DNA of 64,000 nt, taken from contig CM060732.1 of the NCBI GenBank assembly GCA_030704615.1, forward strand, positions 38,130,001 to 38,194,000. The letters run 5' to 3'. Within the stretch, counting starts at the first letter, position 1, and every line of letters starts with the position of its first letter. This document shows positions 1-64,000 of the stretch, piece after piece. The translations under genes and the position numbers were made by a program. Below the pieces are notes generated by a model. It did no database searches, was not told the origin of the DNA, and worked only from the letters and a program-made list of their open reading frames with translations. Source of the DNA: Takakia lepidozioides. Taxonomy: Eukaryota; Plantae; Bryophyta.

Positions 1-1295
1 GCAAGGATGGATACCATCAAAGGCAACTGGCATCTGGGTTTGGTCGACAGCAGTAGGGTATCCCTTCTTGAAAAGTTCGTAGTATTTTTTGAGAGAGGCA
101 TCTAATGAATGGTGGCCTTCTTCATGCCGACCAATGGGGACTTGGGCAGCCAGAGCCAAGAGCATTTGGAGATATTATACACATCCATAAGCACTTGACC
201 AAAAGGAAACAGATGTGGTTGCCAATTACCTCAGTCCACCCATATGTTTGAATCTGCACTTTAAATGTCTTTTTGGCAGTTCCGCTACCTCCCCCTTATC
301 CTGCGGTTGAAACGGCTGGCCAAAGTCATTCAATAAACAGATGTGGGGAAGAGAGATACTTAGCTGTCTCTCTCCCCCTCCAGCAGAGAATCCACCAGTC
401 ATAATAGTCAAATTTAAGATTGATTTCCTCAGATTGTACTTAACAAAAATGATCTCTTTGCAAAGTGGAGCCGGTGGTTCTATCACTAGGGAAGTACTGA
501 TATTAAACCTTAGAAGTTACCATAGATTTCAGTACGTCGGAGCGCAGCACTGCTCAAGGACAGTTGGACTAGAGACACCAGAATTGGAAACTTACTTCCA
601 GAACCACCACAAGCAGCTACCGTAAATCATTACCTAGGTTTCATGTGGACCCAATTTGTAACTCGTAGTGCTCTTGACATAGCTATAACGGTAAGGAACA
701 TCTTCCCTCACCACCATATAAATAGCGCCCCCACACTCAACAACTCGGGCCTCAATTGAGAACCCTCGATAAGTGCCAATTGTGTGGCGAAGGCAGGGCG
801 ATGGACGACATCATGAGTCCTCAGGTTGTAAGTCCTCACACCCACCATTTCCACTTTCCCTTTGGCGTCTTCCTCCACCACCATATAGGGAAGCCCGTCT
901 GCCTACGCACCTGGGAGAGAGAGAGTGGCAGCTATATGCCATTAACAACTGTGCTTGTCATTTCCTTTGGCAATAGACCCTGCACCCAGTGTAGACAGAG
1001 CATATAGGAGATGGTATGCCACTAGCTCACCAAGGCTCCACAGCGATGTTTCCTCTACAAACCTTGAACTCGGCATATACTTCAAAAACTCAAAACAAAG
1101 AGGGAATTATCTCCTGCAAAGTCAACGAGACAAACAATATCCACTTCCTGAGTCTTCCTAGAGCTCTTGAGCACACAAGCTCAAAGGATGGCTGGTAGAA
1201 CCCCTTACAGAATGGATGCTTCAAGGTGCAACACAACTAGTGTGGCGATGTAGTATAGATGGCTTCCCAATGGATTCAGACTCACCTATAGTCCA

Positions 1296-1952
1296 AGAGA
1301 CAAGAGCCTCTCATAGGCCGGTTGAATCTCGAAGTTCTCATTTAATACCAAGAGTCGTCATATCCTCAGCCATAATACATCAGAACTCAGATCTGCATGG
1401 ATAACACTCCATAGGTTCCCATGGGTCAAAGTCATAATGTATTCACTCTCAGAAATTATTTCTTGTCTAGATCGCTGACCCATCATCATCCATCATCCAA
1501 GTACAAGAGACAAGAGCCTCTCATAGGCTGGTTGAATCTCGAAGTTCTTGTTTAATACCTACATGATAACCAAGAGTCGTCCGATCCTCAGCGATAATAC
1601 ATCAGAATTGAGATCTGCATGGATAGCACGTTCTCGCCATCAATACTCTCAGAAATTATTTCTTTTCTAGATCGCTGACCCATCATCATCCATCATCCAA
1701 GTACAAGAGACAAGAGCCTCTCAGAGGCAGCCTCTCATAGGCTGGTTGAATCTCGAAGTTCTCGTTTAATACCTACCTGATAACCTACCTGATAACCAAG
1801 AGTCGTCCTATCCTCAACGATAATACATCGGAACTAAGATCTGCATGGATAACACTCAATAGGTTCCCCACCGTCAATGTCATAATGTATGCACTCTCAA
1901 AAATTATTTCTTTTCTAGATTGCTGACCCATCATCATCCATCATCCAAGTAG
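1296..1952. repeat. Tandem repeat, ~200-bp unit x3
   Basis: GAGACAAGAGCCTCTCATAGGC.GGTTGAATCTCGAAGTTCT recurs near 1296, 1506 and 1706-1730. AAATTATTTCTT.TCTAGAT.GCTGACCCATCATCATCCATCATCCAAGTA recurs near 1451, 1651 and 1900. Confidence 0.9.
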
Positions 1953-2713
1953 TTTTCTAAAAGCCTGGTCGGTACCTTTTTCGAGGACGAAATCCCTAGT
2001 GACCTCTTGTGCGTTTGTGAACCATGGGGCGCTCCGCAGCATTTTGTAGTAAGATTTCTTCTTGTCTTCTTCTACAACGACAATCACATGCATGTTCTTC
2101 ACCCACCTGGGTTAGCAACCAGCCATCACGTGCCGTCGTCGTAGTCTTAATTGCAGGTATGGGTGAAAGGCTTAGAGATCCACATAGTCCATGTCCTTTT
2201 CTTATTTACTTGTGTAGTCAATGAGGGTTTGTGTGCAGTGTGTGTCTGAGTGCTCAATCTGTCAAGGATTTTCTTTCTTTGGAGTGTGTGTTGGGAGAGA
2301 GTGAGAGCAGGACAAAGGAGGAAACCAGATGAGTCAATTTAGGGCAAAAGACAAATTCTGACTTCAGTTGGAGATTTTACTATGTACTTGCCTTATGGCT
2401 TGTTCCGAGGTTATTTTTTCCTCGTATTAATTTGATTAACAGGCTTCCGTCCCCTTTCCTTAAAATATATTTATAATTTTAAAAAAACTATCTATGACAA
2501 AAATTCTATAATGATTTGCTCTCTAATGCAACTTGAGAGGGGTTATTTGATGAGTGGTTCATGTGGGCAGGTGAGTACTAGAATATTTTGGAAATATTTT
2601 TGGAATCATGCCATCACGAAACCTGATCCCATCGTGCTCCACCCAAGTTGAAAAAAAAAAATTGAAAGTGGTGCAAAACATTGATTTCAATGATAGTCTT
2701 ATGAGGAGTAATC

Positions 2714-2876
2714 ATGGATAAAAAAGTAACCACGGTTGGATGATATCCATCATATAAGCATCATCAAGAACCAGATGAAATAATTTCGCTTGTAAGACTG
2801 GATAAAAAAATCACCATGGTTGGATGATATCCATCATATAAGCGTCATCAAGAACCAGATGAAATAGTTTCGCTTG
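2714..2876. repeat. Tandem duplication, ~85-bp unit x2
   Basis: GGTTGGATGATATCCATCATATAAGC.TCATCAAGAACCAGATGAAATA.TTTCGCTTG occurs twice. Confidence 0.85.
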
Positions 2877-3558
2877 CAATTCTTACTCGCCCACCGCATG
2901 CCCATATCCTTAAAATTAAGGCTTGCTTGTTCTAGAGTAAGATTGTTTGTGAATTTTTGGTCGCCACATCATAATGACTTGGCTCTTGTTACCCACCCAC
3001 GCCCTTCGGGAGGCGCCACATGTCTGGTCACACATATGGGACTAAACACTCCAAAACTCCTATTCACCAACCCTCAACACTTTGACTTGGTCTGCCCCTC
3101 CCCCCCGCTCCCCATCCTAACTACTTACTCATCCATTTGGTTTTATAAAGTTTATGTTAGGGTTGTTTGGAGAGTTTAGGTTATGTGTTTTATGTGTGTT
3201 AATGATGGGAACCACCTCGCTGGTACCTATCAAACATACAAAATACTAGTGTAAATTTTATGCAGTCTGAAAAATGACAAGAACAACTTTCTGGTACGTT
3301 GATCTTATATCTTATCTGAAATGATTTTTTGCACCTTTTCTGATTTGAGGCATCCTAGCACTTCCAAATGTCAACCATGACGTTCATTTCCATCCATACC
3401 TTGCGGTTCCTAGTGTCGTGTGACGAATTTACATGTTTGGATTTTTTTACCACTTTTGGAATTGGCAAGAACAACCTTCCCATTGATACCCATCAAATAT
3501 GATAGAACAACATGTTACCTTCCGTAAGATAATAGGCATATTTGTTTGGATTTTATGC

Positions 3559-4093
3559 GGAAGATAATAGAAATAATGTAATAACTTAATGCACACGTGC
3601 AACCTCTGACAAGATGATACGCCGATTTCCGGCATGTCAAATCTTCCCTACCTTCTCTTGAGGGTGACATGGAACTGAAGGTCGAGTCAGAATTACACTG
3701 GGTTACACGACGAGGTGTGTAACTCCTCTTAGGGTTACATCGGGTTATACGACGATCTCGAAATTTGACTAAGTCCAAATTTGGTTAAGTATAAAATGGA
3801 CTAACCAGAGTTACAGAGGGTTACACTACCGGGATTACACTAAGTGTCTCCCATCAAGAATCGAACCCTGAACGTCGCCGCCTGCAACGCTATCACCTTA
3901 CCATCTTGCTACCCACCACAACTTGTAACCCACTTGGATTCTTAAGTAGTTAATAGTGAAACCGAGGTAAGAGGGGGTGGGAAGATTTGACAGGGCCCCG
4001 CCAGAGGAGCACAGGCTGGCTGCTGGAATCCGGCGAAAGTACCGTCACATCACACGCGTCCATTAAGTTCTTACATTATTCCTATTGTCTTCC
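3559..4093. mobile_element. Mutator-like (MULE) MITE with 9-bp TSD
   Basis: TIRs GGAAGATAATAGAAATAATGTAATAACTTAATGCACACGTG / CACGCGTCCATTAAGTTCTTACATTATTCCTATTGTCTTCC. Perfect TSD ATTTTATGC at 3550-3558 and 4094-4102. Confidence 0.9.
3851..3914 (-). other. tRNA-derived (A/B-box) sequence inside the MITE; not a functional tRNA
   Basis: Minus strand GGGTAGCAAGATGGTAAGGTGATAGCGTTGCAGGCGGCGACGTTCAGGGTTCGATTCTTGATGG has A-box-like and GGTTCGATTC B-box motifs at tRNA spacing, but the stems are imperfect. Confidence 0.55.
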
Positions 4094-4277
4094 ATTTTAT
4101 GCAATATGAAAAATGACATAAACAATCTTTTGGTGGATATAATAGCATGTATGGATTGAGCAATTTTATAATTGACATGAACAACATTCCTACATGAACC
4201 CATCAAACATCATTCAATGCTAGAAACAATCTTTGTAAGGTAAAAATACTTGTTTGGATTTTATGCAATCTAAATAA

Positions 4278-4857
4278 GCTTCTCATTGTTGAATAATTGG
4301 GAGTTTAAGGCTCACGTGCGCCAGGCAGCGGGCCCCATGCACGGACGTGAGTCCCGCCCCGAGAACCGGCAGCCCCGCGGGGGTATGCTTAGGTGGGGTC
4401 CACCCTCTTCCTAGGCCACGTTGGGTTGGGGCTGACAGCTCTCCTTTTCTAGTATAAGCAATAAAAAAACAGCTAGGGTAGCAGCATACACTGGATAGTG
4501 TGGTGGTTGGGCGCTTCAGATGGTGTCCATGAGATTGTACGTACAAATTCGGCTCAAGCTACGGTGCATTTAATGAATTGCAATGCATTAATGATGATCT
4601 TTTTTACGGGCGAGTTTCCCCGGAAAAGTTTGTAAGTCCCAAGAGGGCGGGGCAGTCTGCAGCGGCTGCAGACCCTACATTGGACGCGAGCAGACCCGGA
4701 CCCGCCATTGGACGCCAGCAAACCCTGACCCGCAAGCAGACCCGTTGGACGCTAGCAGACCCACCGAGTGGTCGCGGGCGACCCGATGTTCATGCGTCCG
4801 TGCGCTCCCTGGCCCACACGTGAGACATAAACTCCCAATTATTCAAAAATGAGAGGC
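4278..4857. mobile_element. Second TIR MITE (MULE-like)
   Basis: ~45-bp TIRs GCTTCTCATTGTTGAATAATTGGGAGTTTAAGGCTCACGTG / CACGTGAGACATAAACTCCCAATTATTCAAAAATGAGAGGC. Degenerate 9-bp TSD TCTAAATAA / TCTAAAAAT. GC-rich interior with GCAGACCC repeats. Confidence 0.8.
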
Positions 4858-7222
4858 TCTAAAAATGACATGCACAACCTTTCGAAAAGTATATTAATAT
4901 GTTCGAGCAAGTTAAAATTGTCATGAACTATCATCCAGCAGGTATCCATCAAACACAATTCAATGGTAGAAACAACCTTCAGTAAATTTTGAAAACAAAT
5001 ATTGAGATTTTATGCAATTTGAAAAATGATAGGCATTGTATCTTCCGAAGGATATGTTAACATATTCATATTGAGCATTAGAACAGTCTTATGCTTTACT
5101 TGTCCTCCCAAAATTTCTCATGTATGAATCGGTAACACGAAGATCTATGAAACCTTAATCCTAAAGCTTCCCCTCTAAAATCATTGTAAATAGTGACCTC
5201 TGCATCAATCCAAATCCATTAATCATGGGGAGACTTATTTATGGTTGGGGTAGGGTTGGATTTGGTTGGGGCGGGTGGGCCAACCGAGTAGCAAGAAAGG
5301 CTACTCCAAAGTGTTGGTGGCATTGATGAGCAACAAGAAGGCATGGAGTGAGGTAGGCTCCACATGTGTGTATTTGAGCATGGCTATTAAAAATTTGTAG
5401 ACTTCGAGACTGTATAGCAATTTTACACGTCAAATCAGAAAATAACATAATTAAGCACTTGGCTCTTTAAATATGTCACCTCCACTCTATACTCTGATAA
5501 CAATAAAAAATCATAGGCCGCATGCGGATGATCCCTCAAGTTGGGAGATTGTAGCTAGTGAGCAAATACATGAGCAATGCTCGTGCAATTCTGCGAGTAT
5601 GGAATTTAAAAAATGAAGAAATCCTATGGGTCTCTTTCCACCGGATGAACAATCACTTTGGTATATTGAGAGCTTATGGTAGGCCTTTTTTCCATGAGAT
5701 TACAAATAGCATTATGTTACATTGAACAACTCCAAGTCGCACACATTTTCACATATTGGGTGTTGGTGAGTGTGTGAGCGGAGCAAAAATTTTGTGAGCA
5801 TAAAATCAAAAGTGAATATTATGTGAGCATATTTTAGGATTTCCAGATACAAAATTTTGTATGCTCACATTAATATATATATATATCGACATTTGTTCTC
5901 ATATTTCTGGGGGGTTGGAGTTTGGATTGGTAATTAGGTTCGGCCTTAAAAACAATCCTTGTAAGGTAAAAATTTCCAAATACTTATTTGGATTTTATGC
6001 AATTAAAAAAATGACATGCACAATCCTCCAGAGAGTATATTGAGTATATTAATATGTTCGGGTTGAGCAATTTAAAATTGATAGAAACAACCATCCAGCA
6101 TGTACTCAACAAACCTGACTCGACGGTAAAAATAACCTTTCATAAAGTTTAAGAAAAATGTTTAGATTTTATGCAAATTAAAAAATGATAGGCATTGTAC
6201 CTTCCGAAAGATATGTGTTAATATTCAGATTGAGCAATTTTAAACTGATAAGTGCAAACCTTTTTAAAAAGTGAACTCTGCATCAATAACATCCAGTAAT
6301 CATGGGGAGACTTATTTATGGTTGGGACAGGGTTGGATTTGGTTGGGGTGGGTGGGCCAACCGAGTGGACGGCCCCAAAGTATTGATGGCATTGGGCAGC
6401 AACAAGAAGGCATGGAGTGTGGTAGGCTCTACAGGTGTGTGTTATGTGTGATTAGATTGTCATTATCAGTAATTCCACAAAGGTATTTGCTTGTCAGTCA
6501 TTTGCTCCCTCCTAAATCAGCCTAAACCTTATATGTAAAGCTGTCACTCTTGCATACTAAACTCTGGAACTCCATTCACTCTAGTTTTAGAAGTTCTACA
6601 TTGGATAAAGTGCATCAATTGGCTGACATTTTCCTATGATTGTACAGAGAGATGAAAGATCATGTCTAAATTATTGTGCATCAGGATGGGGACCCTCTGA
6701 TTCGGTATTCGACTGCCATAAGTTGACCGGCGAGTATTCCAGTGATAATACATAGGATGGATCGTGAGAGGCCAAGAGCCCATTGGTCTCCTCGCACCCC
6801 ATTAGTGTAACTGAATGAAAACATACAATCAGACCCTTCAACTCCACAATTTGGGCAGCCACCAGTTCCAGTTCCAGTTCTACAGACTTTACAACATGGA
6901 CCCCTTCTCACCCCATGCAACCCACAAAGTTCAGATTCTAAGACTCGGATCTCTATCAATGTCAAGTAATGGAAATTTATGGAGCTTTGGAAACATGGGC
7001 ACCCAAACTCCAAGCTTCATGAGACATACTCAGCCAGCTTCAAATATTCAGACGAGTACTTAGTCCCTCCGAGGCTCCATGTAAGATCCATCTACCTCTT
7101 ATACTTTATCAGCTTCTGCTATTACAGCTGCATTTTTCCAATGATCTTCACGTCAACCGCCTAGGTCTGGTGCAAGACAAGCTGCTCTTAGTCATTGTCA
7201 ATTGAGATCCGCTCCTTCACGA

Positions 7223-8330
7223 CACTACAGCAAATAGGGGATTTTACGACGTCAGCCACGCCCCCACGCCCCGCGCGGCGCTGAACCTGCGACACCGAGC
7301 CCGCACCGTTTTTGTGCGACACCCCCGCGTCGTAATCCCCCGCTGCAACACCATTACGATACCCAGCCGTTGTAAGGTGGCATGAAGGAGGGAAAGAGGG
7401 CCCTCACTGCAATGGATTTTTTTTCTTGCAACGCCCCAGCGTCGGAAATCCAAAAAATAAAAATAAATAAAAATAAAAATAAAAATTGACGTTGCGACGC
7501 CGAGGCGTCGCAACAGCATCACCACAGTGGGAGTTTTTTTTTTTGTTTTTTTTTTTTGAAGGCTCTGTGGCCCTCAATTTCACAAAAGCTTGCGCTGGGA
7601 CGCCAACGTTGCGACGCCAGGGGCCCTGGCGTCGCAACGGCGTTGCCACAGGGGGTCGCAATGGTGTTGTGGTCAACTTAGGTCATCATAAGGACGTCGC
7701 TTGTGGCACCTGGCGGTGGGGGGTGCAACAACGGCGACGGCGCTGGGGCTGGGGCTGGGCATTAAGGCTGTGGAGGTTGCAATTCCCCGGTGTCATAAGA
7801 GAGAGACCCCCTTAGAAGGAACTTGAAGAAAAAATTTATATATTTAGATTGCGTTTGTGATACATAGATGTAGCGTAGGTGTGTTGGTTAATTTATAGTG
7901 TCTTAGAATTGTTATAACGTGGAGGTCTTAGGTTCGAGTATGCATTGCATAATATATATAGAACAATGAACATCTCGCCATTAGACAGAACCGGAGTCAA
8001 TGGTCAACAAGTTTTTGAAATTCAAATTTTCTCGCCTAAATTCAAATGTACCCCCTTAATTGTGACGTCCGGGTGTCGCACTTTGCGACTCCCCGACGGT
8101 GCTAATTCTACATTGCAAAATAGTTTTTTTTTTTTTTTTTTTTTCAAGATGCTCGGGCGTCGCAAATCGTAGTTTCGCCTATTTCCGACCCCCATTGGTC
8201 GCAAATTTGGGACGATTTTCTGGCGACGGGCTTGTGACACCTGGGCGTCGCAAATTTAGTTCTTCCATCCTGCCCGAAAAGGGCTGTTTTACGACGCAGA
8301 AATCACTCCATATGTATAGGGCAGTGGTAT
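7223..8330 (+). mobile_element. CACTA (En/Spm) left end with subterminal repeats
   Basis: Begins CACTACAGCAAATAGGGG, followed by many GCGACGCC / GGCGTCGCAA subterminal motifs in both orientations. No matching right TIR with TSD was identified. Confidence 0.65.
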
Positions 8331-8570
8331 TAGTTTTAAGAAAAAATAAAAATCAGTAATATACCCTTTATTAATTTTAAATATTTTATAATTTTTGTCT
8401 TTTGTGAATAAATTGCACACTATATTTTTTTACTCGTCGGTTGGAAATTCTTGGAAGTGACCTTCCCGGGGATTTGAACGCGCCTCCCCCCCCCCCGGCT
8501 CGGGACTGCTACGCAGACCGGCAGCCATGGGAGCGTCAATCAACGCTCTCCCTCTTTGTCTCGTGGTTCG

Positions 8571-10180
8571 TGTTTAGTATCATGCAATAGCCACTTTGGC
8601 TATTGACTTAAGCCATTGAACCATCATCATGGCCCACCTTAAAACCGATCATGCCTAAAAAATAAAGCCAACCCATCCCCATAGCATGCCAACCATTTTG
8701 GGTTTCACTAACCCTTGGGGTTAGTCAAACAACACCAAAAGTACATATTAGTCATTCAATATTAAGCCCCTCCCCCCAAGCTTATATGAGCTATGGGGGT
8801 CTAAACTTAATGAAAGCACACACAAAAAAATTGGGTTGGGAAGCTATTTAAATTTCCAGCTACATGGAACAAAGCAAAAAAAATGAAACTAAAAATATTT
8901 CTTCTTCCTACCTTCTTGATTTCCTCTCTCTTCCATGAAGAAAAATGAAGCCTAGTGAAGAGGACTAGAGAAGGTTAGATCTAGTTGCTCTAGATTCTCT
9001 TCTTTCAACTTCCAAATGACAACAGAAAATTAACACCCCTATTTATTCCAAGCTTGAACTAGCTAACCCTTGCATGGTTAGTCTTGGAGGTCAAGGGTTA
9101 GTATTTCATCAATTTGAACATCACCAAGGCCTAGTGGCCAACATAAAGAGAACCCACACCCACTTTAGAGCTACCCCACTGCATGGTTAGCACTCCTAGG
9201 TTAGATCTTTACACTCTTAAGCCAAAAGACAAAACATGGTTACAAATGACAACTCCTTGGGCCTCTTAGCCACTAAGGAGAGTTAGTCTCTTTCTTTCCC
9301 AAGATCCTACTACTCCTTGGGTAGTTAGGACCAAGCTAAGGTTAGATATAAGCTTCCAACAACAATGGACAAGCAAGAGACAAGCAAAAACACACACACA
9401 TGAACAAGGGCTAAGACTCTCTTCTCTCCACTCAAAAAGGGGTCACTTGACTAGATAGGCTACCAAAACTTGAAGGGAATGGGTTGTGCTCACCTCTCCT
9501 ATGGGGTTTGTTGCTCCTACCTCCTCTTCACTCTTCAAGGGCTCACCACACTCTTAAATGACAAAACCTCTTTGTTTTTTGGGGACGATGCTATCTTTTT
9601 TCACATAAAAATGGCTCTTGGCCCTTACACACTAGGTCCTAGGATCTCCCTAGTCTCCATAGTACACTAGATGCTTTCTCCAAGCTTGCATAAAACAACT
9701 AGGCTTAGCTCTAAGCCACAAACAATCTAGGACTTCACCACAAAGCTAGTTGCCAAAACATAAAGCAAGCTTCTTAAGCTAGCTTCTAAGCAACTAACTA
9801 ACAAACAACTAACAAGCAAAAAAAACAAAGAATGAAGTCTTGAGCAAGTTCAAGTCCTAACCTACTTATACTGGAAATATTATAAAAAAATAATGGATGA
9901 CATCCAAAAATCCTTGGATAGAATAGGCAATCAACCATTTTTTGGTTGGTAAGTGGTACAAATCATCCAACCAGCTGGTTGGGGATGGTGCTAATTCTTG
10001 TGGACCCAAAAATCCCATCAAAATGAATTTTTCTTGGCCACGGTCGCCCGAAAACCTCAAAAATAGTGAATTGTTGCTAACTTCCTCCAAAATTCTTGAA
10101 ACGTGGCACGGGGATGGTCCTACGTGCAAGAGTTGGAAACACGGGCACAAAGCAAGCTGCCCTTACCCCGGGTGATGTCA
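8571..10180 (-). mobile_element. LTR-like sequence (probable solo or partial LTR)
   Basis: TG...CA-bounded ~1.6-kb non-coding block with a reversed TATA-like site (ACCCCTATTTATTCC, ~9035) and LTR-like composition. No TSD found. Confidence 0.35.
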
Positions 10181-10849
10181 AAATTATGGAGGAGCTGAGA
10201 CCTCCGTAGCTCCAAAGATCAGGGAAGAGCCATAAACAAAATGACCCAAGACTTCCTCCCCTCCGTCATCAGATCAAGATAAATGTTAAACATTATTGCT
10301 CTATGAGGAGCCTCGCCGCGCGCGCAACCGCGCGGGGAGGGGGGGGGGGTTTGATCCGGCGCCTGGACTTGGCGACGAGGTGGGTTAGGCTCAAGAACCG
10401 CCCACCCGTGAGATGTGTTGCTAAACTTGGCGGAGGGTCAGCGGTCGATGGAGGGAACTCCTCCCACTATCCTAAACTACCAACAAACGCAAGGTTCATC
10501 TCCTACGCTCGCGGGGCAAAATTCATTTGTGTCTCCTACGAAATCTACTCCTAGCTAATTGTTTTCCAAGACTTCTTTATTAGTATTAATACGGCTTCAC
10601 CCCGGAGCTATCGATGTCCTTGGAAGATCCTCTTCCTTTGGAGTGATTGCTTCCGGAAGCGTTAAGGGCAAGCCGCTTAGGTTTGGGGTTACTTCACCAA
10701 CACGCTCCCCCGGATCGCACGTGTGTGCAAAGGGGCCGCCTACGTTCCCGCTATCCGGAGGGGAGAGCACACCCTAGCCTAGAAGAAAAACTCTTTACCT
10801 GGACAATAACAACCCCCTATGCCCTTAATACATAGCCCCATAGCCTCTA

Positions 10850-12360
10850 GGTCCTAGGTTCAAAACCCCCTAAAGTGTAGGTGCACAATTTAACGCGCGG
10901 AGTGTTTTTTGAGTGTTTTTGAGGCAAGGAGAGCCGATTTGTACGCAGACAGTGATGAAACAGGACCATTTGTATCGGAAACGGCAAAACATCGACATAG
11001 CTACTGGTATGGCCTACAAATGGAAGAGGTCTGCGACATCTATGAAGCCAAATCGCCCAGGAGTTTATATGAATAGGGTACCTGCAGGGAGCAGCAGGGC
11101 GTGCGATTCCAGTCGATCGTTCGAACATCTAGGAGCCGATTAAAACGACAGCGGGCAACGGTCTACTGTCTGTTCCTCATCTCAACATTTGATCGTTATT
11201 CAAGCATAGGCAAGTTAGGAGAGCTTGACCTCCATGACAAACTATCGACTGGGTTATTCTTTCAATGACACGGTTGACAACAGTCTCGCAATTCCAGATA
11301 GAAATTTCCATGTTGCTTCAATGCAGTTCATGAGGACGCTGGAGGCGTGGAGCACACATGCTTATGATACGATTTCATTTTCATGCTCGGATAAGTCGGT
11401 GACAGGGATCAAGCATGGATTCCCCTGTGTTTTAGTTCATTTAAGCAAAACAAACATTGCAGTGCGTCATGTAGCAGACTGCCGGCAGTGATCTCTTTTT
11501 CCCAGGAGGACAATTCGACTTTTTGATATGATTTCAATTCAAGGAACTTCCAAGGAGTCTTGGTCTCCTACAAAAAATCCTAAAGAGGTTTTATCCAGCA
11601 GTAGCGGCCGACTAGGATTTTGCTGTGCTAAGTATCTTCAGCGAACAGGATGAAGCCGGAATCGAGCGCTGTTTGTGGAGGGTTTTTTATGATGTGGTTA
11701 AAAGGGAAACAAGATGATATGGAAGGAGTTTCAGCCCCTGGCGTTGATCTATTCCCAACCAAAAAATTATGATACGCGTTGAAACATAGTTTTCAAGTGC
11801 AATTGGCGTTTGTTTATTTTTTATGATTGATGATCGAACCACATGAACTTGAAGTTTGGTGGGTGTTTCAAGCATACCAAAACACCTAATGATGGAGAGG
11901 ACGGAGATTATAATTGGAGACACAAACGAGTCAGGGTTCCCAGTTTCAAGGTACGACAGCTAAAGTTTTAGTTCTTTTTCTTTCGCAGCTGCTTTCTGGA
12001 TCGAGTTATGTTCATGGGCTGCCTCTCTCATTCCCTGGTTTCCAGAATCGGTTCACCCCTGCTTGTTTCTCAGACACTGCTCTATTTTATTAACTGTACT
12101 TGCTATGTCTTTTTAGGGTCGTGGTTGTTCGACCCTGCTTTGCTTTCAACAATCATCTTTTCTTCGATTTGCATGCTCTTTCGATCTCCCCGCACCTTAC
12201 CTCCTTACTTATTATCATGTTAGCTAATTTGTTGTGGTTACGGTGTAGTTCCCCATTAATAAAACCTCACGGCCTTCTGATGGTTATTTTTTCTATCATT
12301 TTGTGAACATTTATTTATTTAATTTGATTAAAAACTAAAAATTAAAAAAAAATTAAAACC
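10850..12360 (+). mobile_element. Highly decayed L1-like LINE 3-prime portion
   Basis: Broken Trp-rich frames (LWRVFYDVV; HIVFKCNW, resembling a zf-RVT C-terminus), followed by a T-rich 3-prime region and an A-rich tail near 12330-12357. Confidence 0.3.
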
Positions 12361-12509
12361 CTCATTATGGTACATATTCTAAAGGTCTATGTTTTACCAT
12401 AAATAGGGCAGTAGCGACTATATTAAGTTGATATACTTTTGATTAAAACATAAGTGATTAGTGATGTTGGAAAATATAATCTAGTAAGACGGACAGGGTT
12501 GTGGATCTG

Positions 12510-14050
12510 GAGGTGACATGGCGCTGACACGCCAGCGTCATGTTGGACATCACGTCCAAACGTACATCGTGTCACGTCTAATCCAGACGTTATTATGTAT
12601 AATTAGTTTTTATTTTTTATCTTTATTATTGACTATTTATCCTGGATACCGAGGTAGCGGCCTACATAGAGTGACCACGGGATAATAAAAAATTATTGTA
12701 TTTTTAAAAATATATATGGGACCGCATTGGCAGTCACAAAATTTCAATTTTTTTTAAATCATGCAAATGTCAATATTGGCGGTCACACGCATTTTAACAA
12801 AATGAAAAATATGCGACCGTCAATATTGGTTGTAACATTTATATATCTATATATATATAAGCGTTATAACATTAGCTATGTGCAAATATACCTTTTTCCA
12901 CAAGATATCTTTTATCTCAAAGTACGTTTTATGACTTATAAACCGGGTATAGTCGACCACCTACAATGAGGTAACCGGCTCTAGCCGGTTTCGAAGCGCA
13001 TGCTGCAAGCCGCAATGATTGCGTCACATTCAAACTTCATATAAAACAAAAGTCTCATTATTCGCAACCACATGTCATGCACTCAAGTTCATTTGTCTTA
13101 TTTGACCTTAATGATAATGTCAACCACGCTCACATGTTTGGACTTTCATAATAATGACTTCTCATCCATGCTCATACATTTTCTCATCAATAATTATTAC
13201 TGTACATCCTAGTCATACCATTCATATCGCATTATTAGAAATTCATCCACGATGTCATCCACATAGTATCATCCGCACATCATCCAACAGTCATTGCCTC
13301 ACGGCCCATCCTACATATAAATATGTGGAGCCCTCATTTGTTTCTCGCATAAATTCTTCATCGAGCTCTTCAAAGCCTTCATTTTTTTCTTGTTATTTTG
13401 TGTTGTATTTTGGTTTGAGTTTTTATTTTTATTTTTATTTATCTAATATTTGTTATTATTGTATATTATACGTTATTATAGGGAGGAAGTACGGTGGCCA
13501 CACCATTACACCGACACGACGTTGGTCGGTCGGACTTGGCGGCCAATATTGCCGATCGCACGTTTTTTTTTTTTTTTAAATCTGTTGATGAAAAAGCATG
13601 CGAATATTAATGGTTGCACGCATTGGAAAAAATAAATATAAATAAAAGTATACGACCACCAATGTTGGCGGTCGCAGATATATGTTTTAAAAAAAAACAT
13701 ATAATCGCCAATATTAGAAGTCGCACGCATTAAATTTAGAAAAAAATCTGTTTTTATAAGAAAATTTAAATGACGGTAACATTCATTTTTAAAAAATGAA
13801 AAAATATACGACCGTCAATAAAATAAAATGCTACGTCCACCATATTGGTGGTCATATGCGTTTATTTTAAAAAGAAATGTTGCGACCATCGAAATTGGCG
13901 GTTACAAGCATTTAAAAATATAAACAAATAAAGCGACATGTTTGCAACATTGCTGAAGTGACACATTTTTATTTTTAATTTACGATGACGTAGGTCACGT
14001 CAGCTTCGGGTCTAATGCAACATAACGTGACGCGACCGACATGACGCTGA
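12510..14050. mobile_element. Non-autonomous DNA-element copy with palindromic GCGACCGCCAATATTGGCGGTCGC-type repeats
   Basis: Many degenerate GCGACCG.CAATATTGGCGGTCGC motifs. 12590-12690 is homologous to 15270-15365. Confidence 0.6.
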
Positions 14051-15209
14051 TAATTAGGCTAAGTTCTATTTTCACAGACAACATTCTACAAATGACTCGG
14101 TGCAAATACAAGAGCTTTGGTTTTATTCAATGATGATATGGTCATTATACACTCTCGTCTCTCTTCCCACACAGAAGTTGTTTTAGCCTGTAAAATTTGA
14201 TCGTGAAAATCTTGTGTTGATCATCGTGCTTAGGCTGTAAAATCCAATTCAAGCTAGTTGCTAGATTCAATGGATTGTCTTCTGTCTTCCTAGTGATCTC
14301 CAACAACCCTCATTGGATTTCTTGATCACTATCTGCAACTACCGCAGGGATTGTCTATAATTGTCAATTGGTGTCCAGTCTGTACTAGAATTAGCCTCAC
14401 TAGTTATTTCTTTCATAATTAGTCGATGTTTAAGTATCCAATATGTGTCTCTTACTATATAAAAATTGTTCGATCGATCTAGATGGATTATTCTTCAGGC
14501 ATAACACCGATTGTGAGGAGACGTTTGGAGTTACTCGAACGCCTTGATAGTGGAGACCTCCAGGTGTACATCTTGACGAAATTGGGAGAATAACAACAAT
14601 ACAAGTGTTGGAGCATCGATTGCACAATAAGAACCTTGATTGTAGAGTTGGGAAAACAACAATTTCCCCATCTCCAAAATGAAGACCTTCAAACTGCAGA
14701 AATCATGCTTCAAGTTTGTCTTGGTTTTATGGACAAACTAATTCTCCGCACTTACAAGACTATTATAAACCGATGGTACGTCGGAAAGGGAGATAATTGT
14801 ATTGAGTACGGTGTCAATCTCTCTTTAAAAGAGGATTTTATTAAAGAAATAATGGATCTAATACCACTATCAAACGTAGAAATTATCGTGGATCCATCAC
14901 CATCCCCAGTAACCACATACAAGGGTTATATTGAAACCCGCTAAAAAAGATGAGGCACGCTGCCTAATTGAAAGTTTATCAACTAGCTAGGCTTGCTTGC
15001 AGTCCTTCCAAGTATAAAAGTTTTTTTTTTCTCATATATATCATGACTATGATTCGGATTCTCTCTCTTCAGCATTATTTGTTGAGATAATTTGGATGTC
15101 GCTCTTTAGCAAATTATTTGTTGACATAATTTGAATGCATCATCAGAAGCTTCTCACTGAGTTGATTTGAGTGGAGACATGGTTGATATTTTCAGTTCCA
15201 AAGTTGTAA

Positions 15210-15900
15210 ATCTAGACATGACGTGGCACTGGTACGTCAGCGTTACGTCCATCGTATCACATCCACACCGGATGTTACTATGTGTAATTAGTTTTTATTT
15301 TTTAATCTTTACGATTGATTATTATCATGGATACCGAGGTGGTGGTCAAAGTGGACTGACCACGTAGATAAAATTTTATTATTATAAAAAAATAAAAAAC
15401 AAGTATATATAGGTCCGCCAATATTGGCAGTTACAGAATTTCAATATTTTTTAATACATACAAACGTCAATATTGACGGTCGCATGCATTAAAAAAATAG
15501 AAAAGCATGCGACCGCCAATATTAGCAGTTCCATGTATATAAAGAAAAATTAATCCGTTTTATTTCTATTTTTAAATATCATTAAAAAAACATGCGATCG
15601 CCAATATTGGCGATCGTAGACATTTTTAGAAAGAGAAAAAACATTGTGATTGCCAATATTGGCGGTCGCAGGCATTTCTGAAAAAGAAAAAATATAGAAA
15701 ATAAAATATGTTTTTTTATTAATTTATTAAATACGTGCGACCGCCAATTTTGGTGGTCGCATGTATTTATAAATAAATAAAATATTACGACCGTCAATAT
15801 TAGTAGTGGCATGCATTTGTTTTTTTTCACTTTTTTATCTTTATCTTTTTTACTCATGTATCCGCAAAACGTGACGTGACGGAGGACGGGTGAAACGATG
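15210..15900. mobile_element. Second, shorter copy of the same palindromic-repeat element
   Basis: Shares TAATTAGTTTTTATTTTT...TGGATACCGAGGT and the CCAATATTGG repeats with 12510-14050. Confidence 0.6.
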
Positions 15901-16339
15901 TTAACAATGTCAAAATTGTCGATAGCAGTTATTCAGATAACATAGCTGATAATTTTGTTAGGTTTTTATTTTACATCACTGTATGAATTCCATTAACTAC
16001 ATTGTGTTGGTCATTCGCAGTTTGTTGGTATATTTCATTTGCTCGATTGGGATTTTGATCAGTTCCAACAAAAAATTTGGTAGCAAAGTTCCACATTGAG
16101 TGCAAATCTTCCCAAAGATAATCTTAGTCCAAGTACACAAAACCATAACAAACTTCAACTTGTAGCTGCAAATAAACCAGTTAGTCCTAACAAACGATCT
16201 GCTTTTTTGAACGTATTAATGTATATAAATAACAACAAAGATGTTAGGTGCTATGAATATTGTGTTTGTGGAGCCCACATAACGGGCAATAACACTCTCT
16301 CATCCCTCTCAGCTTCTGTTTGCTGTCCAAAGGTAGGCT

Positions 16340-17200
16340 TCCTCACCAAAGTTTGAATTTCAGTCTGGTGCACACAGTGGGTAGACCCTTCAGGTCATCC
16401 AAGATGTCCTCCTCCATGTCACAATCTGGAAACAGGTTCAGGGATGTTTTCTGCCTAACTTCTTTTTCATTACACAATTTTGTGGCAGCACACATGGCTT
16501 TGGACACTGCAGTCTCTAAGTGACATGGTTCCAGCAGGGTCAAGACTTGCCGGTCCACATTCAGATCCTTGAGAGTCTCTTCTAGTCTCTTCTGCCAGAA
16601 CTTGGCCTGTTTGGCTGTGCGGTCCTGTTTCCAAGATATAAAGTCGATTAACTTACGATATCTGGTGTAAAGACATGTGTTGCAACAAACTCCACCATCT
16701 CACCTTGAATTCATAGTGGCACACATGCTTCTTCTAGTGTCATGTGCGTCAAATTCTCATCTCTATCTCCACCTCCTTCCACGCCTTCCCCCACCTGAAT
16801 GCCTTCATTTCCTGCGTCATCACCATTCCTAGTTGTCGCAGTGCCGTCCCCCTCTTCATCATCGTCCATGATGTGGAATGCTTCCTGCAACATTCGAGTA
16901 ATCTCCACCCCTCCGTCCATGCCTGGTTCATGTCCTGCACCCATGACATAGTCCTGGTCTGGTCTGTCTGTATGGCTCCCCCGGGGGTGTGCATTGTCCA
17001 ATTGTGCCCACTCCTCATCGTCGGAGTCTGCAGGTCCATCTCCAATCCACACCCGAAATGCTTTATGTCTTTTGTGGTGAAGGAGATGTGTGCGCACACC
17101 GTCCTCAGATCTATTGTAGTGCCCAAACAACGTTCACATGGGCATGGCATTATTGAAAGCCCAAGAGCTCGGGCACGTGCCACTTCTCTTTCCCACAACC
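16340..17200 (-). pseudogene. CACTA transposase N-terminal (transposase-associated domain) remnant fused to downstream TE coding debris
   Basis: Frameshift-joined IMPCPCERC/FGHYNRSEDGVRTHLLHHKRHKAFRVWIGDGPADSDDEEW matches the CPCxxC...VxxHL...W pattern of En/Spm transposases, followed by an acidic linker. Confidence 0.65.
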
Positions 17201-19148
17201 TGTCATCCCGGGTGTTCTGTCTACAGGGGTGATTAATTGGAAGTCCTCCGCATGGGCGAGGGGAAGTCATTTTTGTTGGGGAGCCTCTGCAATGCAGTTT
17301 GTGCACGTCGTTGCAGGGGGCCGGATTCTCCTCTGCGGAGACTCCTCAATTTGGCTCTGTCACTCCCATTTCACTACCGTCAATTCCCTCCTCCCGCAAT
17401 CTCAATTTGAAAGGTTCAGCCGCACATCCTTTGGCAGAGAAGACAGTTGACATTTTATTTCAGATTCAGATTCCAGAACATGATGGAAAGTTACACTCAA
17501 CAGCAAACCATTTAAAAGCCATCAAGATGCTTCCCATCATAACTGGAATCTTTTTAACAAGACACTGAGAGAAATGACCAAAATCGACTCTTACAACGAC
17601 ATCCTCGAAAACCACCTGCCTCTACAGTTCGTGTGTGTGTGAGGAATTGGAGGACGTACGTGGAATTTCAATTTTCACGATTCAAGACGTCGTGATCTTG
17701 GGCATATGGTCGAATGTGTATCAAATGTGTGCATTGAAGTGTGAACAACCCGACTACAAGGCCAGAACCTGCACCACTTGTCTCAGGCCATGCGCAGTGA
17801 ACTCCAGTCATCGCCAGTCATCGCACAATTTCCGCCTGCATCGATTCCTCTCTCAAAATCGCATTACGATCAAAAGTTTGTAGCAGGGGGTAGTTTTCCC
17901 CATGCCACCCTCAGCGGAAGAGCGAGACGGATTGAGGAATCATGTATTGGAAGGTCGAATTCCATCACGCATTCGGCCGCGCTCTCCAAATCACGTTTCG
18001 GCGGACAATCCTGTTCCGTTGCCTTGAAATTGCACCGTGGCGGGAAGGGAGTCCATTTGTGTGGCTCTATTACCATGGCGAGAAGGGGAGCATGTAAAGA
18101 ATGGAGCATCGCCCTACCACTTCACTCATTTGCAGTTTGCAGCTTCTTCCACCATCTTTCTTACTTAATTGTGATTCTTGCAATGCTACCCTTGAGACGG
18201 CAACTGCAAGTGACCGGATCCTTTGATCGTCGCTTTCAAAGACACTTACGTATAGCAGATCGCAGACCCCCAAATGCCTAGAGAGAAAGCCAGAGAGCAG
18301 TCAATGCATGCACGGTTGTTTTGCACTGGTTGGGACGGAGTGGGGTGCAGAGGAGGCGTGTTGTGCCGGAGTTCACATGCCTAGCATCCTGCAACCGGCG
18401 GCTTTTGCGAGTTGGGCGGCAGTACCTCTGCTGTATGACTACCATTTGTGGTACAGACTCACCGGCCTCCCCTGTCCATTTGGGTCTTTGGGACAGTGAC
18501 TTATAGAGTACGTAGACAGAGTTGCACGTCGCGCAGGTACACCAAAATCTCCCATGCAATTCTCCTTTCATTTCCCATTCATGCTTGCATGTGATCCACG
18601 GGGTAATTTCCATGTTCTCCCAGCTGATGTGGGTTCGCAAATTCTCGGTGTGCAGGTGTGTGTGTGAGGACCTCAACCTGGCATGGTGCGATGGATGTCG
18701 AATGGACCCTTCTCTGCGATGGGAGAACCACTACAGTTGAGTTTGATTTTGCTGAATTATTTGGGAGAGCACTGTGTTCACTTCTCTCTGATTATACGCA
18801 TTTTCTCCAAGAATGCATGTAAAGCGGAGCCATACACGACATCGTTGCAGTGTGTTTCCTTCGCCCAATTTTGAACGAAATAAAGTTAACGGATCCATGT
18901 CAGTTGTGTGAATCACTACATCTAGTTGTCTGGAGGATTGTAAGTGGTTATTTTGAAACGTCTCAAAGTCAAAAAAGCCATAGTGTCGGATGCACGACAC
19001 GTGTTCCTATTTGAAATCAACAACGGCCGGATCTTCACCCAAGTTTTGGGGGGGGGGGGGGGGGGGGGGGGTCACACTCCCCCTCCTTCTCCTTCTTTCC
19101 TCCTTTGCATGTCTTGGTCTTCCTCGCTCGTCTTTGTCTTTCATGGTC

Positions 19149-20130
19149 TATGTCCACGCCTAGTAAAAAGCGCTCGACCGCCGAGGCAGCATCGCCTCCT
19201 CCCACTTCTGCACATTCCAGCCCCGCGGTGCGAAGGAGCCCCCGCTTGGCTCGACTGAATCCACTGAAGATGGCCTCGGTGCGAGAGGGAAGGCGGCACG
19301 GTGGGCGGTCTTCGAGCTCGGATTCTGATACAAGCGAGTACAGCATGGATGACGACGACGATGTGGAGGATAGTTTGGCGGAAACTGCACCTCCATCTAC
19401 AGAGTCTCTCCAGAAGATGCGCAAATGGCACAAACCCGCTGCGCATGGGGTGAGTTCTACCCCTACTCGTGTTCATGTTTTCTGGGCGTTGAGTTCTCCT
19501 CAAACTGAAACTGGGATGCACATATCCATAAAGTTGTTCAAACAGGAAGGGCAAAGCGCTGAGTCTCACTGAATTGTTCCACTGCAGATGGATTAACTTT
19601 GAGGTCAAGAAACCTTGTTTTCTCTTGTCATTGGACTTGCCTTGGAGTACGTATTTGCTATATCATGGGTTTATAACTCCAACCAGGATAGGTCTGCAGA
19701 ATCCTTCCAAGTGGGGGTACTTAAGGAGTGGATGTTCGCATGCTCCAAAACAGCCAATGTGGCTGTTCCGGGTGGGTGCGGCATCCCGTCCTTAAGCTCT
19801 TGCAGAGATTAATTGAAGGTGAGATGGTGTTGTTTGTTGCAACACATGTCTTCACACCAGATATCGTAAGTTAATCGACTCTATATCTTGGAAACAGGAC
19901 CGTCCAGCCAACCAGCCAAGTCCATATTAATTCGAGAAAAGAGCAATATTTGTCTTGGCTAAGCAGCTGAAGGATTTGACATTACGATGCCAACTCCAAA
20001 TGTCATCTTCCAGGCATACATCAGGAAGTGGAAGGGGTTTACTTGGAAGCATTGCTTCTTCAGGGAATTTGTCAAAGAGGGTAGATTCAACAAATCGAAT
20101 AACTTTGAGAGCCATTACTAGGACCACTTC
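19149..20130 (+). pseudogene. Spliced ORF remnant of unknown, probably TE-associated, function
   Basis: MSTPSKKR...RRSPRLARL...acidic tract, then a GTGAGT donor (~19449) and CTGCAG acceptor (~19586). Later frames are broken. Confidence 0.3.
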
Positions 20131-20343
20131 GCTATGCAAAAGGTTTTTTTTTTTTTGGCATTTACGTAGTTGTCGTCATGATCGTCAACGGTCATCACTT
20201 CTGCTCTAATTTCTGAGCAATCATTTTTTTTTTAAAAATTTGTTTTTGGGCGTTTGGATAGATGTCGTGATGATCGTTGACGATCATCATTTCTGCTCTA
20301 ATTTCTGAGTTTTTTTTTTTTTGGGTAGATGTCGTGATGATTG

Positions 20344-21180
20344 TCGACGATCATCAATTTTATAAGTTTATTTATTTATTTATTTATTGTGTTTGGATAG
20401 ATGTCGAGATCTTCGACGATCAAGACTTTTGCTCTAATTTCTTGTAGCGGAGTGAGTTGATGTTGCGAGTTGCTACAAGATCGGGGGATCCGAGTAAAAT
20501 AATTAAGGCGGTGGACGTGTGTCCCGTTCGAAACCCTCTTGTGTCTAGAGTTCCGCACCTTGAAGGCGATGAGATATTTGGCTCTTATAAGCGCACATTA
20601 GACACTCATCCTGAATAGCTGGGGAAATCGGAGCGCACTTCTGCCTTGACTCCCTTGACTTCGATCACGGGGTCAACTGGAGGCATCCCAAGGGAAGCAT
20701 TCAGTGAAGCTCAAGTTCGACAATTAAGTGGGGTCTGCTTCATAAGTAGCAGCTCCGCTCTCGACGATCATCAATTTTATAAGTTTATTTATTTATTTAT
20801 TTATTGTGTTTGGATAGATGTCGAGATCTTCGACGATCAAGACTTTTGCTCTAATTTCTTGTAGCGGAGTGAGTTGATGTTGCGAGTTGCTACAAGATCG
20901 GGGGATCCGAGTAAAATAATTAAGGCGGTGGACGTGTGTCCCGTTCGAACCCCTCTTGTGTCTAGAGTTCCGCACCTTGAAGGCGATGAGATATTTGGCT
21001 CTTATAAGCGCACATTAGACACTCATCCTGAATAGCTGGGGAAATCGGAGCGCACTTCTGCCTTGACTCCCTTGACTTCGATCACGGTGTCAACTGGAGG
21101 CATCCCCAAGGGAAGCATTCAGTGAAGCTCAAGTTCGACAATTAAGTGGGGTCTGCTTCATAAGTAGCAGCTCCGCTCTC
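20344..21180. repeat. Recent 417-bp tandem duplication, preceded by ~60-70-bp GATGTCGTGATGATCG units
   Basis: Near-identical copies offset by 417 nt. The duplicated ORFs 20376-20558 and 20793-20975 differ by one residue. Confidence 0.95.
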
Positions 21181-21524
21181 AAGGCAACTCTGAGGGCTAG
21201 GGGTAGGCTAGCGGTTATGTTAAAAGGTCCCTTTCATCTTGCTGCATACGACGGTTTTTGCATTCATACATCTTGCACCATTACTTGGTAGGGGGATTGG
21301 TTGATAATGGTCGCCCATCCACCCTTCCGAAGCCTCTATTGGCTTATCTTGTCTCTCCGATTAATTTCCAGGCTCTCACTGTTATGATGGTCTCTCTAGC
21401 TTGTGTTTGGGATCGTCTCTTATCCTCCGGATGTGTTTTATGTCTTATGGTATCATTGGCGTGTTATTTTTTCCTCTAATAAACTAAATGGCTGAATGCC
21501 CTTGATTTTAATTTTTTAATTTTT

Positions 21525-23470
21525 AAATATCAAGCATCCACAGTGCAAGATTCTTGGATGTTCAAACCTAAAATGGATAGTTTAGACATATTGGGTAGTA
21601 ATTTTTGGCAAGACAAAATTTTAGGTTATGAATTGAAACAAGTAACTGACACACGATTCATTTAGATTCTCAACAGGTTTTTACTTGTCGAACAAACAAA
21701 CGACGACATAATCATCATCAATGAACTTTGCTATAAAAATCCCTCATCCGACCGTACATTCCCCCATCTATTTTTCAAAAATGAATCTACTCGAGCCCCA
21801 CGACAATATAAAATATTTGAAAAAATAAATAGTCAAGTTTATTTGATCAAAACAATGATATAAGACATGATACATACCCATCCCATTTTTCTTTGTCTGT
21901 CGAACTAAACAAAATCGCAGGTCTATATACAGAAATACAGGTGAAATCTAATATGCTAGTAGAATTATGCACTGGAAACTATGCCACATATGATGGGTTC
22001 GTAAATGGAGCAAATGGTATATTTAAATGTGCTATGACAACGTGTACACAATCTGTAGTCTAGATTCAATTCAATAACACATGTGTATGACAACACATAA
22101 GAACCACAAATTCTTCAATTATAACGTTACATTCCCAGAAGTAATGTCAACTTGGACCCCAATTGTAGTCAAAAGCCAAAGAAATATAAGTAGGAGGGAA
22201 TTTCGATCATTGAATTACACGTATCCAATTCCCTATCCAACTTCGAACAACTTGAACTATACATCGTGCTTAAGGATTGACCATTGATCGATTAATTTTT
22301 TTTATCCAAAAGGTATTACAAGACATGGTCTAACTTACACAATTTTATCTAGAATAAGGGAAAATAACACATATATCTTTTGAACCTACTCGAACCAAAA
22401 AAATTCAATGGTGATAAGTTAGTTGCCGAAGAAATGAGACAACTTACAACAATGGCACAATATAAATCGTCAATACCTATCATATTTGCAATATCCTATT
22501 TTGGTCGTGCAAACTGTGTTGAATACTCGTTCGTTAAACCAATACCATTATGATATTACCGTAGAGGTCGCTCTATTCCGACTTTAATTAATTCATTTTA
22601 AGAGATGATGAATATTTAAAATTTTGCCCTGGGAGTAGATGAATAATTTTCATTTTAAAAAGTGAACTTTGGAAATAATAATAATAATAATAATAATAAT
22701 GATAATAAAAAATATTACAGTAGTGAATGCTAGTACTAACTATTTACTAGCTACTAACTACTTACTAATCAAATTTAATGAAAAGTACCCATGGTGCCGA
22801 ATTCCAGAAAAATTGGATGAAGCTTAGATGAAATAATTAATATTGTCATTCAGCCTGCCGAATCTGGCGACCTGCATGTATTTAATGATTCCGGCAGGGG
22901 TCCGTTGAAATAAAGCGGCCTTTACGGTATATCCGATCGAAATCTTCAAGCTTCACATAGCTTGATGCTTGAATGAAACACAACTATCGCCATCTAATTT
23001 AATTTGGAACACTTTAATTGATCACACCAATTTTTTATTTTAATAGCATGTCATCATGTCATGGCAACTGCCATTTTATATGACACTCAATCTATTCTCT
23101 CACAACATGAATCACACACATATGATGGCGCCGAATTCATTTCCGCAACCTTCAATTTAAATTCATAAAGAGCATTAAATGTAATTGCAATTTATAAACC
23201 TCCCAAAATGTCATTACAAACCTTTTATTACATTTGGAAGATATGTACAATAAAACACGGCAATATTGCCCAACCATATTTATTGAGGATTTCGTTACAA
23301 AAGACTTCTCAATCTATCATACTTCAAAAGTACATGGAATCCCGTTAATTTCAAATAACGTGCAAGGAGAGTACTACAAACTATGAATTTCAACTTGACC
23401 GTATATGGATAAATGTGCCACCCTAGCCATGTAAATCCAATACGACCGAAGTATATTGGATCTTGCTTTC
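21525..23470 (+). mobile_element. Decayed Helentron/Helitron2-like C-terminus: PIF1 helicase followed by AP endonuclease
   Basis: PIF1 motifs: YQASTVQDSWMF, ELKQV..FI*ILNRF, LFFKNE, LCTGNYATYDGFVNGANGIF, RIQFPIQL..*TIHRA*GLTIDR, HGLTYTILSRIR. APE motifs follow: LNTRSL, LNET, IAIYKPP, IEDF, TTNYEFQLDRIWIN, YW. Many stops. Confidence 0.8.
22559..22927. mobile_element. Tc1/mariner-pogo-type MITE with TA TSD, inserted in the Helentron endonuclease
   Basis: TIRs CCGTAGAGGTCGCTCTATT / AATAAAGCGGCCTTTACGG flanked by TA. Removal restores ...HYDIISDRNLQASH.... Contains a (TAA)n tract. Confidence 0.8.
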
Positions 23471-23904
23471 AAACTTCCCAACCATGTTAGTCGCTTTATT
23501 CATCCAACAAAAGATTAATCCACTCCAACATTATAGCTATCGTTTTTTTACCGTTAAAATAATTATGCACATTATTTTATCAATAATAAAAAATATATCA
23601 ATTTATCCTTCTTCTAACCCTTTTCACAAAATATTTCTCCCATACATTAAAATCGATACAGACTTATAAAAAATCATCAATATGAATAATGAATATCCCA
23701 TTATTCATGATCTTACAAGTCTTATTGCTTAAACCAGTAAGGTATAATATACAAATTATAAATTTTATGTTTTATCTGTGTAAATGGCAGGGCCTAAGTG
23801 TATGTCACACCTTGTTTTTTCATGTTCCAATTGGGCAGTCATTCCCATGTAATTGGGCAGGAGAAAATAAAATTTTAAATTCTGTAAGTCAAATGTAAAT
23901 TTTT

Positions 23905-25967
23905 TTTGGCATTAGTTGGTGGTTGTGCCACATTCATGTAGACGGGTCACGGAGGCCGCCATCGTGGCGGAGACGGTCACAAAGCCCGTCGCTGGTAGAG
24001 TAACATCATTCGTGGATTAGTTGGATTTGCGATAGTCTTCTTGCCAACAGCAGCTATGCCCTCCTTCACTCCACTGGCTACGGCTTCCCGAATGACTTGA
24101 GCCAAATCTCTTGCTTTCATGGTTATAATTTCTTCTGGCGCCATAGAGTTCCATTGTGTTTTCTGTCACTGAGTCTCAACCACGACTTGTGTATGGCTTA
24201 CCGCTTCTTCCATCGTTGTTGGAGATATATTACTCCTATTTTTAGAGATTGTATCCCACTGGAGTAACGAGCTACCAGAGCCGAAAGTCAGTTGGCTCAT
24301 AAACCACATATCCTAAAGCTCAAAATCTGCTGCGATACCAAAATGTTATGTTCCTCTGTCCAATTTCTTGCTTTCACGATCTGCCCTTCCTATCCAGTCG
24401 AGCTGAATTTTCACTTCAATGTAAGGTTGTTTTATTTCTGACTTGCGGAAATGTAACGTTCGTTCGTTTTTTTCCTGCTTTCTATCACCTTCCCCGCACA
24501 CTGTCTCTATTCACATCGTTGGTCTGTGACTCTGGATTTATAACTTCAGTCCCCTGCCAACATTTCCATCGTGACTAGACTAGAAAAGGGATCCAATCCC
24601 TGGCAAACATGCGCGATTTCACATATCGCAGTTCATGACGGTCATGATGGTGTCATTGGCTCTTATTCCAACGCAGCTAGTTGCAAAATAGTACTTTATA
24701 TGCAATTTTCTCGAGTTCCAGAAACCAAAAGTCTCAACTAGAGCTAGCACAAACCTTCTAGCAATTGCACATAGTACTGGAATTCATCCAGTCCTCCCAG
24801 CCACCATGCACATCTCGTTTCTGTATCCATTTTTGTTCTCCGCTCATGGGCACTTTCTCGATGCCCGTTCTGTCACAACACACAACTAGTACTACAAGTG
24901 CTTCATGCCGAGAAAGAGCGAGAGAGAATTCCCTAATGTTCTGTTCTATACATGTTTTCTATCTTTTCACATGTGGCCATCATCTTGGTCACTTGAAATC
25001 AGCCACCTCCTGCTACTTCACGAACAGATCCGTCTTCTTTCTGGACACCTGTTACACACAGGCTGAACACTTCAATGCTTCGCCAAACCTATCATAAGTT
25101 TTAAGTATCCAGAATCGTTATATTATGTGTTACGTAATGCACTGTGCTCGGTGGCAATTGAGTGATAGACAGAGGATACCCTGCTACTTGCTGCATCCCT
25201 CTACCTTTCCATCCTTGGGAGAATGTGAACACATGAAAATGCTAATAGGTCAGAATTTCTGCATATTGGCGCATTATGCAAGTAGTGTATGCTTCACATG
25301 GGCCCACTACAACAGATTCCGGCTTTTACGTCTACTATTTTCCAGTCGTATCAGCATTTTATGGCTGCATGACTGCCCAGTCAGATAAACCCAGTCAGTT
25401 GTGACAAATGAGTCGTAAGCGCCATACAGTCGTATCTGCCAGTTGTGGAGCTCACTGTTGACGTGGCAACGGGGACGCCTAATCATAGTCATTGATAAGA
25501 CCGTAGTAAATGACTGCGAATCCATGTCAGCTTCACGTGGAACGGAAAGGATATGCCACGTGTCACGTCAAAGGGAAGGCGACAGGTCTTCACGACTGGC
25601 ATATACGACTTCCACGGATTAACCCCAGGACAACACGTGGAGAATACTGGCATGACAGGGTGACTTCCGCAGATTAACCCCATGACAACATGTAGATTAG
25701 ACTGGACATGACATGTGGCATGACAATATGGAGCGGGAGGGTCTTTCGTGTCTGGCATATATGACTTCGGACGTTTAATCCCAGGTCCACACGTGGAGTC
25801 AAATTATGCAGGATGGGGGTGGGGTGGTCGTTATGACTGGAACATATGACTTCCATGGCGCACTCTGGATACTGCACGTGGCACAAGTATGGGCGAACAC
25901 GAGGGGTGAAAGTGGCACGTGGCGGAGGCTCTGTGGATGGGAGGTAATCGTGTACATGACCGTAGCA
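23905..25967 (-). mobile_element. Truncated LTR retrotransposon: 5-prime LTR (24344-25967), tRNA-Met-like PBS (24329-24340), start of gag-like ORF
   Basis: LTR bounded by TGTTATG...CGTAGCA. The minus strand reads ...AACATTTTGGTATCGCAGC (PBS resembling TGGTATCAGAGC), then MAPEEIITMKARDLAQVIREAVASG.... The LTR has internal GACTTCC..ATTAACCCCA repeats. Confidence 0.6.
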
Positions 25968-27189
25968 TTGAAATACGAAAGCACCATTGAAAGCATACAA
26001 AAACACCATTGAAACATGAAAGCACATTTGAAATTGGAACATCAATTCAAATACAAGGTGACTTAATGTTAAGAGATCCGTTCCATAATCTAATCCGGTG
26101 CTGCTACAAAAATGCACAAAACTGCAAAGTCTAAGTAGACTTCCAAATGCCTGAGCAGAAGATACATGAGCAAGCTTTGAGGCAATATAACAACAGCTTC
26201 ATTGACATATGTGAAACAAACTAACATTGCTAAGAATATGTCTAAGCACCATTACACAAACTCGATGTGTGCAAAATGGAAAATTGCAGGTAGGGAACAG
26301 TAGCATGAAATTCTTCACTGAACTGCAGCTAACACCAGCAAATGCCAGTACTGTTGGATGAGAGCTCACTACACTTAATTCATGTTAGCCCTCTCTTGCC
26401 CCAAACTGTCTAACTGCCCATTCTTATGGCACTTACACAGATTCTCTCTCAAGTATCATGAAGCTTTTATCAATAAGGAAGCCCCGAGTTACCCTGTACA
26501 TTTGAGAACTTAAAGTACTTAGCAGCACAACAAACACAACTGCTGGCTGATCAGAGAAAATGTTCCGCGTAAGGGGCATTGGCTCCCAATATAATCACCA
26601 GGGATTACAGGAACGCTATTTCTAATATCATGTAGCTATGGAGGAGGGATGAGAGAAAGATGAACAACGGAGGTCGTGATGCTTACTGTGCGTCTTCCTT
26701 CGAAGCAAAGGCTGAATGGTTGTACTTTACGTATGGAAATGACGCCACGACTAATGGCTCCATTCCCCGCAAGCTTCGATCAACCTAAAATGAAAACAGG
26801 CGTGACAAAGCCCAAGTTCATGCTGGTGCTTTCGGTGAATTGATCCAATGACTTGCCTAGACTTTCAAGTGAACCAATTTTAGTCCTCCCATCAGACTAC
26901 ATCCAACCTCCCACATTTCAAAACACCATGGCATATATATAGATGACGGGATCTAGCACTTTGTAGACGCTCACTGTTGGTTACAAGTACTGCGACTCTT
27001 TAGGCGCGAGACTGCCCAACTGCATTGTCCCAACCACCCAAGCTGCCATCCATCCCACTGCCACTTTGACTTGCTCACTCTTGTCTATTGCTCATCGTCG
27101 AGCTTCACCCCTTCCCCCATCATTTGCTTTCAGGTCTCCAAAGCCTCATCCCGCGCTCCTACTCTGCACACCCTGCAAGCATCGCGTTC

Positions 27190-27415
27190 CACGACACCAC
27201 TTCTCGTTCAGCCATAGTGTTGAACACTACCTTGCATCCTCAATGCACCCACATTTGGCATACATGTCCACCAGGACAGGGTTCAGAATGACATCTAGTA
27301 CAAATCCAGCTTTGACGATGTCACCATGGACCTCTTTCCCCTTTTCTAGAGCTCCTTGCCTTGCACACGCATTGAAAACACAAACAAACGTGATGTGGTT
27401 GGGTTTCACCCTTCG
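27190..27415 (-). pseudogene. PLS-PPR fragment (L+S motifs)
   Basis: VKPNHITFVCVFNACARQGALEKGKEVHGDIVKAG...LVDMYAKCGCIEDAR* - paralogous to the intact PPR at 52 kb, with a premature stop. Confidence 0.85.
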
Positions 27416-27779
27416 CACAGCAGTTGCTCACCAAACTGATTTAATGTAAACTCAGGGCAGGGATCCTACCTTTGAATAACATACAGAAGCAGAGAGGAAA
27501 TGGAGAGTAATTGCACCCAACTCAACTAATCACACTAGTTCCTATGGTCAATTGCATCTGCTACTCTCCGTAATCTGACAGGCATCACTTTTTTGCCTCG
27601 GTTGTCTCACCATTTACTGGGGTCAGCAGAGTATTCATCCCACAGTTTCTCCTCATATCTGTTACCTATTTTTGGATACTTTCCTGTTGTCACATTGGCA
27701 GTATCATGTCAGAGTCATTCCAAACAAGATTCACTCAACCAGCTAACTTGCAGAATTCAACATGGAAATTTAGGGCCAA

Positions 27780-27990
27780 TTCTGATAAGAAGGAAAAATA
27801 GGGTGAAATATGTTGAAGAAGGTGCCTTCATTAGCAGTGCATGATTTTATCCATTGTGCCGCTGCTGCGGCAGCTTCCAGTTGACCATCTGTTTCTTGTA
27901 GCTATCCTCCACAAGGAATCATAGGTAATCTGGAGCTTGAAATCCGGGCCTCTTGGATGAATCTGGACCCACAATCTATCCCTGCACTCC
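27780..27990 (-). pseudogene. B3-gene exon fragment homologous to 47040-47235
   Basis: GCTTCCAGTT.ACCATCT...GTTTCTTGTAGCTATC and GATGAATCT are shared with the 47.1-47.2 kb segment. Confidence 0.5.
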
Positions 27991-28699
27991 TTCAGCTATC
28001 CATGCCTGTGTACAAATCGTGAATACATCCTCAGCCTTGCTGCAGCTAGCAGCTGACACTGACGCCCTAACCCTGCCTACAGTAACATGTCAAAATCACT
28101 CCAAAACCACCATAAAGATTCACCAACGAGCTTCTCCTCATCTATGTTATCTGTTTTTGGATATTTTCTTGCTGCCACATCGGCAGTAACTTGTCAAAGT
28201 CACTCCTAACCACCACAGATCCACCCAACGAGCTTCTATCTGTTTGAGTTGAACCCTTGTATCATCGTCAAAAGAAACTTACAAATCTCTCACCTTCCTC
28301 TATTCCATCTCTCTCACACAAATAGCCAGATTGTCATCCCTTGCTATCACACTTGTGTTGATAACTAGCTAGACTCCTGCAAAATCAGCTGTGAATAACT
28401 ATGGCCACTTCACAAAGAGACTACAGAGGAAAAGGCATTGGAGATGGAGAGATAAAGATGGAGAAGACTAAGTGGCAGACTTGTCCATGGAGGAAAATAC
28501 TCAACAAACCTCTTGGTTACTAAGAGACCTTCTCCACTTGTCAAACATGGATGAGTTTGCCCTGAACCTCCCATGCCGACTGTTGCAGCCTGCGCACCAC
28601 CTCCCGAATCTAGACGTATTCCTATTTGTGCGTAAGAATAACAAAAGGAACGAGAAGAGTTCGTGTGTGCCCCTTGGCCCGATTTGGAGACCCGAAAAA

Positions 28700-29940
28700 T
28701 GGTATTTTCCAGTTTTGACGATTTCCCCATGCACCTCTTTGCCCTTCTCTAGGGCTGCCAGGCTTGCACGACACCACGTCTTGTTCAGCCATAGTGTTGA
28801 ACACTCCCTTTGCATCCTAGATGCACCCACATTTTGCAAACATGTCCACCAGGGTGTTGTTCAAAATGAAATCTGGTACAATTCCAGCTCTGAAGATGTC
28901 GCCATGGACCTCTTTCCCCTTTTCCAGAGCTGCCAGGGCAGTGTTCAGAATGACGTTTGGTACAATTCCAGCTCTGATGATATCCCCATGCACCTCTTTG
29001 CCCATGACCAGCTCTGCTACCTGCTGCTATGAGCTGCATTGTTCATGTTTGAACTCAGTTAAGTCAGCCGCCAAAAGATCAAGTTGTTCTTCAGCAGCTT
29101 TCAGGTGTGATTGGGGCAGTCCTTGAAGCACCAAAATTCTGGCATTAACTACCGTTGCACTACCCACATGAGGAGCTGCCCTCTCCTCAGCAGACTTGGC
29201 AGTCTTGCCGAGTCCAACTATCATCAGATGTAGGGTTTGTAGTTCATGTTCAGGCTCAACCACTCTGGTATGTAAAGGGCGAATTTTCTCAGTAGAATCC
29301 TTTTGCTGCACTGTCAATAGTTCAAGTGCCTCTTGTGCGTGACCTAGCTGAGCTAATCCAGCCATCATCCCATTCCATGAGATCACATCGCGCTTGGGCA
29401 ATTTTGCAAACACTTCCCGTGCATCTCCACACCCCCGCATTTGCAATACATGTTGACGAGGGCGTTCTCCATACTGACATTTGACTGAAATCCAGCTCTA
29501 ATGATGCCCTCATGGAGCTGTTTGCCTTGCTCTATCAACAATGGGCTGGAACATGCATTCAAAATGCACAAGAAAATGACCTTATCTACCTTCACACCTT
29601 CTCTTTGCATCAGATTCACTCGATTCACACAGTAAACTTATGCACCCGATTGTCAACCTCAATGCAGCTGTGCCCTGCCTCCTTTCTGACACCTTTGTCC
29701 TTCATCATTGCTCTCGCCTCTGTGGGATCACCCCACCTGCCAGCTGCAACCCCACACTTGGCATACATATCAACGAAAGTATTCTCCAGATTCAAATATG
29801 ATTCTGTTCCAACATCGATCGCAGCATGGACCTCTTTTCCCTTTTCCAGGGCTGCCAGGCTTGCACATGCATTGAGAACGCAAATGAGCATGACTTTGTT
29901 GGGCAATACCCCTTGCTCAATCATTTGCTCATAGGTCGCA
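28700..29940 (-). pseudogene. Chimeric, internally deleted PLS-PPR pseudogene with an unrelated coiled-coil insert (29030-29300)
   Basis: Repeated ALEKGKEVHGDI and VDMYAKCG motifs. An S motif is joined directly to E-domain AAGRW...KKEAGHSCIEVDNRVHKF-like sequence. Multiple frameshifts. Confidence 0.85.
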
Positions 29941-29992
29941 AGTGCATTTGGCTTTAAGCCTTTTGTTACTCTTCACATCGTACATTGAGAAA

Positions 29993-30740
29993 AAGCCACA
30001 CCTTGCGATTGCGGTTGTCCATTGTGAAGGTGGCCAGCCGCTTCCCATAGTAGTCAATGGCCACATCGTGCACCACATCTTCATGCCCCGATTCTAGGGT
30101 TTGAGTCCCTGTCCGCCCCCTATCCCACCAGCTCCGCTCGTAGTCTTTCATGATCAGACTCGACACTAAAACAAAACAAACATAGCTCCGCCTTGATCGA
30201 CGTCTCTCATGACCAGACTCGACACTATAAGAAAGCAAACACAGCTTCGTCCTTGTTTGTCGTCTCTCACGATCAAACTCGACACAAAGAAAACAAACAG
30301 ATGGCAGGGGAGGAAAAAAAAACGTGAAGTCCCCTCTACTCACGATTGGATGGATGAATGTAGCGATAGATGGATGGATTTTGGGTTTTCCATCAATACA
30401 TCCATCCATTCATTTGTTTTTCCATTTTTTGGCCATTCTAATTTCATCCATTCATCCAAAATGAATCTTTAAATGAGTTTCACTGTCAGTTCATCCAATA
30501 CTGCCTGCTCAGCGTTTGCATTATTATTTGTTCCTATGTTCATCCAATAGTTGCCATCAAGGCGTTTATTGTATCATTCGTTCATACGTTCATCCAAAGC
30601 ACAAAAGTTATGTTTGACTGCGACCTAGCAACCCTAAATTCAAGCACATTCATCCTAATTCATCTTAGTTCACTCATCCTAAGTCATCCTAATCATTCAT
30701 TCATCCATTCATTCCTTCATTCACAGGGTGTGGCTTAGTG
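29993..30740. mobile_element. TIR element (right end CACTA-like) enclosing a SEC13 fragment
   Basis: AAGCCACACCTTGCGATTG (29993) matches the reverse complement of the right end, CACTAAGCCACACCCTGTGAATG. Inverted GGATG/CATCC subterminal repeats. Confidence 0.5.
30030..30110 (-). pseudogene. SEC13: SEC13 (COPII/nucleoporin WD40) N-terminal fragment
   Basis: TQTLESGHEDVVHDVAIDYYGKRLAT matches the highly conserved SEC13 N-terminus. The rest of the gene is absent. Confidence 0.85.
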
Positions 30741-30759
30741 CCCGCGAGCAATGATATGT

Positions 30760-31126
30760 TGACATGTCGTCATTTGCAATCACATCCTGCATCCGTTTCA
30801 TCCATTTATGTTTGCATCGTCCACGTAGACACTCCTTGGGCAACTGGCAATCACCACGTGCAGTCGTGAATACTGACAGTCATACATTCCCATGCCCACG
30901 TCATCCTGTTGCAGTTTTGGCCATGACTCCTAGTCGTATCTACCATCTTCCCCTATCTGGTCAAACGTGTTTGACCACAGATCCTGACGTGGCGGAGGTA
31001 CAAGGTGGCATATACGACTTTTGGTGGTCACAAATGGCAACCGGGATTGCCCCCTTGCATTTTGTAGACATATATGCTACGACTGGGCAAATGTGGCAGA
31101 CGTTAAAGCCGGGATCTGTTGTAGTG
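30760..31126. mobile_element. CACTA right end
   Basis: Ends GACGTTAAAGCCGGGATCTGTTGTAGTG (reverse complement CACTACAACAGATCCCGG...). The partner end was not identified. Confidence 0.55.
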
Positions 31127-31285
31127 GCCCTAGAGCATTTCTGCAAGGAGGATGATAAAGTGATCATCTACCATGTGCACCAGTCTGTCTCGGTTACCAA
31201 TATAGGCACCGGTACTCTTTTTCTCTCTTAGACAACATACCTGATACCTAGATCAGCATAAAAACAAGTTCAGGTTGATCTCGTA
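31127..31285 (+). pseudogene. Universal stress protein (USP)-like exon fragment
   Basis: ALEHFCKEDDKVIIYHVHQ resembles the USP ALxxxxxxGDxLxLLHV segment. It may continue past the pogo insertion to ~32920. Confidence 0.35.
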
Positions 31286-32862
31286 CCGTAGCCTCGTATA
31301 CGGTTGGGTAGAAATTTGCCCAATAATTATTATTTTTCTCTTTGAACGGTTGGGCAATATCACATTAAGATATCTTATTTGGGCAATCCAGTTATGAAGT
31401 TTATAATAATTTAGACAAGTCATGAGCCAAATATGTATTAATTGGGCAAAGAGTCAGTGAGTAATGAATTATCAAACCTACCAACTAGTCTTAAATAATT
31501 TATCTGATTTGAAATAAATTAGGTAGCACTGAGCCAGCTAAATTGGTCCTATAGGGTATCGACCGCTGCTGCTGGAAAACTACCATCAACTTGGGAGCAT
31601 GAAGGAAAACTCATGGCTTTTAGGGTTGCATATTTGGTCAGAATGTATAATATTCCGTCAAGTTTGGTTATCAACACATATCAAACTGGAATTCATTTAG
31701 TTCCCATGGGTGGAGAAAGAACATGGGAGAAAAAGGGGCAAAAGACATTCATGTTATTGGTGTTGAAGATAAAAGACAGATCACAACTTGTGTCTCATCC
31801 TCGGCCAATGGGAATATGCTCCCACTACAACTTGTTTTCAAAGGGAAAACATCACGAAGTCTTCCTTCTAGCCAATGTAGTAAAGACTGTGTGGCCGCAG
31901 GTTTTCACTTAACCATTTTTAATAACCATTGGTCCAATGTAGATATGTGTAAGCAATTTGTGCAATTCGTGTTGGTTCCTTATTATTGCACGATGGTTAA
32001 GGACCTGGGGCTTGGCTCTAGTCAGAAGATGATATGGCTTCTGGATTGTTGGTCTGCCCACAAATCGAAGGATTTTTTAGATTGGATGAAAGCTGAACAT
32101 CCGAAGATCTGCGTTCTTTTTGTGCCTGCAAATTGTACCAGCAAGCTACAACCTATAGATGTCATCCTTCAAAGACCTCTTAAGCATGTTTTCAAAATGC
32201 AGTATTCAGAATGGAGTTCCGCTCAAGTTCGACAACAACTTAAAAGAGAAGTTGCTCCCAAAGACGTTCGACTTGATCTTTCTGTGAAAAACTTAAAAAA
32301 CCTGGTTTGTGGTTGGTTATTACAGTCATGGAAAGATGTGGCGAGGATGGAGGGTATGATTAGAAAAGGCTGGTCAGCCTACGGACTGCTGAGACCTTTT
32401 GACGTTGAGTTTCAGAACGAGGCCATTGAATGTAATGCAACCTCTTCTTTATTTAACATAGCTCTATCAGATTTGTCTATTAGAGACTCAATCTATTGGT
32501 ACTGAATCTGAATTAGTGGTAGTTGAAGAAGAACTAGCTGAAGATGTTTCTGAAGTAATGATTGAGTGTCTCTCAATTTTCTCTCAGTTTTTTGGACCGA
32601 GCTTATGAAAAAGTAGGTTGATTTTGATTTCTTGTCATAGCCTATAGATTGACAGTAATCAGAACTATCACGATGTACTTCTATGAATCAAGATAATTTC
32701 AAAACATATTTAATCATAATTTTCAAGATTTGGGCATTTTTTGATGAAAATTTATAATTTCAGCAATTGTTTTCAATAATTTTGCATGATTGGACTATTA
32801 AGTTCTGAATTTTATAAATCCTTAAATAATCATTTTCTGCCCAACCGTATAAGAGGCTACGG
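31286..32862 (+). mobile_element. pogo/Tigger-family (Tc1/mariner) DNA transposon, internally deleted, with a frameshifted DDE_1 domain (~31555-32505)
   Basis: 29-bp TIRs CCGTAGCCTC(G/T)TATACGGTTGGG(T/C)AGAAA with TA TSD. ORF motifs: LVINTYQTG (D-motif decayed), EDKRQIT, LPLQLVFKGKT, NHWSN, WLLDCWSAH, VPANCTSKLQPIDV. The HTH N-terminus is missing. Confidence 0.92.
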
Positions 32863-33985
32863 TAATACTCTGGGTAGCTGAAACTGCTCGAGGATATATC
32901 ATATCCAATGTTTGCAGGCACGATCAAAGATGATAGTGGCCGAAGCTATAACCAAAATGTACAAAAATAATGATTTCCTGTCCAACATCGGTGGTTTCGT
33001 TTACCACACATCCTTAGCACGCCATCATGTAAGTGGATTTCTAATATTTATTAACTTTCTATACTATTGATTTGATCTTCTTGATAATTAACCATGTTTA
33101 ATACTATATAGGATTATGTGGTCTTACAAAAAAAACAATTATGCTTTATATTGACTTTGGCTTATGTTTTATGTGCAGGTGACAATGGGTTGGTTAGTTG
33201 CACCATTGGTGGCTCATATAACTCCTTGGGTATGGTGGAAATTGCCCAAAAGAAATAGCAATCATTCATGTATTATTTACATTGCCAATCCAGTTTGTAT
33301 GTTTTGTCCTCAATAGATTCAGGATTATATTCATGCAATCTCTGGGCGTAAGTATTTGCTATTGACAGCTCCAGTTACAGTACCGTTAGGGGCATCATCA
33401 AGTGCACCATCAGGTACTGCTGCATTTACTCAATCCAAAGAAGATGTGTCACATTTTCCATACAGTCGTGTTGTAGAGGCGGCGTAACCATCTACAAGCG
33501 ATCGTTGACGCCCTCGTGATACCTCATACGTTGAGTTATAGCTTCCTCATAAATATCTTAGATGTCAACGATGTAGTGTCGATTTGATGAGGAGTGTAGG
33601 TCAACGTGAGGATGTTGTTTTATCTGATCCACACAAAAAACCAAGCGTGGATACTAGAGAGTGTTTTAGGGGTGGACTCCAGCTTTAGCTACCATGGATA
33701 AAGAGGAATATACATATGCCCATGAAACTCTTGCAAGACGATAGGTAATAACCAATGAGATTGTGGAGAATGAGCTTATCACCCTTTTGCCTTCTTTAGG
33801 TGCCAACTTTTCAGGTTTGAATACAGCTGTCATAGAGACATATTTTAAGGTCAAAGCCCTACCAGATTGGGAGCGGTGGGATTACTTGGATTCATTACTT
33901 GACGATGATACTGTTATCACCATGTCTTTTGAGCAATTGCAAGGTGCGGTTTCAAGGACGCTCGCCCAACATTTTCTCCTCTCAA

Positions 33986-36900
33986 GAGAGAGAGAGAGAG
34001 AGAAGACTCCGGCCAAAGCCGGCGTAACTAAGAGCCACTTCGCCTTATGGCTACTGCCCCCTTTCGAGGGTGGGCCCTATAAAGAGAACATGTGTCCAGG
34101 GGACACCAGGTAACCAGGAGGAGGTAGTAAATAGGGTAGCGGTGCCTAGGGTATCTGGGGTACCCTAGGATGCCGCAGAGGGGTTGGACTCGAGTTGTCG
34201 CTTATTGGTGATGATGGCAGTGAGGGAGCGGAGCTCAGTGAGGTGGATGGCTTTAAAGCATTTGTGGATCGGGGGGATAGGGATTTTAAGATTGTCGTGT
34301 AACGCGTTTATACTGGCGGTGTGAATCCCACCTCTAGTACCGGCTATGATAATTGATAGGAGGCCGGTGCGCCATCCACGCTGGCGGATGGCGAGGATGA
34401 GGGGGGCATATTTTTGTCGTTTCTCTAGGGTGGAGGGCTGGGTATCGGTCATTACAGTATGTGAATTCAACGAAGTGAATGGTTAATTCTGGGGAAGGGG
34501 AAGTGGGTAGGGGGGCTTTGATGGGTAAGCCTTGGACAAGTAGGATATCCGGGCAGAGCCAAGAGGGACAGATGCAAGATGAGTGATGACAAGTACACGG
34601 AAGTATCTCGTGAGGGACAGTGTGGTCAGGGGGTTGGCCTTGGTAGGTACCAGCATTGATGAGTGAGAACCATCTGGTTTCTGATCTGGACATGAGAAGT
34701 TTATGGATGTGCCAGACTGCGTGATTATGGCGAGTGACGCGGAGACCATGTATAACGGGGTGAGTACACTAACTAAGGAGGTAGGGCTAGGTGTCACGTA
34801 CTGTATGTGTATGTGAGCATAATGGGCAGTTGGGGAATGGGAATAGGCGTGGCCAGAAGATGTGTTTGCGTTGGTGTCCCATGTATTGGGCGTAACGAAA
34901 TCTGAGTGTTTGTCAGATTTGCGCGTCGGTGACAGTCTCGGTGCACCAGAAGTAGTTTGACAATTTGTGGTGAAGAATTGTAGATTGTGTCCATTTTTGG
35001 ATATGGGCTTTGGTATGGCTGGTAGAGGCTGAGCTTGTTTGTGTGCCTCGCATAAGTGGATTTTAGGTTATGTATGGGCTTGGTAGTAGGGGTCATGGTA
35101 CTGGGTAAATTAGCCAGAATGGGTAAGTGAGAGCAATATGGATGGGGCCGGCCGTAGGGTCCAGTGGGGGTTGGGCGGCCCCTGCCTGGGCGAGGCGGTC
35201 TGCATTTTCGTTACCGGTGATACCAGTGTGGGAGCGAACTTTGAGAAAGTGTATGGGGTGATTAGTGGAAGCCGCACGGTTAAAGATAGCTCCAATGAGG
35301 TTCCGGTCTGGGTGATGAAGGTGGCAGGAGGGGCTAGAGAGATGGTTGCGAAGAAGAAATAGTGAGATAAGGTTGTCGATGAAAATGTAGTATGGGGGGG
35401 AGAAGGAGGGCAGCTAGGAGAGTGCTTCAAAGATTGCCATAAGCTCAGCGTGTAATATAGTGGCTGGGCCTGGAAGTTTAAGAGCTACCCCACGGTTATT
35501 AGCAGCATGAAAAATACCGTAGCCAGCGTTAGAGCCAGATTGGGAGCTATCTGTGTAGTGGGAGTATGAGGAAGAGAATTTGAGCGGCAGACGTAGATGT
35601 GAGACCGGTGGGTCAGTAGGGGGCGGGAGAGAGGTAGGAGAAGGGCGCGGTAGCGCCCTTATCCAGGCCTTGCTTGGGTTGACTCTGGGAAACAAGGTGG
35701 GTAAGGAGCAAGATGTAGAGGGAAGAGGATGTGTGTTGGGGGTAATTGAGACTTTCATCCCCCATGTGCGTACGAGTAAGTGGTGTAAGGTAGAGGGGAG
35801 GGTGATGAGCATGGAGGTGGGATAGGTGTGTTGGACAAGTAGCAGTGACGTAGTGGTGGGTTCTAAGCGTCGGAGGTATTTAGAGAAGGGGAGGTTGTGT
35901 TCGTATAGTAGCTGGTTTGGTTCAAAGGTGGCTAGAAGGGTGACGCCGTGAGGGAGTTGTAGAAGGGGGTGGGGGTTGTTTGGAGGCCTCTGATGTGTAA
36001 GTAGGAGAATAGTACAGGCAGAGGGGGAGGAGTGAGCAGCAGTACGAGCCCATTGGAGGGCTTCTTGTATTTGGGAGTCAGGAGGGTGAGCAAAGCCACG
36101 ACCGGACCACCTGTGCTGGGTGGCAAGACTAGTGGCGCCAAAGATGCAGTCTCTATGGTGTGGGCTAGCATATGAGGTAAGTTCCATTGGGCACGTGAGT
36201 GGGCTAGAGTAGTAGGAGTGAGTAAGTTGGAAGGAGGAGATTAGGAGGCTAGACAGTTCTCTGGGGATTGTACTGTGAGTGTGTGCTTGTATTAGTTTGG
36301 ATTGGACGCGGGGTTTTTTGGAAGGGACTTAAGGTAACGGTCTAATAGCCAATAGATTTAAGTAATGAAATCTTGTCTGGGTGGCAGTATCTGATATGCC
36401 TGTGGGTTAGGAGTAGAGTATTTATGCCAAAGCCACGCTAGCCGATCACGCCAATGTATCGGCCGTTGTGGGCATGGATTTTTGACCGCTGAGGGCCTTG
36501 ATAGATTAAGGTAGAGTCATGGGCAATGTCTTTATCATGGTTACATTCGGTAGTGTTGATGTGAGGAATGGCGAGCGGGTAAGGAATGTTGCGGGTGTTT
36601 GTGAGTTGTGCCTAGGAGACATGTTGCTGGTGAATGTATGTCAGGTAGTTAATGTTGGTACGTTTATGGAACGCATAAGCAGGGCGAGGTTGTGGATGGG
36701 GTCACAGTCGTCGTGTGAACCAAAGAGGTCATCCTCAATTTGCCAAGTGTTGTCATTTGAGGAAAAACCGGCTCATTTGCATAGGTAGTACGTATCCAGA
36801 CATGTAGCGCCAAACGCGTCAGTTGATGTCTGGGTTCTGACCCCGAGAATGTCTTCAATAATGAAGGCGATGGAGTTGTTAGGATCGGCACTATAAGTGG

Positions 36901-39900
36901 GAGAACACGGCGGGGGGGATGGGGGATTTTGTCTACCTTAGTGTTGTAAGAAGCAGGGGAGAGAGTGGGGGAGGTTTGAGTGCGCGAGAGAAGGGGTGGT
37001 GGTGGGCTGACAGGGTTATGACTAGGGGCGGTATGGGTATGCGGTGAGGAGTAGGAGGGGGAGGGGGCTGTGGCGCAGGGGAGAGTGTCGATGGTACCGG
37101 TATCCTCGGTATGAGAGGATTTAAGCGTTTGTAGGATAGAGGGGGCAGGGGCGGTACGAAAGGCGGGGAGTAGATCCTACGGACTGTGGGGGAAAAGAAG
37201 ACAGGGTAGGTCACATTCAAGGAAACATGAGGCCGATGGGTGGCAGAATAGGGTATGGAGGTGGTTAAGGAATCTGCAGGTTTTGGAAGTGGCTCTGGAA
37301 TGTTTAAGGGTGAATTCTACGGGGGTCAAGAGGTGGTTGCCGGTGGCGGTGGTGAGCTGGGTGAGGGTCGTGATGTGTCGTCCTTTGAAATATTTGATGA
37401 TAAGTATTTTTTGGCGGGGGAACTTGCGTTCGAATTGGGAGAGGAAAGGGCTAGTATGCCAGGCCTGTTCGAGGGGAGATATGGATTTGGGATAATGAGG
37501 GAGATCGGTTTGCACACTGGTTTTCAACTGGCGGAGTATGAATAAGGAGCGGGCGGTAGGGGAATGGAGACAAGACTGTGAGTGGAGGAAAGGTAGTGAG
37601 TGAAGTCCATTATACTTGGAGGCCAGGTGTTTGAGTAGCCCACTGTAGATGAGACCTAGACGACCCGGGTCGTTGAGGGCTTCGAGTAGTTGGGAGCCAA
37701 AAGTGCGCGAGTATGATATTATTAAGGGACTAGTACCGATGCCATAGCTATCCGTGGGGAGTTGAGTAAGAGCATTGGGAGTGCTAGTGGGGAGACCACA
37801 AATGGGCTTAGTGAGTTGGATGATTTGTCTATCGATTTGGATGATGTCAGGGAGGGAGAAGGGAGCCGCATGGAAGGAGTATTGGACTTGTGGTTTTAGG
37901 ACAGATTCTATGTGAGAGAGTTTGTGCTCAAGGATGGCAAGGTCAACCGCATAAGCGGCAGCAAAAATTTCGTTTGAGGAAGTTTTGTATTGGTATCCAA
38001 GTTTGTCGTGTGCAATCCATCTGAGCAAGGGTTCAAGGAAAATGATAAAGAGGTAAGGACTAAGGGTGTCGCCTTGGATAGTGCCTCGTAGAATCGGGAT
38101 GAGAGGGGTTGAACCATAATATAAGCTTGTATATTCCGTGGAGCTGTTAGTGTAAATATTACCGATGAGTTGTATAGCGTCTGATGGGTAGCCTAGGTCT
38201 GTCATAATGGCGAGTAGACGCGGGTGGTCTAAGGCGCCGAAAGCATTTTTGAAGTCGATATATAGGAGATATATATCTTGTTTTGTGAGTTTGGCGTCCT
38301 CTAGGCGGATAACACATATTGTATTTGTCTGGTAGTGCTACGTGTGGCGCGGAAGCCTTCTTGCGGGTCACTAGGAATGCGGGGTGGTGTTCACCACAGT
38401 TGACCACATCTTGGTAAGGATGCTGGTAAATAGTTTATAGATAGTGTTAGCGAGAGCAATGGGTCTGTAATTGCTAAGGTCCGTAGGGTCGCCTTTCTTG
38501 AAGAGGAGAATGGTGCAGCTATGCTTCCATGTGTGCGGGATCCGGCGGAGTTGGTAGCAAAGTTTAAAAAATTTGAAGAGTGGCTTTTTTAGCGTCTCTG
38601 CCCAGCTTGGAGAGGGCAGCAATCAAGCTAGGAAGATTGGAGGGGTCATTGGGAGGGGGCATGATCGGGCTGCAGACAGACAAGGAGTTTAAGCATGAGG
38701 TACGGGGATCGGAGCGCCAGTCTCTGTGTAGGGAGGGTGGAAGAGTTAGGAATATCGGTGAGAGCTCTGCGGATAGTGTGATAGGTGTTTAGGTGGGAGG
38801 TCCAGGCCCGCCTTTGTGAACAAGTAAGACATCCCCCGTTTTGTTTAGAGCGGGAGGTTTGGGGCAGGTCCGGGGGAGCGGCACACGTGGCGAGAATGCT
38901 TTTGGTCATTTGTAGTAAGGTGGAAGAGAGGGTGAGCTCTGCTTTGAGCCAAATATTGTCGGGTTCCTGTGAGAGGTTCGTATCAGAGAGGATATGGGAG
39001 AGGTTTTGTGTTAGGATAGGTTAGAAATGGTTTTGGAAGGCTGTGATGTTATGTTTGAGTAATGAAGATAATGATCCTAGGTTGGGGAGGGGGGGTAAGG
39101 ATAGAAGGGAGGGGGCGGAAGGGAACAAGGCCGGAAGGGGGAAAAGAGATTGATACTGGGTAGTGGTTGGAGTTACAAATGCTGTCAATGTGAATGTGGC
39201 TGCGGAGATAAGACGAGATCTCGGTGCTGGTCTTGAGACAGAAACCATCAAAGAGGCTGAGGGAGTAGTGGAGACCACCTTGCCTGGAATAGTGGTGATC
39301 TGCGGGTATGTAGCTAAAGTGGTGTTGTTGAAAAATTGGCCCAATCATGATCGGAAGAGGATGGGGGTTGGTGGAGCCTTTAGGAGTGTTCAAGGAGGGC
39401 AATATCTCTGTTGAAGTCACCAGCGAGAATGTAGTGGTGATGGTGCTGATAAGGGTGGGTAATCGTAAATTGGAAATTGCAAGCATAATATATGGGGTTA
39501 GTTGGAGGTCATTAGTGTGGGAGGGCATGTATAGGTGAATGATGGTAATTGGGTAAAGAGCAGGCAAATAAAGTTGGAGAATTTGGAGATGAAGCGAAGA
39601 GGGATGAAGACGTTCACCTTGGTGGTGGTGTTGGGAGGGTGATGGGTACGTAGGATGCCAATGGCAATGCCTCCCCGGGTGGGGCTGTATGGGGTCGAGC
39701 GCGCCTAAGACATTGCGGAGCTGACAAAGGGTTGCCATACATGAAATAGTATGTCGGGAGTAGCTTGTTTATGTATGAGCTGTTAGGCGTGTTAGGGTGT
39801 AGTTTTAATTTCTTGTAGTAGAATAATGTGCGGGGAGATGGAGGGTGATTGCAGCCTACAGTGTTCCTTTTTTGACGTAACTTCGTCATTTTTCCTGTAC

Positions 39901-42755
39901 ATAGTTTGTTGGTTTGATCTATACATCTTATATTTCTATGAAATTTGTTTAAAAGGGACTCATCAACATTGTACCTATCTACAGTAGTATCTCAGACTTG
40001 CCGCCAAAAAACCGTTATCTCTAGAAGTGATGGACTTTATGAAAAAGTCCATAAGTTTGTTACAGTCCATACAAAACTTGTTATGGACTCATTATATGTT
40101 AGATTTGTTAATATAATTGGAATAAAGGACTTGGTCCTCCTTGCTATTATGATAAAGAATCTAGTGTGAGAGTTTTTTAATATTTTTTACTCATTAAACT
40201 GAAATTTTATGTACTTTATCAACCTACAAATAACAACCATTTTCAAAAGTCCTTTACCCCATATAAAAACCAAAACACCCCATGAAACTGTCTTCATTAA
40301 ATACAACCATTTATTATAGAGGAAGAGTGGGCAAGATCAAATTTCAAAAACATGTACTTTTGTGATTATGGTCAAGTTTGGATTACGGTCCACCGATGAC
40401 ACATGACGACATATATCCTCCATAGCATCTTTCTTTTTCCCATTGAAATTGACAGTATCCCAACAATAGACGTTCACATGATATAGTGCAAGTGAATCCT
40501 GTTTTTGGCTTTTTGTTTTCACGATTTTTGTTTTTTTATCTTATGTACTTTATGTAGGCCACATCTTCAACTTTTTGGTCCACTCTTTGTTGCAATACCC
40601 TGGAGTCTGTGAGAAGGTGTATGAGCTTGTATACTAGTGGCCATAGAGCCAACATTCCAGTGATGATGTTAAGGGGTTGGTATTTAGATTGTAGGCGGAG
40701 GAGAGAGGGGGGCGGGAGAGGGGTGTAGGTGCATGTGAGTGAGTAGGTGAGGGTGGGAGGGTTGGGGAGCTATGAATCCCGGGAGGGGGGTTATTGCCTT
40801 TAAGGTGGCAGAGAGGATGTCGTTGGATAAAAATGGAATTATTAGAGAGGGCTGGCAGGTCTTGAGTCGGGGAGTAAGTGAGGCAAGATGGTCGCCTAAT
40901 CCAGGTTTGGATTGAGGAGTTGAAACGAGGAGTATAACGAGGAGGTGGTGTGAGGGCTAGGTAATTGTTGGGGAACGGGGGCAATTTATGTAGGTTGCGT
41001 AGTAGGGAACGGAGTTAGGAAATGGAGTGAGATTCAAAGTAGATGTTACATGTCTCGGATAGCGGGGAGGATAGGAATGTATGAGGGGCAAAGAGGATGT
41101 GTTGGGTGGGGAAAACCTTGAGTTTGTGTGTGGCACGGGTAAGAGTTGGGAGATGATAAGCGGGAAGGCCAAAGGTGGAGATTTGGTGTGGAGGGGGAGT
41201 CTGATGTGTGGGGTTAGAGGGAGAAGGTTTGGGGAGGAGGGGGAGACGTGGTCAGATAGGTGTGGTATGGGAGTGAGGGAGATGGTGTGTTTTTTGGAAT
41301 ATAAAGCATCCTGTCTTTGGGCCAGCGGGTAATTGCCAAATGATATCATCTATAGAAGAGGGCCCTGGGTGGATGTCTCTACATCTGAGAAGTACGAGGT
41401 CAATACATGTCACTCTGTATGCCGTGTCGGGTGAGGGGGGATGATGGTAGTAGTGCTTGGATTTTAGAGGGTTTTGAGGGCGGGTTCCATGTGGGTGAAC
41501 GGCGAATGTAAGGGGGTCAATATGTATTTGATAAGGTATTTTGGAAAGGTGGAGATAATTGGGATATGGTTGGATTATGTGAATAGGGAGATAAGGAATG
41601 CGTGGATGGGACATAGATTTGGAGGTTGGTTGGTGAATATGAGGAATTGTGGAGCTGGTGGTTAATGAGTGAATTGGGGATATATATTGGGGATAAATTG
41701 GGTTGGGGTGATAGATATACCAAAACTTTGAAGTTTTTGGCACGATATTTAATGAGGATATTGAGTATTGGGTATAAGGGTGGGGTGGGTGAGTGATTGT
41801 GGATGATGGTCGTGGTGTATTGCGACGGTGGGGGAGGAACTTAGAGGCTCGTTGAAGCTCCTGGTCCTCGTGATGTCATTCCACATGTGCTGAGTGTGCG
41901 CACCTGGAAAACCCCATATAAGACTCGTTCTCGGCAAGTTGGAGTGCTGGGTAGAATGTGCGGAATCATTGGGATATTTTGGCTTGTCTCCAACGCAAGA
42001 GCAGATCAGGGTCATGAGTAGCATGTACCAGACAGCTGCCTACGTATAACGAGTGGTGGGGAAGCCCGGGCCGGTGGCCATCGGAAGGAAGTCGAATAAC
42101 GTTGAAACGGAGCTGGAATGCCTTGCTGAGCACCGAACTGGATTGAAAAAACGCCAAAATCACCTTGATGGCTTGAGTGCAAGTCGTCAAAAAACTGGTC
42201 CAAGGTCAAATAAATCAGATCGTTGCGAGGAGGAGCTTGTAAGGACTACCAAAGAATACCTATGAGGTAGTCCCTCGCCAACGCAGTGTCGACTGTGTAA
42301 AGAGCGGACAAACTCCAAGCTGTAGAAATCAATTAAATGATCATGTAGATAGAAGCATTATAAAGAGCAGCAAGATTGGTACCGCTGCAAAAGAAGCGAA
42401 CTAAGTCACACAACTGAAGCCCGGAGATAAAAGTGTCTAAAGTGGGGGAGACAAGATGAAATGAGGCTACAAAACATTGAGAAGAAGCGCAGTAAGAGCA
42501 TGAACAGGCAGAGAGAGGGCCAAATCAAGCTGTAGTAAGCTAGTAGCGAGCAACAGATTAGAGAGCTTGAGTGGGAGCCATGGCGGCGGGCTTGGCTACA
42601 GCAGATAGTGAGTACTAAACAGGAGGGGCCGCCAGTCAGGGGTAGTAAAAAACACTAGGGATCGGGGGAGGATAGCGGAACCCTATAAAATAGCAGTTAG
42701 CAGGAGATGTAGCAGAGAGTTGAGCGGGAGAGCACGGAGCTCCGCCCTCCCGACA
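33986..42755 (-). mobile_element. Full-length decayed dual-endonuclease LINE (Dualen/RandI-type): APE-RT-chromodomain-PCIF1-like MTase-RNase H-CCHC-RLE
   Basis: APE: IITWNV-like, ILLQE, LAGDFN, SNHYPV. RT: KKGDPTDLSNYRPIALANTIYKLF, IDFKNAF, RGTIQGDTLSPYLF, YAVD. RNase H: YTDSS, HAELMAI, KVRSHTGITGNENADRLA. CPLC..DT..LL..C then RHNHAV. RLE: PDILLV..VEFTYC..KYAPL. (TC)n tail; 4-bp TCAA duplication at 33982-33985 and 42756-42759. Confidence 0.9.
39859..40602. mobile_element. AT-rich insertion splitting the LINE APE domain (hAT-like termini)
   Basis: Abrupt composition change. Ends CAGTGTT... / ...ATACCCTG. APE coding sequence resumes on both sides. No clear TSD. Confidence 0.55.
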
Positions 42756-44584
42756 TCAACGATGTGTGAGTCAAGGGTGATATCTAGCATTGAGTATCTT
42801 TCAACAACTTCTCCCCTCAACAATGTTGCAATCATGGTGAAAATGCTTCAAAGTTGGCAGGAAGACAAGCTCGCAACTGTAAAAAATATAGAAGACAACA
42901 AAATACTAAAAGCTTACAGGTACAAAGAAGAATGTTGGCAAAAATTATCGATGGCATACCTCAAAGCCGTCACATTGAAGGACTACAGAGAGTTATACTT
43001 ACAACTGCCACCGACTTAGTTAATGTTATGTCCTATCTCTCTTTCTCTTTTAATCATTGACATAAAATGTCACATAATGAATGAAACATAATCAAAGTCG
43101 TGAGTAGATTCTGCAATATTGTTGTATATATTTTTAAATTCTGACCATGTCAGTTACAATGTAGGTGGACCAAGGGAAATAGGTGAAAGATCTTCGCAAT
43201 CATTATTTACGATGCAAAACGGAGAAGACGGTGTTATCTCCTCTTAAGATCATCCCAAAGTACAATCTAGATGGGCATGAGCTGATTGATTCCATTGATG
43301 TGGAGCAAGGCGGTCCGACAGTGTCTGCCTTGAGTGCAGCATGGAGACAATTTTTCAATGATATGGGGATAAATCAATTTTTTTGTAAACTCATTACACA
43401 CTCGAATTTTTTTAGTTTTAATCTCAATTACTGTTTAATTATAATCTCTTTCTGCATGATGATTTTGTCTTCTTTGTTGAAATCACTCACACTATTATGC
43501 AATGTACTTAGATTTTCAGATATGCGGTGGGATGCTGCAAATGGGAGAAAGAGGCAATGTTCTTCATTTCAAATCTTTGAGAGGCTGTGTCTTGGATCAC
43601 AGAAGATCATTCTAGGTGAATATGAGATTCAAACTTAATTCCATTTATTGATGGACATCATCTCTCTCTATTGGCGAGATGCATGGACTACTATCTAGAG
43701 CACAAAGACAGGGAGAGAACAAAAAAAGCTAAGAGAGAATCACACACAACGTGTACATGAAATTATGAGATAGATAAACTACAATCATGAATCAAGAGCT
43801 AGATGTATTTTTATTTGTCTTTACAAGATTTGTGAATGATGGCCTATTTGTGGATGGCGGGGAAGACCAATTTCCTTGGACATTTCCTGTTTTTGTTGGC
43901 TGTTCATGGGGTCCGAGTAGCACTATTAGCTACAAATGCCATTATAGCTCATGTGTGTGGTCGAGTGCAAGCAAATGAATTTGACAAAGCTATGGATGGA
44001 AAAATCTGACTACAAATCATATAGCCCGCTTCATAGAGCATGCTAAATGTACTATGAGTTACATATGAGATTGAACAAATGAAGCACAAAAGGCTATACT
44101 TGAGGAGTCAGGATTGGGGGACTTGTCCTACTTAGTATCTCGGATAGTTCCTATTCACACTTTTGTATAATAAATTCCATGCTAGAGAGGGGATATACTC
44201 AAGTTTTATAACTAATAAATAGATTACCATGTCTTGTAGATATATGAAGTTTTAATTGACAAAAGCAGGTTGATTGGTGATGTTGTGCAGGAAGGATCTC
44301 GTTGCAGTATTGAAAGTCTCTTGAGTATATAGAACACATCGACACAGCACATGCCATAAAAAGAACATCAATGACTTGAGCCGCGAGACACTAGATGTGG
44401 TCTTCACTGCGGACCATGGCGTAGAGACAAATGATTTTCTTAATTGTTGCCGCTCGGGGGACTGTCCATGATCATGGAGGTAAGAATGTGTCACAATTTC
44501 ATCTTTAGGGTATGTGTTTTAAATATCTTATAATAGATGCTTGAATTGTATCTCATATGATTTTAGTGACAATGATAATGTAGG

Positions 44585-44967
44585 GCCCTCTAGATAGTTC
44601 GTAGGGCCCTCATGCTTAACAAAACACACCCTTCGAGCTCCTTCTCGATACTAGTGGCCGCCATACGGCCATCACCAACCTGTCAACTCCTCCTCTCCGG
44701 GCTCACTCCTCGTGGGCCGCTAACGAAAGGATTTAGTTGGGTCTCTCTCCGTCAGAGTTTGTGGGTTCGCCTTGCCAATCTTGCCGTGTTAGCTTTATGG
44801 CCCCTTGGGGTTTCATCAGATAGAAGACTCCGGCGGAAGCCGGCGTAACTAAGAGCTACTTCGCCTCACGGCTACTACCCCCTTTCGGGGGTGGGCCCTG
44901 TTTTTTTCCCATCATTAATAAAAATTCGAGGGCTTCTTCCCCTCTTATTAAAACAAAAAAAAAAAAA
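44585..44967 (+). mobile_element. Short poly(A) retroposon containing an antisense copy of the LINE 3-prime end motif
   Basis: A-tail at 44955-44967 and AATGTAGG TSD (44577-44584; 44968-44975). 44822-44899 differs at about 7 of 78 positions from 34001-34078. Confidence 0.7.
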
Positions 44968-46139
44968 AATGTAGGATCGATTTCGCACGGTCAAGTTATT
45001 TCAGTGGCCTGTATTTTTGTACCATGTCTCATGGAGAACGCCATCGAATAATATCGCTTTATAACGGGACCAGAAGTTTTCACCTTCAAAAGCATTCACG
45101 TGATTGGCCAGTCTCATCTGGGCACTGATCGTGCATCCGTGTGTACAAAACTCTCAACATGCCATTATTTGACAGTGAAGAAGAGATGCAAATCAAACTG
45201 AATGTGGCAACTCTCCATTGTGAATGGGGAAAGCATAAACTCTACTGTGGGTGAATCTGGACTAATAGAGTTTAGAGTTGGAGTGTGTCCCTTAGTACTT
45301 AGCCGCCGTTGTCACTTCATTTGTTTTATGATAAAGGCTGGTATGGCCTTTACCTTGCATGTCACACTAGGGCAGGGTGGTAGATAATATTAGCCTTGTT
45401 GGCAGAACTGTGTTTTTTGCAGGAAGCCCCACGTATGATGCCGTTGCTACCAGTGTTGCTATCACTGAGATAGCATTTGCAGCAGAACTGAGGTTGGGGG
45501 ACAACAATGTGAGCAGTAGTGTGGTTCCAAGGGCTGGAGTGTAAATCGGAGGAGACATTGAAGATAGACTGCAGCCTGGCCCAGCGCGCTTGCAGAACTT
45601 CTTTCCCAAAGTGGAAAAGCCCTTGCTGCTGTGAACAGGATGCTGTGAATAGCTATTCAGCACTGAATTCAGAATTTGTGTGGCACACAGCTATGAATGA
45701 TGAAATACACCCAATGAGTTAGATGTCACATACATCACCATCCTCAAATATAGGTTGGGGTCCTTCACTGTGAGTTAAAATACATGCAGTTTTCAATGAG
45801 GTCTGACCACTGGCTATGAGGCACCAAGCATAATCCTTGAGTATATGATCCAGAAAACACTCCCATGGGCTCCCCAGAAGTAAGAAAGTCAGAACAAAGA
45901 TGTAATAGGGTTTAAGATAATCCATTTACAGGTGATGAGTGCTAATTGATAGCTGGCACTGACATATAATGCACAATGTTCATGTTAACACTCCTACTTT
46001 CCTCTTTCAATGTACTGCCTTACATAGCATCCTCATATTATGCTACAAGTGCCAAAAGAGATCTTGTGGACTGTCTCTTGGTCCATATTAGGAGTGGTCA
46101 TGGCGGAGGTGCCTGATTCTATAGACACTGTTGCAGGTG

Positions 46140-46540
46140 CTTCCAGATGACCATCTAAACACTCTTTTGCATCTTTTGACACTCCCACCTTTGGCATACA
46201 TGTCCACAAGGGTAATGACATCTGGTACAATCCCAGCTTTGATCATGTCACCATGGACCTCCTTGCCCTTTTACAGGTCTGCCAGGCTCGCACACGCACG
46301 CAAACGAATGTGACCTGGTTCGGCTTCACCTCTTCCCTTCAGAGCACTCCAGGACACCAAAGTTTGTTCAGCCATAATATTGAGCACTCCATTTGCATCT
46401 TTGATGCTGCCACATTTGGCATGCACGTCCACAAGGGCAGTGTTGAGAATGACATGTGGTACAATTCCAGGTTTCATCATGTCACCATGGTCCTCCTTGC
46501 CCTTTTCCAGGTCTGCCAGGTTTGCACATGCAGCTGTTAC
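46140..46540 (-). pseudogene. PLS-PPR fragment
   Basis: ACANLADLEKGKEDHGDMMKPGIVPHVILNTALVDVHAKCGSIKDA..., followed by a second frameshifted L/S pair. Confidence 0.85.
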
Positions 46541-46929
46541 GACCTCTAATTCGCTATGGAAGCACCAGTGAGCCGTATGGAAGCCAGTGAGCTCAGCTCC
46601 ACCACCCACCCACACCTGAATTAGGACAACATTCTGATTTCCTTCCTAGTCAAAATCCCCCCTTCACTCATTACCGGCTCAAGTGCAATTGTGGGCTCAC
46701 TTCCCACCTATGCTTGATAGACCCCACTATCATTTCCTAGGGACATGCCACAGGAAAAGCCCTCAACAGGTTATCATGGTCAATATCTCAGGAAATGGTA
46801 GATGCACTGAGTAGCAGTACAGATCGCTGAATGCAGATAGCCTATGGGAAGAGGTTGCAAAGAAGTTGCATTTGTGGTGAGAAGTAACCCACCAACTGGC
46901 ATGAAGCTCAAGAAAACCTAAAATCAGCT

Positions 46930-49900
46930 GGTGATGGCAATGGATGGCTTCTCAGACTTCATCTTCAGCCTGACTGTCGCTCATAAGGTTATGATCAGCA
47001 CTCTAAAGCAATTCAGCCCCTGCAATCTACATATTAATTGTTTAGTGGCAGAAGGGAATAGCTCAAAGGACCCACCACAAGCTCGTCATCAATGCGAAAA
47101 AGATAACTGCTGCCGCTGCTTCCAGTTAACCATCTTACCCACGCAGGTTTCTTGTAGCTATCAGTTCACTGGGAATCATGTCATAGGTAATAATGTGCTT
47201 AAAATCTGGACTTCTCGGATGAATCTACACCTGTAAATCCTACCATCGTTCATACAAAACACAAATCCCACTAACTTCGATCATCAGAAATGCCCCATTT
47301 TACCATCTCTTTACCCACAATTTTCAATCCTCTCCCCACCTTCTCTTCACTGTTGTATCCTTCATAACACCAGAATGCCAAGGGTATTCCACTTACAACG
47401 GAAAACCCAGGGCCGACATTCGAGGGTTTCATGACAAGTGCAATGTCTGGGTTGCTTGTCTGAAGTGCATTTGCAGCATCCAGGCCTTTCTGCCTCCTAC
47501 TATTTGTGGACTGATGCCCTTGAGAAATCTTGTGAAATCTCCTTTTCCTCTCACTAGCTGCAGTTTCTTGCTGTTGCACCAAAAGCTGGTCCTCTTTCTG
47601 CACATGAAAGAGAGAGAACTCCAACTTGTCCATTCCAATCAAATTCTAATTAGATTGACAAGAATGATAATCCATGATGGATCCATACCTCCTCTTGACT
47701 CTCCTCTTGGCTCTTTTCTTCCGCTGCCAAAACATTAACCACTATGCCTCTCTGGCCTGCATAATACTAGGCCGCTGTTATGGCCTGAATCGGAGAGTTC
47801 GGTGCTATCGATCTACACGCATCCTCTCCAGGGTTGCAAGACCTCCCACTCTTGCTGGCCACTCCTGTTGCATGCTCCGGAGAAATGCTGGCATCCTTCT
47901 TGGAGGTACTGGGCTTGGTCCACTTGTCAACATTCTAACTCTTGCCTGAGAGTCTAGAGTCCTTCTCATCAAGTATATTAGTTGATTGCACTATACCATT
48001 TCCACAGTTCCCACTGCAGTATCCCTTAAGCTGTACCCTGCCAGTAACTGCCTGCTCATGGCTATGGCCTTCATTCCCAATACAGGCAGAATTAACCACT
48101 CTGAAGTTGTGAACCACAAATGTGATCCTGATTGGATTTCTCAGCTCAAAAACACAAACATCGCCGAGGTTCTGTGCTTGAGAAAACTTCCTCCACCCAA
48201 CATTTAGACGCGTATGCAAATGCTTTGGATACCACAGCACAGAACAATGCTTGCCAATAGTGTCCACCAGCAGTAATTCTGTGTTTGCTTGGGCGAACCA
48301 TTTTTCGCAAAAGCTGCTGGAAAGTGCTAAAAAGCAAGAGGCCCAACATGCCACACAAGTTAGCATGAGATTTTGGAAAGTATTTTGGGCCAGCATGGGT
48401 TACTTCTTTTACATCATCCATTACGATTGAGTCACAACTTCCATTCATCGTGTTGTGGTGAAATGGGACTGCAATGTGATAACAAGGATAAACTTTTAAA
48501 TCTCGTCAAGCCTGAACCAAATGACTAATGGTCAGGGAATTTATGGCATGCATACTTATGCATAGTGGTCCAGCTGGCAACTCCCACCCACTCGTTTCAG
48601 TTCTTGCCACATTCATGTCTCATGCACTGACCATAGCAAAATGCAGCCCAGGTGTTTTGCCAGTTACCAACGAGGGTTAACTTCACTTGAGCATTGGGAC
48701 CTTGTTCCAGAAATCTACCCTGGCAGGTGCTGCAGGGAAGCCCAAGAAACTTTGGTACAAGGTACATCATGAAATTGTATTGTACATAATTCAGGTGTAG
48801 TTGCTCTGCTCCCTGTTCTACTTGTACAACACATTAATTCACTCACCAGGAAGCCGCTGGTGTAGGTCTTGGTCATGATGAGAATAACACTTTGGTTACT
48901 GGTTTTATGTGCACTTGCAGCCTCAAGAGCCTTCACCGTCTTACCTGCTGGAACCTTTGGAGATACTTCTGTCCTTGATGGTGGCAGCAGAACTCCAGGA
49001 ACCTGTTTGAGAGCACCAGCCATGGTCTATGAGAACCAATTCATGACTGAATGCATCTACACTCTAACCAAATTTTGAAAATAAAGTTGGAATTCTGGCA
49101 ATAAGACTCGGGGTCTTGGTACTGGTAATTCGAGCTGTTAATGTTGGCAAGTTTTGCTTATAGACACTAGTTTTAAAATCTGCTTAAGAAGAACGCCTTC
49201 AGCCCCACCGCTAACTTGGTTGCCAAGATACATGCAGCACATAGGATAATGGTGGATTTGACAGAATTAATGAATTGGTGACAGTTTGATTTTCATCAAC
49301 TTCCAGGCTGACCTTAGAATTGTGCTCTAGTTGCTTCAATCCTCTGCTGCTCCCAAAATCAGCTCCAATGTCAATGAGGTCCTGTATCTCAGCACTTCGT
49401 CTCTTGGATTGTGGACTCAAACACCTTTCAGGGTTTGCAAATCGCTGTGGGGTCAGTGAATCCTGCTCAGTATGACGAACCCGAGCTTCTGGGTCAGCTT
49501 CAGCCCTCTTTGGCTGCACCTGTGCGACTACATAGTTCAGTCCTCCCTCTCGCATTTCCAGGTTGATCTCACAGTAAGCTGGAGCAGAGAAGCACTCCAT
49601 GTGGGAGTGCTTCTCCCTTAGACACGGGAGCTTCTCTGCTCCAGCTTGCTGTGAGATCACCCCCTTCCTTCCCATTTTTGAGATAGTTAACGGCGACAAG
49701 GAGCATTGAAAAAGCCTCTTTTACTTTTATAATCTCTCTTTCTCCCAACCCAGAAATTTCCATGTCCAGCTTTGATCATGCCCTCATCTTCCAGTCTCAT
49801 CAGGTCCTCATCGCCCTCTTCTTCCCTCCTGTGCTTGATGAGGTTCTGCCCTAGCTTGGCAGCATGACGTCTCTTCCTCAGAACTTTCATGCGTGAAGCA

Positions 49901-50300
49901 ATGTTCTTCAGATTGACACTCTGTTTCCCAGACTGGTGATTGGTGTGCGGTCTGGGAAACCTATGAAGAACATCTACCCGCAGATTCCTTGTAGCTATCG
50001 ATTACAGGGAATGCAAGAGTCTGCGACGGACACCGAGACACCGTACCCGTCACCGAATAGTATTCCATAGAAAGCTTTATTTTCCCCCTCGAAGCCCGGT
50101 TGCTTGGGGCTGGTGTTTCCTTGTAAACAAAAAAAAAATGTAGCCCGGAATCCCAGCTTTTTAAATGAGAACTAGCAAACCCCAGAAAGCTCCTAAAACT
50201 CATGTTCGTAAGGGAACAGGGTTCACAGTTCGCAGATGTGGGTGCAACGGTGCACATTGTACACAACTGATTTCCGGGGAGGATGTTTCTTCACAAGTGC
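46930..50300 (-). pseudogene. Multi-B3-domain (REM-like) transcription factor gene, probably pseudogenised
   Basis: B3 motif LVDTIGKHCSVLW...LNVGWRKFSQAQNLGDVCVFEL...FVVHNFRV. Repeated ALEAASAHKTSN..ILIMTKT / LDAANALQTSNP..LVMKPSNV exons ending at GTGAG/GTAAG donors. CxxC..H N-terminal segment near 50250. Frameshifts and stops. Confidence 0.7.
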
Positions 50301-51029
50301 AGTTGCGAGCGTGTTGAATTGGGTTGGTGCCATCTTGGTGCAGCGTGCTCTGTCTTGTCCTTCCGGTCAGGGGCGGATGCCTCTCATCATGCAGAGAATC
50401 GACGAGCCGGGCTGTGGAGTGGAAATGGGTGCGCAGCTTGGCAAAATAATCGTTGCAAGTGACGGCTGCGACGTCTCCCCAGCCTACAGGGAAGTTGAAG
50501 AAAGGTATGGACATCCGTAACTCTTGTCGTACTTTTGAGTGAGTTCGCGATAACGATCTAGGCTCCAAGTTGTCCGTGGCCCATCCCGTGAACGCTTTGT
50601 ATCCAGATGGGTAAGGAAGCTAGACCGCAAACACCGCCCACTGTCAGTCCAGTTCCAAGGGTTTAGTGTTGGTGTGAGGTTGGTTAGATTCATTAGATAC
50701 GACGCTGATTTCAGCACTGCTGCCCTAGCCCCCGCTCCATCACATGTGGCTGTGATGATGTTGCCGGTCACAAGGTGCTTGATGAGTGGAGGGGAGTAGA
50801 CAGAGAAATGACGGAACTTGATAATGTCCACCGCAAGGCCAGAGGGAGGGAGGAAGAAGGAATGACTACCTACTAGTCCGCAGGAGACATAGGTTCATTC
50901 ATCGCTGCTGGCACTAGTCTTGCTCTCAGTTATGAAAAGCCAGCAAACAATGTGCTAGTGGTAGGTTGGTGGCAAGGAGTTTGTTTTAGTCTGTTCCCTG
51001 CTATTGGAAAGATACATGGAGCTTCGGTG

Positions 51030-51930
51030 GTTGTAGCCTGCTCTGTGCAAGGTTTGGTTGAAGCAATGGCTGCTCAGCTGCCCTCTGGTGGTTTCACAGA
51101 ATGGTGCAGGATTACCAAACTTCAGACACAAGCACACGTTGGATTGATGGTTGTTTGAACCCTCCTTGGGTGACCACAGAGCTAGCTGCCATGATTCAAG
51201 GGGTTTGGTCCAGACTATGACCAAACAGTGGGTGTAGATTACCGTGACTATCACCCACAACCAGCCTGGTTTGAATGGTAGCTTTGGCCACAATCAGGTT
51301 CTTACTAAACTTCTGCCGCATCTGCAAAATTATGGTAGGCTTGTATGGTTCTTGTGCGCATGAAGCAGGGATAAAGCAAAGAGCAACCTGCAACTTCTAG
51401 CATGCCTCATAGAGACGGAGGCAACTGGAATATTGCAAAGGTCTGGCAGTCTTGTAGTTCATGTATGCAGGTCAGGCAATGAGCAAGACACGCCTCTGGC
51501 AGGAATTCTTCTCAGATCCTTGGAAGTGGTGTGATAAGGTGAGAATATCTTCATTTAGAAGGTGAATGAGTTGTCAAGGAGGGCTCACTGCTGAAGCTGA
51601 CATACTCACGTATTGTGGATTGGATTGTAAATTAATAACAGATTTAGTTCTGAAAAAGAAGCTAAAAAGTGGTTCTTTACTCTAGGAAGTATGTTAGTCA
51701 AAAGTAGGGTTTCCCCCGTTATTGAAAGATGCTTGGACCTTGGGTAGTTGTAGCCTTGTCTGTGAGGCTGTGGTTGACGGTATGGCTGCTCAGCTGCCCA
51801 CTCCTGGTTTTTACAGAAAAGTCAGAGATTGCCAGGCTTCAGACGCAAGCGCAGAAATGGGGTGCTTTGGATTGAGCATTGGTCGCTCTCTCCATGGTTG
51901 AAAACAGAGCTCTTAGCCTTGATACAAGGT
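51030..51930 (+). repeat. Diverged direct duplication upstream of the PPR gene (~51030-51200 vs ~51748-51930)
   Basis: GTTGTAGCCT...ATGGCTGCTCAGCTGCCC...CTTCAGAC occurs in both copies. Confidence 0.7.
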
Positions 51931-52197
51931 CAAGCACAATCTACTGAGTGGTCCAATGTGAATGTATATCGTGAAGCTACAGCCCGTGAATACATCTGGT
52001 ATTGTCTTGACAATATTCATGGGTTCCAACCCAAACATGTAGCATTTGTACCATTTATTCTCTAACTATAAGACTCTGGTATTTTTGACCTCTTCATGTG
52101 TAGCCCCAAGCCTGTATTCATAGAGAGATATTTTCTTGACTTATCAATGAGCTAGGAGATACAATACGCCAGTTGATTGTAAGTTGTAAGTAAAGAT

Positions 52198-54738
52198 TTG
52201 GGGTTATGCAGGATGGCCGGGTCGAATCAGGCACAGTTTTTTGAATCTGGCACCTCCTCGACGACAAATGCTTTTGAAACAGGAGCAGGAGAGGGACTCA
52301 ATAAGAACCTTTCTGGCACTGCTGTGGCTGTGGTTACACTTTGTGAGGCAGAACAAGCCAAACAGGCACTGCACATTTTGAACCAGCAATTCATTTTGGC
52401 AGACTCCAGTACTTACTTGTGCATTTTACAAGGGTGTATCAAGACTAAAGATCTAGAAACGGGAAAGCAAGTGCATGCCCACATTATCCAAAATGGATTC
52501 GAGCCAAATATCCGTCTACTCAACACCCTTGTCAACTTGTATGGCAAGTGTGGGAGCCTGGTGGATGCACGGCAAGTGTTTGATAAAATGCCTAAACGAA
52601 ATTTGTTTACGTGGACTATAATGATAGCAGGATATGCCAAACGTGGATGTGGGTCTGAGGCTTTTGAGATCTATGAGCAAATGCAGCAGGAAGGGATGAC
52701 TCCCAACAGGGTGACGTTCATTTGCATTCTCAATGCATGTGCTAGCCAAGGAGCCCTTGAAAAAGGTAAGGAGATCCATGCCAGTATCCTTGAAGCTGGA
52801 ATTGCGCCAAATATCGTTCTGGAGACTGCCCTTGTTGCCATGTATGCAAAATGCGGGAGCATGGAGGATGCGCGTCAAGTGTTCAACAACATGGCCAAAC
52901 AAGATGTGATCTCATGGAATGCGATGATTGCAGGATACGCTCAGTGTGGGTGTGGTAGAGAGGCTCTCAGGATGTATGAGCAAATGACACAGAAAGGGTT
53001 GCTGATGGATAAGGTCACATTCATTTGTGCTCTCAATGCATGTGCCAACCTTGGAGCCTTAGAGAAAGGCAAAGAGGTCCATTCTGACATCATCAAAGCT
53101 CGAGTTGCGCCAGATGTTGTTCTCCAGACAGCCCTTGTAGACATGTATGCTAAATGTGGAAGTGTAAAGGATGCACGCGGAGTCTTTGACAAAATGGCTG
53201 AACGAAATGTGGTGTCATGGAATGTGATGATTGCAGGGTACGCTCAACATGGACATGCTAGGGAGGCTTTTGAGAGCTACAAGCAATTGCAATGGGTAGG
53301 GGTGAAGCCCGACAGGGTCACATTCATTAGCGTACTCAATGCATGTGCTACCCTAGGATCCCTGGAATTAGGCAAAAAGATCCATGTTGACATCATGAAA
53401 GCAGGAATTGTGTCATATATAAATTTGGAGAATACCCTTGTCAACATGTATGCCAAGTGCGGGAGTGTAATGGAGGCACGTCAAGTGTTTGACAATATGG
53501 CTCAAAGAACTGTGGTCTCTTGGAATGCTATGATTGGAGGATATGCTCAGCATGGGTTTGGTAGGGAAGCGTTGGAGATCTATGAGCAAATGCAACAGAA
53601 AGGGGTGACTCCCAACAGGGTCACATTCACTTGTGTTCTGAATGCATGTGCAAGCCTGGCAGCCCTGGAAAACGGCAGAGAAGTCCATACTGAAATCATC
53701 AAAACTGGAATTGCACCTGATATGATTCTGGAGACTGCCCTTGCTGACATGTATGCTAAATGTGGGAGCATGAAGCATGCACATCAAGTATTTTGCAACA
53801 TGCGTAAGCGAAGTGTGGTCTCTTGGAATGCAATGATTGCAGGATATGCTCAGAATGGGTGTGGCAGAGATGCTCTCCGACTATTTGGACAAATGCAAGA
53901 GGAAGGCTTGAAACCGGATGATATCACCTTTATATGTCTTCTCTCTGCATGTAGCCATGTGGGCCTGGTGGAGGAAGGGCATCACTACTTTCATTCCATG
54001 AATCAAGATCATGGCCTCATTCCTACAGTGGAGCATTTTGGGTGCATGGTGGATCTTCTTGGCCGTGGAGGGCGATTGGATGAGGCAGAGGACTTCATTA
54101 ACAAAATGCCATTAGAACCAGGTGCTACGGTGTGGGGGGCCTTGCTTGGTGCCTGCAGAAGTCATGGAGATGTGGAGCTAGCAGAACATGCAGCAAAATG
54201 CCTTCTCAAGTGGGTTCCACAGGATGCTGGAACTTACGTGCTGCTATCAAACATCTATGCTGCAGCTGGCAGGTGGGATGATCAAGCGAATGTGAGAAAA
54301 ATGATGGAGGACAGAGGTGTTAAGAAAGAGCCAGGGTGCAGCTGCATAGAGGTGGACAGCCGGGTGCATGCATTTGTTGTAGGAGACAAATTGCATCCAC
54401 AAATTGAAGAAATCCATGCTGAGCTGAAGAGGTTGTATGAGCAGATGAAGGAGGCTGGGTATGTCCCGGACACGCACTTTGTATTGCATGATGTGGAGGA
54501 GGAGCAAAACGAATTTTCGCTATGCCACCACAGTGAGAAGCTGGCCATTGCTTTTGGGCTGATCAGCACTCCCCCTGGGGTGCCTATCCGTGTCATCAAG
54601 AACCTTAGGGTGTGTGGCGACTGCCACAAGGCCACCAAGTTCATCTCAAAGATTGTTGGGCGAGCAGTTGTAGTAAGGGATGCCAACCGCTTTCACCACT
54701 TCAAAAACGGGGTTTGTTCTTGTGGGGATTACTGGTGA
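52198..54738 (+). CDS. PLS-class PPR protein with E1/E2 and DYW cytidine-deaminase domain (organellar C-to-U RNA editing factor)
   Basis: Uninterrupted 846-codon ORF with regular L-S-P triplets, PG box (PGCSCIEV), HSEKLA, CGDCH and terminal CSCGDYW. First ATG is at 52213. A TGCAG acceptor just before it suggests an upstream exon. Confidence 0.97.
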   Translation: MGLCRMAGSNQAQFFESGTSSTTNAFETGAGEGLNKNLSGTAVAVVTLCEAEQAKQALHILNQQFILADSSTYLCILQGCIKTKDLETGKQVHAHIIQNGFEPNIRLLNTLVNLYGKCGSLVDARQVFDKMPKRNLFTWTIMIAGYAKRGCGSEAFEIYEQMQQEGMTPNRVTFICILNACASQGALEKGKEIHASILEAGIAPNIVLETALVAMYAKCGSMEDARQVFNNMAKQDVISWNAMIAGYAQCGCGREALRMYEQMTQKGLLMDKVTFICALNACANLGALEKGKEVHSDIIKARVAPDVVLQTALVDMYAKCGSVKDARGVFDKMAERNVVSWNVMIAGYAQHGHAREAFESYKQLQWVGVKPDRVTFISVLNACATLGSLELGKKIHVDIMKAGIVSYINLENTLVNMYAKCGSVMEARQVFDNMAQRTVVSWNAMIGGYAQHGFGREALEIYEQMQQKGVTPNRVTFTCVLNACASLAALENGREVHTEIIKTGIAPDMILETALADMYAKCGSMKHAHQVFCNMRKRSVVSWNAMIAGYAQNGCGRDALRLFGQMQEEGLKPDDITFICLLSACSHVGLVEEGHHYFHSMNQDHGLIPTVEHFGCMVDLLGRGGRLDEAEDFINKMPLEPGATVWGALLGACRSHGDVELAEHAAKCLLKWVPQDAGTYVLLSNIYAAAGRWDDQANVRKMMEDRGVKKEPGCSCIEVDSRVHAFVVGDKLHPQIEEIHAELKRLYEQMKEAGYVPDTHFVLHDVEEEQNEFSLCHHSEKLAIAFGLISTPPGVPIRVIKNLRVCGDCHKATKFISKIVGRAVVVRDANRFHHFKNGVCSCGDYW

Positions 54739-56224
54739 AACTTGCAACATAAAGAAAGAAACTGCTCTGCTTCAACCTGGAGATGGAAAAGGTCCTAAAG
54801 TTATCATTGTTTACCGCAATTGAGTCCAGAGATTTGTGATATCGATTGTGAGAGATAGTACTGCACTTCCCCTGAGCTGCGCACAATGGACATCACCGTT
54901 ATTATCAAACTGCTGCATTGAAAGTGCCGAAATTGTTGAAGTGTTGCATTGGCATGAGAAGCTCCTACAGTTATTGGGGTTAAAAGGTTTGCAGTTGTGA
55001 AGATTGAACAAGGGGATGAAGATCAAGGAAGACTGGGTACTCGAGAGTGATTTTCTTTGCAGTGACTGGGAATCTGCGCCGCAATACACTTTGACACCCC
55101 TTCTACTTATGATAGTGACAGAGGGTTTCAACGATGGTTCTGAATTTCAATGTAACTTACAACGCTAAGAGCAGTCAAGATCAAATCAATGACAGGATAT
55201 TTCACATCATACAAAGATGTTTTTTTCTCCTCTTTGTATTCTTTGGGCTTTCGTCCTGCTATAAAAATCAAGGGCTTCCATCCCCTTTCTTTATTAAAAG
55301 AAAATAATAAAAAAAGGTCAGCTACTTGTACAAAGGAATTATGGGGATGAAAACCAAAACATTCATCAGAACCAGCCACTAGTTGAATATAAGGAGGTTG
55401 ATTTATTTTTCATTTTTCCAAAATCGCCACAAGGGCCACATGTGGATTCTATCCAGCACCCATGTGGCGAGATTAAAAAAGTGGCAGGGTTAGAAAAGTG
55501 ATTATATAACAGGTGGCACGTTTTAATGGGTCCACATTAGCAAAATCAGGCTACTGACGTTCAGCTACTAGTGGATTTTTTCGGATTTGTCCCTTGAGCA
55601 AGTATCTGAGGGCATAACCACACAAGCGGCAGTGGAAGTCCCCGCAACCTGCTGATTGGTTGATGGATCGTAAACTGATACCCTCACCTACCACGCGGGT
55701 GGAACGGCAACGAGAAGGCAACTTACGTGGAACCTCTCTGCGAAAGTAGGATTTCCAGGGATTATTGCCTGGAAATCCGAAATGTTAGGGAACTTCTTTG
55801 TCATGATATGCTCCTTCCCCTCCTGGAGCTCATCTCCTCGTTCATCTCTGTTTCTCAACGCTCTGTTCATGTGCCCGAATGCCGCTCATGTGGTAGCGTT
55901 GGTTTGTTTTTGCTGACATAGGCCTACTCTCCATAACATATAGGTGCTACAATCCTAACCAGGGACTTACATGTCACTCGAGCTCAGTGCCGCTCATGTG
56001 GTAAGACCATGACTCATTTTCCAGGTCAAGATTTAAGGATTTCTTGTCAAGGAAGAAGAACACTTCTCCAAGCACAAGGCTCATCCCAAGGGAAGGGGGT
56101 GAAGATCAATTTAGACAATATACACAATTTAGTCGATCTGGTCAGCTTACTTGGATCCTACTGCGAGTTATGAAATTGTCTTGGTTGGGTAGTGGTGCAA
56201 CATACCATCTTTAAGTTTTCCTTT

Positions 56225-57689
56225 TCTATACATATTTTATTTATGCACCAGAAATCTGAGTAAGAGTAGTAGACGTAAGATCAATATATGATTCGAGAAG
56301 TTTGTTTTGTTTGTAGCGTCGTTGAGATCTCCCAAACCGCTGGCCCCAAGCTGTTGGAAAGCCCTTGATGACGACGAGGGGTCCACCGGCTTGGTCTCAT
56401 GATTTTTGGACCGGCGGTGTGGGAGATGTGGAATTTCAAGTACTTTGGGACGCTGGAAATTCACAAAAAATAGCAAAATGGGCTTTCCTAGAGCAATGAT
56501 TGGCCCTTCACGTGGGATATTTGGAATTTCAAGTGCTTTTGGTCGCTGGAAATTTGCGAAAAATAGCTAAGTGGATGTATCAGTATATGAAGCCTCGACA
56601 GGGCAGATTGCAAAAATAACAAAGTGGGAATTGGGATTGCACTTGGACTGAGATGACATTGGACACTTGAGGTCGCGGCCTCTACATGGATATATAAGAG
56701 ATTGCAATGGGGTCGCTGGATTGCACTTGGACATAGATGACATTGGACACTTGATTTGGAATTTCAAGTACTTTTGGTCGCTGGAAATTCGTAAAAAATA
56801 GCCAAGTGGATATATCAATATATGAAGCCTCCACATGGGAGATTGCAAAAATAACAAAGTGGTAGAGATCTTCCAAATTGTAGGTCTTTGGATACATTGG
56901 GGATTGCAGTGGACACTTGTGGTACTTGGGCCTCTACATGGGAGATGCACTTGGATACATGAATAAAAGATTGCACTTGGGCTTGGATTTCAATTTTTGA
57001 CACATGGGCCAACGGCATAGGCTACATTAGAGGTCGCACTTTGGCCTCGACATAGGAGACGCACTTTGATACATAGCAAATTGCATATGGGCTTAGATGA
57101 CACTGGACACTTGGGCCGACGGGACAGGCTACCCTAGTCAATATATGAAGCGAGACGTTTGTTTTGTTTGTTTTGTTTGTAGCGTCGTTGAGATCTCCCA
57201 AACTGCGGGGCTCCAGCCCCGTGCTTGGTGCCGTTTGAAAGCCTTCGATGAGGAGGGGTGCACCGGCTTGGTCTCATGATTTTTGGACCCGCGGTGTGGG
57301 AGATGTGGAATTCTGAGTGCTTTTGGTCACTAGAAATTCGAGAAAAATAGCAAAGTGGGCTTTCCTGGAGCAGTGATTGGCCCTTCACGTGGGATATTTG
57401 GAATTTCAAGTATTTTTGGTTGCTGGAAATTCACAAAAAATAGAAAATATGGCAAAGTGGGCATTCTTGGGACAATGGTTGGAGCCTGGACGGGAGAGAT
57501 ATCAAGGGAAAGGTCTCCGGTTCAAATCTGGTCGTAGGCTCTATGGAAAACAAACTTACTTACATGACATTGGACACTTGGGCCAATGGCAAAGGCTACC
57601 CTCGAGGTTGCATTTGGGCCTCCCCATAGGAGACGCACTTGGACTTACATGACACTGGACACTTGGGCCAACGGCACGGGCTATCCTAG
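56225..57689 (+). mobile_element. Non-autonomous Helitron with internal tandem repeats and multiple 3-prime termini
   Basis: Begins TCTATAC and ends GGGCCAACGGCACGGGCTATCCTAG|T. Related end motifs near 57005, 57113 and 57580. Duplicated blocks at 56302/57172. Confidence 0.6.
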
Positions 57690-57759
57690 TAAGAGTTAAA
57701 ACAGAATCCTATCCCTTAAAAAAAAAAAAAAAACAGAGAAAAGAAAGAATATGGTGGAG

Positions 57760-57810
57760 GTTCGCCCAATAAATTGATAGAGCAGGAGCAAGTGCAGGCC
57801 CAATTAGGGC
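57760..57810 (+). promoter_or_regulatory. Site II-like (GCCCA) proximal promoter motifs of the DUF1664 gene
   Basis: GCCCAAT at ~57764 and GGCCCAATTAGGGC at ~57797, about 350 bp upstream of the ATG. Confidence 0.35.
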
Positions 57811-57998
57811 AAAGCGCCGGTGCGCACACACAGCAGAGACCAAGGACGAGAGGAAGGATGCGGGCAGAGAGGGCGTCGGGGCTTGCCTTGATCCTCAGTT
57901 CATCATACTATACTTTCTCTTCAATTTCTCTCAAATCCTAGATGTGCACTGCAGTATAAGGGGGAAAGGGCTTGCGCACTTTTCATAAACAGATCTGC

Positions 57999-58002
<4 letters not shown>

Positions 58003-58032
<30 letters not shown>
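58003..58032. repeat. (GA)n microsatellite in the DUF1664 5-prime region
   Basis: About 15 GA units. Confidence 0.95.
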
Positions 58033-58035
<3 letters not shown>

Positions 58036-58142
58036 CTTGAACTACATGGGAGGATCATAGTGTGATTTCGAGAATCAAATTGATTGTGAGGGGGAAAAAA
58101 ACGAGGAAAGGAGGGCGTCGAGATTCTGAGGTGCTGGGAGCC

Positions 58143-59336
58143 ATGGCGATGCAGAGCCTTGGGGCTACCAAGGTGGTGTTAATTATGGGCGCCGGTATGA
58201 TGGGCTCTGTGTTGTTGAAGAACAGTCGGGTTGGAGACATCTTGTCGGATCTCTCAAATGTATGTGGCTCAGGTACACCGGGGGAGGGTGAAGGAAAGAA
58301 AGGGCTCCAACATCCAGAGAGATGAAAGTTGGGAAGGAGGTTCATAATTTCATTTGAGAGACGGCCAGGCTGCTGCTGGATGCCTAAGGTTTGTAAGTAT
58401 TGTACTGAAAAATGAATAAACACTTGTGGAGTTTCTGTGTAGGTGTTGGCCAAGCATTTGAAAGAGGATGGGGACGGATCTGGAGAGTCAGGGGACACTG
58501 GCGGGGCTCTTGCCGCGCAGGTCCGCCGCTTGACACAAGAACTTAGGCAGCTGGCGGCTTCGTCACGACCAATTACTGTTGTCAATGGGGGCCCTAATTC
58601 GGCGACAGGTCTCTCAGGACTGGTAGTACCTGTTGTAGCCATTGGAGTTGCTGGCTATGGATATTTCTGGTGGAAGGGGTGGTCTTGGGGAGATGTTATG
58701 TACGTAACACGGAAGAACATGAACAATGCCGTAGCGAGTGTTTCGAAGCAATTAGAGCATGTCTCAGCGGCCCTCTCTTCCACAAAGAGGCATCTAACTC
58801 AAAGGCTTGAAGCTGTGACTAAAACCCTCGATGACAGTGTTGCAATGCAAGGATTGATCAAGGACCAGGTATATGAAGTTCGAGGAGAGGTGGAGAGGAG
58901 TGTGATTGAGATTGAGAATGTGCAGCGTCTTGTGGAGGGCTTGGAGGTCAAAATTGATGGTGTCCAAGCTAAGCAGCTCCTTGCCAACCAGGGAATATAT
59001 TTGCTAGTTGAGTCAGTTGGGTCCCTTCAGATACCAGCTAAGCCCGAGCTTCTTAAGGGTGTTCAGTCCTGGTTATCAAGAGCGCGGCAACTGGAGAACT
59101 CATCATCCTCTGGGGCAATTAGTTCCTTAGCAGGTTTGAAAGAGGTGCAGTATATCTCAGATGCTCTCCAATCCAACTTCCCTGCAGCCAGTACTCCCGA
59201 GATCACATATCCAAACAGTGACGGCGAGATTAGACCCATTGCCGGATTGGGTGGCATCAGCACTCCACTTAGGAGCATGCACAGGGCTTTTTCAGTTGGT
59301 TTGGGCCCTTTGCAGTATAACCTAGGGCATGGTTAG
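58143..59336 (+). CDS. DUF1664-family protein, ~336 aa, 2 coding exons (58143-58259, 58443-59336)
   Basis: MAMQSLGATKVVLIMGAGMMGSVLLKN...; GT-AG phase-0 intron; LAAQVRRLTQELRQLA..RPITVVNG, GYGYFWWKGWSWGDVMYVTRKNMNNAVASVSKQLEHVS. Confidence 0.92.
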
Positions 59337-60651
59337 AGGATGCTGCTTCAAATTCTGCGAGCTTTCTTTGTGGTTGGGCCAGTCTTGAAAGCAAAGTGAG
59401 AGAGAGAGAGAGGGGGGAAGGGAAGGAGATCATTTCTGTTCCATGCGTAATGATGTTTAGCCAGCGTCTTTGATCCTTGCGCATCCGCAGGAAAAGAGAG
59501 GGATGAAGAGTGTGACGGAGTCCTCACTTTTTCTCTGTAACCTTGCATCGACATGTTTGTCAGGGTATATACTGGTCCCACTGGCCTAAGGCCTCAGGGA
59601 TGTTAATATAAGTGATGGCTCCGTCATTTTTAGGAGGATTAAGTGTGGGAAGCAGGAAAGGTTGGGGTTGAGAGATGTAGCCAATACTTTGTGGCTAAAG
59701 ACCCTGTGCTGGATTATCATAGAGTAGGAAATGGGTTGAGATGAAGCACACTGTGGGTGCCACTCATTCTTACCCTACAGTTAATGCAGACAGCTCACTT
59801 CCAAAGCTTGTGGAAGTGTGAGACGATGAAAGGTGATGATCAAGGTTTGTATTGCTTCCACTACAGCAAGCAAATCTAGGTGTTGCTGTATTTCTGTCGT
59901 CTTGCAGCTTACCTGTACTCCATCCTGTTCAACCTAAAAAGAATAATAGTCTGGCACCTCCACACAATGGTCAGTTTTTGCATTATTTGGAAACAGGCAC
60001 ATTGCCAAAGCACCATTGTGCTGTCTTGTGAAGGTGCTGCTATACTTTCGAGATGTGACACAAGACCATCTACAAACTGTTTGCATGAGAAAATGGGAAC
60101 TAAGCAAGGACGTTATCCCAATCCCCACAATTCTGCATGTTGGCACTTCTGCTTGGTTCACACAAGGATCCATATCGATTGAGAGACAGTTTGCTTGCCG
60201 TCATGTTTGAAGTTAATGATGGATACAAATGAGCCACCTTGCTGGTAAATCACTTGGCCTCCGATCCTTGGTTGCCGAAACCATGACTAGCTAAAGTTAG
60301 GGAAGCCGCGGTTGGATGATGTTCAGTTGGGCTCCAATGTTGCTGTAATATATATACTGGAACTCCAACTTCCCTTCCTAACTTCCAGTAGTGCATTGAT
60401 CGAGCAGTGTGGCAGAGAAACCACTACCATCTTCCAAGACCGAGCAAAATCACCATAATTCCACAAAGATGGTTCAATTGTATTGATCTATAGTCTTATG
60501 TGTGCTGGTCTGCAGTGTGGAAGGGCTATGCAAATATACCTAGTGTCGAGGGAAACATGAGCGATAGAGATTGGACGAGCAAGGCCTGTCAATTTGCGTG
60601 TGTAAAGGTTGCAATCTGCAGGCTGCACACTTGAGAAGCTGGAGAACAAAC

Positions 60652-63600
60652 ATGCCAATAACACCCACCTACCAGTGGCAAGAAAGGGAGGGCTGGGTCA
60701 GAATTGATGGGACGCTTCGCAACGTCACTCCTTCTTTGGTCGATGTTACATGTACATTCTACATCCCTTTGCCTATCTTGTCTTTTGGCCGATCCTTCTC
60801 ATCAATATATCCCTCTTCGCAGACCAAACTGAGATGTGTATAGTGCACGTAGTCAACTCTGGTGTTGAAAATAATGCCGGAAATTGTTACCCGTTCTTGT
60901 TTCAAGTTGACCTGTTTGGAGATGTAGACAGCGACAAAAGCTCAGCTGTGGTCGGTAAAGATGGTGTGAACTTCTTCCTTGTCAAGGTGCGGTTTTCATC
61001 ATACGTTCCTTCTTTTGTCCAACAGTAGGACATTGGCATGTCTTGACAGTTGTGAGGCCAGTTCCTTCTCCTTTCTCGATAAGACAGAATTAAACTTCAG
61101 GAGAGGAAAGAGATCATGGAGTGGCACAGAGAATTCATGAATATAGACTGTCCATTGCATGTGGCCTATTAGTTGGCTGCAAGGAAACGTACATCTGACT
61201 TGCTCCGGACCTTTTTGGTAGAGAGAAGAGGGATTCTGGGGGAGACTCGCAGCCGTGGGAGAGAAAAAGAGCATCGTTGCCCGGCGCGAGCAATCGCTTG
61301 ATGCTGTAGCACGACTTGCCCAGAAGGTAGGCCATCTGAATTGAAGTTTCTGGGAGGGATGAGGAGACGGAAGTATTGTCTTGCAAGTGGGTTATGTTCC
61401 TATTGATGAGGCTCTACTTGTGTGTGAGGATTTTCTTTAGGCCTCTGGTTCTCATTGCAGTTCCTGCAGAAATGCTTATGGGTAATTTACATTGGAGTTG
61501 TAAAAGTTCCCAGTTTCCAATTCTCACGTTCGGTTGTTTCCACAAGCAGACAAAGAAAGATGCTCCTGCAGAGGCCTCCCGGATTGGCCGGCTTGCTGTG
61601 GAGAAGCAGATGAATTTGGAGGAGGTCGGTCACCCTACATCGAACCTGGCATGTCTTTAGGTGCTTTTAACTCAAAGCTGCCAAACTAAGAATACATGCT
61701 TATTCTGTGATCTTCTGTTGAAGCATAGGTTACAGAGAGAATTTTCCATCGCTCTTCAAGTGGGTTTCTTGTTCTTCTACTTTGTTCCATGGCTCCTGAG
61801 GCTGGCCCGTGGATGCTATGGAGTTTCTTTGTTTGTTTCTTTCTCCATGGACGAATGTAACAAATTCATTTCTTCTTCTCTTCTGTCTCTACCATTCGCT
61901 CTCCAAGCATCCCGGTGTCTGTTATGAAATTTCTTTCCTCTTTTGTCTCTCTCTCCACAAGTGCAGACATTACACAGTTCCTTTGTTTCTTCCTTCTTCC
62001 TCCATTCTACTTCAACGTCCACTGGGTGAATTAGAAAACATCTAGTGGTGTAAGGTCCTGAGCCTTCATGTTGCTGATGCTCAATCAACAACGTTCTTTG
62101 AGCTATCCAGCAATGTCCCTGGATAGAGGTCTAAACTGCAGGCCCTGTGTGTATTGGCTTTTGTGTGTCAAAGGGGGAGCGCAGGACTATCGAGACAAGG
62201 AAAAAGGCTGAACTGAACTTTGAGCAAGTAAGTTTTGATTGCCATAAGACTGAAAGCGCCACCAAAGGAGTGCGCAGTGTTATTGTAGGAGCATGGATAG
62301 AGCTTGAGCAGCTATTTCAAGCTCCATGTAGATATTTTCTGTCTTGAAAGTCCTGAGGGGAGAAAGATGCTCACCTGAAAGTGACCATCCTCCTGTAGAC
62401 TGATGGTCTATTATTGTTTTGGATGTTTTGAATAGTCCGAAATCAAGCAATGGCAAGAATGTCTTATAAAGTCAGAAGTAAGAGCTTTAGCACTGGAGCA
62501 CGCACAACATTTCCATGAAAAAGCCGAGAAGAGCATTGCATGGGAGCTCAGTGCCCAAACCACCTGTGAGTCCAACAAAGTTTCCAATAACCGAACACCG
62601 GAGAGCTCTAATGCAGGAGGGATCTGTGGCAATAAGAGCTTCCAGGAAGAAAGAATGCTGGACAATGACAATCCTACACGCAGAAGTTGCAGGGTTAGGA
62701 CCCTGGAGGACAAGATGGGAGGTATTAACACAGCTACTTTGGGAAGAGAATTTGGCACTGTTACAGAGACCCAGGATGCTTCCAAGGAATTCTCCAGCCG
62801 AGATCCATCACCTATCTCTAGATCACACAGCCAAGCTTCAACAAAATTACAGAATGTTGTACTTTTTGAGAAGAGGCTACCTGCACCACGCGAAAACACC
62901 TATGTCTCAGTGACATTCAGCCCAAAACCCACACTCCCTGATCATTTACCAGCTCGTGAAAGCAGAGGTAACTAGTAACTACGCTAATTTCACTTCAATT
63001 TTTGTAGAATCTCTTGCAGATCTATGGACTATTGTCCTTGTTGTTTGTACTGACTTCTACAAGTTCATCTCTAGAACAATGCAGAACCAACTGTGGAGCT
63101 AAAGGATCACCATCATGCAGTCTCTGATACAACTGATGTGTCCGAGAGGTTTACTACTACTACTGTTAGCATTTGGTTTGCTGAGAAGTGGAATGAGATT
63201 TAGACTTATGAATGTTAGCAGAGAAGTAGCTGCAGCAGGTGGCTTTTATGAATCCTTTCAATACAATACTTCCAACTTTCTGGACCATACAGAGGAGAAC
63301 CTGTTCACTAATTATAAGCAATGATTTGTGTCGTCAGGGAACCATTATTCCTTCAAGATAGAGGCAACCGGTTCTTTCAGTAATTCTCTGCACCACTTCT
63401 TATTCTTTCCAAGTTTAATTACCTTTTGAAGCATCTCATAGGTGTGTAGTGTTTGTGTTGTCACAAGCCTGTGTCATAGCCTAGCAAGTGTCGCTGCAAT
63501 AGTGGTAGGCTACCCTCAGAAACCAAAGGCAAGGGGTGCGTCTGGTTGCAGAGCTGGAGACTACGCAAGTGCAGCAAATGCCTACACGTATGCTATTGCA

Positions 63601-64000
63601 AAGGATGCAGCCATGCTCTTGTATCGCATCAATTTAGATTCGCTTAATTTGGCTGTTGTGTTTTTACATATGTGTTTGCGAGAAGAACTTTTTGTCTGAA
63701 GGTGAGTTGTCTATTATGATGTGCCCTCTCTTAAACATTACCTGCACCCACTTCTCCCGTTGTCTCTCATCCCAAAGCATTCCAGATTTTCCTTGCCTCC
63801 AGACCAAACCCCCACTTCCCCCTCATCTCTCACTGCCAGACTTTCCTTTTCCCCTAGACCAAATTCCTTGACAGATTGGGCATAGCTGCTATGCGAACCG
63901 AGCCGCTTGCAGATTGCAGCTGAAGCAGGCGCAGCAATGCATGGATGATTGCACAATTGCTCTTCGCCTCCTCAAGGATGAGACCTCACTTGACTGGCCA
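60652..64000 (+). CDS. DNAAF4: Dynein axonemal assembly factor 4 (DYX1C1/PF23; CS + TPR), 3-prime truncated by the window. Exons ~60652-60751, 60823 or 60853-60986, 61222-61326, 61550-61624, 62174-62227, 62436-62967, 63085-63148, 63338-63379, 63552-63620, 63886->64000
   Basis: Phase-compatible GT-AG exons give MPITPTYQWQE..., NCYPFLFQVDLFGDVDSDKSSAVVGKDGVNFFLVK, REEGFWGRL, AVEKQMNLEE, LPAPR..VSVTFSPK..LPARESR, EPLFLQDRGNRFF, GDYASAANAYTYAI, CYANRAACRLQL. These are collinear with known DYX1C1. Confidence 0.9.

Follow-up and report, generated by a model that had tools for sequence, protein, structure and literature searches.

A decayed Dualen-type LINE of Takakia lepidozioides with a chromodomain and a PCIF1-like domain

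The locus described here raises the question of what kind of retrotransposon joins two endonucleases to a chromodomain and a methyltransferase-like domain, and whether that last domain writes a mark, binds a ligand, or only fills space. The window analyzed is a 64,000-nucleotide stretch of the moss Takakia lepidozioides (contig CM060732.1, positions 38,130,001 to 38,194,000, assembly GCA_030704615.1). An earlier note had described on its minus strand a dead dual-endonuclease LINE with a chromodomain and an N6-adenine methyltransferase fold in one polyprotein. Every module that it listed was found again at or near the place it had reported; the part that was not supported is the function given to the methyltransferase-like domain.

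Identity and bounds of the insertion

The minus strand from about 33986 to 42801 is, near certainly as regards its architecture and homologies, one decayed non-LTR retrotransposon of the Dualen type, carrying both an apurinic-type (APE) and a restriction-like (RLE) endonuclease. The insertion is about 8.8 kb long, counting in a later 0.75-kb insertion, and its modules are ordered as a 2A-like peptide, APE, reverse transcriptase (RT), chromodomain, PCIF1-like domain, RNase H, CCHC knuckle, RLE, 3′ UTR, and (TC)n tail. Assignment of the family to Dualen/RandI is suggested by this architecture together with the similarity of its RT to that of R2. Taken as a whole, the locus is likely an old, dead, end-to-end insertion of such an element in a land plant, with the modules and roles discussed below. 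An intact PLS-E-DYW PPR gene is present elsewhere in the window, a setting that agrees with the earlier description of a land-plant family. The family is highly repeated in the T. lepidozioides genome, with a strong 3′ bias.

Both ends are recognizable, as had been claimed, but the 5′ end more likely lies near 42801 than at the 42755 first proposed, judging from a putative 19-bp target-site duplication. Its 3′ copy (TTGAGAGGAGAAAATGTTG, 33967 to 33985, minus strand) begins at the first base beyond the tail. A local comparison of the 3′ flank with 41900-43400 gave the 5′ copy (TTGAGGGGAGAAGTTGTTG, 42802 to 42820, minus strand) as its best match, with 16 of 19 positions identical. Such a match was also attained in 9 out of 500 shuffles and for 15 out of 500 61-mers drawn at random from the window, making the duplication only moderately significant. 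The region between it and the G-poor coding start (41900 to 42801, minus strand) is a probable 5′ UTR whose composition (G 19%, T 32%) is unlike that of the coding part. This 0.9 kb showed no homology to relatives, and its membership in the element is thus suggested by the duplication alone.

The other end consists of a 3′ UTR (34004 to 34167, minus strand) and a (TC)n microsatellite tail with no poly(A) (33986 to 34003, minus strand); tails in relatives are (TCTA)n, (TTC)n, or (TCT)n, and microsatellite 3′ ends are known from RandI elements (PMC3747384). The last ~82 nt of the UTR (34082-34004) contain the hairpins CCCUC-GAAA-GGGGG and CCGGC-UUUG-GCCGG, and this unit is far more common in the genome than the remaining element. 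The predicted folding energy of the hairpins was no better than that of shuffles. The first of them recurs in three relatives (L010, L011, and L054), with changes that preserve pairing.

Modules shared with better-kept relatives

The chromodomain, APE, and RLE pieces of the window copy each had no match of their own in the Pfam search, and their identity therefore rests on relatives, which are better kept and come from metagenome contigs. The N-terminal open stretch (41255 to 41875, minus strand), also without a match in the Pfam search, has at its end a decayed 2A-like peptide (LVLLRCRDIHPGP, 41398-41360) that aligns with the canonical LILLRSGDIETNPGP (GDIETNPGP) of relative L001, at the equivalent place some 220-250 amino acids before the APE. 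The APE begins with a "WN" block (40570 to 40668, minus strand), in which HWNVGS (40662-40645) is the counterpart of IISWNVSLLN in L001, a block that matches exonuclease III/APEX1 and Pfam Exo_endo_phos. The rest of the domain (LLQEIK, IIHLYMPSH, ILAGDFNRD, YSRQGG, and SLFDGF; 39052 to 39935, minus strand) is spread over three frames and was recovered by tblastn with pieces of the L001 APE, at E values of 1e-5 to 2.5e-17. The AT-rich later insertion (39870 to 40600, limits approximate), where GC falls to 0.33 and the GC skew is gone, splits the APE after its WN motif and before its QE(T/I)K motif. The two motifs lie about 840 nt apart in the window copy (HIILLQEIK is at 39830-39804) versus 24 amino acids in L001.

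The RT (37180 to 38622, minus strand) was identified by Pfam RVT_1 (E 1.4e-11) and is 53% identical to that of L001. Its active-site YADD has become YAVD (AAAYAVDLAIL, 37962-37930), as already noticed, and about 100 amino acids directly after this motif, L001 residues ~264-370, are absent. With this change, this loss, the insertion in the APE, and many stops, the copy is dead. Grouping with ordinary L1 elements had been named as an outcome that would count against a Dualen-type element; the best PDB match of the RT is R2, at 100 bits versus about 50 bits for L1 ORF2p.

The chromodomain (AFIIEDILGV through YYLCK, a stop, and AGFSSNDNTWQIEDDLF; 36671 to 36865, minus strand) shares 49% identity with its counterpart in P0126/L003, a Pfam-positive domain (Chromo E 1.3e-11) that matches the chromodomains of CDYL2, SUV39H1, HP1, and LHP1. 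The closest sequence matches are thus of the HP1/CDYL/SUV39H1 type, and the aromatic positions are retained in the best relative, while in the window copy the stop codon occupies the cage-tryptophan position of relatives. In the L001-type subfamily, the chromo-like region gave no chromodomain match on its own and is tied to the domain only via profile comparison with L003. In a distant relative, P0232, a PHD finger takes its place.

The RNase H (YTDSS, AELMAIFEAL, IFIDN, and GNENADRLA; 35180 to 35583, minus strand) has one internal stop, matches Pfam RNase_H on two pieces (E 1.6e-5 and 0.04), and aligns to the L001 RNase H. It is followed by a linker (34712 to 35005, minus strand) with a CCHC zinc knuckle (NCPLCS) and an RHN motif (TRHNHAVW), both within 34831-34712 and placed by family alignments, and by the RLE (CPDILLV, HFVEFTYCNDR, KRQKYAPL, and IIIAGTRGG; 34183 to 34711, minus strand), which has a frameshift near 34440 and its PD...E at 34555-34445. 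The RLE family alignment is almost invariant at its PD, E, D, and K positions, 12 open RLE frames were found among metagenome contigs, and a CCHC/RHN/RLE profile matches the same region of R2 proteins (E 4e-5). In addition, Foldseek ranked R2 endonuclease domains first to seventh for an AF2 model of the P0137 RLE (pLDDT 85), each at probability 1.0. The C-terminus is therefore near certainly predicted to be an R2-type PD-(D/E)xK restriction-like endonuclease.

A copy broken by many stops and by one or more true insertions of foreign DNA (39.87-40.6 kb) could also be read as an ordinary LINE in which a chromovirus chromodomain and a DIRS-type methyltransferase domain landed in frame by chance, all the more as both kinds of domain occur in other retrotransposon classes (PMC2864245, PMC4738411). 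This mosaic reading is already contradicted and is highly improbable. Many independent relatives keep the module order in uninterrupted ORFs: P0232 (3459 amino acids) holds APE, RT, PHD, PCIF1_WW, RNase H, and a C-terminal RLE in a single ORF; P0243 holds RT, PCIF1_WW (E 1e-13), RNase H, and RLE; P0137, P0154, and P0272, which match the window at E 1e-125, hold the PCIF1-like domain, RNase H, CCHC, and RLE; P0126/L003 joins the chromodomain to the PCIF1-like domain; and P0208 joins the RT C-terminus, a chromo-like region, and the PCIF1-like domain. The same order in single ORFs means that no module is a secondary insertion. Furthermore, every landmark motif of the T. lepidozioides copy, starting with the chromodomain and ending with the "E" motif of the RLE, lies in a single reading frame, and the G-poor composition is uniform over the modules.

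Role of the PCIF1-like domain

The stretch from 35960 to 36444 on the minus strand (HSYYSSPLTCP, HHRDCIFGA, RWSGRGFAHPPDS, and ALQWARTAA) is near certainly a true PCIF1 homolog. It matched Pfam PCIF1_WW at E 0.004 in the window copy; the domains of relatives exceed the curated cut-off of this family (PF12237) at 36-52 bits, and the family profile matches PCIF1 structures at E 3.7e-6. The top six Foldseek matches of an AF2 model of relative P0121 were all PCIF1, of which the model covers about one quarter (TMt 0.24-0.27). The motifs SSPLTC and D-x-IFGS, corresponding to FASPLN and D-x-FGS of PCIF1, are retained along with W-x-G-x-G-x-A-H-P. The D of D-x-IFGS is kept in 104 of 124 domains, and a tryptophan aligned to the cap-stacking W588 in 71 of 82. 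PCIF1 contacts the cap through W588 and E558 and has NPPF as its catalytic motif (PMC13290413, PMC8287941). Here A-H-P-x-[N/D] stands in place of NPPF, in the window copy and in ~70% of ~121 family domains: the N position is H in 86 of 121 (71%), the P position is P in 90 of 121, and the fourth position is N/D in most, the aromatic residue being gone. PCIF1's WW and helical cap-groove domains are both missing. The earlier reading as an N6-adenine methyltransferase, or writer, is thus unlikely, and its other suggestion, that the element may bind its own RNA, appears the better guess.

We propose that the PCIF1-derived domain would no longer catalyze a reaction but would bind a ligand, be it the RNA of the element, the capped 5′ end of that RNA, or SAM, since the N and F of NPPF and the WW and cap-groove domains are lost while SSPLTC, D-x-IFGS, and the W588-aligned tryptophan are kept; we regard this predicted role as about an even bet. 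The two nucleases, APE and RLE, would make the two strand cuts, and the chromodomain may guide the complex to chromatin marked by methyl-lysine, by analogy with chromoviruses.

If the domain were instead a working methyltransferase with a variant H-P-P-[N/D] site, acting on element RNA, cDNA, or target DNA, it would form a genuine reader-writer pair with the chromodomain. Purifying selection (dN/dS 0.13-0.45 among five relatives, rough values because dS is saturated), the kept counterparts of FASPLN and D-x-FGS, and a conserved histidine that might still support chemistry are consistent with activity, as is the N-P-E-Y of a few rare, distant LINE relatives (P0249, P0265), which resembles canonical N-P-P-[FY]; PCIF1 itself is reported to be able to act on DNA in vitro (PMC9178792). 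However, PCIF1 and related proteins lose their activity when the N or the F of NPPF is mutated (PMC8287941), insect Pcif1 with an altered catalytic motif showed no methylase activity in vitro (PMC10158991), and the PCIF1-like domain of DIRS1 elements was judged inactive from similar changes (PMC4738411). The N/D at the aromatic position and the small part of PCIF1 spanned by the model likewise make methylation improbable. Slightly less so, though still doubtful, is a ligand-free structural spacer that sets the geometry of RT and RNase H. The missing catalytic motif and missing PCIF1 domains would suit a spacer, but the retained surface and pocket motifs and the W588-aligned tryptophan are conserved well past what one needs, persisting among relatives just 25-30% identical overall.

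Comparison with known systems

No description of a LINE with chromodomain and PCIF1-like accessory domains was found in the literature examined. The element resembles Dualen/RandI (Kojima & Fujiwara 2005; Chlamydomonas Dualen-4b_cRei, PMC9977147) in its N-terminal APE and C-terminal CCHC/RLE around the RT, RNase H downstream of the RT, one giant ORF, a microsatellite tail rather than poly(A) (PMC3747384), and an RT closer to R2-type than L1-type. It differs in that it resides in a land plant, with relatives from metagenome contigs; that a chromodomain and a PCIF1-derived domain separate its RT from its RNase H; that a 2A-type peptide stands close to its N-terminus; and that its target-site duplication measures 19 bp versus hundreds of base pairs in Dualen-4b. 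Neither of the two accessory domains appears in the list given for active Chlamydomonas transposable elements including Dualen, which names RT, RNH, APE, RLE, JCP, and others, with no methyltransferase (PMC9977147); Pfam searches of the present family gave no cysteine protease.

The nearest precedent for the PCIF1-like domain is the inactive "MT" domain of DIRS1-type tyrosine-recombinase retrotransposons (Iyer, Zhang & Aravind 2016, PMC4738411), also a PCIF1-clade methyltransferase fold inside a polyprotein with substituted catalytic positions, for which the authors proposed template-transcript binding or PCIF1 mimicry, not methylation. In this case, however, the host element is a LINE with APE and RLE instead of a tyrosine recombinase, and the domain precedes RNase H. 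Cellular PCIF1/CAPAM (PDB 6IRV-6IS0) is the best fold match and shares the retained motifs, but has NPPF, the WW and helical cap-groove domains, and a length of ~500 amino acids versus ~200. Chromoviruses (Ty3/Gypsy LTR elements, e.g. PMC2864245) also join a chromodomain to the integration machinery, presumably for tethering to marked chromatin, but at the integrase C-terminus and not mid-polyprotein. The R2 protein (PDB 8GH6, 9NL2, 9DOU), which is rDNA-specific and lacks the APE, RNase H, chromodomain, and PCIF1-like domain, shares the C-terminal CCHC knuckle, RHN motif, and PD-(D/E)xK endonuclease.

Structure, decay and surroundings of the element

The element lies on the minus strand, where stop-to-stop translation, Pfam searches and alignment to better-kept relatives gave one collinear series of modules. 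A 2A-like peptide (41398-41360) is followed by an APE endonuclease (40668-40570 and 39935-39052), the RT (38622-37180), a chromodomain (36865-36671), a PCIF1-like domain (36444-35960), RNase H (35583-35180), a CCHC knuckle with RHN motif (35005-34712), an RLE endonuclease (34711-34183), the 3' UTR (34167-34004), and a (TC)n tail (34003-33986). From the chromodomain through the E motif of the RLE, every landmark motif lies in a single frame. The plus strand has a strong G-over-C skew (0.3-0.6) across ~34.0-42.0 kb, so that the element's own strand has much C (37-40%) and little G (9-13%), with A at 26%.

Both ends of the element were located, as the earlier note had claimed, with a change at the 5' end. 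The 19 bases directly past the (TC)n tail (33985-33967) are identical to 42820-42802 at 16 of 19 positions, a putative target-site duplication that begins exactly at the tail end. Matches as good arose in 9 of 500 shuffled sequences and in 15 of 500 61-mers drawn at random from the window. The 5' end was therefore placed at ~42801, 46 bp beyond the previously proposed 42755. The first 0.9 kb (42801-41900) is unlike the rest in composition, and no homology to it was found in the relatives. It may be a 5' UTR, counted as part of the element by the target-site duplication alone.

The copy is a fossil without function, as had been recognized from its YAVD box and its many stops, and its worth is that of a complete anatomical specimen. 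The YADD box of the RT has become YAVD (37962-37930), and ~100 residues past this box are missing relative to L001, a collinear and far better kept copy on a 368-kb ENA contig, which was reached via one RT fragment. An AT-rich insertion of ~0.75 kb (~39870-40600; GC 0.33, no GC skew) separates the WN and QE(T/I)K motifs of the APE; at each of its edges the translation reads '...RLQ...', perhaps a remnant of the insertion's own target duplication. Stops and frame changes are numerous. Where the copy differs from its relatives in the genome, the plus strand mostly shows G/A changes, the pattern that C-to-T decay of a C-rich strand would leave. On the sense strand both the window element (C 37-40%, A 26%) and L001 (A 42%, C 22%) are G-poor, but the C-rich and A-rich compositions cause their proteins to differ strongly, with P/S/T/H content in the former and K/N/I content in the latter.

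The 3' tail is (TC)9 in the window and (TCTA)n, (TTC)n, or (TCT)n in relatives; RandI elements likewise end in a microsatellite and not in poly(A) (PMC3747384). A hairpin, CCCUC-GAAA-GGGGG, recurs in three related loci (L010, L011, and L054) with pairing-preserving changes, and this recurrence is its only support, its folding energies being no better than those of shuffles. Abundance was gauged by laying contigs of a DNA run from the same organism on the window at 80% likeness, which gives summed contig depths and not copy numbers. These were 85-140 in the flanks, 400-3,300 in the RT-APE part, 7,000-13,000 at 34.2-35.0 kb, and about 108,000 in the last 200 nt, and contigs by the score end at 34080-34082 and continue into unrelated sequence. 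The gradient and the contig breaks indicate a highly repeated family that is 5'-truncated in the manner of LINEs. In the genome it amounts, very roughly, to some tens of equivalents of the RT region and, to an order of magnitude, a thousand of the 3' tail. The 82-nt tail unit is itself ~10 times deeper in the DNA run than the neighboring 3' part. A second, isolated unit on the minus strand (44818-44899) is 90% identical, ends in TCTTCTATCT, and is preceded by unrelated A/T-rich sequence. The unit could be a solo product of extreme truncation, a tail that several of the subfamilies share, or a very small parasite of this LINE. None of the RNA runs contains the stretch, and contigs of one presumed-RNA run match at 80-95% only.

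Several other features lie in the window. An intact, intronless gene (52198-54738, plus strand) encodes a PPR protein of the PLS class (846 aa; Pfam PPR_2, E 4e-102), which carries E, E+, and DYW deaminase domains (DYW_deaminase, E 4e-44) and is of the organellar RNA-editing-factor type. The gene is consistent with a land plant; its internal repeats of ~303 nt make up the D1 repeat family. PPR-like fragments at 27189-29941 and 46214-46532 are direct repeats of each other and run opposite to 52.6-54.4 kb (70-84% complementary); they probably represent PPR paralogues of the opposite strand that have decayed. A DNA-transposon remnant lies immediately upstream of the LINE, a 260-aa ORF (31723-32505, plus strand) that contains a DDE_1 transposase domain of the pogo/Tc1 type (Pfam E 2e-10). 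A 297-aa ORF (58443-59336, plus strand) contains a DUF1664 (Pfam E 2.3e-43). A perfect tandem duplication with a period of 417-418 bp (20344-21180; repeats D3 and D15, 100% identical) adjoins short T-rich repeats at 20147-20389.

Two endonucleases and the order of modules in intact relatives

Within LINEs, the RLE is the ancestral nuclease and the APE the derived one, and Dualen elements are known mainly from green algae. Both nucleases were recognized in relatives of the window element. The APE of L001 matched Pfam Exo_endo_phos (E 3.9e-5; 23.9 bits, cut-off 24.5), and its N-terminus matched exonuclease III/APEX1 (E 0.003). In P0232, a distantly related protein of 3459 aa, Exo_endo_phos and Exo_endo_phos_2 both exceed their cut-offs. 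The window APE, N-terminal to the RT, matched that of L001 with E values down to 2.5e-17. A profile of the RLE region matched R2 proteins (E 4e-5), and in the underlying alignment of 20 sequences, 12 of them from open frames in metagenome contigs, the C, RHN, PD, E, D, and K-x2-KY columns are nearly invariant. The AlphaFold model of this region (pLDDT 85, pTM 0.82) has a helix and strand order of the PD-(D/E)xK type, and only R2 retrotransposon proteins appear among its best seven Foldseek matches (probability 1.0, TMq 0.53-0.58), with cap-snatching endonucleases, a restriction enzyme, and Prp8 next in rank. Pfam searches with the window's own chromodomain, APE, RLE, and 2A pieces gave no match, and single-sequence PDB searches (P0121, a PCIF1-like protein; the L001 RLE piece; the P0232 C-terminus) gave nothing useful, so profiles were required.

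The RT of L001 scored 100 bits (E 9e-28) to R2 and ~50 bits to L1 ORF2p in the PDB, which argues against an ordinary L1, although such scores are only a proxy for a placement with Dualen/RandI between the RLE clades and the APE clades. According to published accounts, no clade but Dualen combines APE with RLE (PMC9977147; PMC3708506, PMC4640811). Also present are further Dualen/RandI features, namely CCHC and RLE C-terminal to the RT, RNase H, and a microsatellite-type 3' tail. These results bear out the earlier note in its claims of a LINE with both nucleases and of a C-terminal RLE with a PD-(D/E)xK fold. Judged from its architecture and RT scores, the element is a LINE of the Dualen type, and the two accessory domains that it carries are not usual among LINEs.

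The same note had proposed that all modules belong to one polyprotein, and natural intact relatives, rather than a family consensus or a repaired ORF, were used to determine the architecture. The window RT piece matched hundreds of RT fragments in a protein collection, and an exhaustive HMMER search with P0121 retrieved 324 proteins (E up to 1e-3). L001 contains the peptide GDIETNPGP, APE, RT with YADD, a chromodomain-like stretch, a PCIF1-like domain (38.4 bits in Pfam), RNase H, and CCHC/RLE. A single ORF encodes Exo_endo_phos, RVT_1, a PHD finger, PCIF1_WW, RNase H, and a CCHC/RLE tail in P0232, and RT, PCIF1_WW (E 1e-13), RNase H, and RLE in P0243. Shorter relatives carry overlapping parts of the series: PCIF1-like domain, RNase H, CCHC, and RLE in P0137, P0154, and P0272 (window match E 1e-125); chromodomain and then PCIF1-like domain in P0126 (locus L003); and RT C-terminus, chromodomain-like stretch, and PCIF1-like domain in P0208. 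In P0137 and P0272 one ORF joins the RLE to RNase H and the PCIF1-like domain, and in P0232 it contains the APE and RT too. The single-ORF relatives exclude modules that are out of frame or secondarily inserted. Counter-examples were sought among loci that have the RLE and lack the PCIF1-like domain, but every one of these was a 5'-truncated copy and hence uninformative. RNase H, downstream of the RT, matched Pfam RNase_H in the window (E 1.6e-5), in L001 (E 4.5e-13), and in other relatives (E 1e-13 to 1e-19).

Two family members with 5' parts were compared for a putative 2A-type ribosome-skipping peptide, whose consensus D-[VI]-E-x-N-P-G-P closes an upstream part of the protein. L001 encodes GDIETNPGP, which agrees with this consensus, and the window has a decayed RDIHPGP at the aligned place. 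Pfam found no domain upstream of this peptide in L001 or in residues 400-985 of P0232. By eye, P0232 has an OTU/papain-like cysteine-protease signature in its N-terminal part, at residues ~440-590 ('GDCYFDSL' ... 'GHYTPL'), for which Pfam gave no match. A cysteine protease is reported for algal Dualens, which this signature would match. Three JGI metagenome contigs (L004, L005, and L006) carry a different LINE on the opposite strand beside a P0272-type copy, with intact ORFs of 546 aa (Exo_endo_phos) and 803 aa (RVT_1) and no PCIF1-like domain, which suggests that their source organism has another, apparently intact LINE family.

The chromodomain and the PCIF1-like domain

The chromodomain that had been proposed for the window is best seen in L003, the closest relative, where the open frame at 54-419 matched Pfam Chromo (E 1.3e-11, 44.6 bits) and 48 PDB chromodomains (E up to 0.01), including those of CDYL2, SUV39H1, CBX1/HP1, and LHP1. 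The window aligns with L003 at 49% identity over 39 aa, 'YYLCK*AGFSSNDNTWQIEDDLF' in the window lying opposite 'MYLCHWQGYPDSEDTWEPEENLF' in L003; the two window pieces, separated by a stop, have no Pfam match of their own. In L003, 'HWQGY' pairs its W and Y with those of 'RWKGY' in CDYL2, and the window has a stop at the tryptophan and F at the tyrosine. We take the first position of the putative aromatic cage for methyl-lysine to be the Y of 'AYIIE' (F in the window), set by eye from the HP1 sequence. These matches are to methyl-lysine readers, and the domain is a putative binder of this kind. The corresponding region of the L001-type subfamily was not recognizable as a chromodomain when searched alone; a comparison of profiles showed it to be a homologous, diverged version of that in L003 (probability 96.5%). 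In P0232 a PHD finger takes the chromodomain's place. Together, the chromodomain, its diverged version, and the PHD finger point to a chromatin-reader module ahead of the PCIF1-like domain as what seems to be a recurring theme.

The PCIF1-like domain scored 36.4, 38.4, 51.7, and 32.9 bits for PF12237 in relatives (cut-off 31.1) and 17.1 bits in the window. A homologue search with the window's piece retrieved one protein, and one with residues 1-120 of P0126 retrieved P0126 only. A profile of 31 family domains, searched against the PDB, matched PCIF1 of zebrafish (E 3.7e-6) and of human (E 0.004), and the best six Foldseek matches to a model of P0121 (pLDDT 79) were PCIF1/CAPAM (probability 1.0, TMq 0.50-0.55), with nothing else significant. 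The domain comprises ~200 aa and covers about one quarter of the PCIF1 structure (TMt 0.24-0.27), the helical cap-groove domain being absent; no WW domain was matched in any relative searched. Kept motifs include [FY]SSPLTC (FASPLNC in PCIF1), D-x-IFGS (104 of 124), and a helix with A-I-H-W-A-R, as well as the tryptophan aligned to PCIF1 W588 (71 of 82), a residue among the contacts of PCIF1 with the m7G cap (PMC13290413). Pairwise dN/dS over the domain among five relatives was 0.13-0.45, with dS saturated.

The earlier note had described this domain as an N6-adenine methyltransferase fold that may bind or modify the element's RNA or the target DNA. Its homology to PCIF1 is upheld by both PF12237 and the fold, whereas its role as a writer is not, as the NPPF motif is lost. 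The family G-x-G-x-A-H-P-P-[D/N] aligns with S-G-S-F-E-A-N-P-P-F of PCIF1, and the window has A-H-P-P-D at N-P-P-F. Across ~121 domains, His stands in place of the Asn in 71% and Tyr in 13%, with Asn kept in 2%, the second position is Pro in 74%, the third is T/P/H, and the aromatic fourth is N/D/T. NPPF mutations inactivate CAPAM/PCIF1, and in METTL16 and METTL5 altering the first residue of the motif, or the first and last, abolishes activity (PMC8287941). N-P-E-Y occurs only in rare distant relatives (P0249 and P0265), a hint that the captured PCIF1 ancestor was active. Insect Pcif1 with catalytic-motif changes is inactive but biologically functional (PMC10158991). We infer that the LINE domain is a conserved, non-catalytic binding module.

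Possible roles and parallels in other retroelements

The family extends the range of Dualen to a large, recently intact land-plant lineage of elements, with open frames in metagenome contigs. A literature search of limited coverage turned up nothing relevant on Dualen/RandI in bryophytes or lycophytes and no report of a PCIF1-like domain or chromodomain in a non-LTR element, which does not imply that none is published. The domain list for active Chlamydomonas transposable elements, Dualen included, contains no methyltransferase (PMC9977147).

A bolder proposal, which we consider rather unlikely, is that the two accessory domains are a working pair, in which the LINE would pick its landing site by reading histone methylation. 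The altered PCIF1 fold, with H-P-P in place of N-P-P-F and the cap-stacking tryptophan kept, might then seize the element's own capped 5' end, which would favor cis-preference and full-length copying. Alternatively, a non-canonical active site might deposit N6-methyladenine on RNA or DNA. With either option, DIRS1 elements and Dualen LINEs, which are unrelated classes, would have made parallel captures of one cellular enzyme.

The non-catalytic reading has a precedent, since the 'MT' domain of DIRS1-type retrotransposons was placed in the PCIF1 clade and judged inactive, with a suggested role in binding of the template transcript or in mimicry of PCIF1 (Iyer, Zhang and Aravind, PMC4738411). 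This parallels the conserved and catalytically altered PCIF1 fold of the LINE, which offers a tractable case of what use a dead cap-methyltransferase may be to a retroelement, be it to capture RNA or the cap, to sense SAM, or to mimic PCIF1. The chromodomain has its counterpart in chromoviruses, where it presumably tethers integration to marked chromatin. If it plays the same role in this LINE, the two kinds of element, LTR and non-LTR, would have arrived convergently at one targeting trick.
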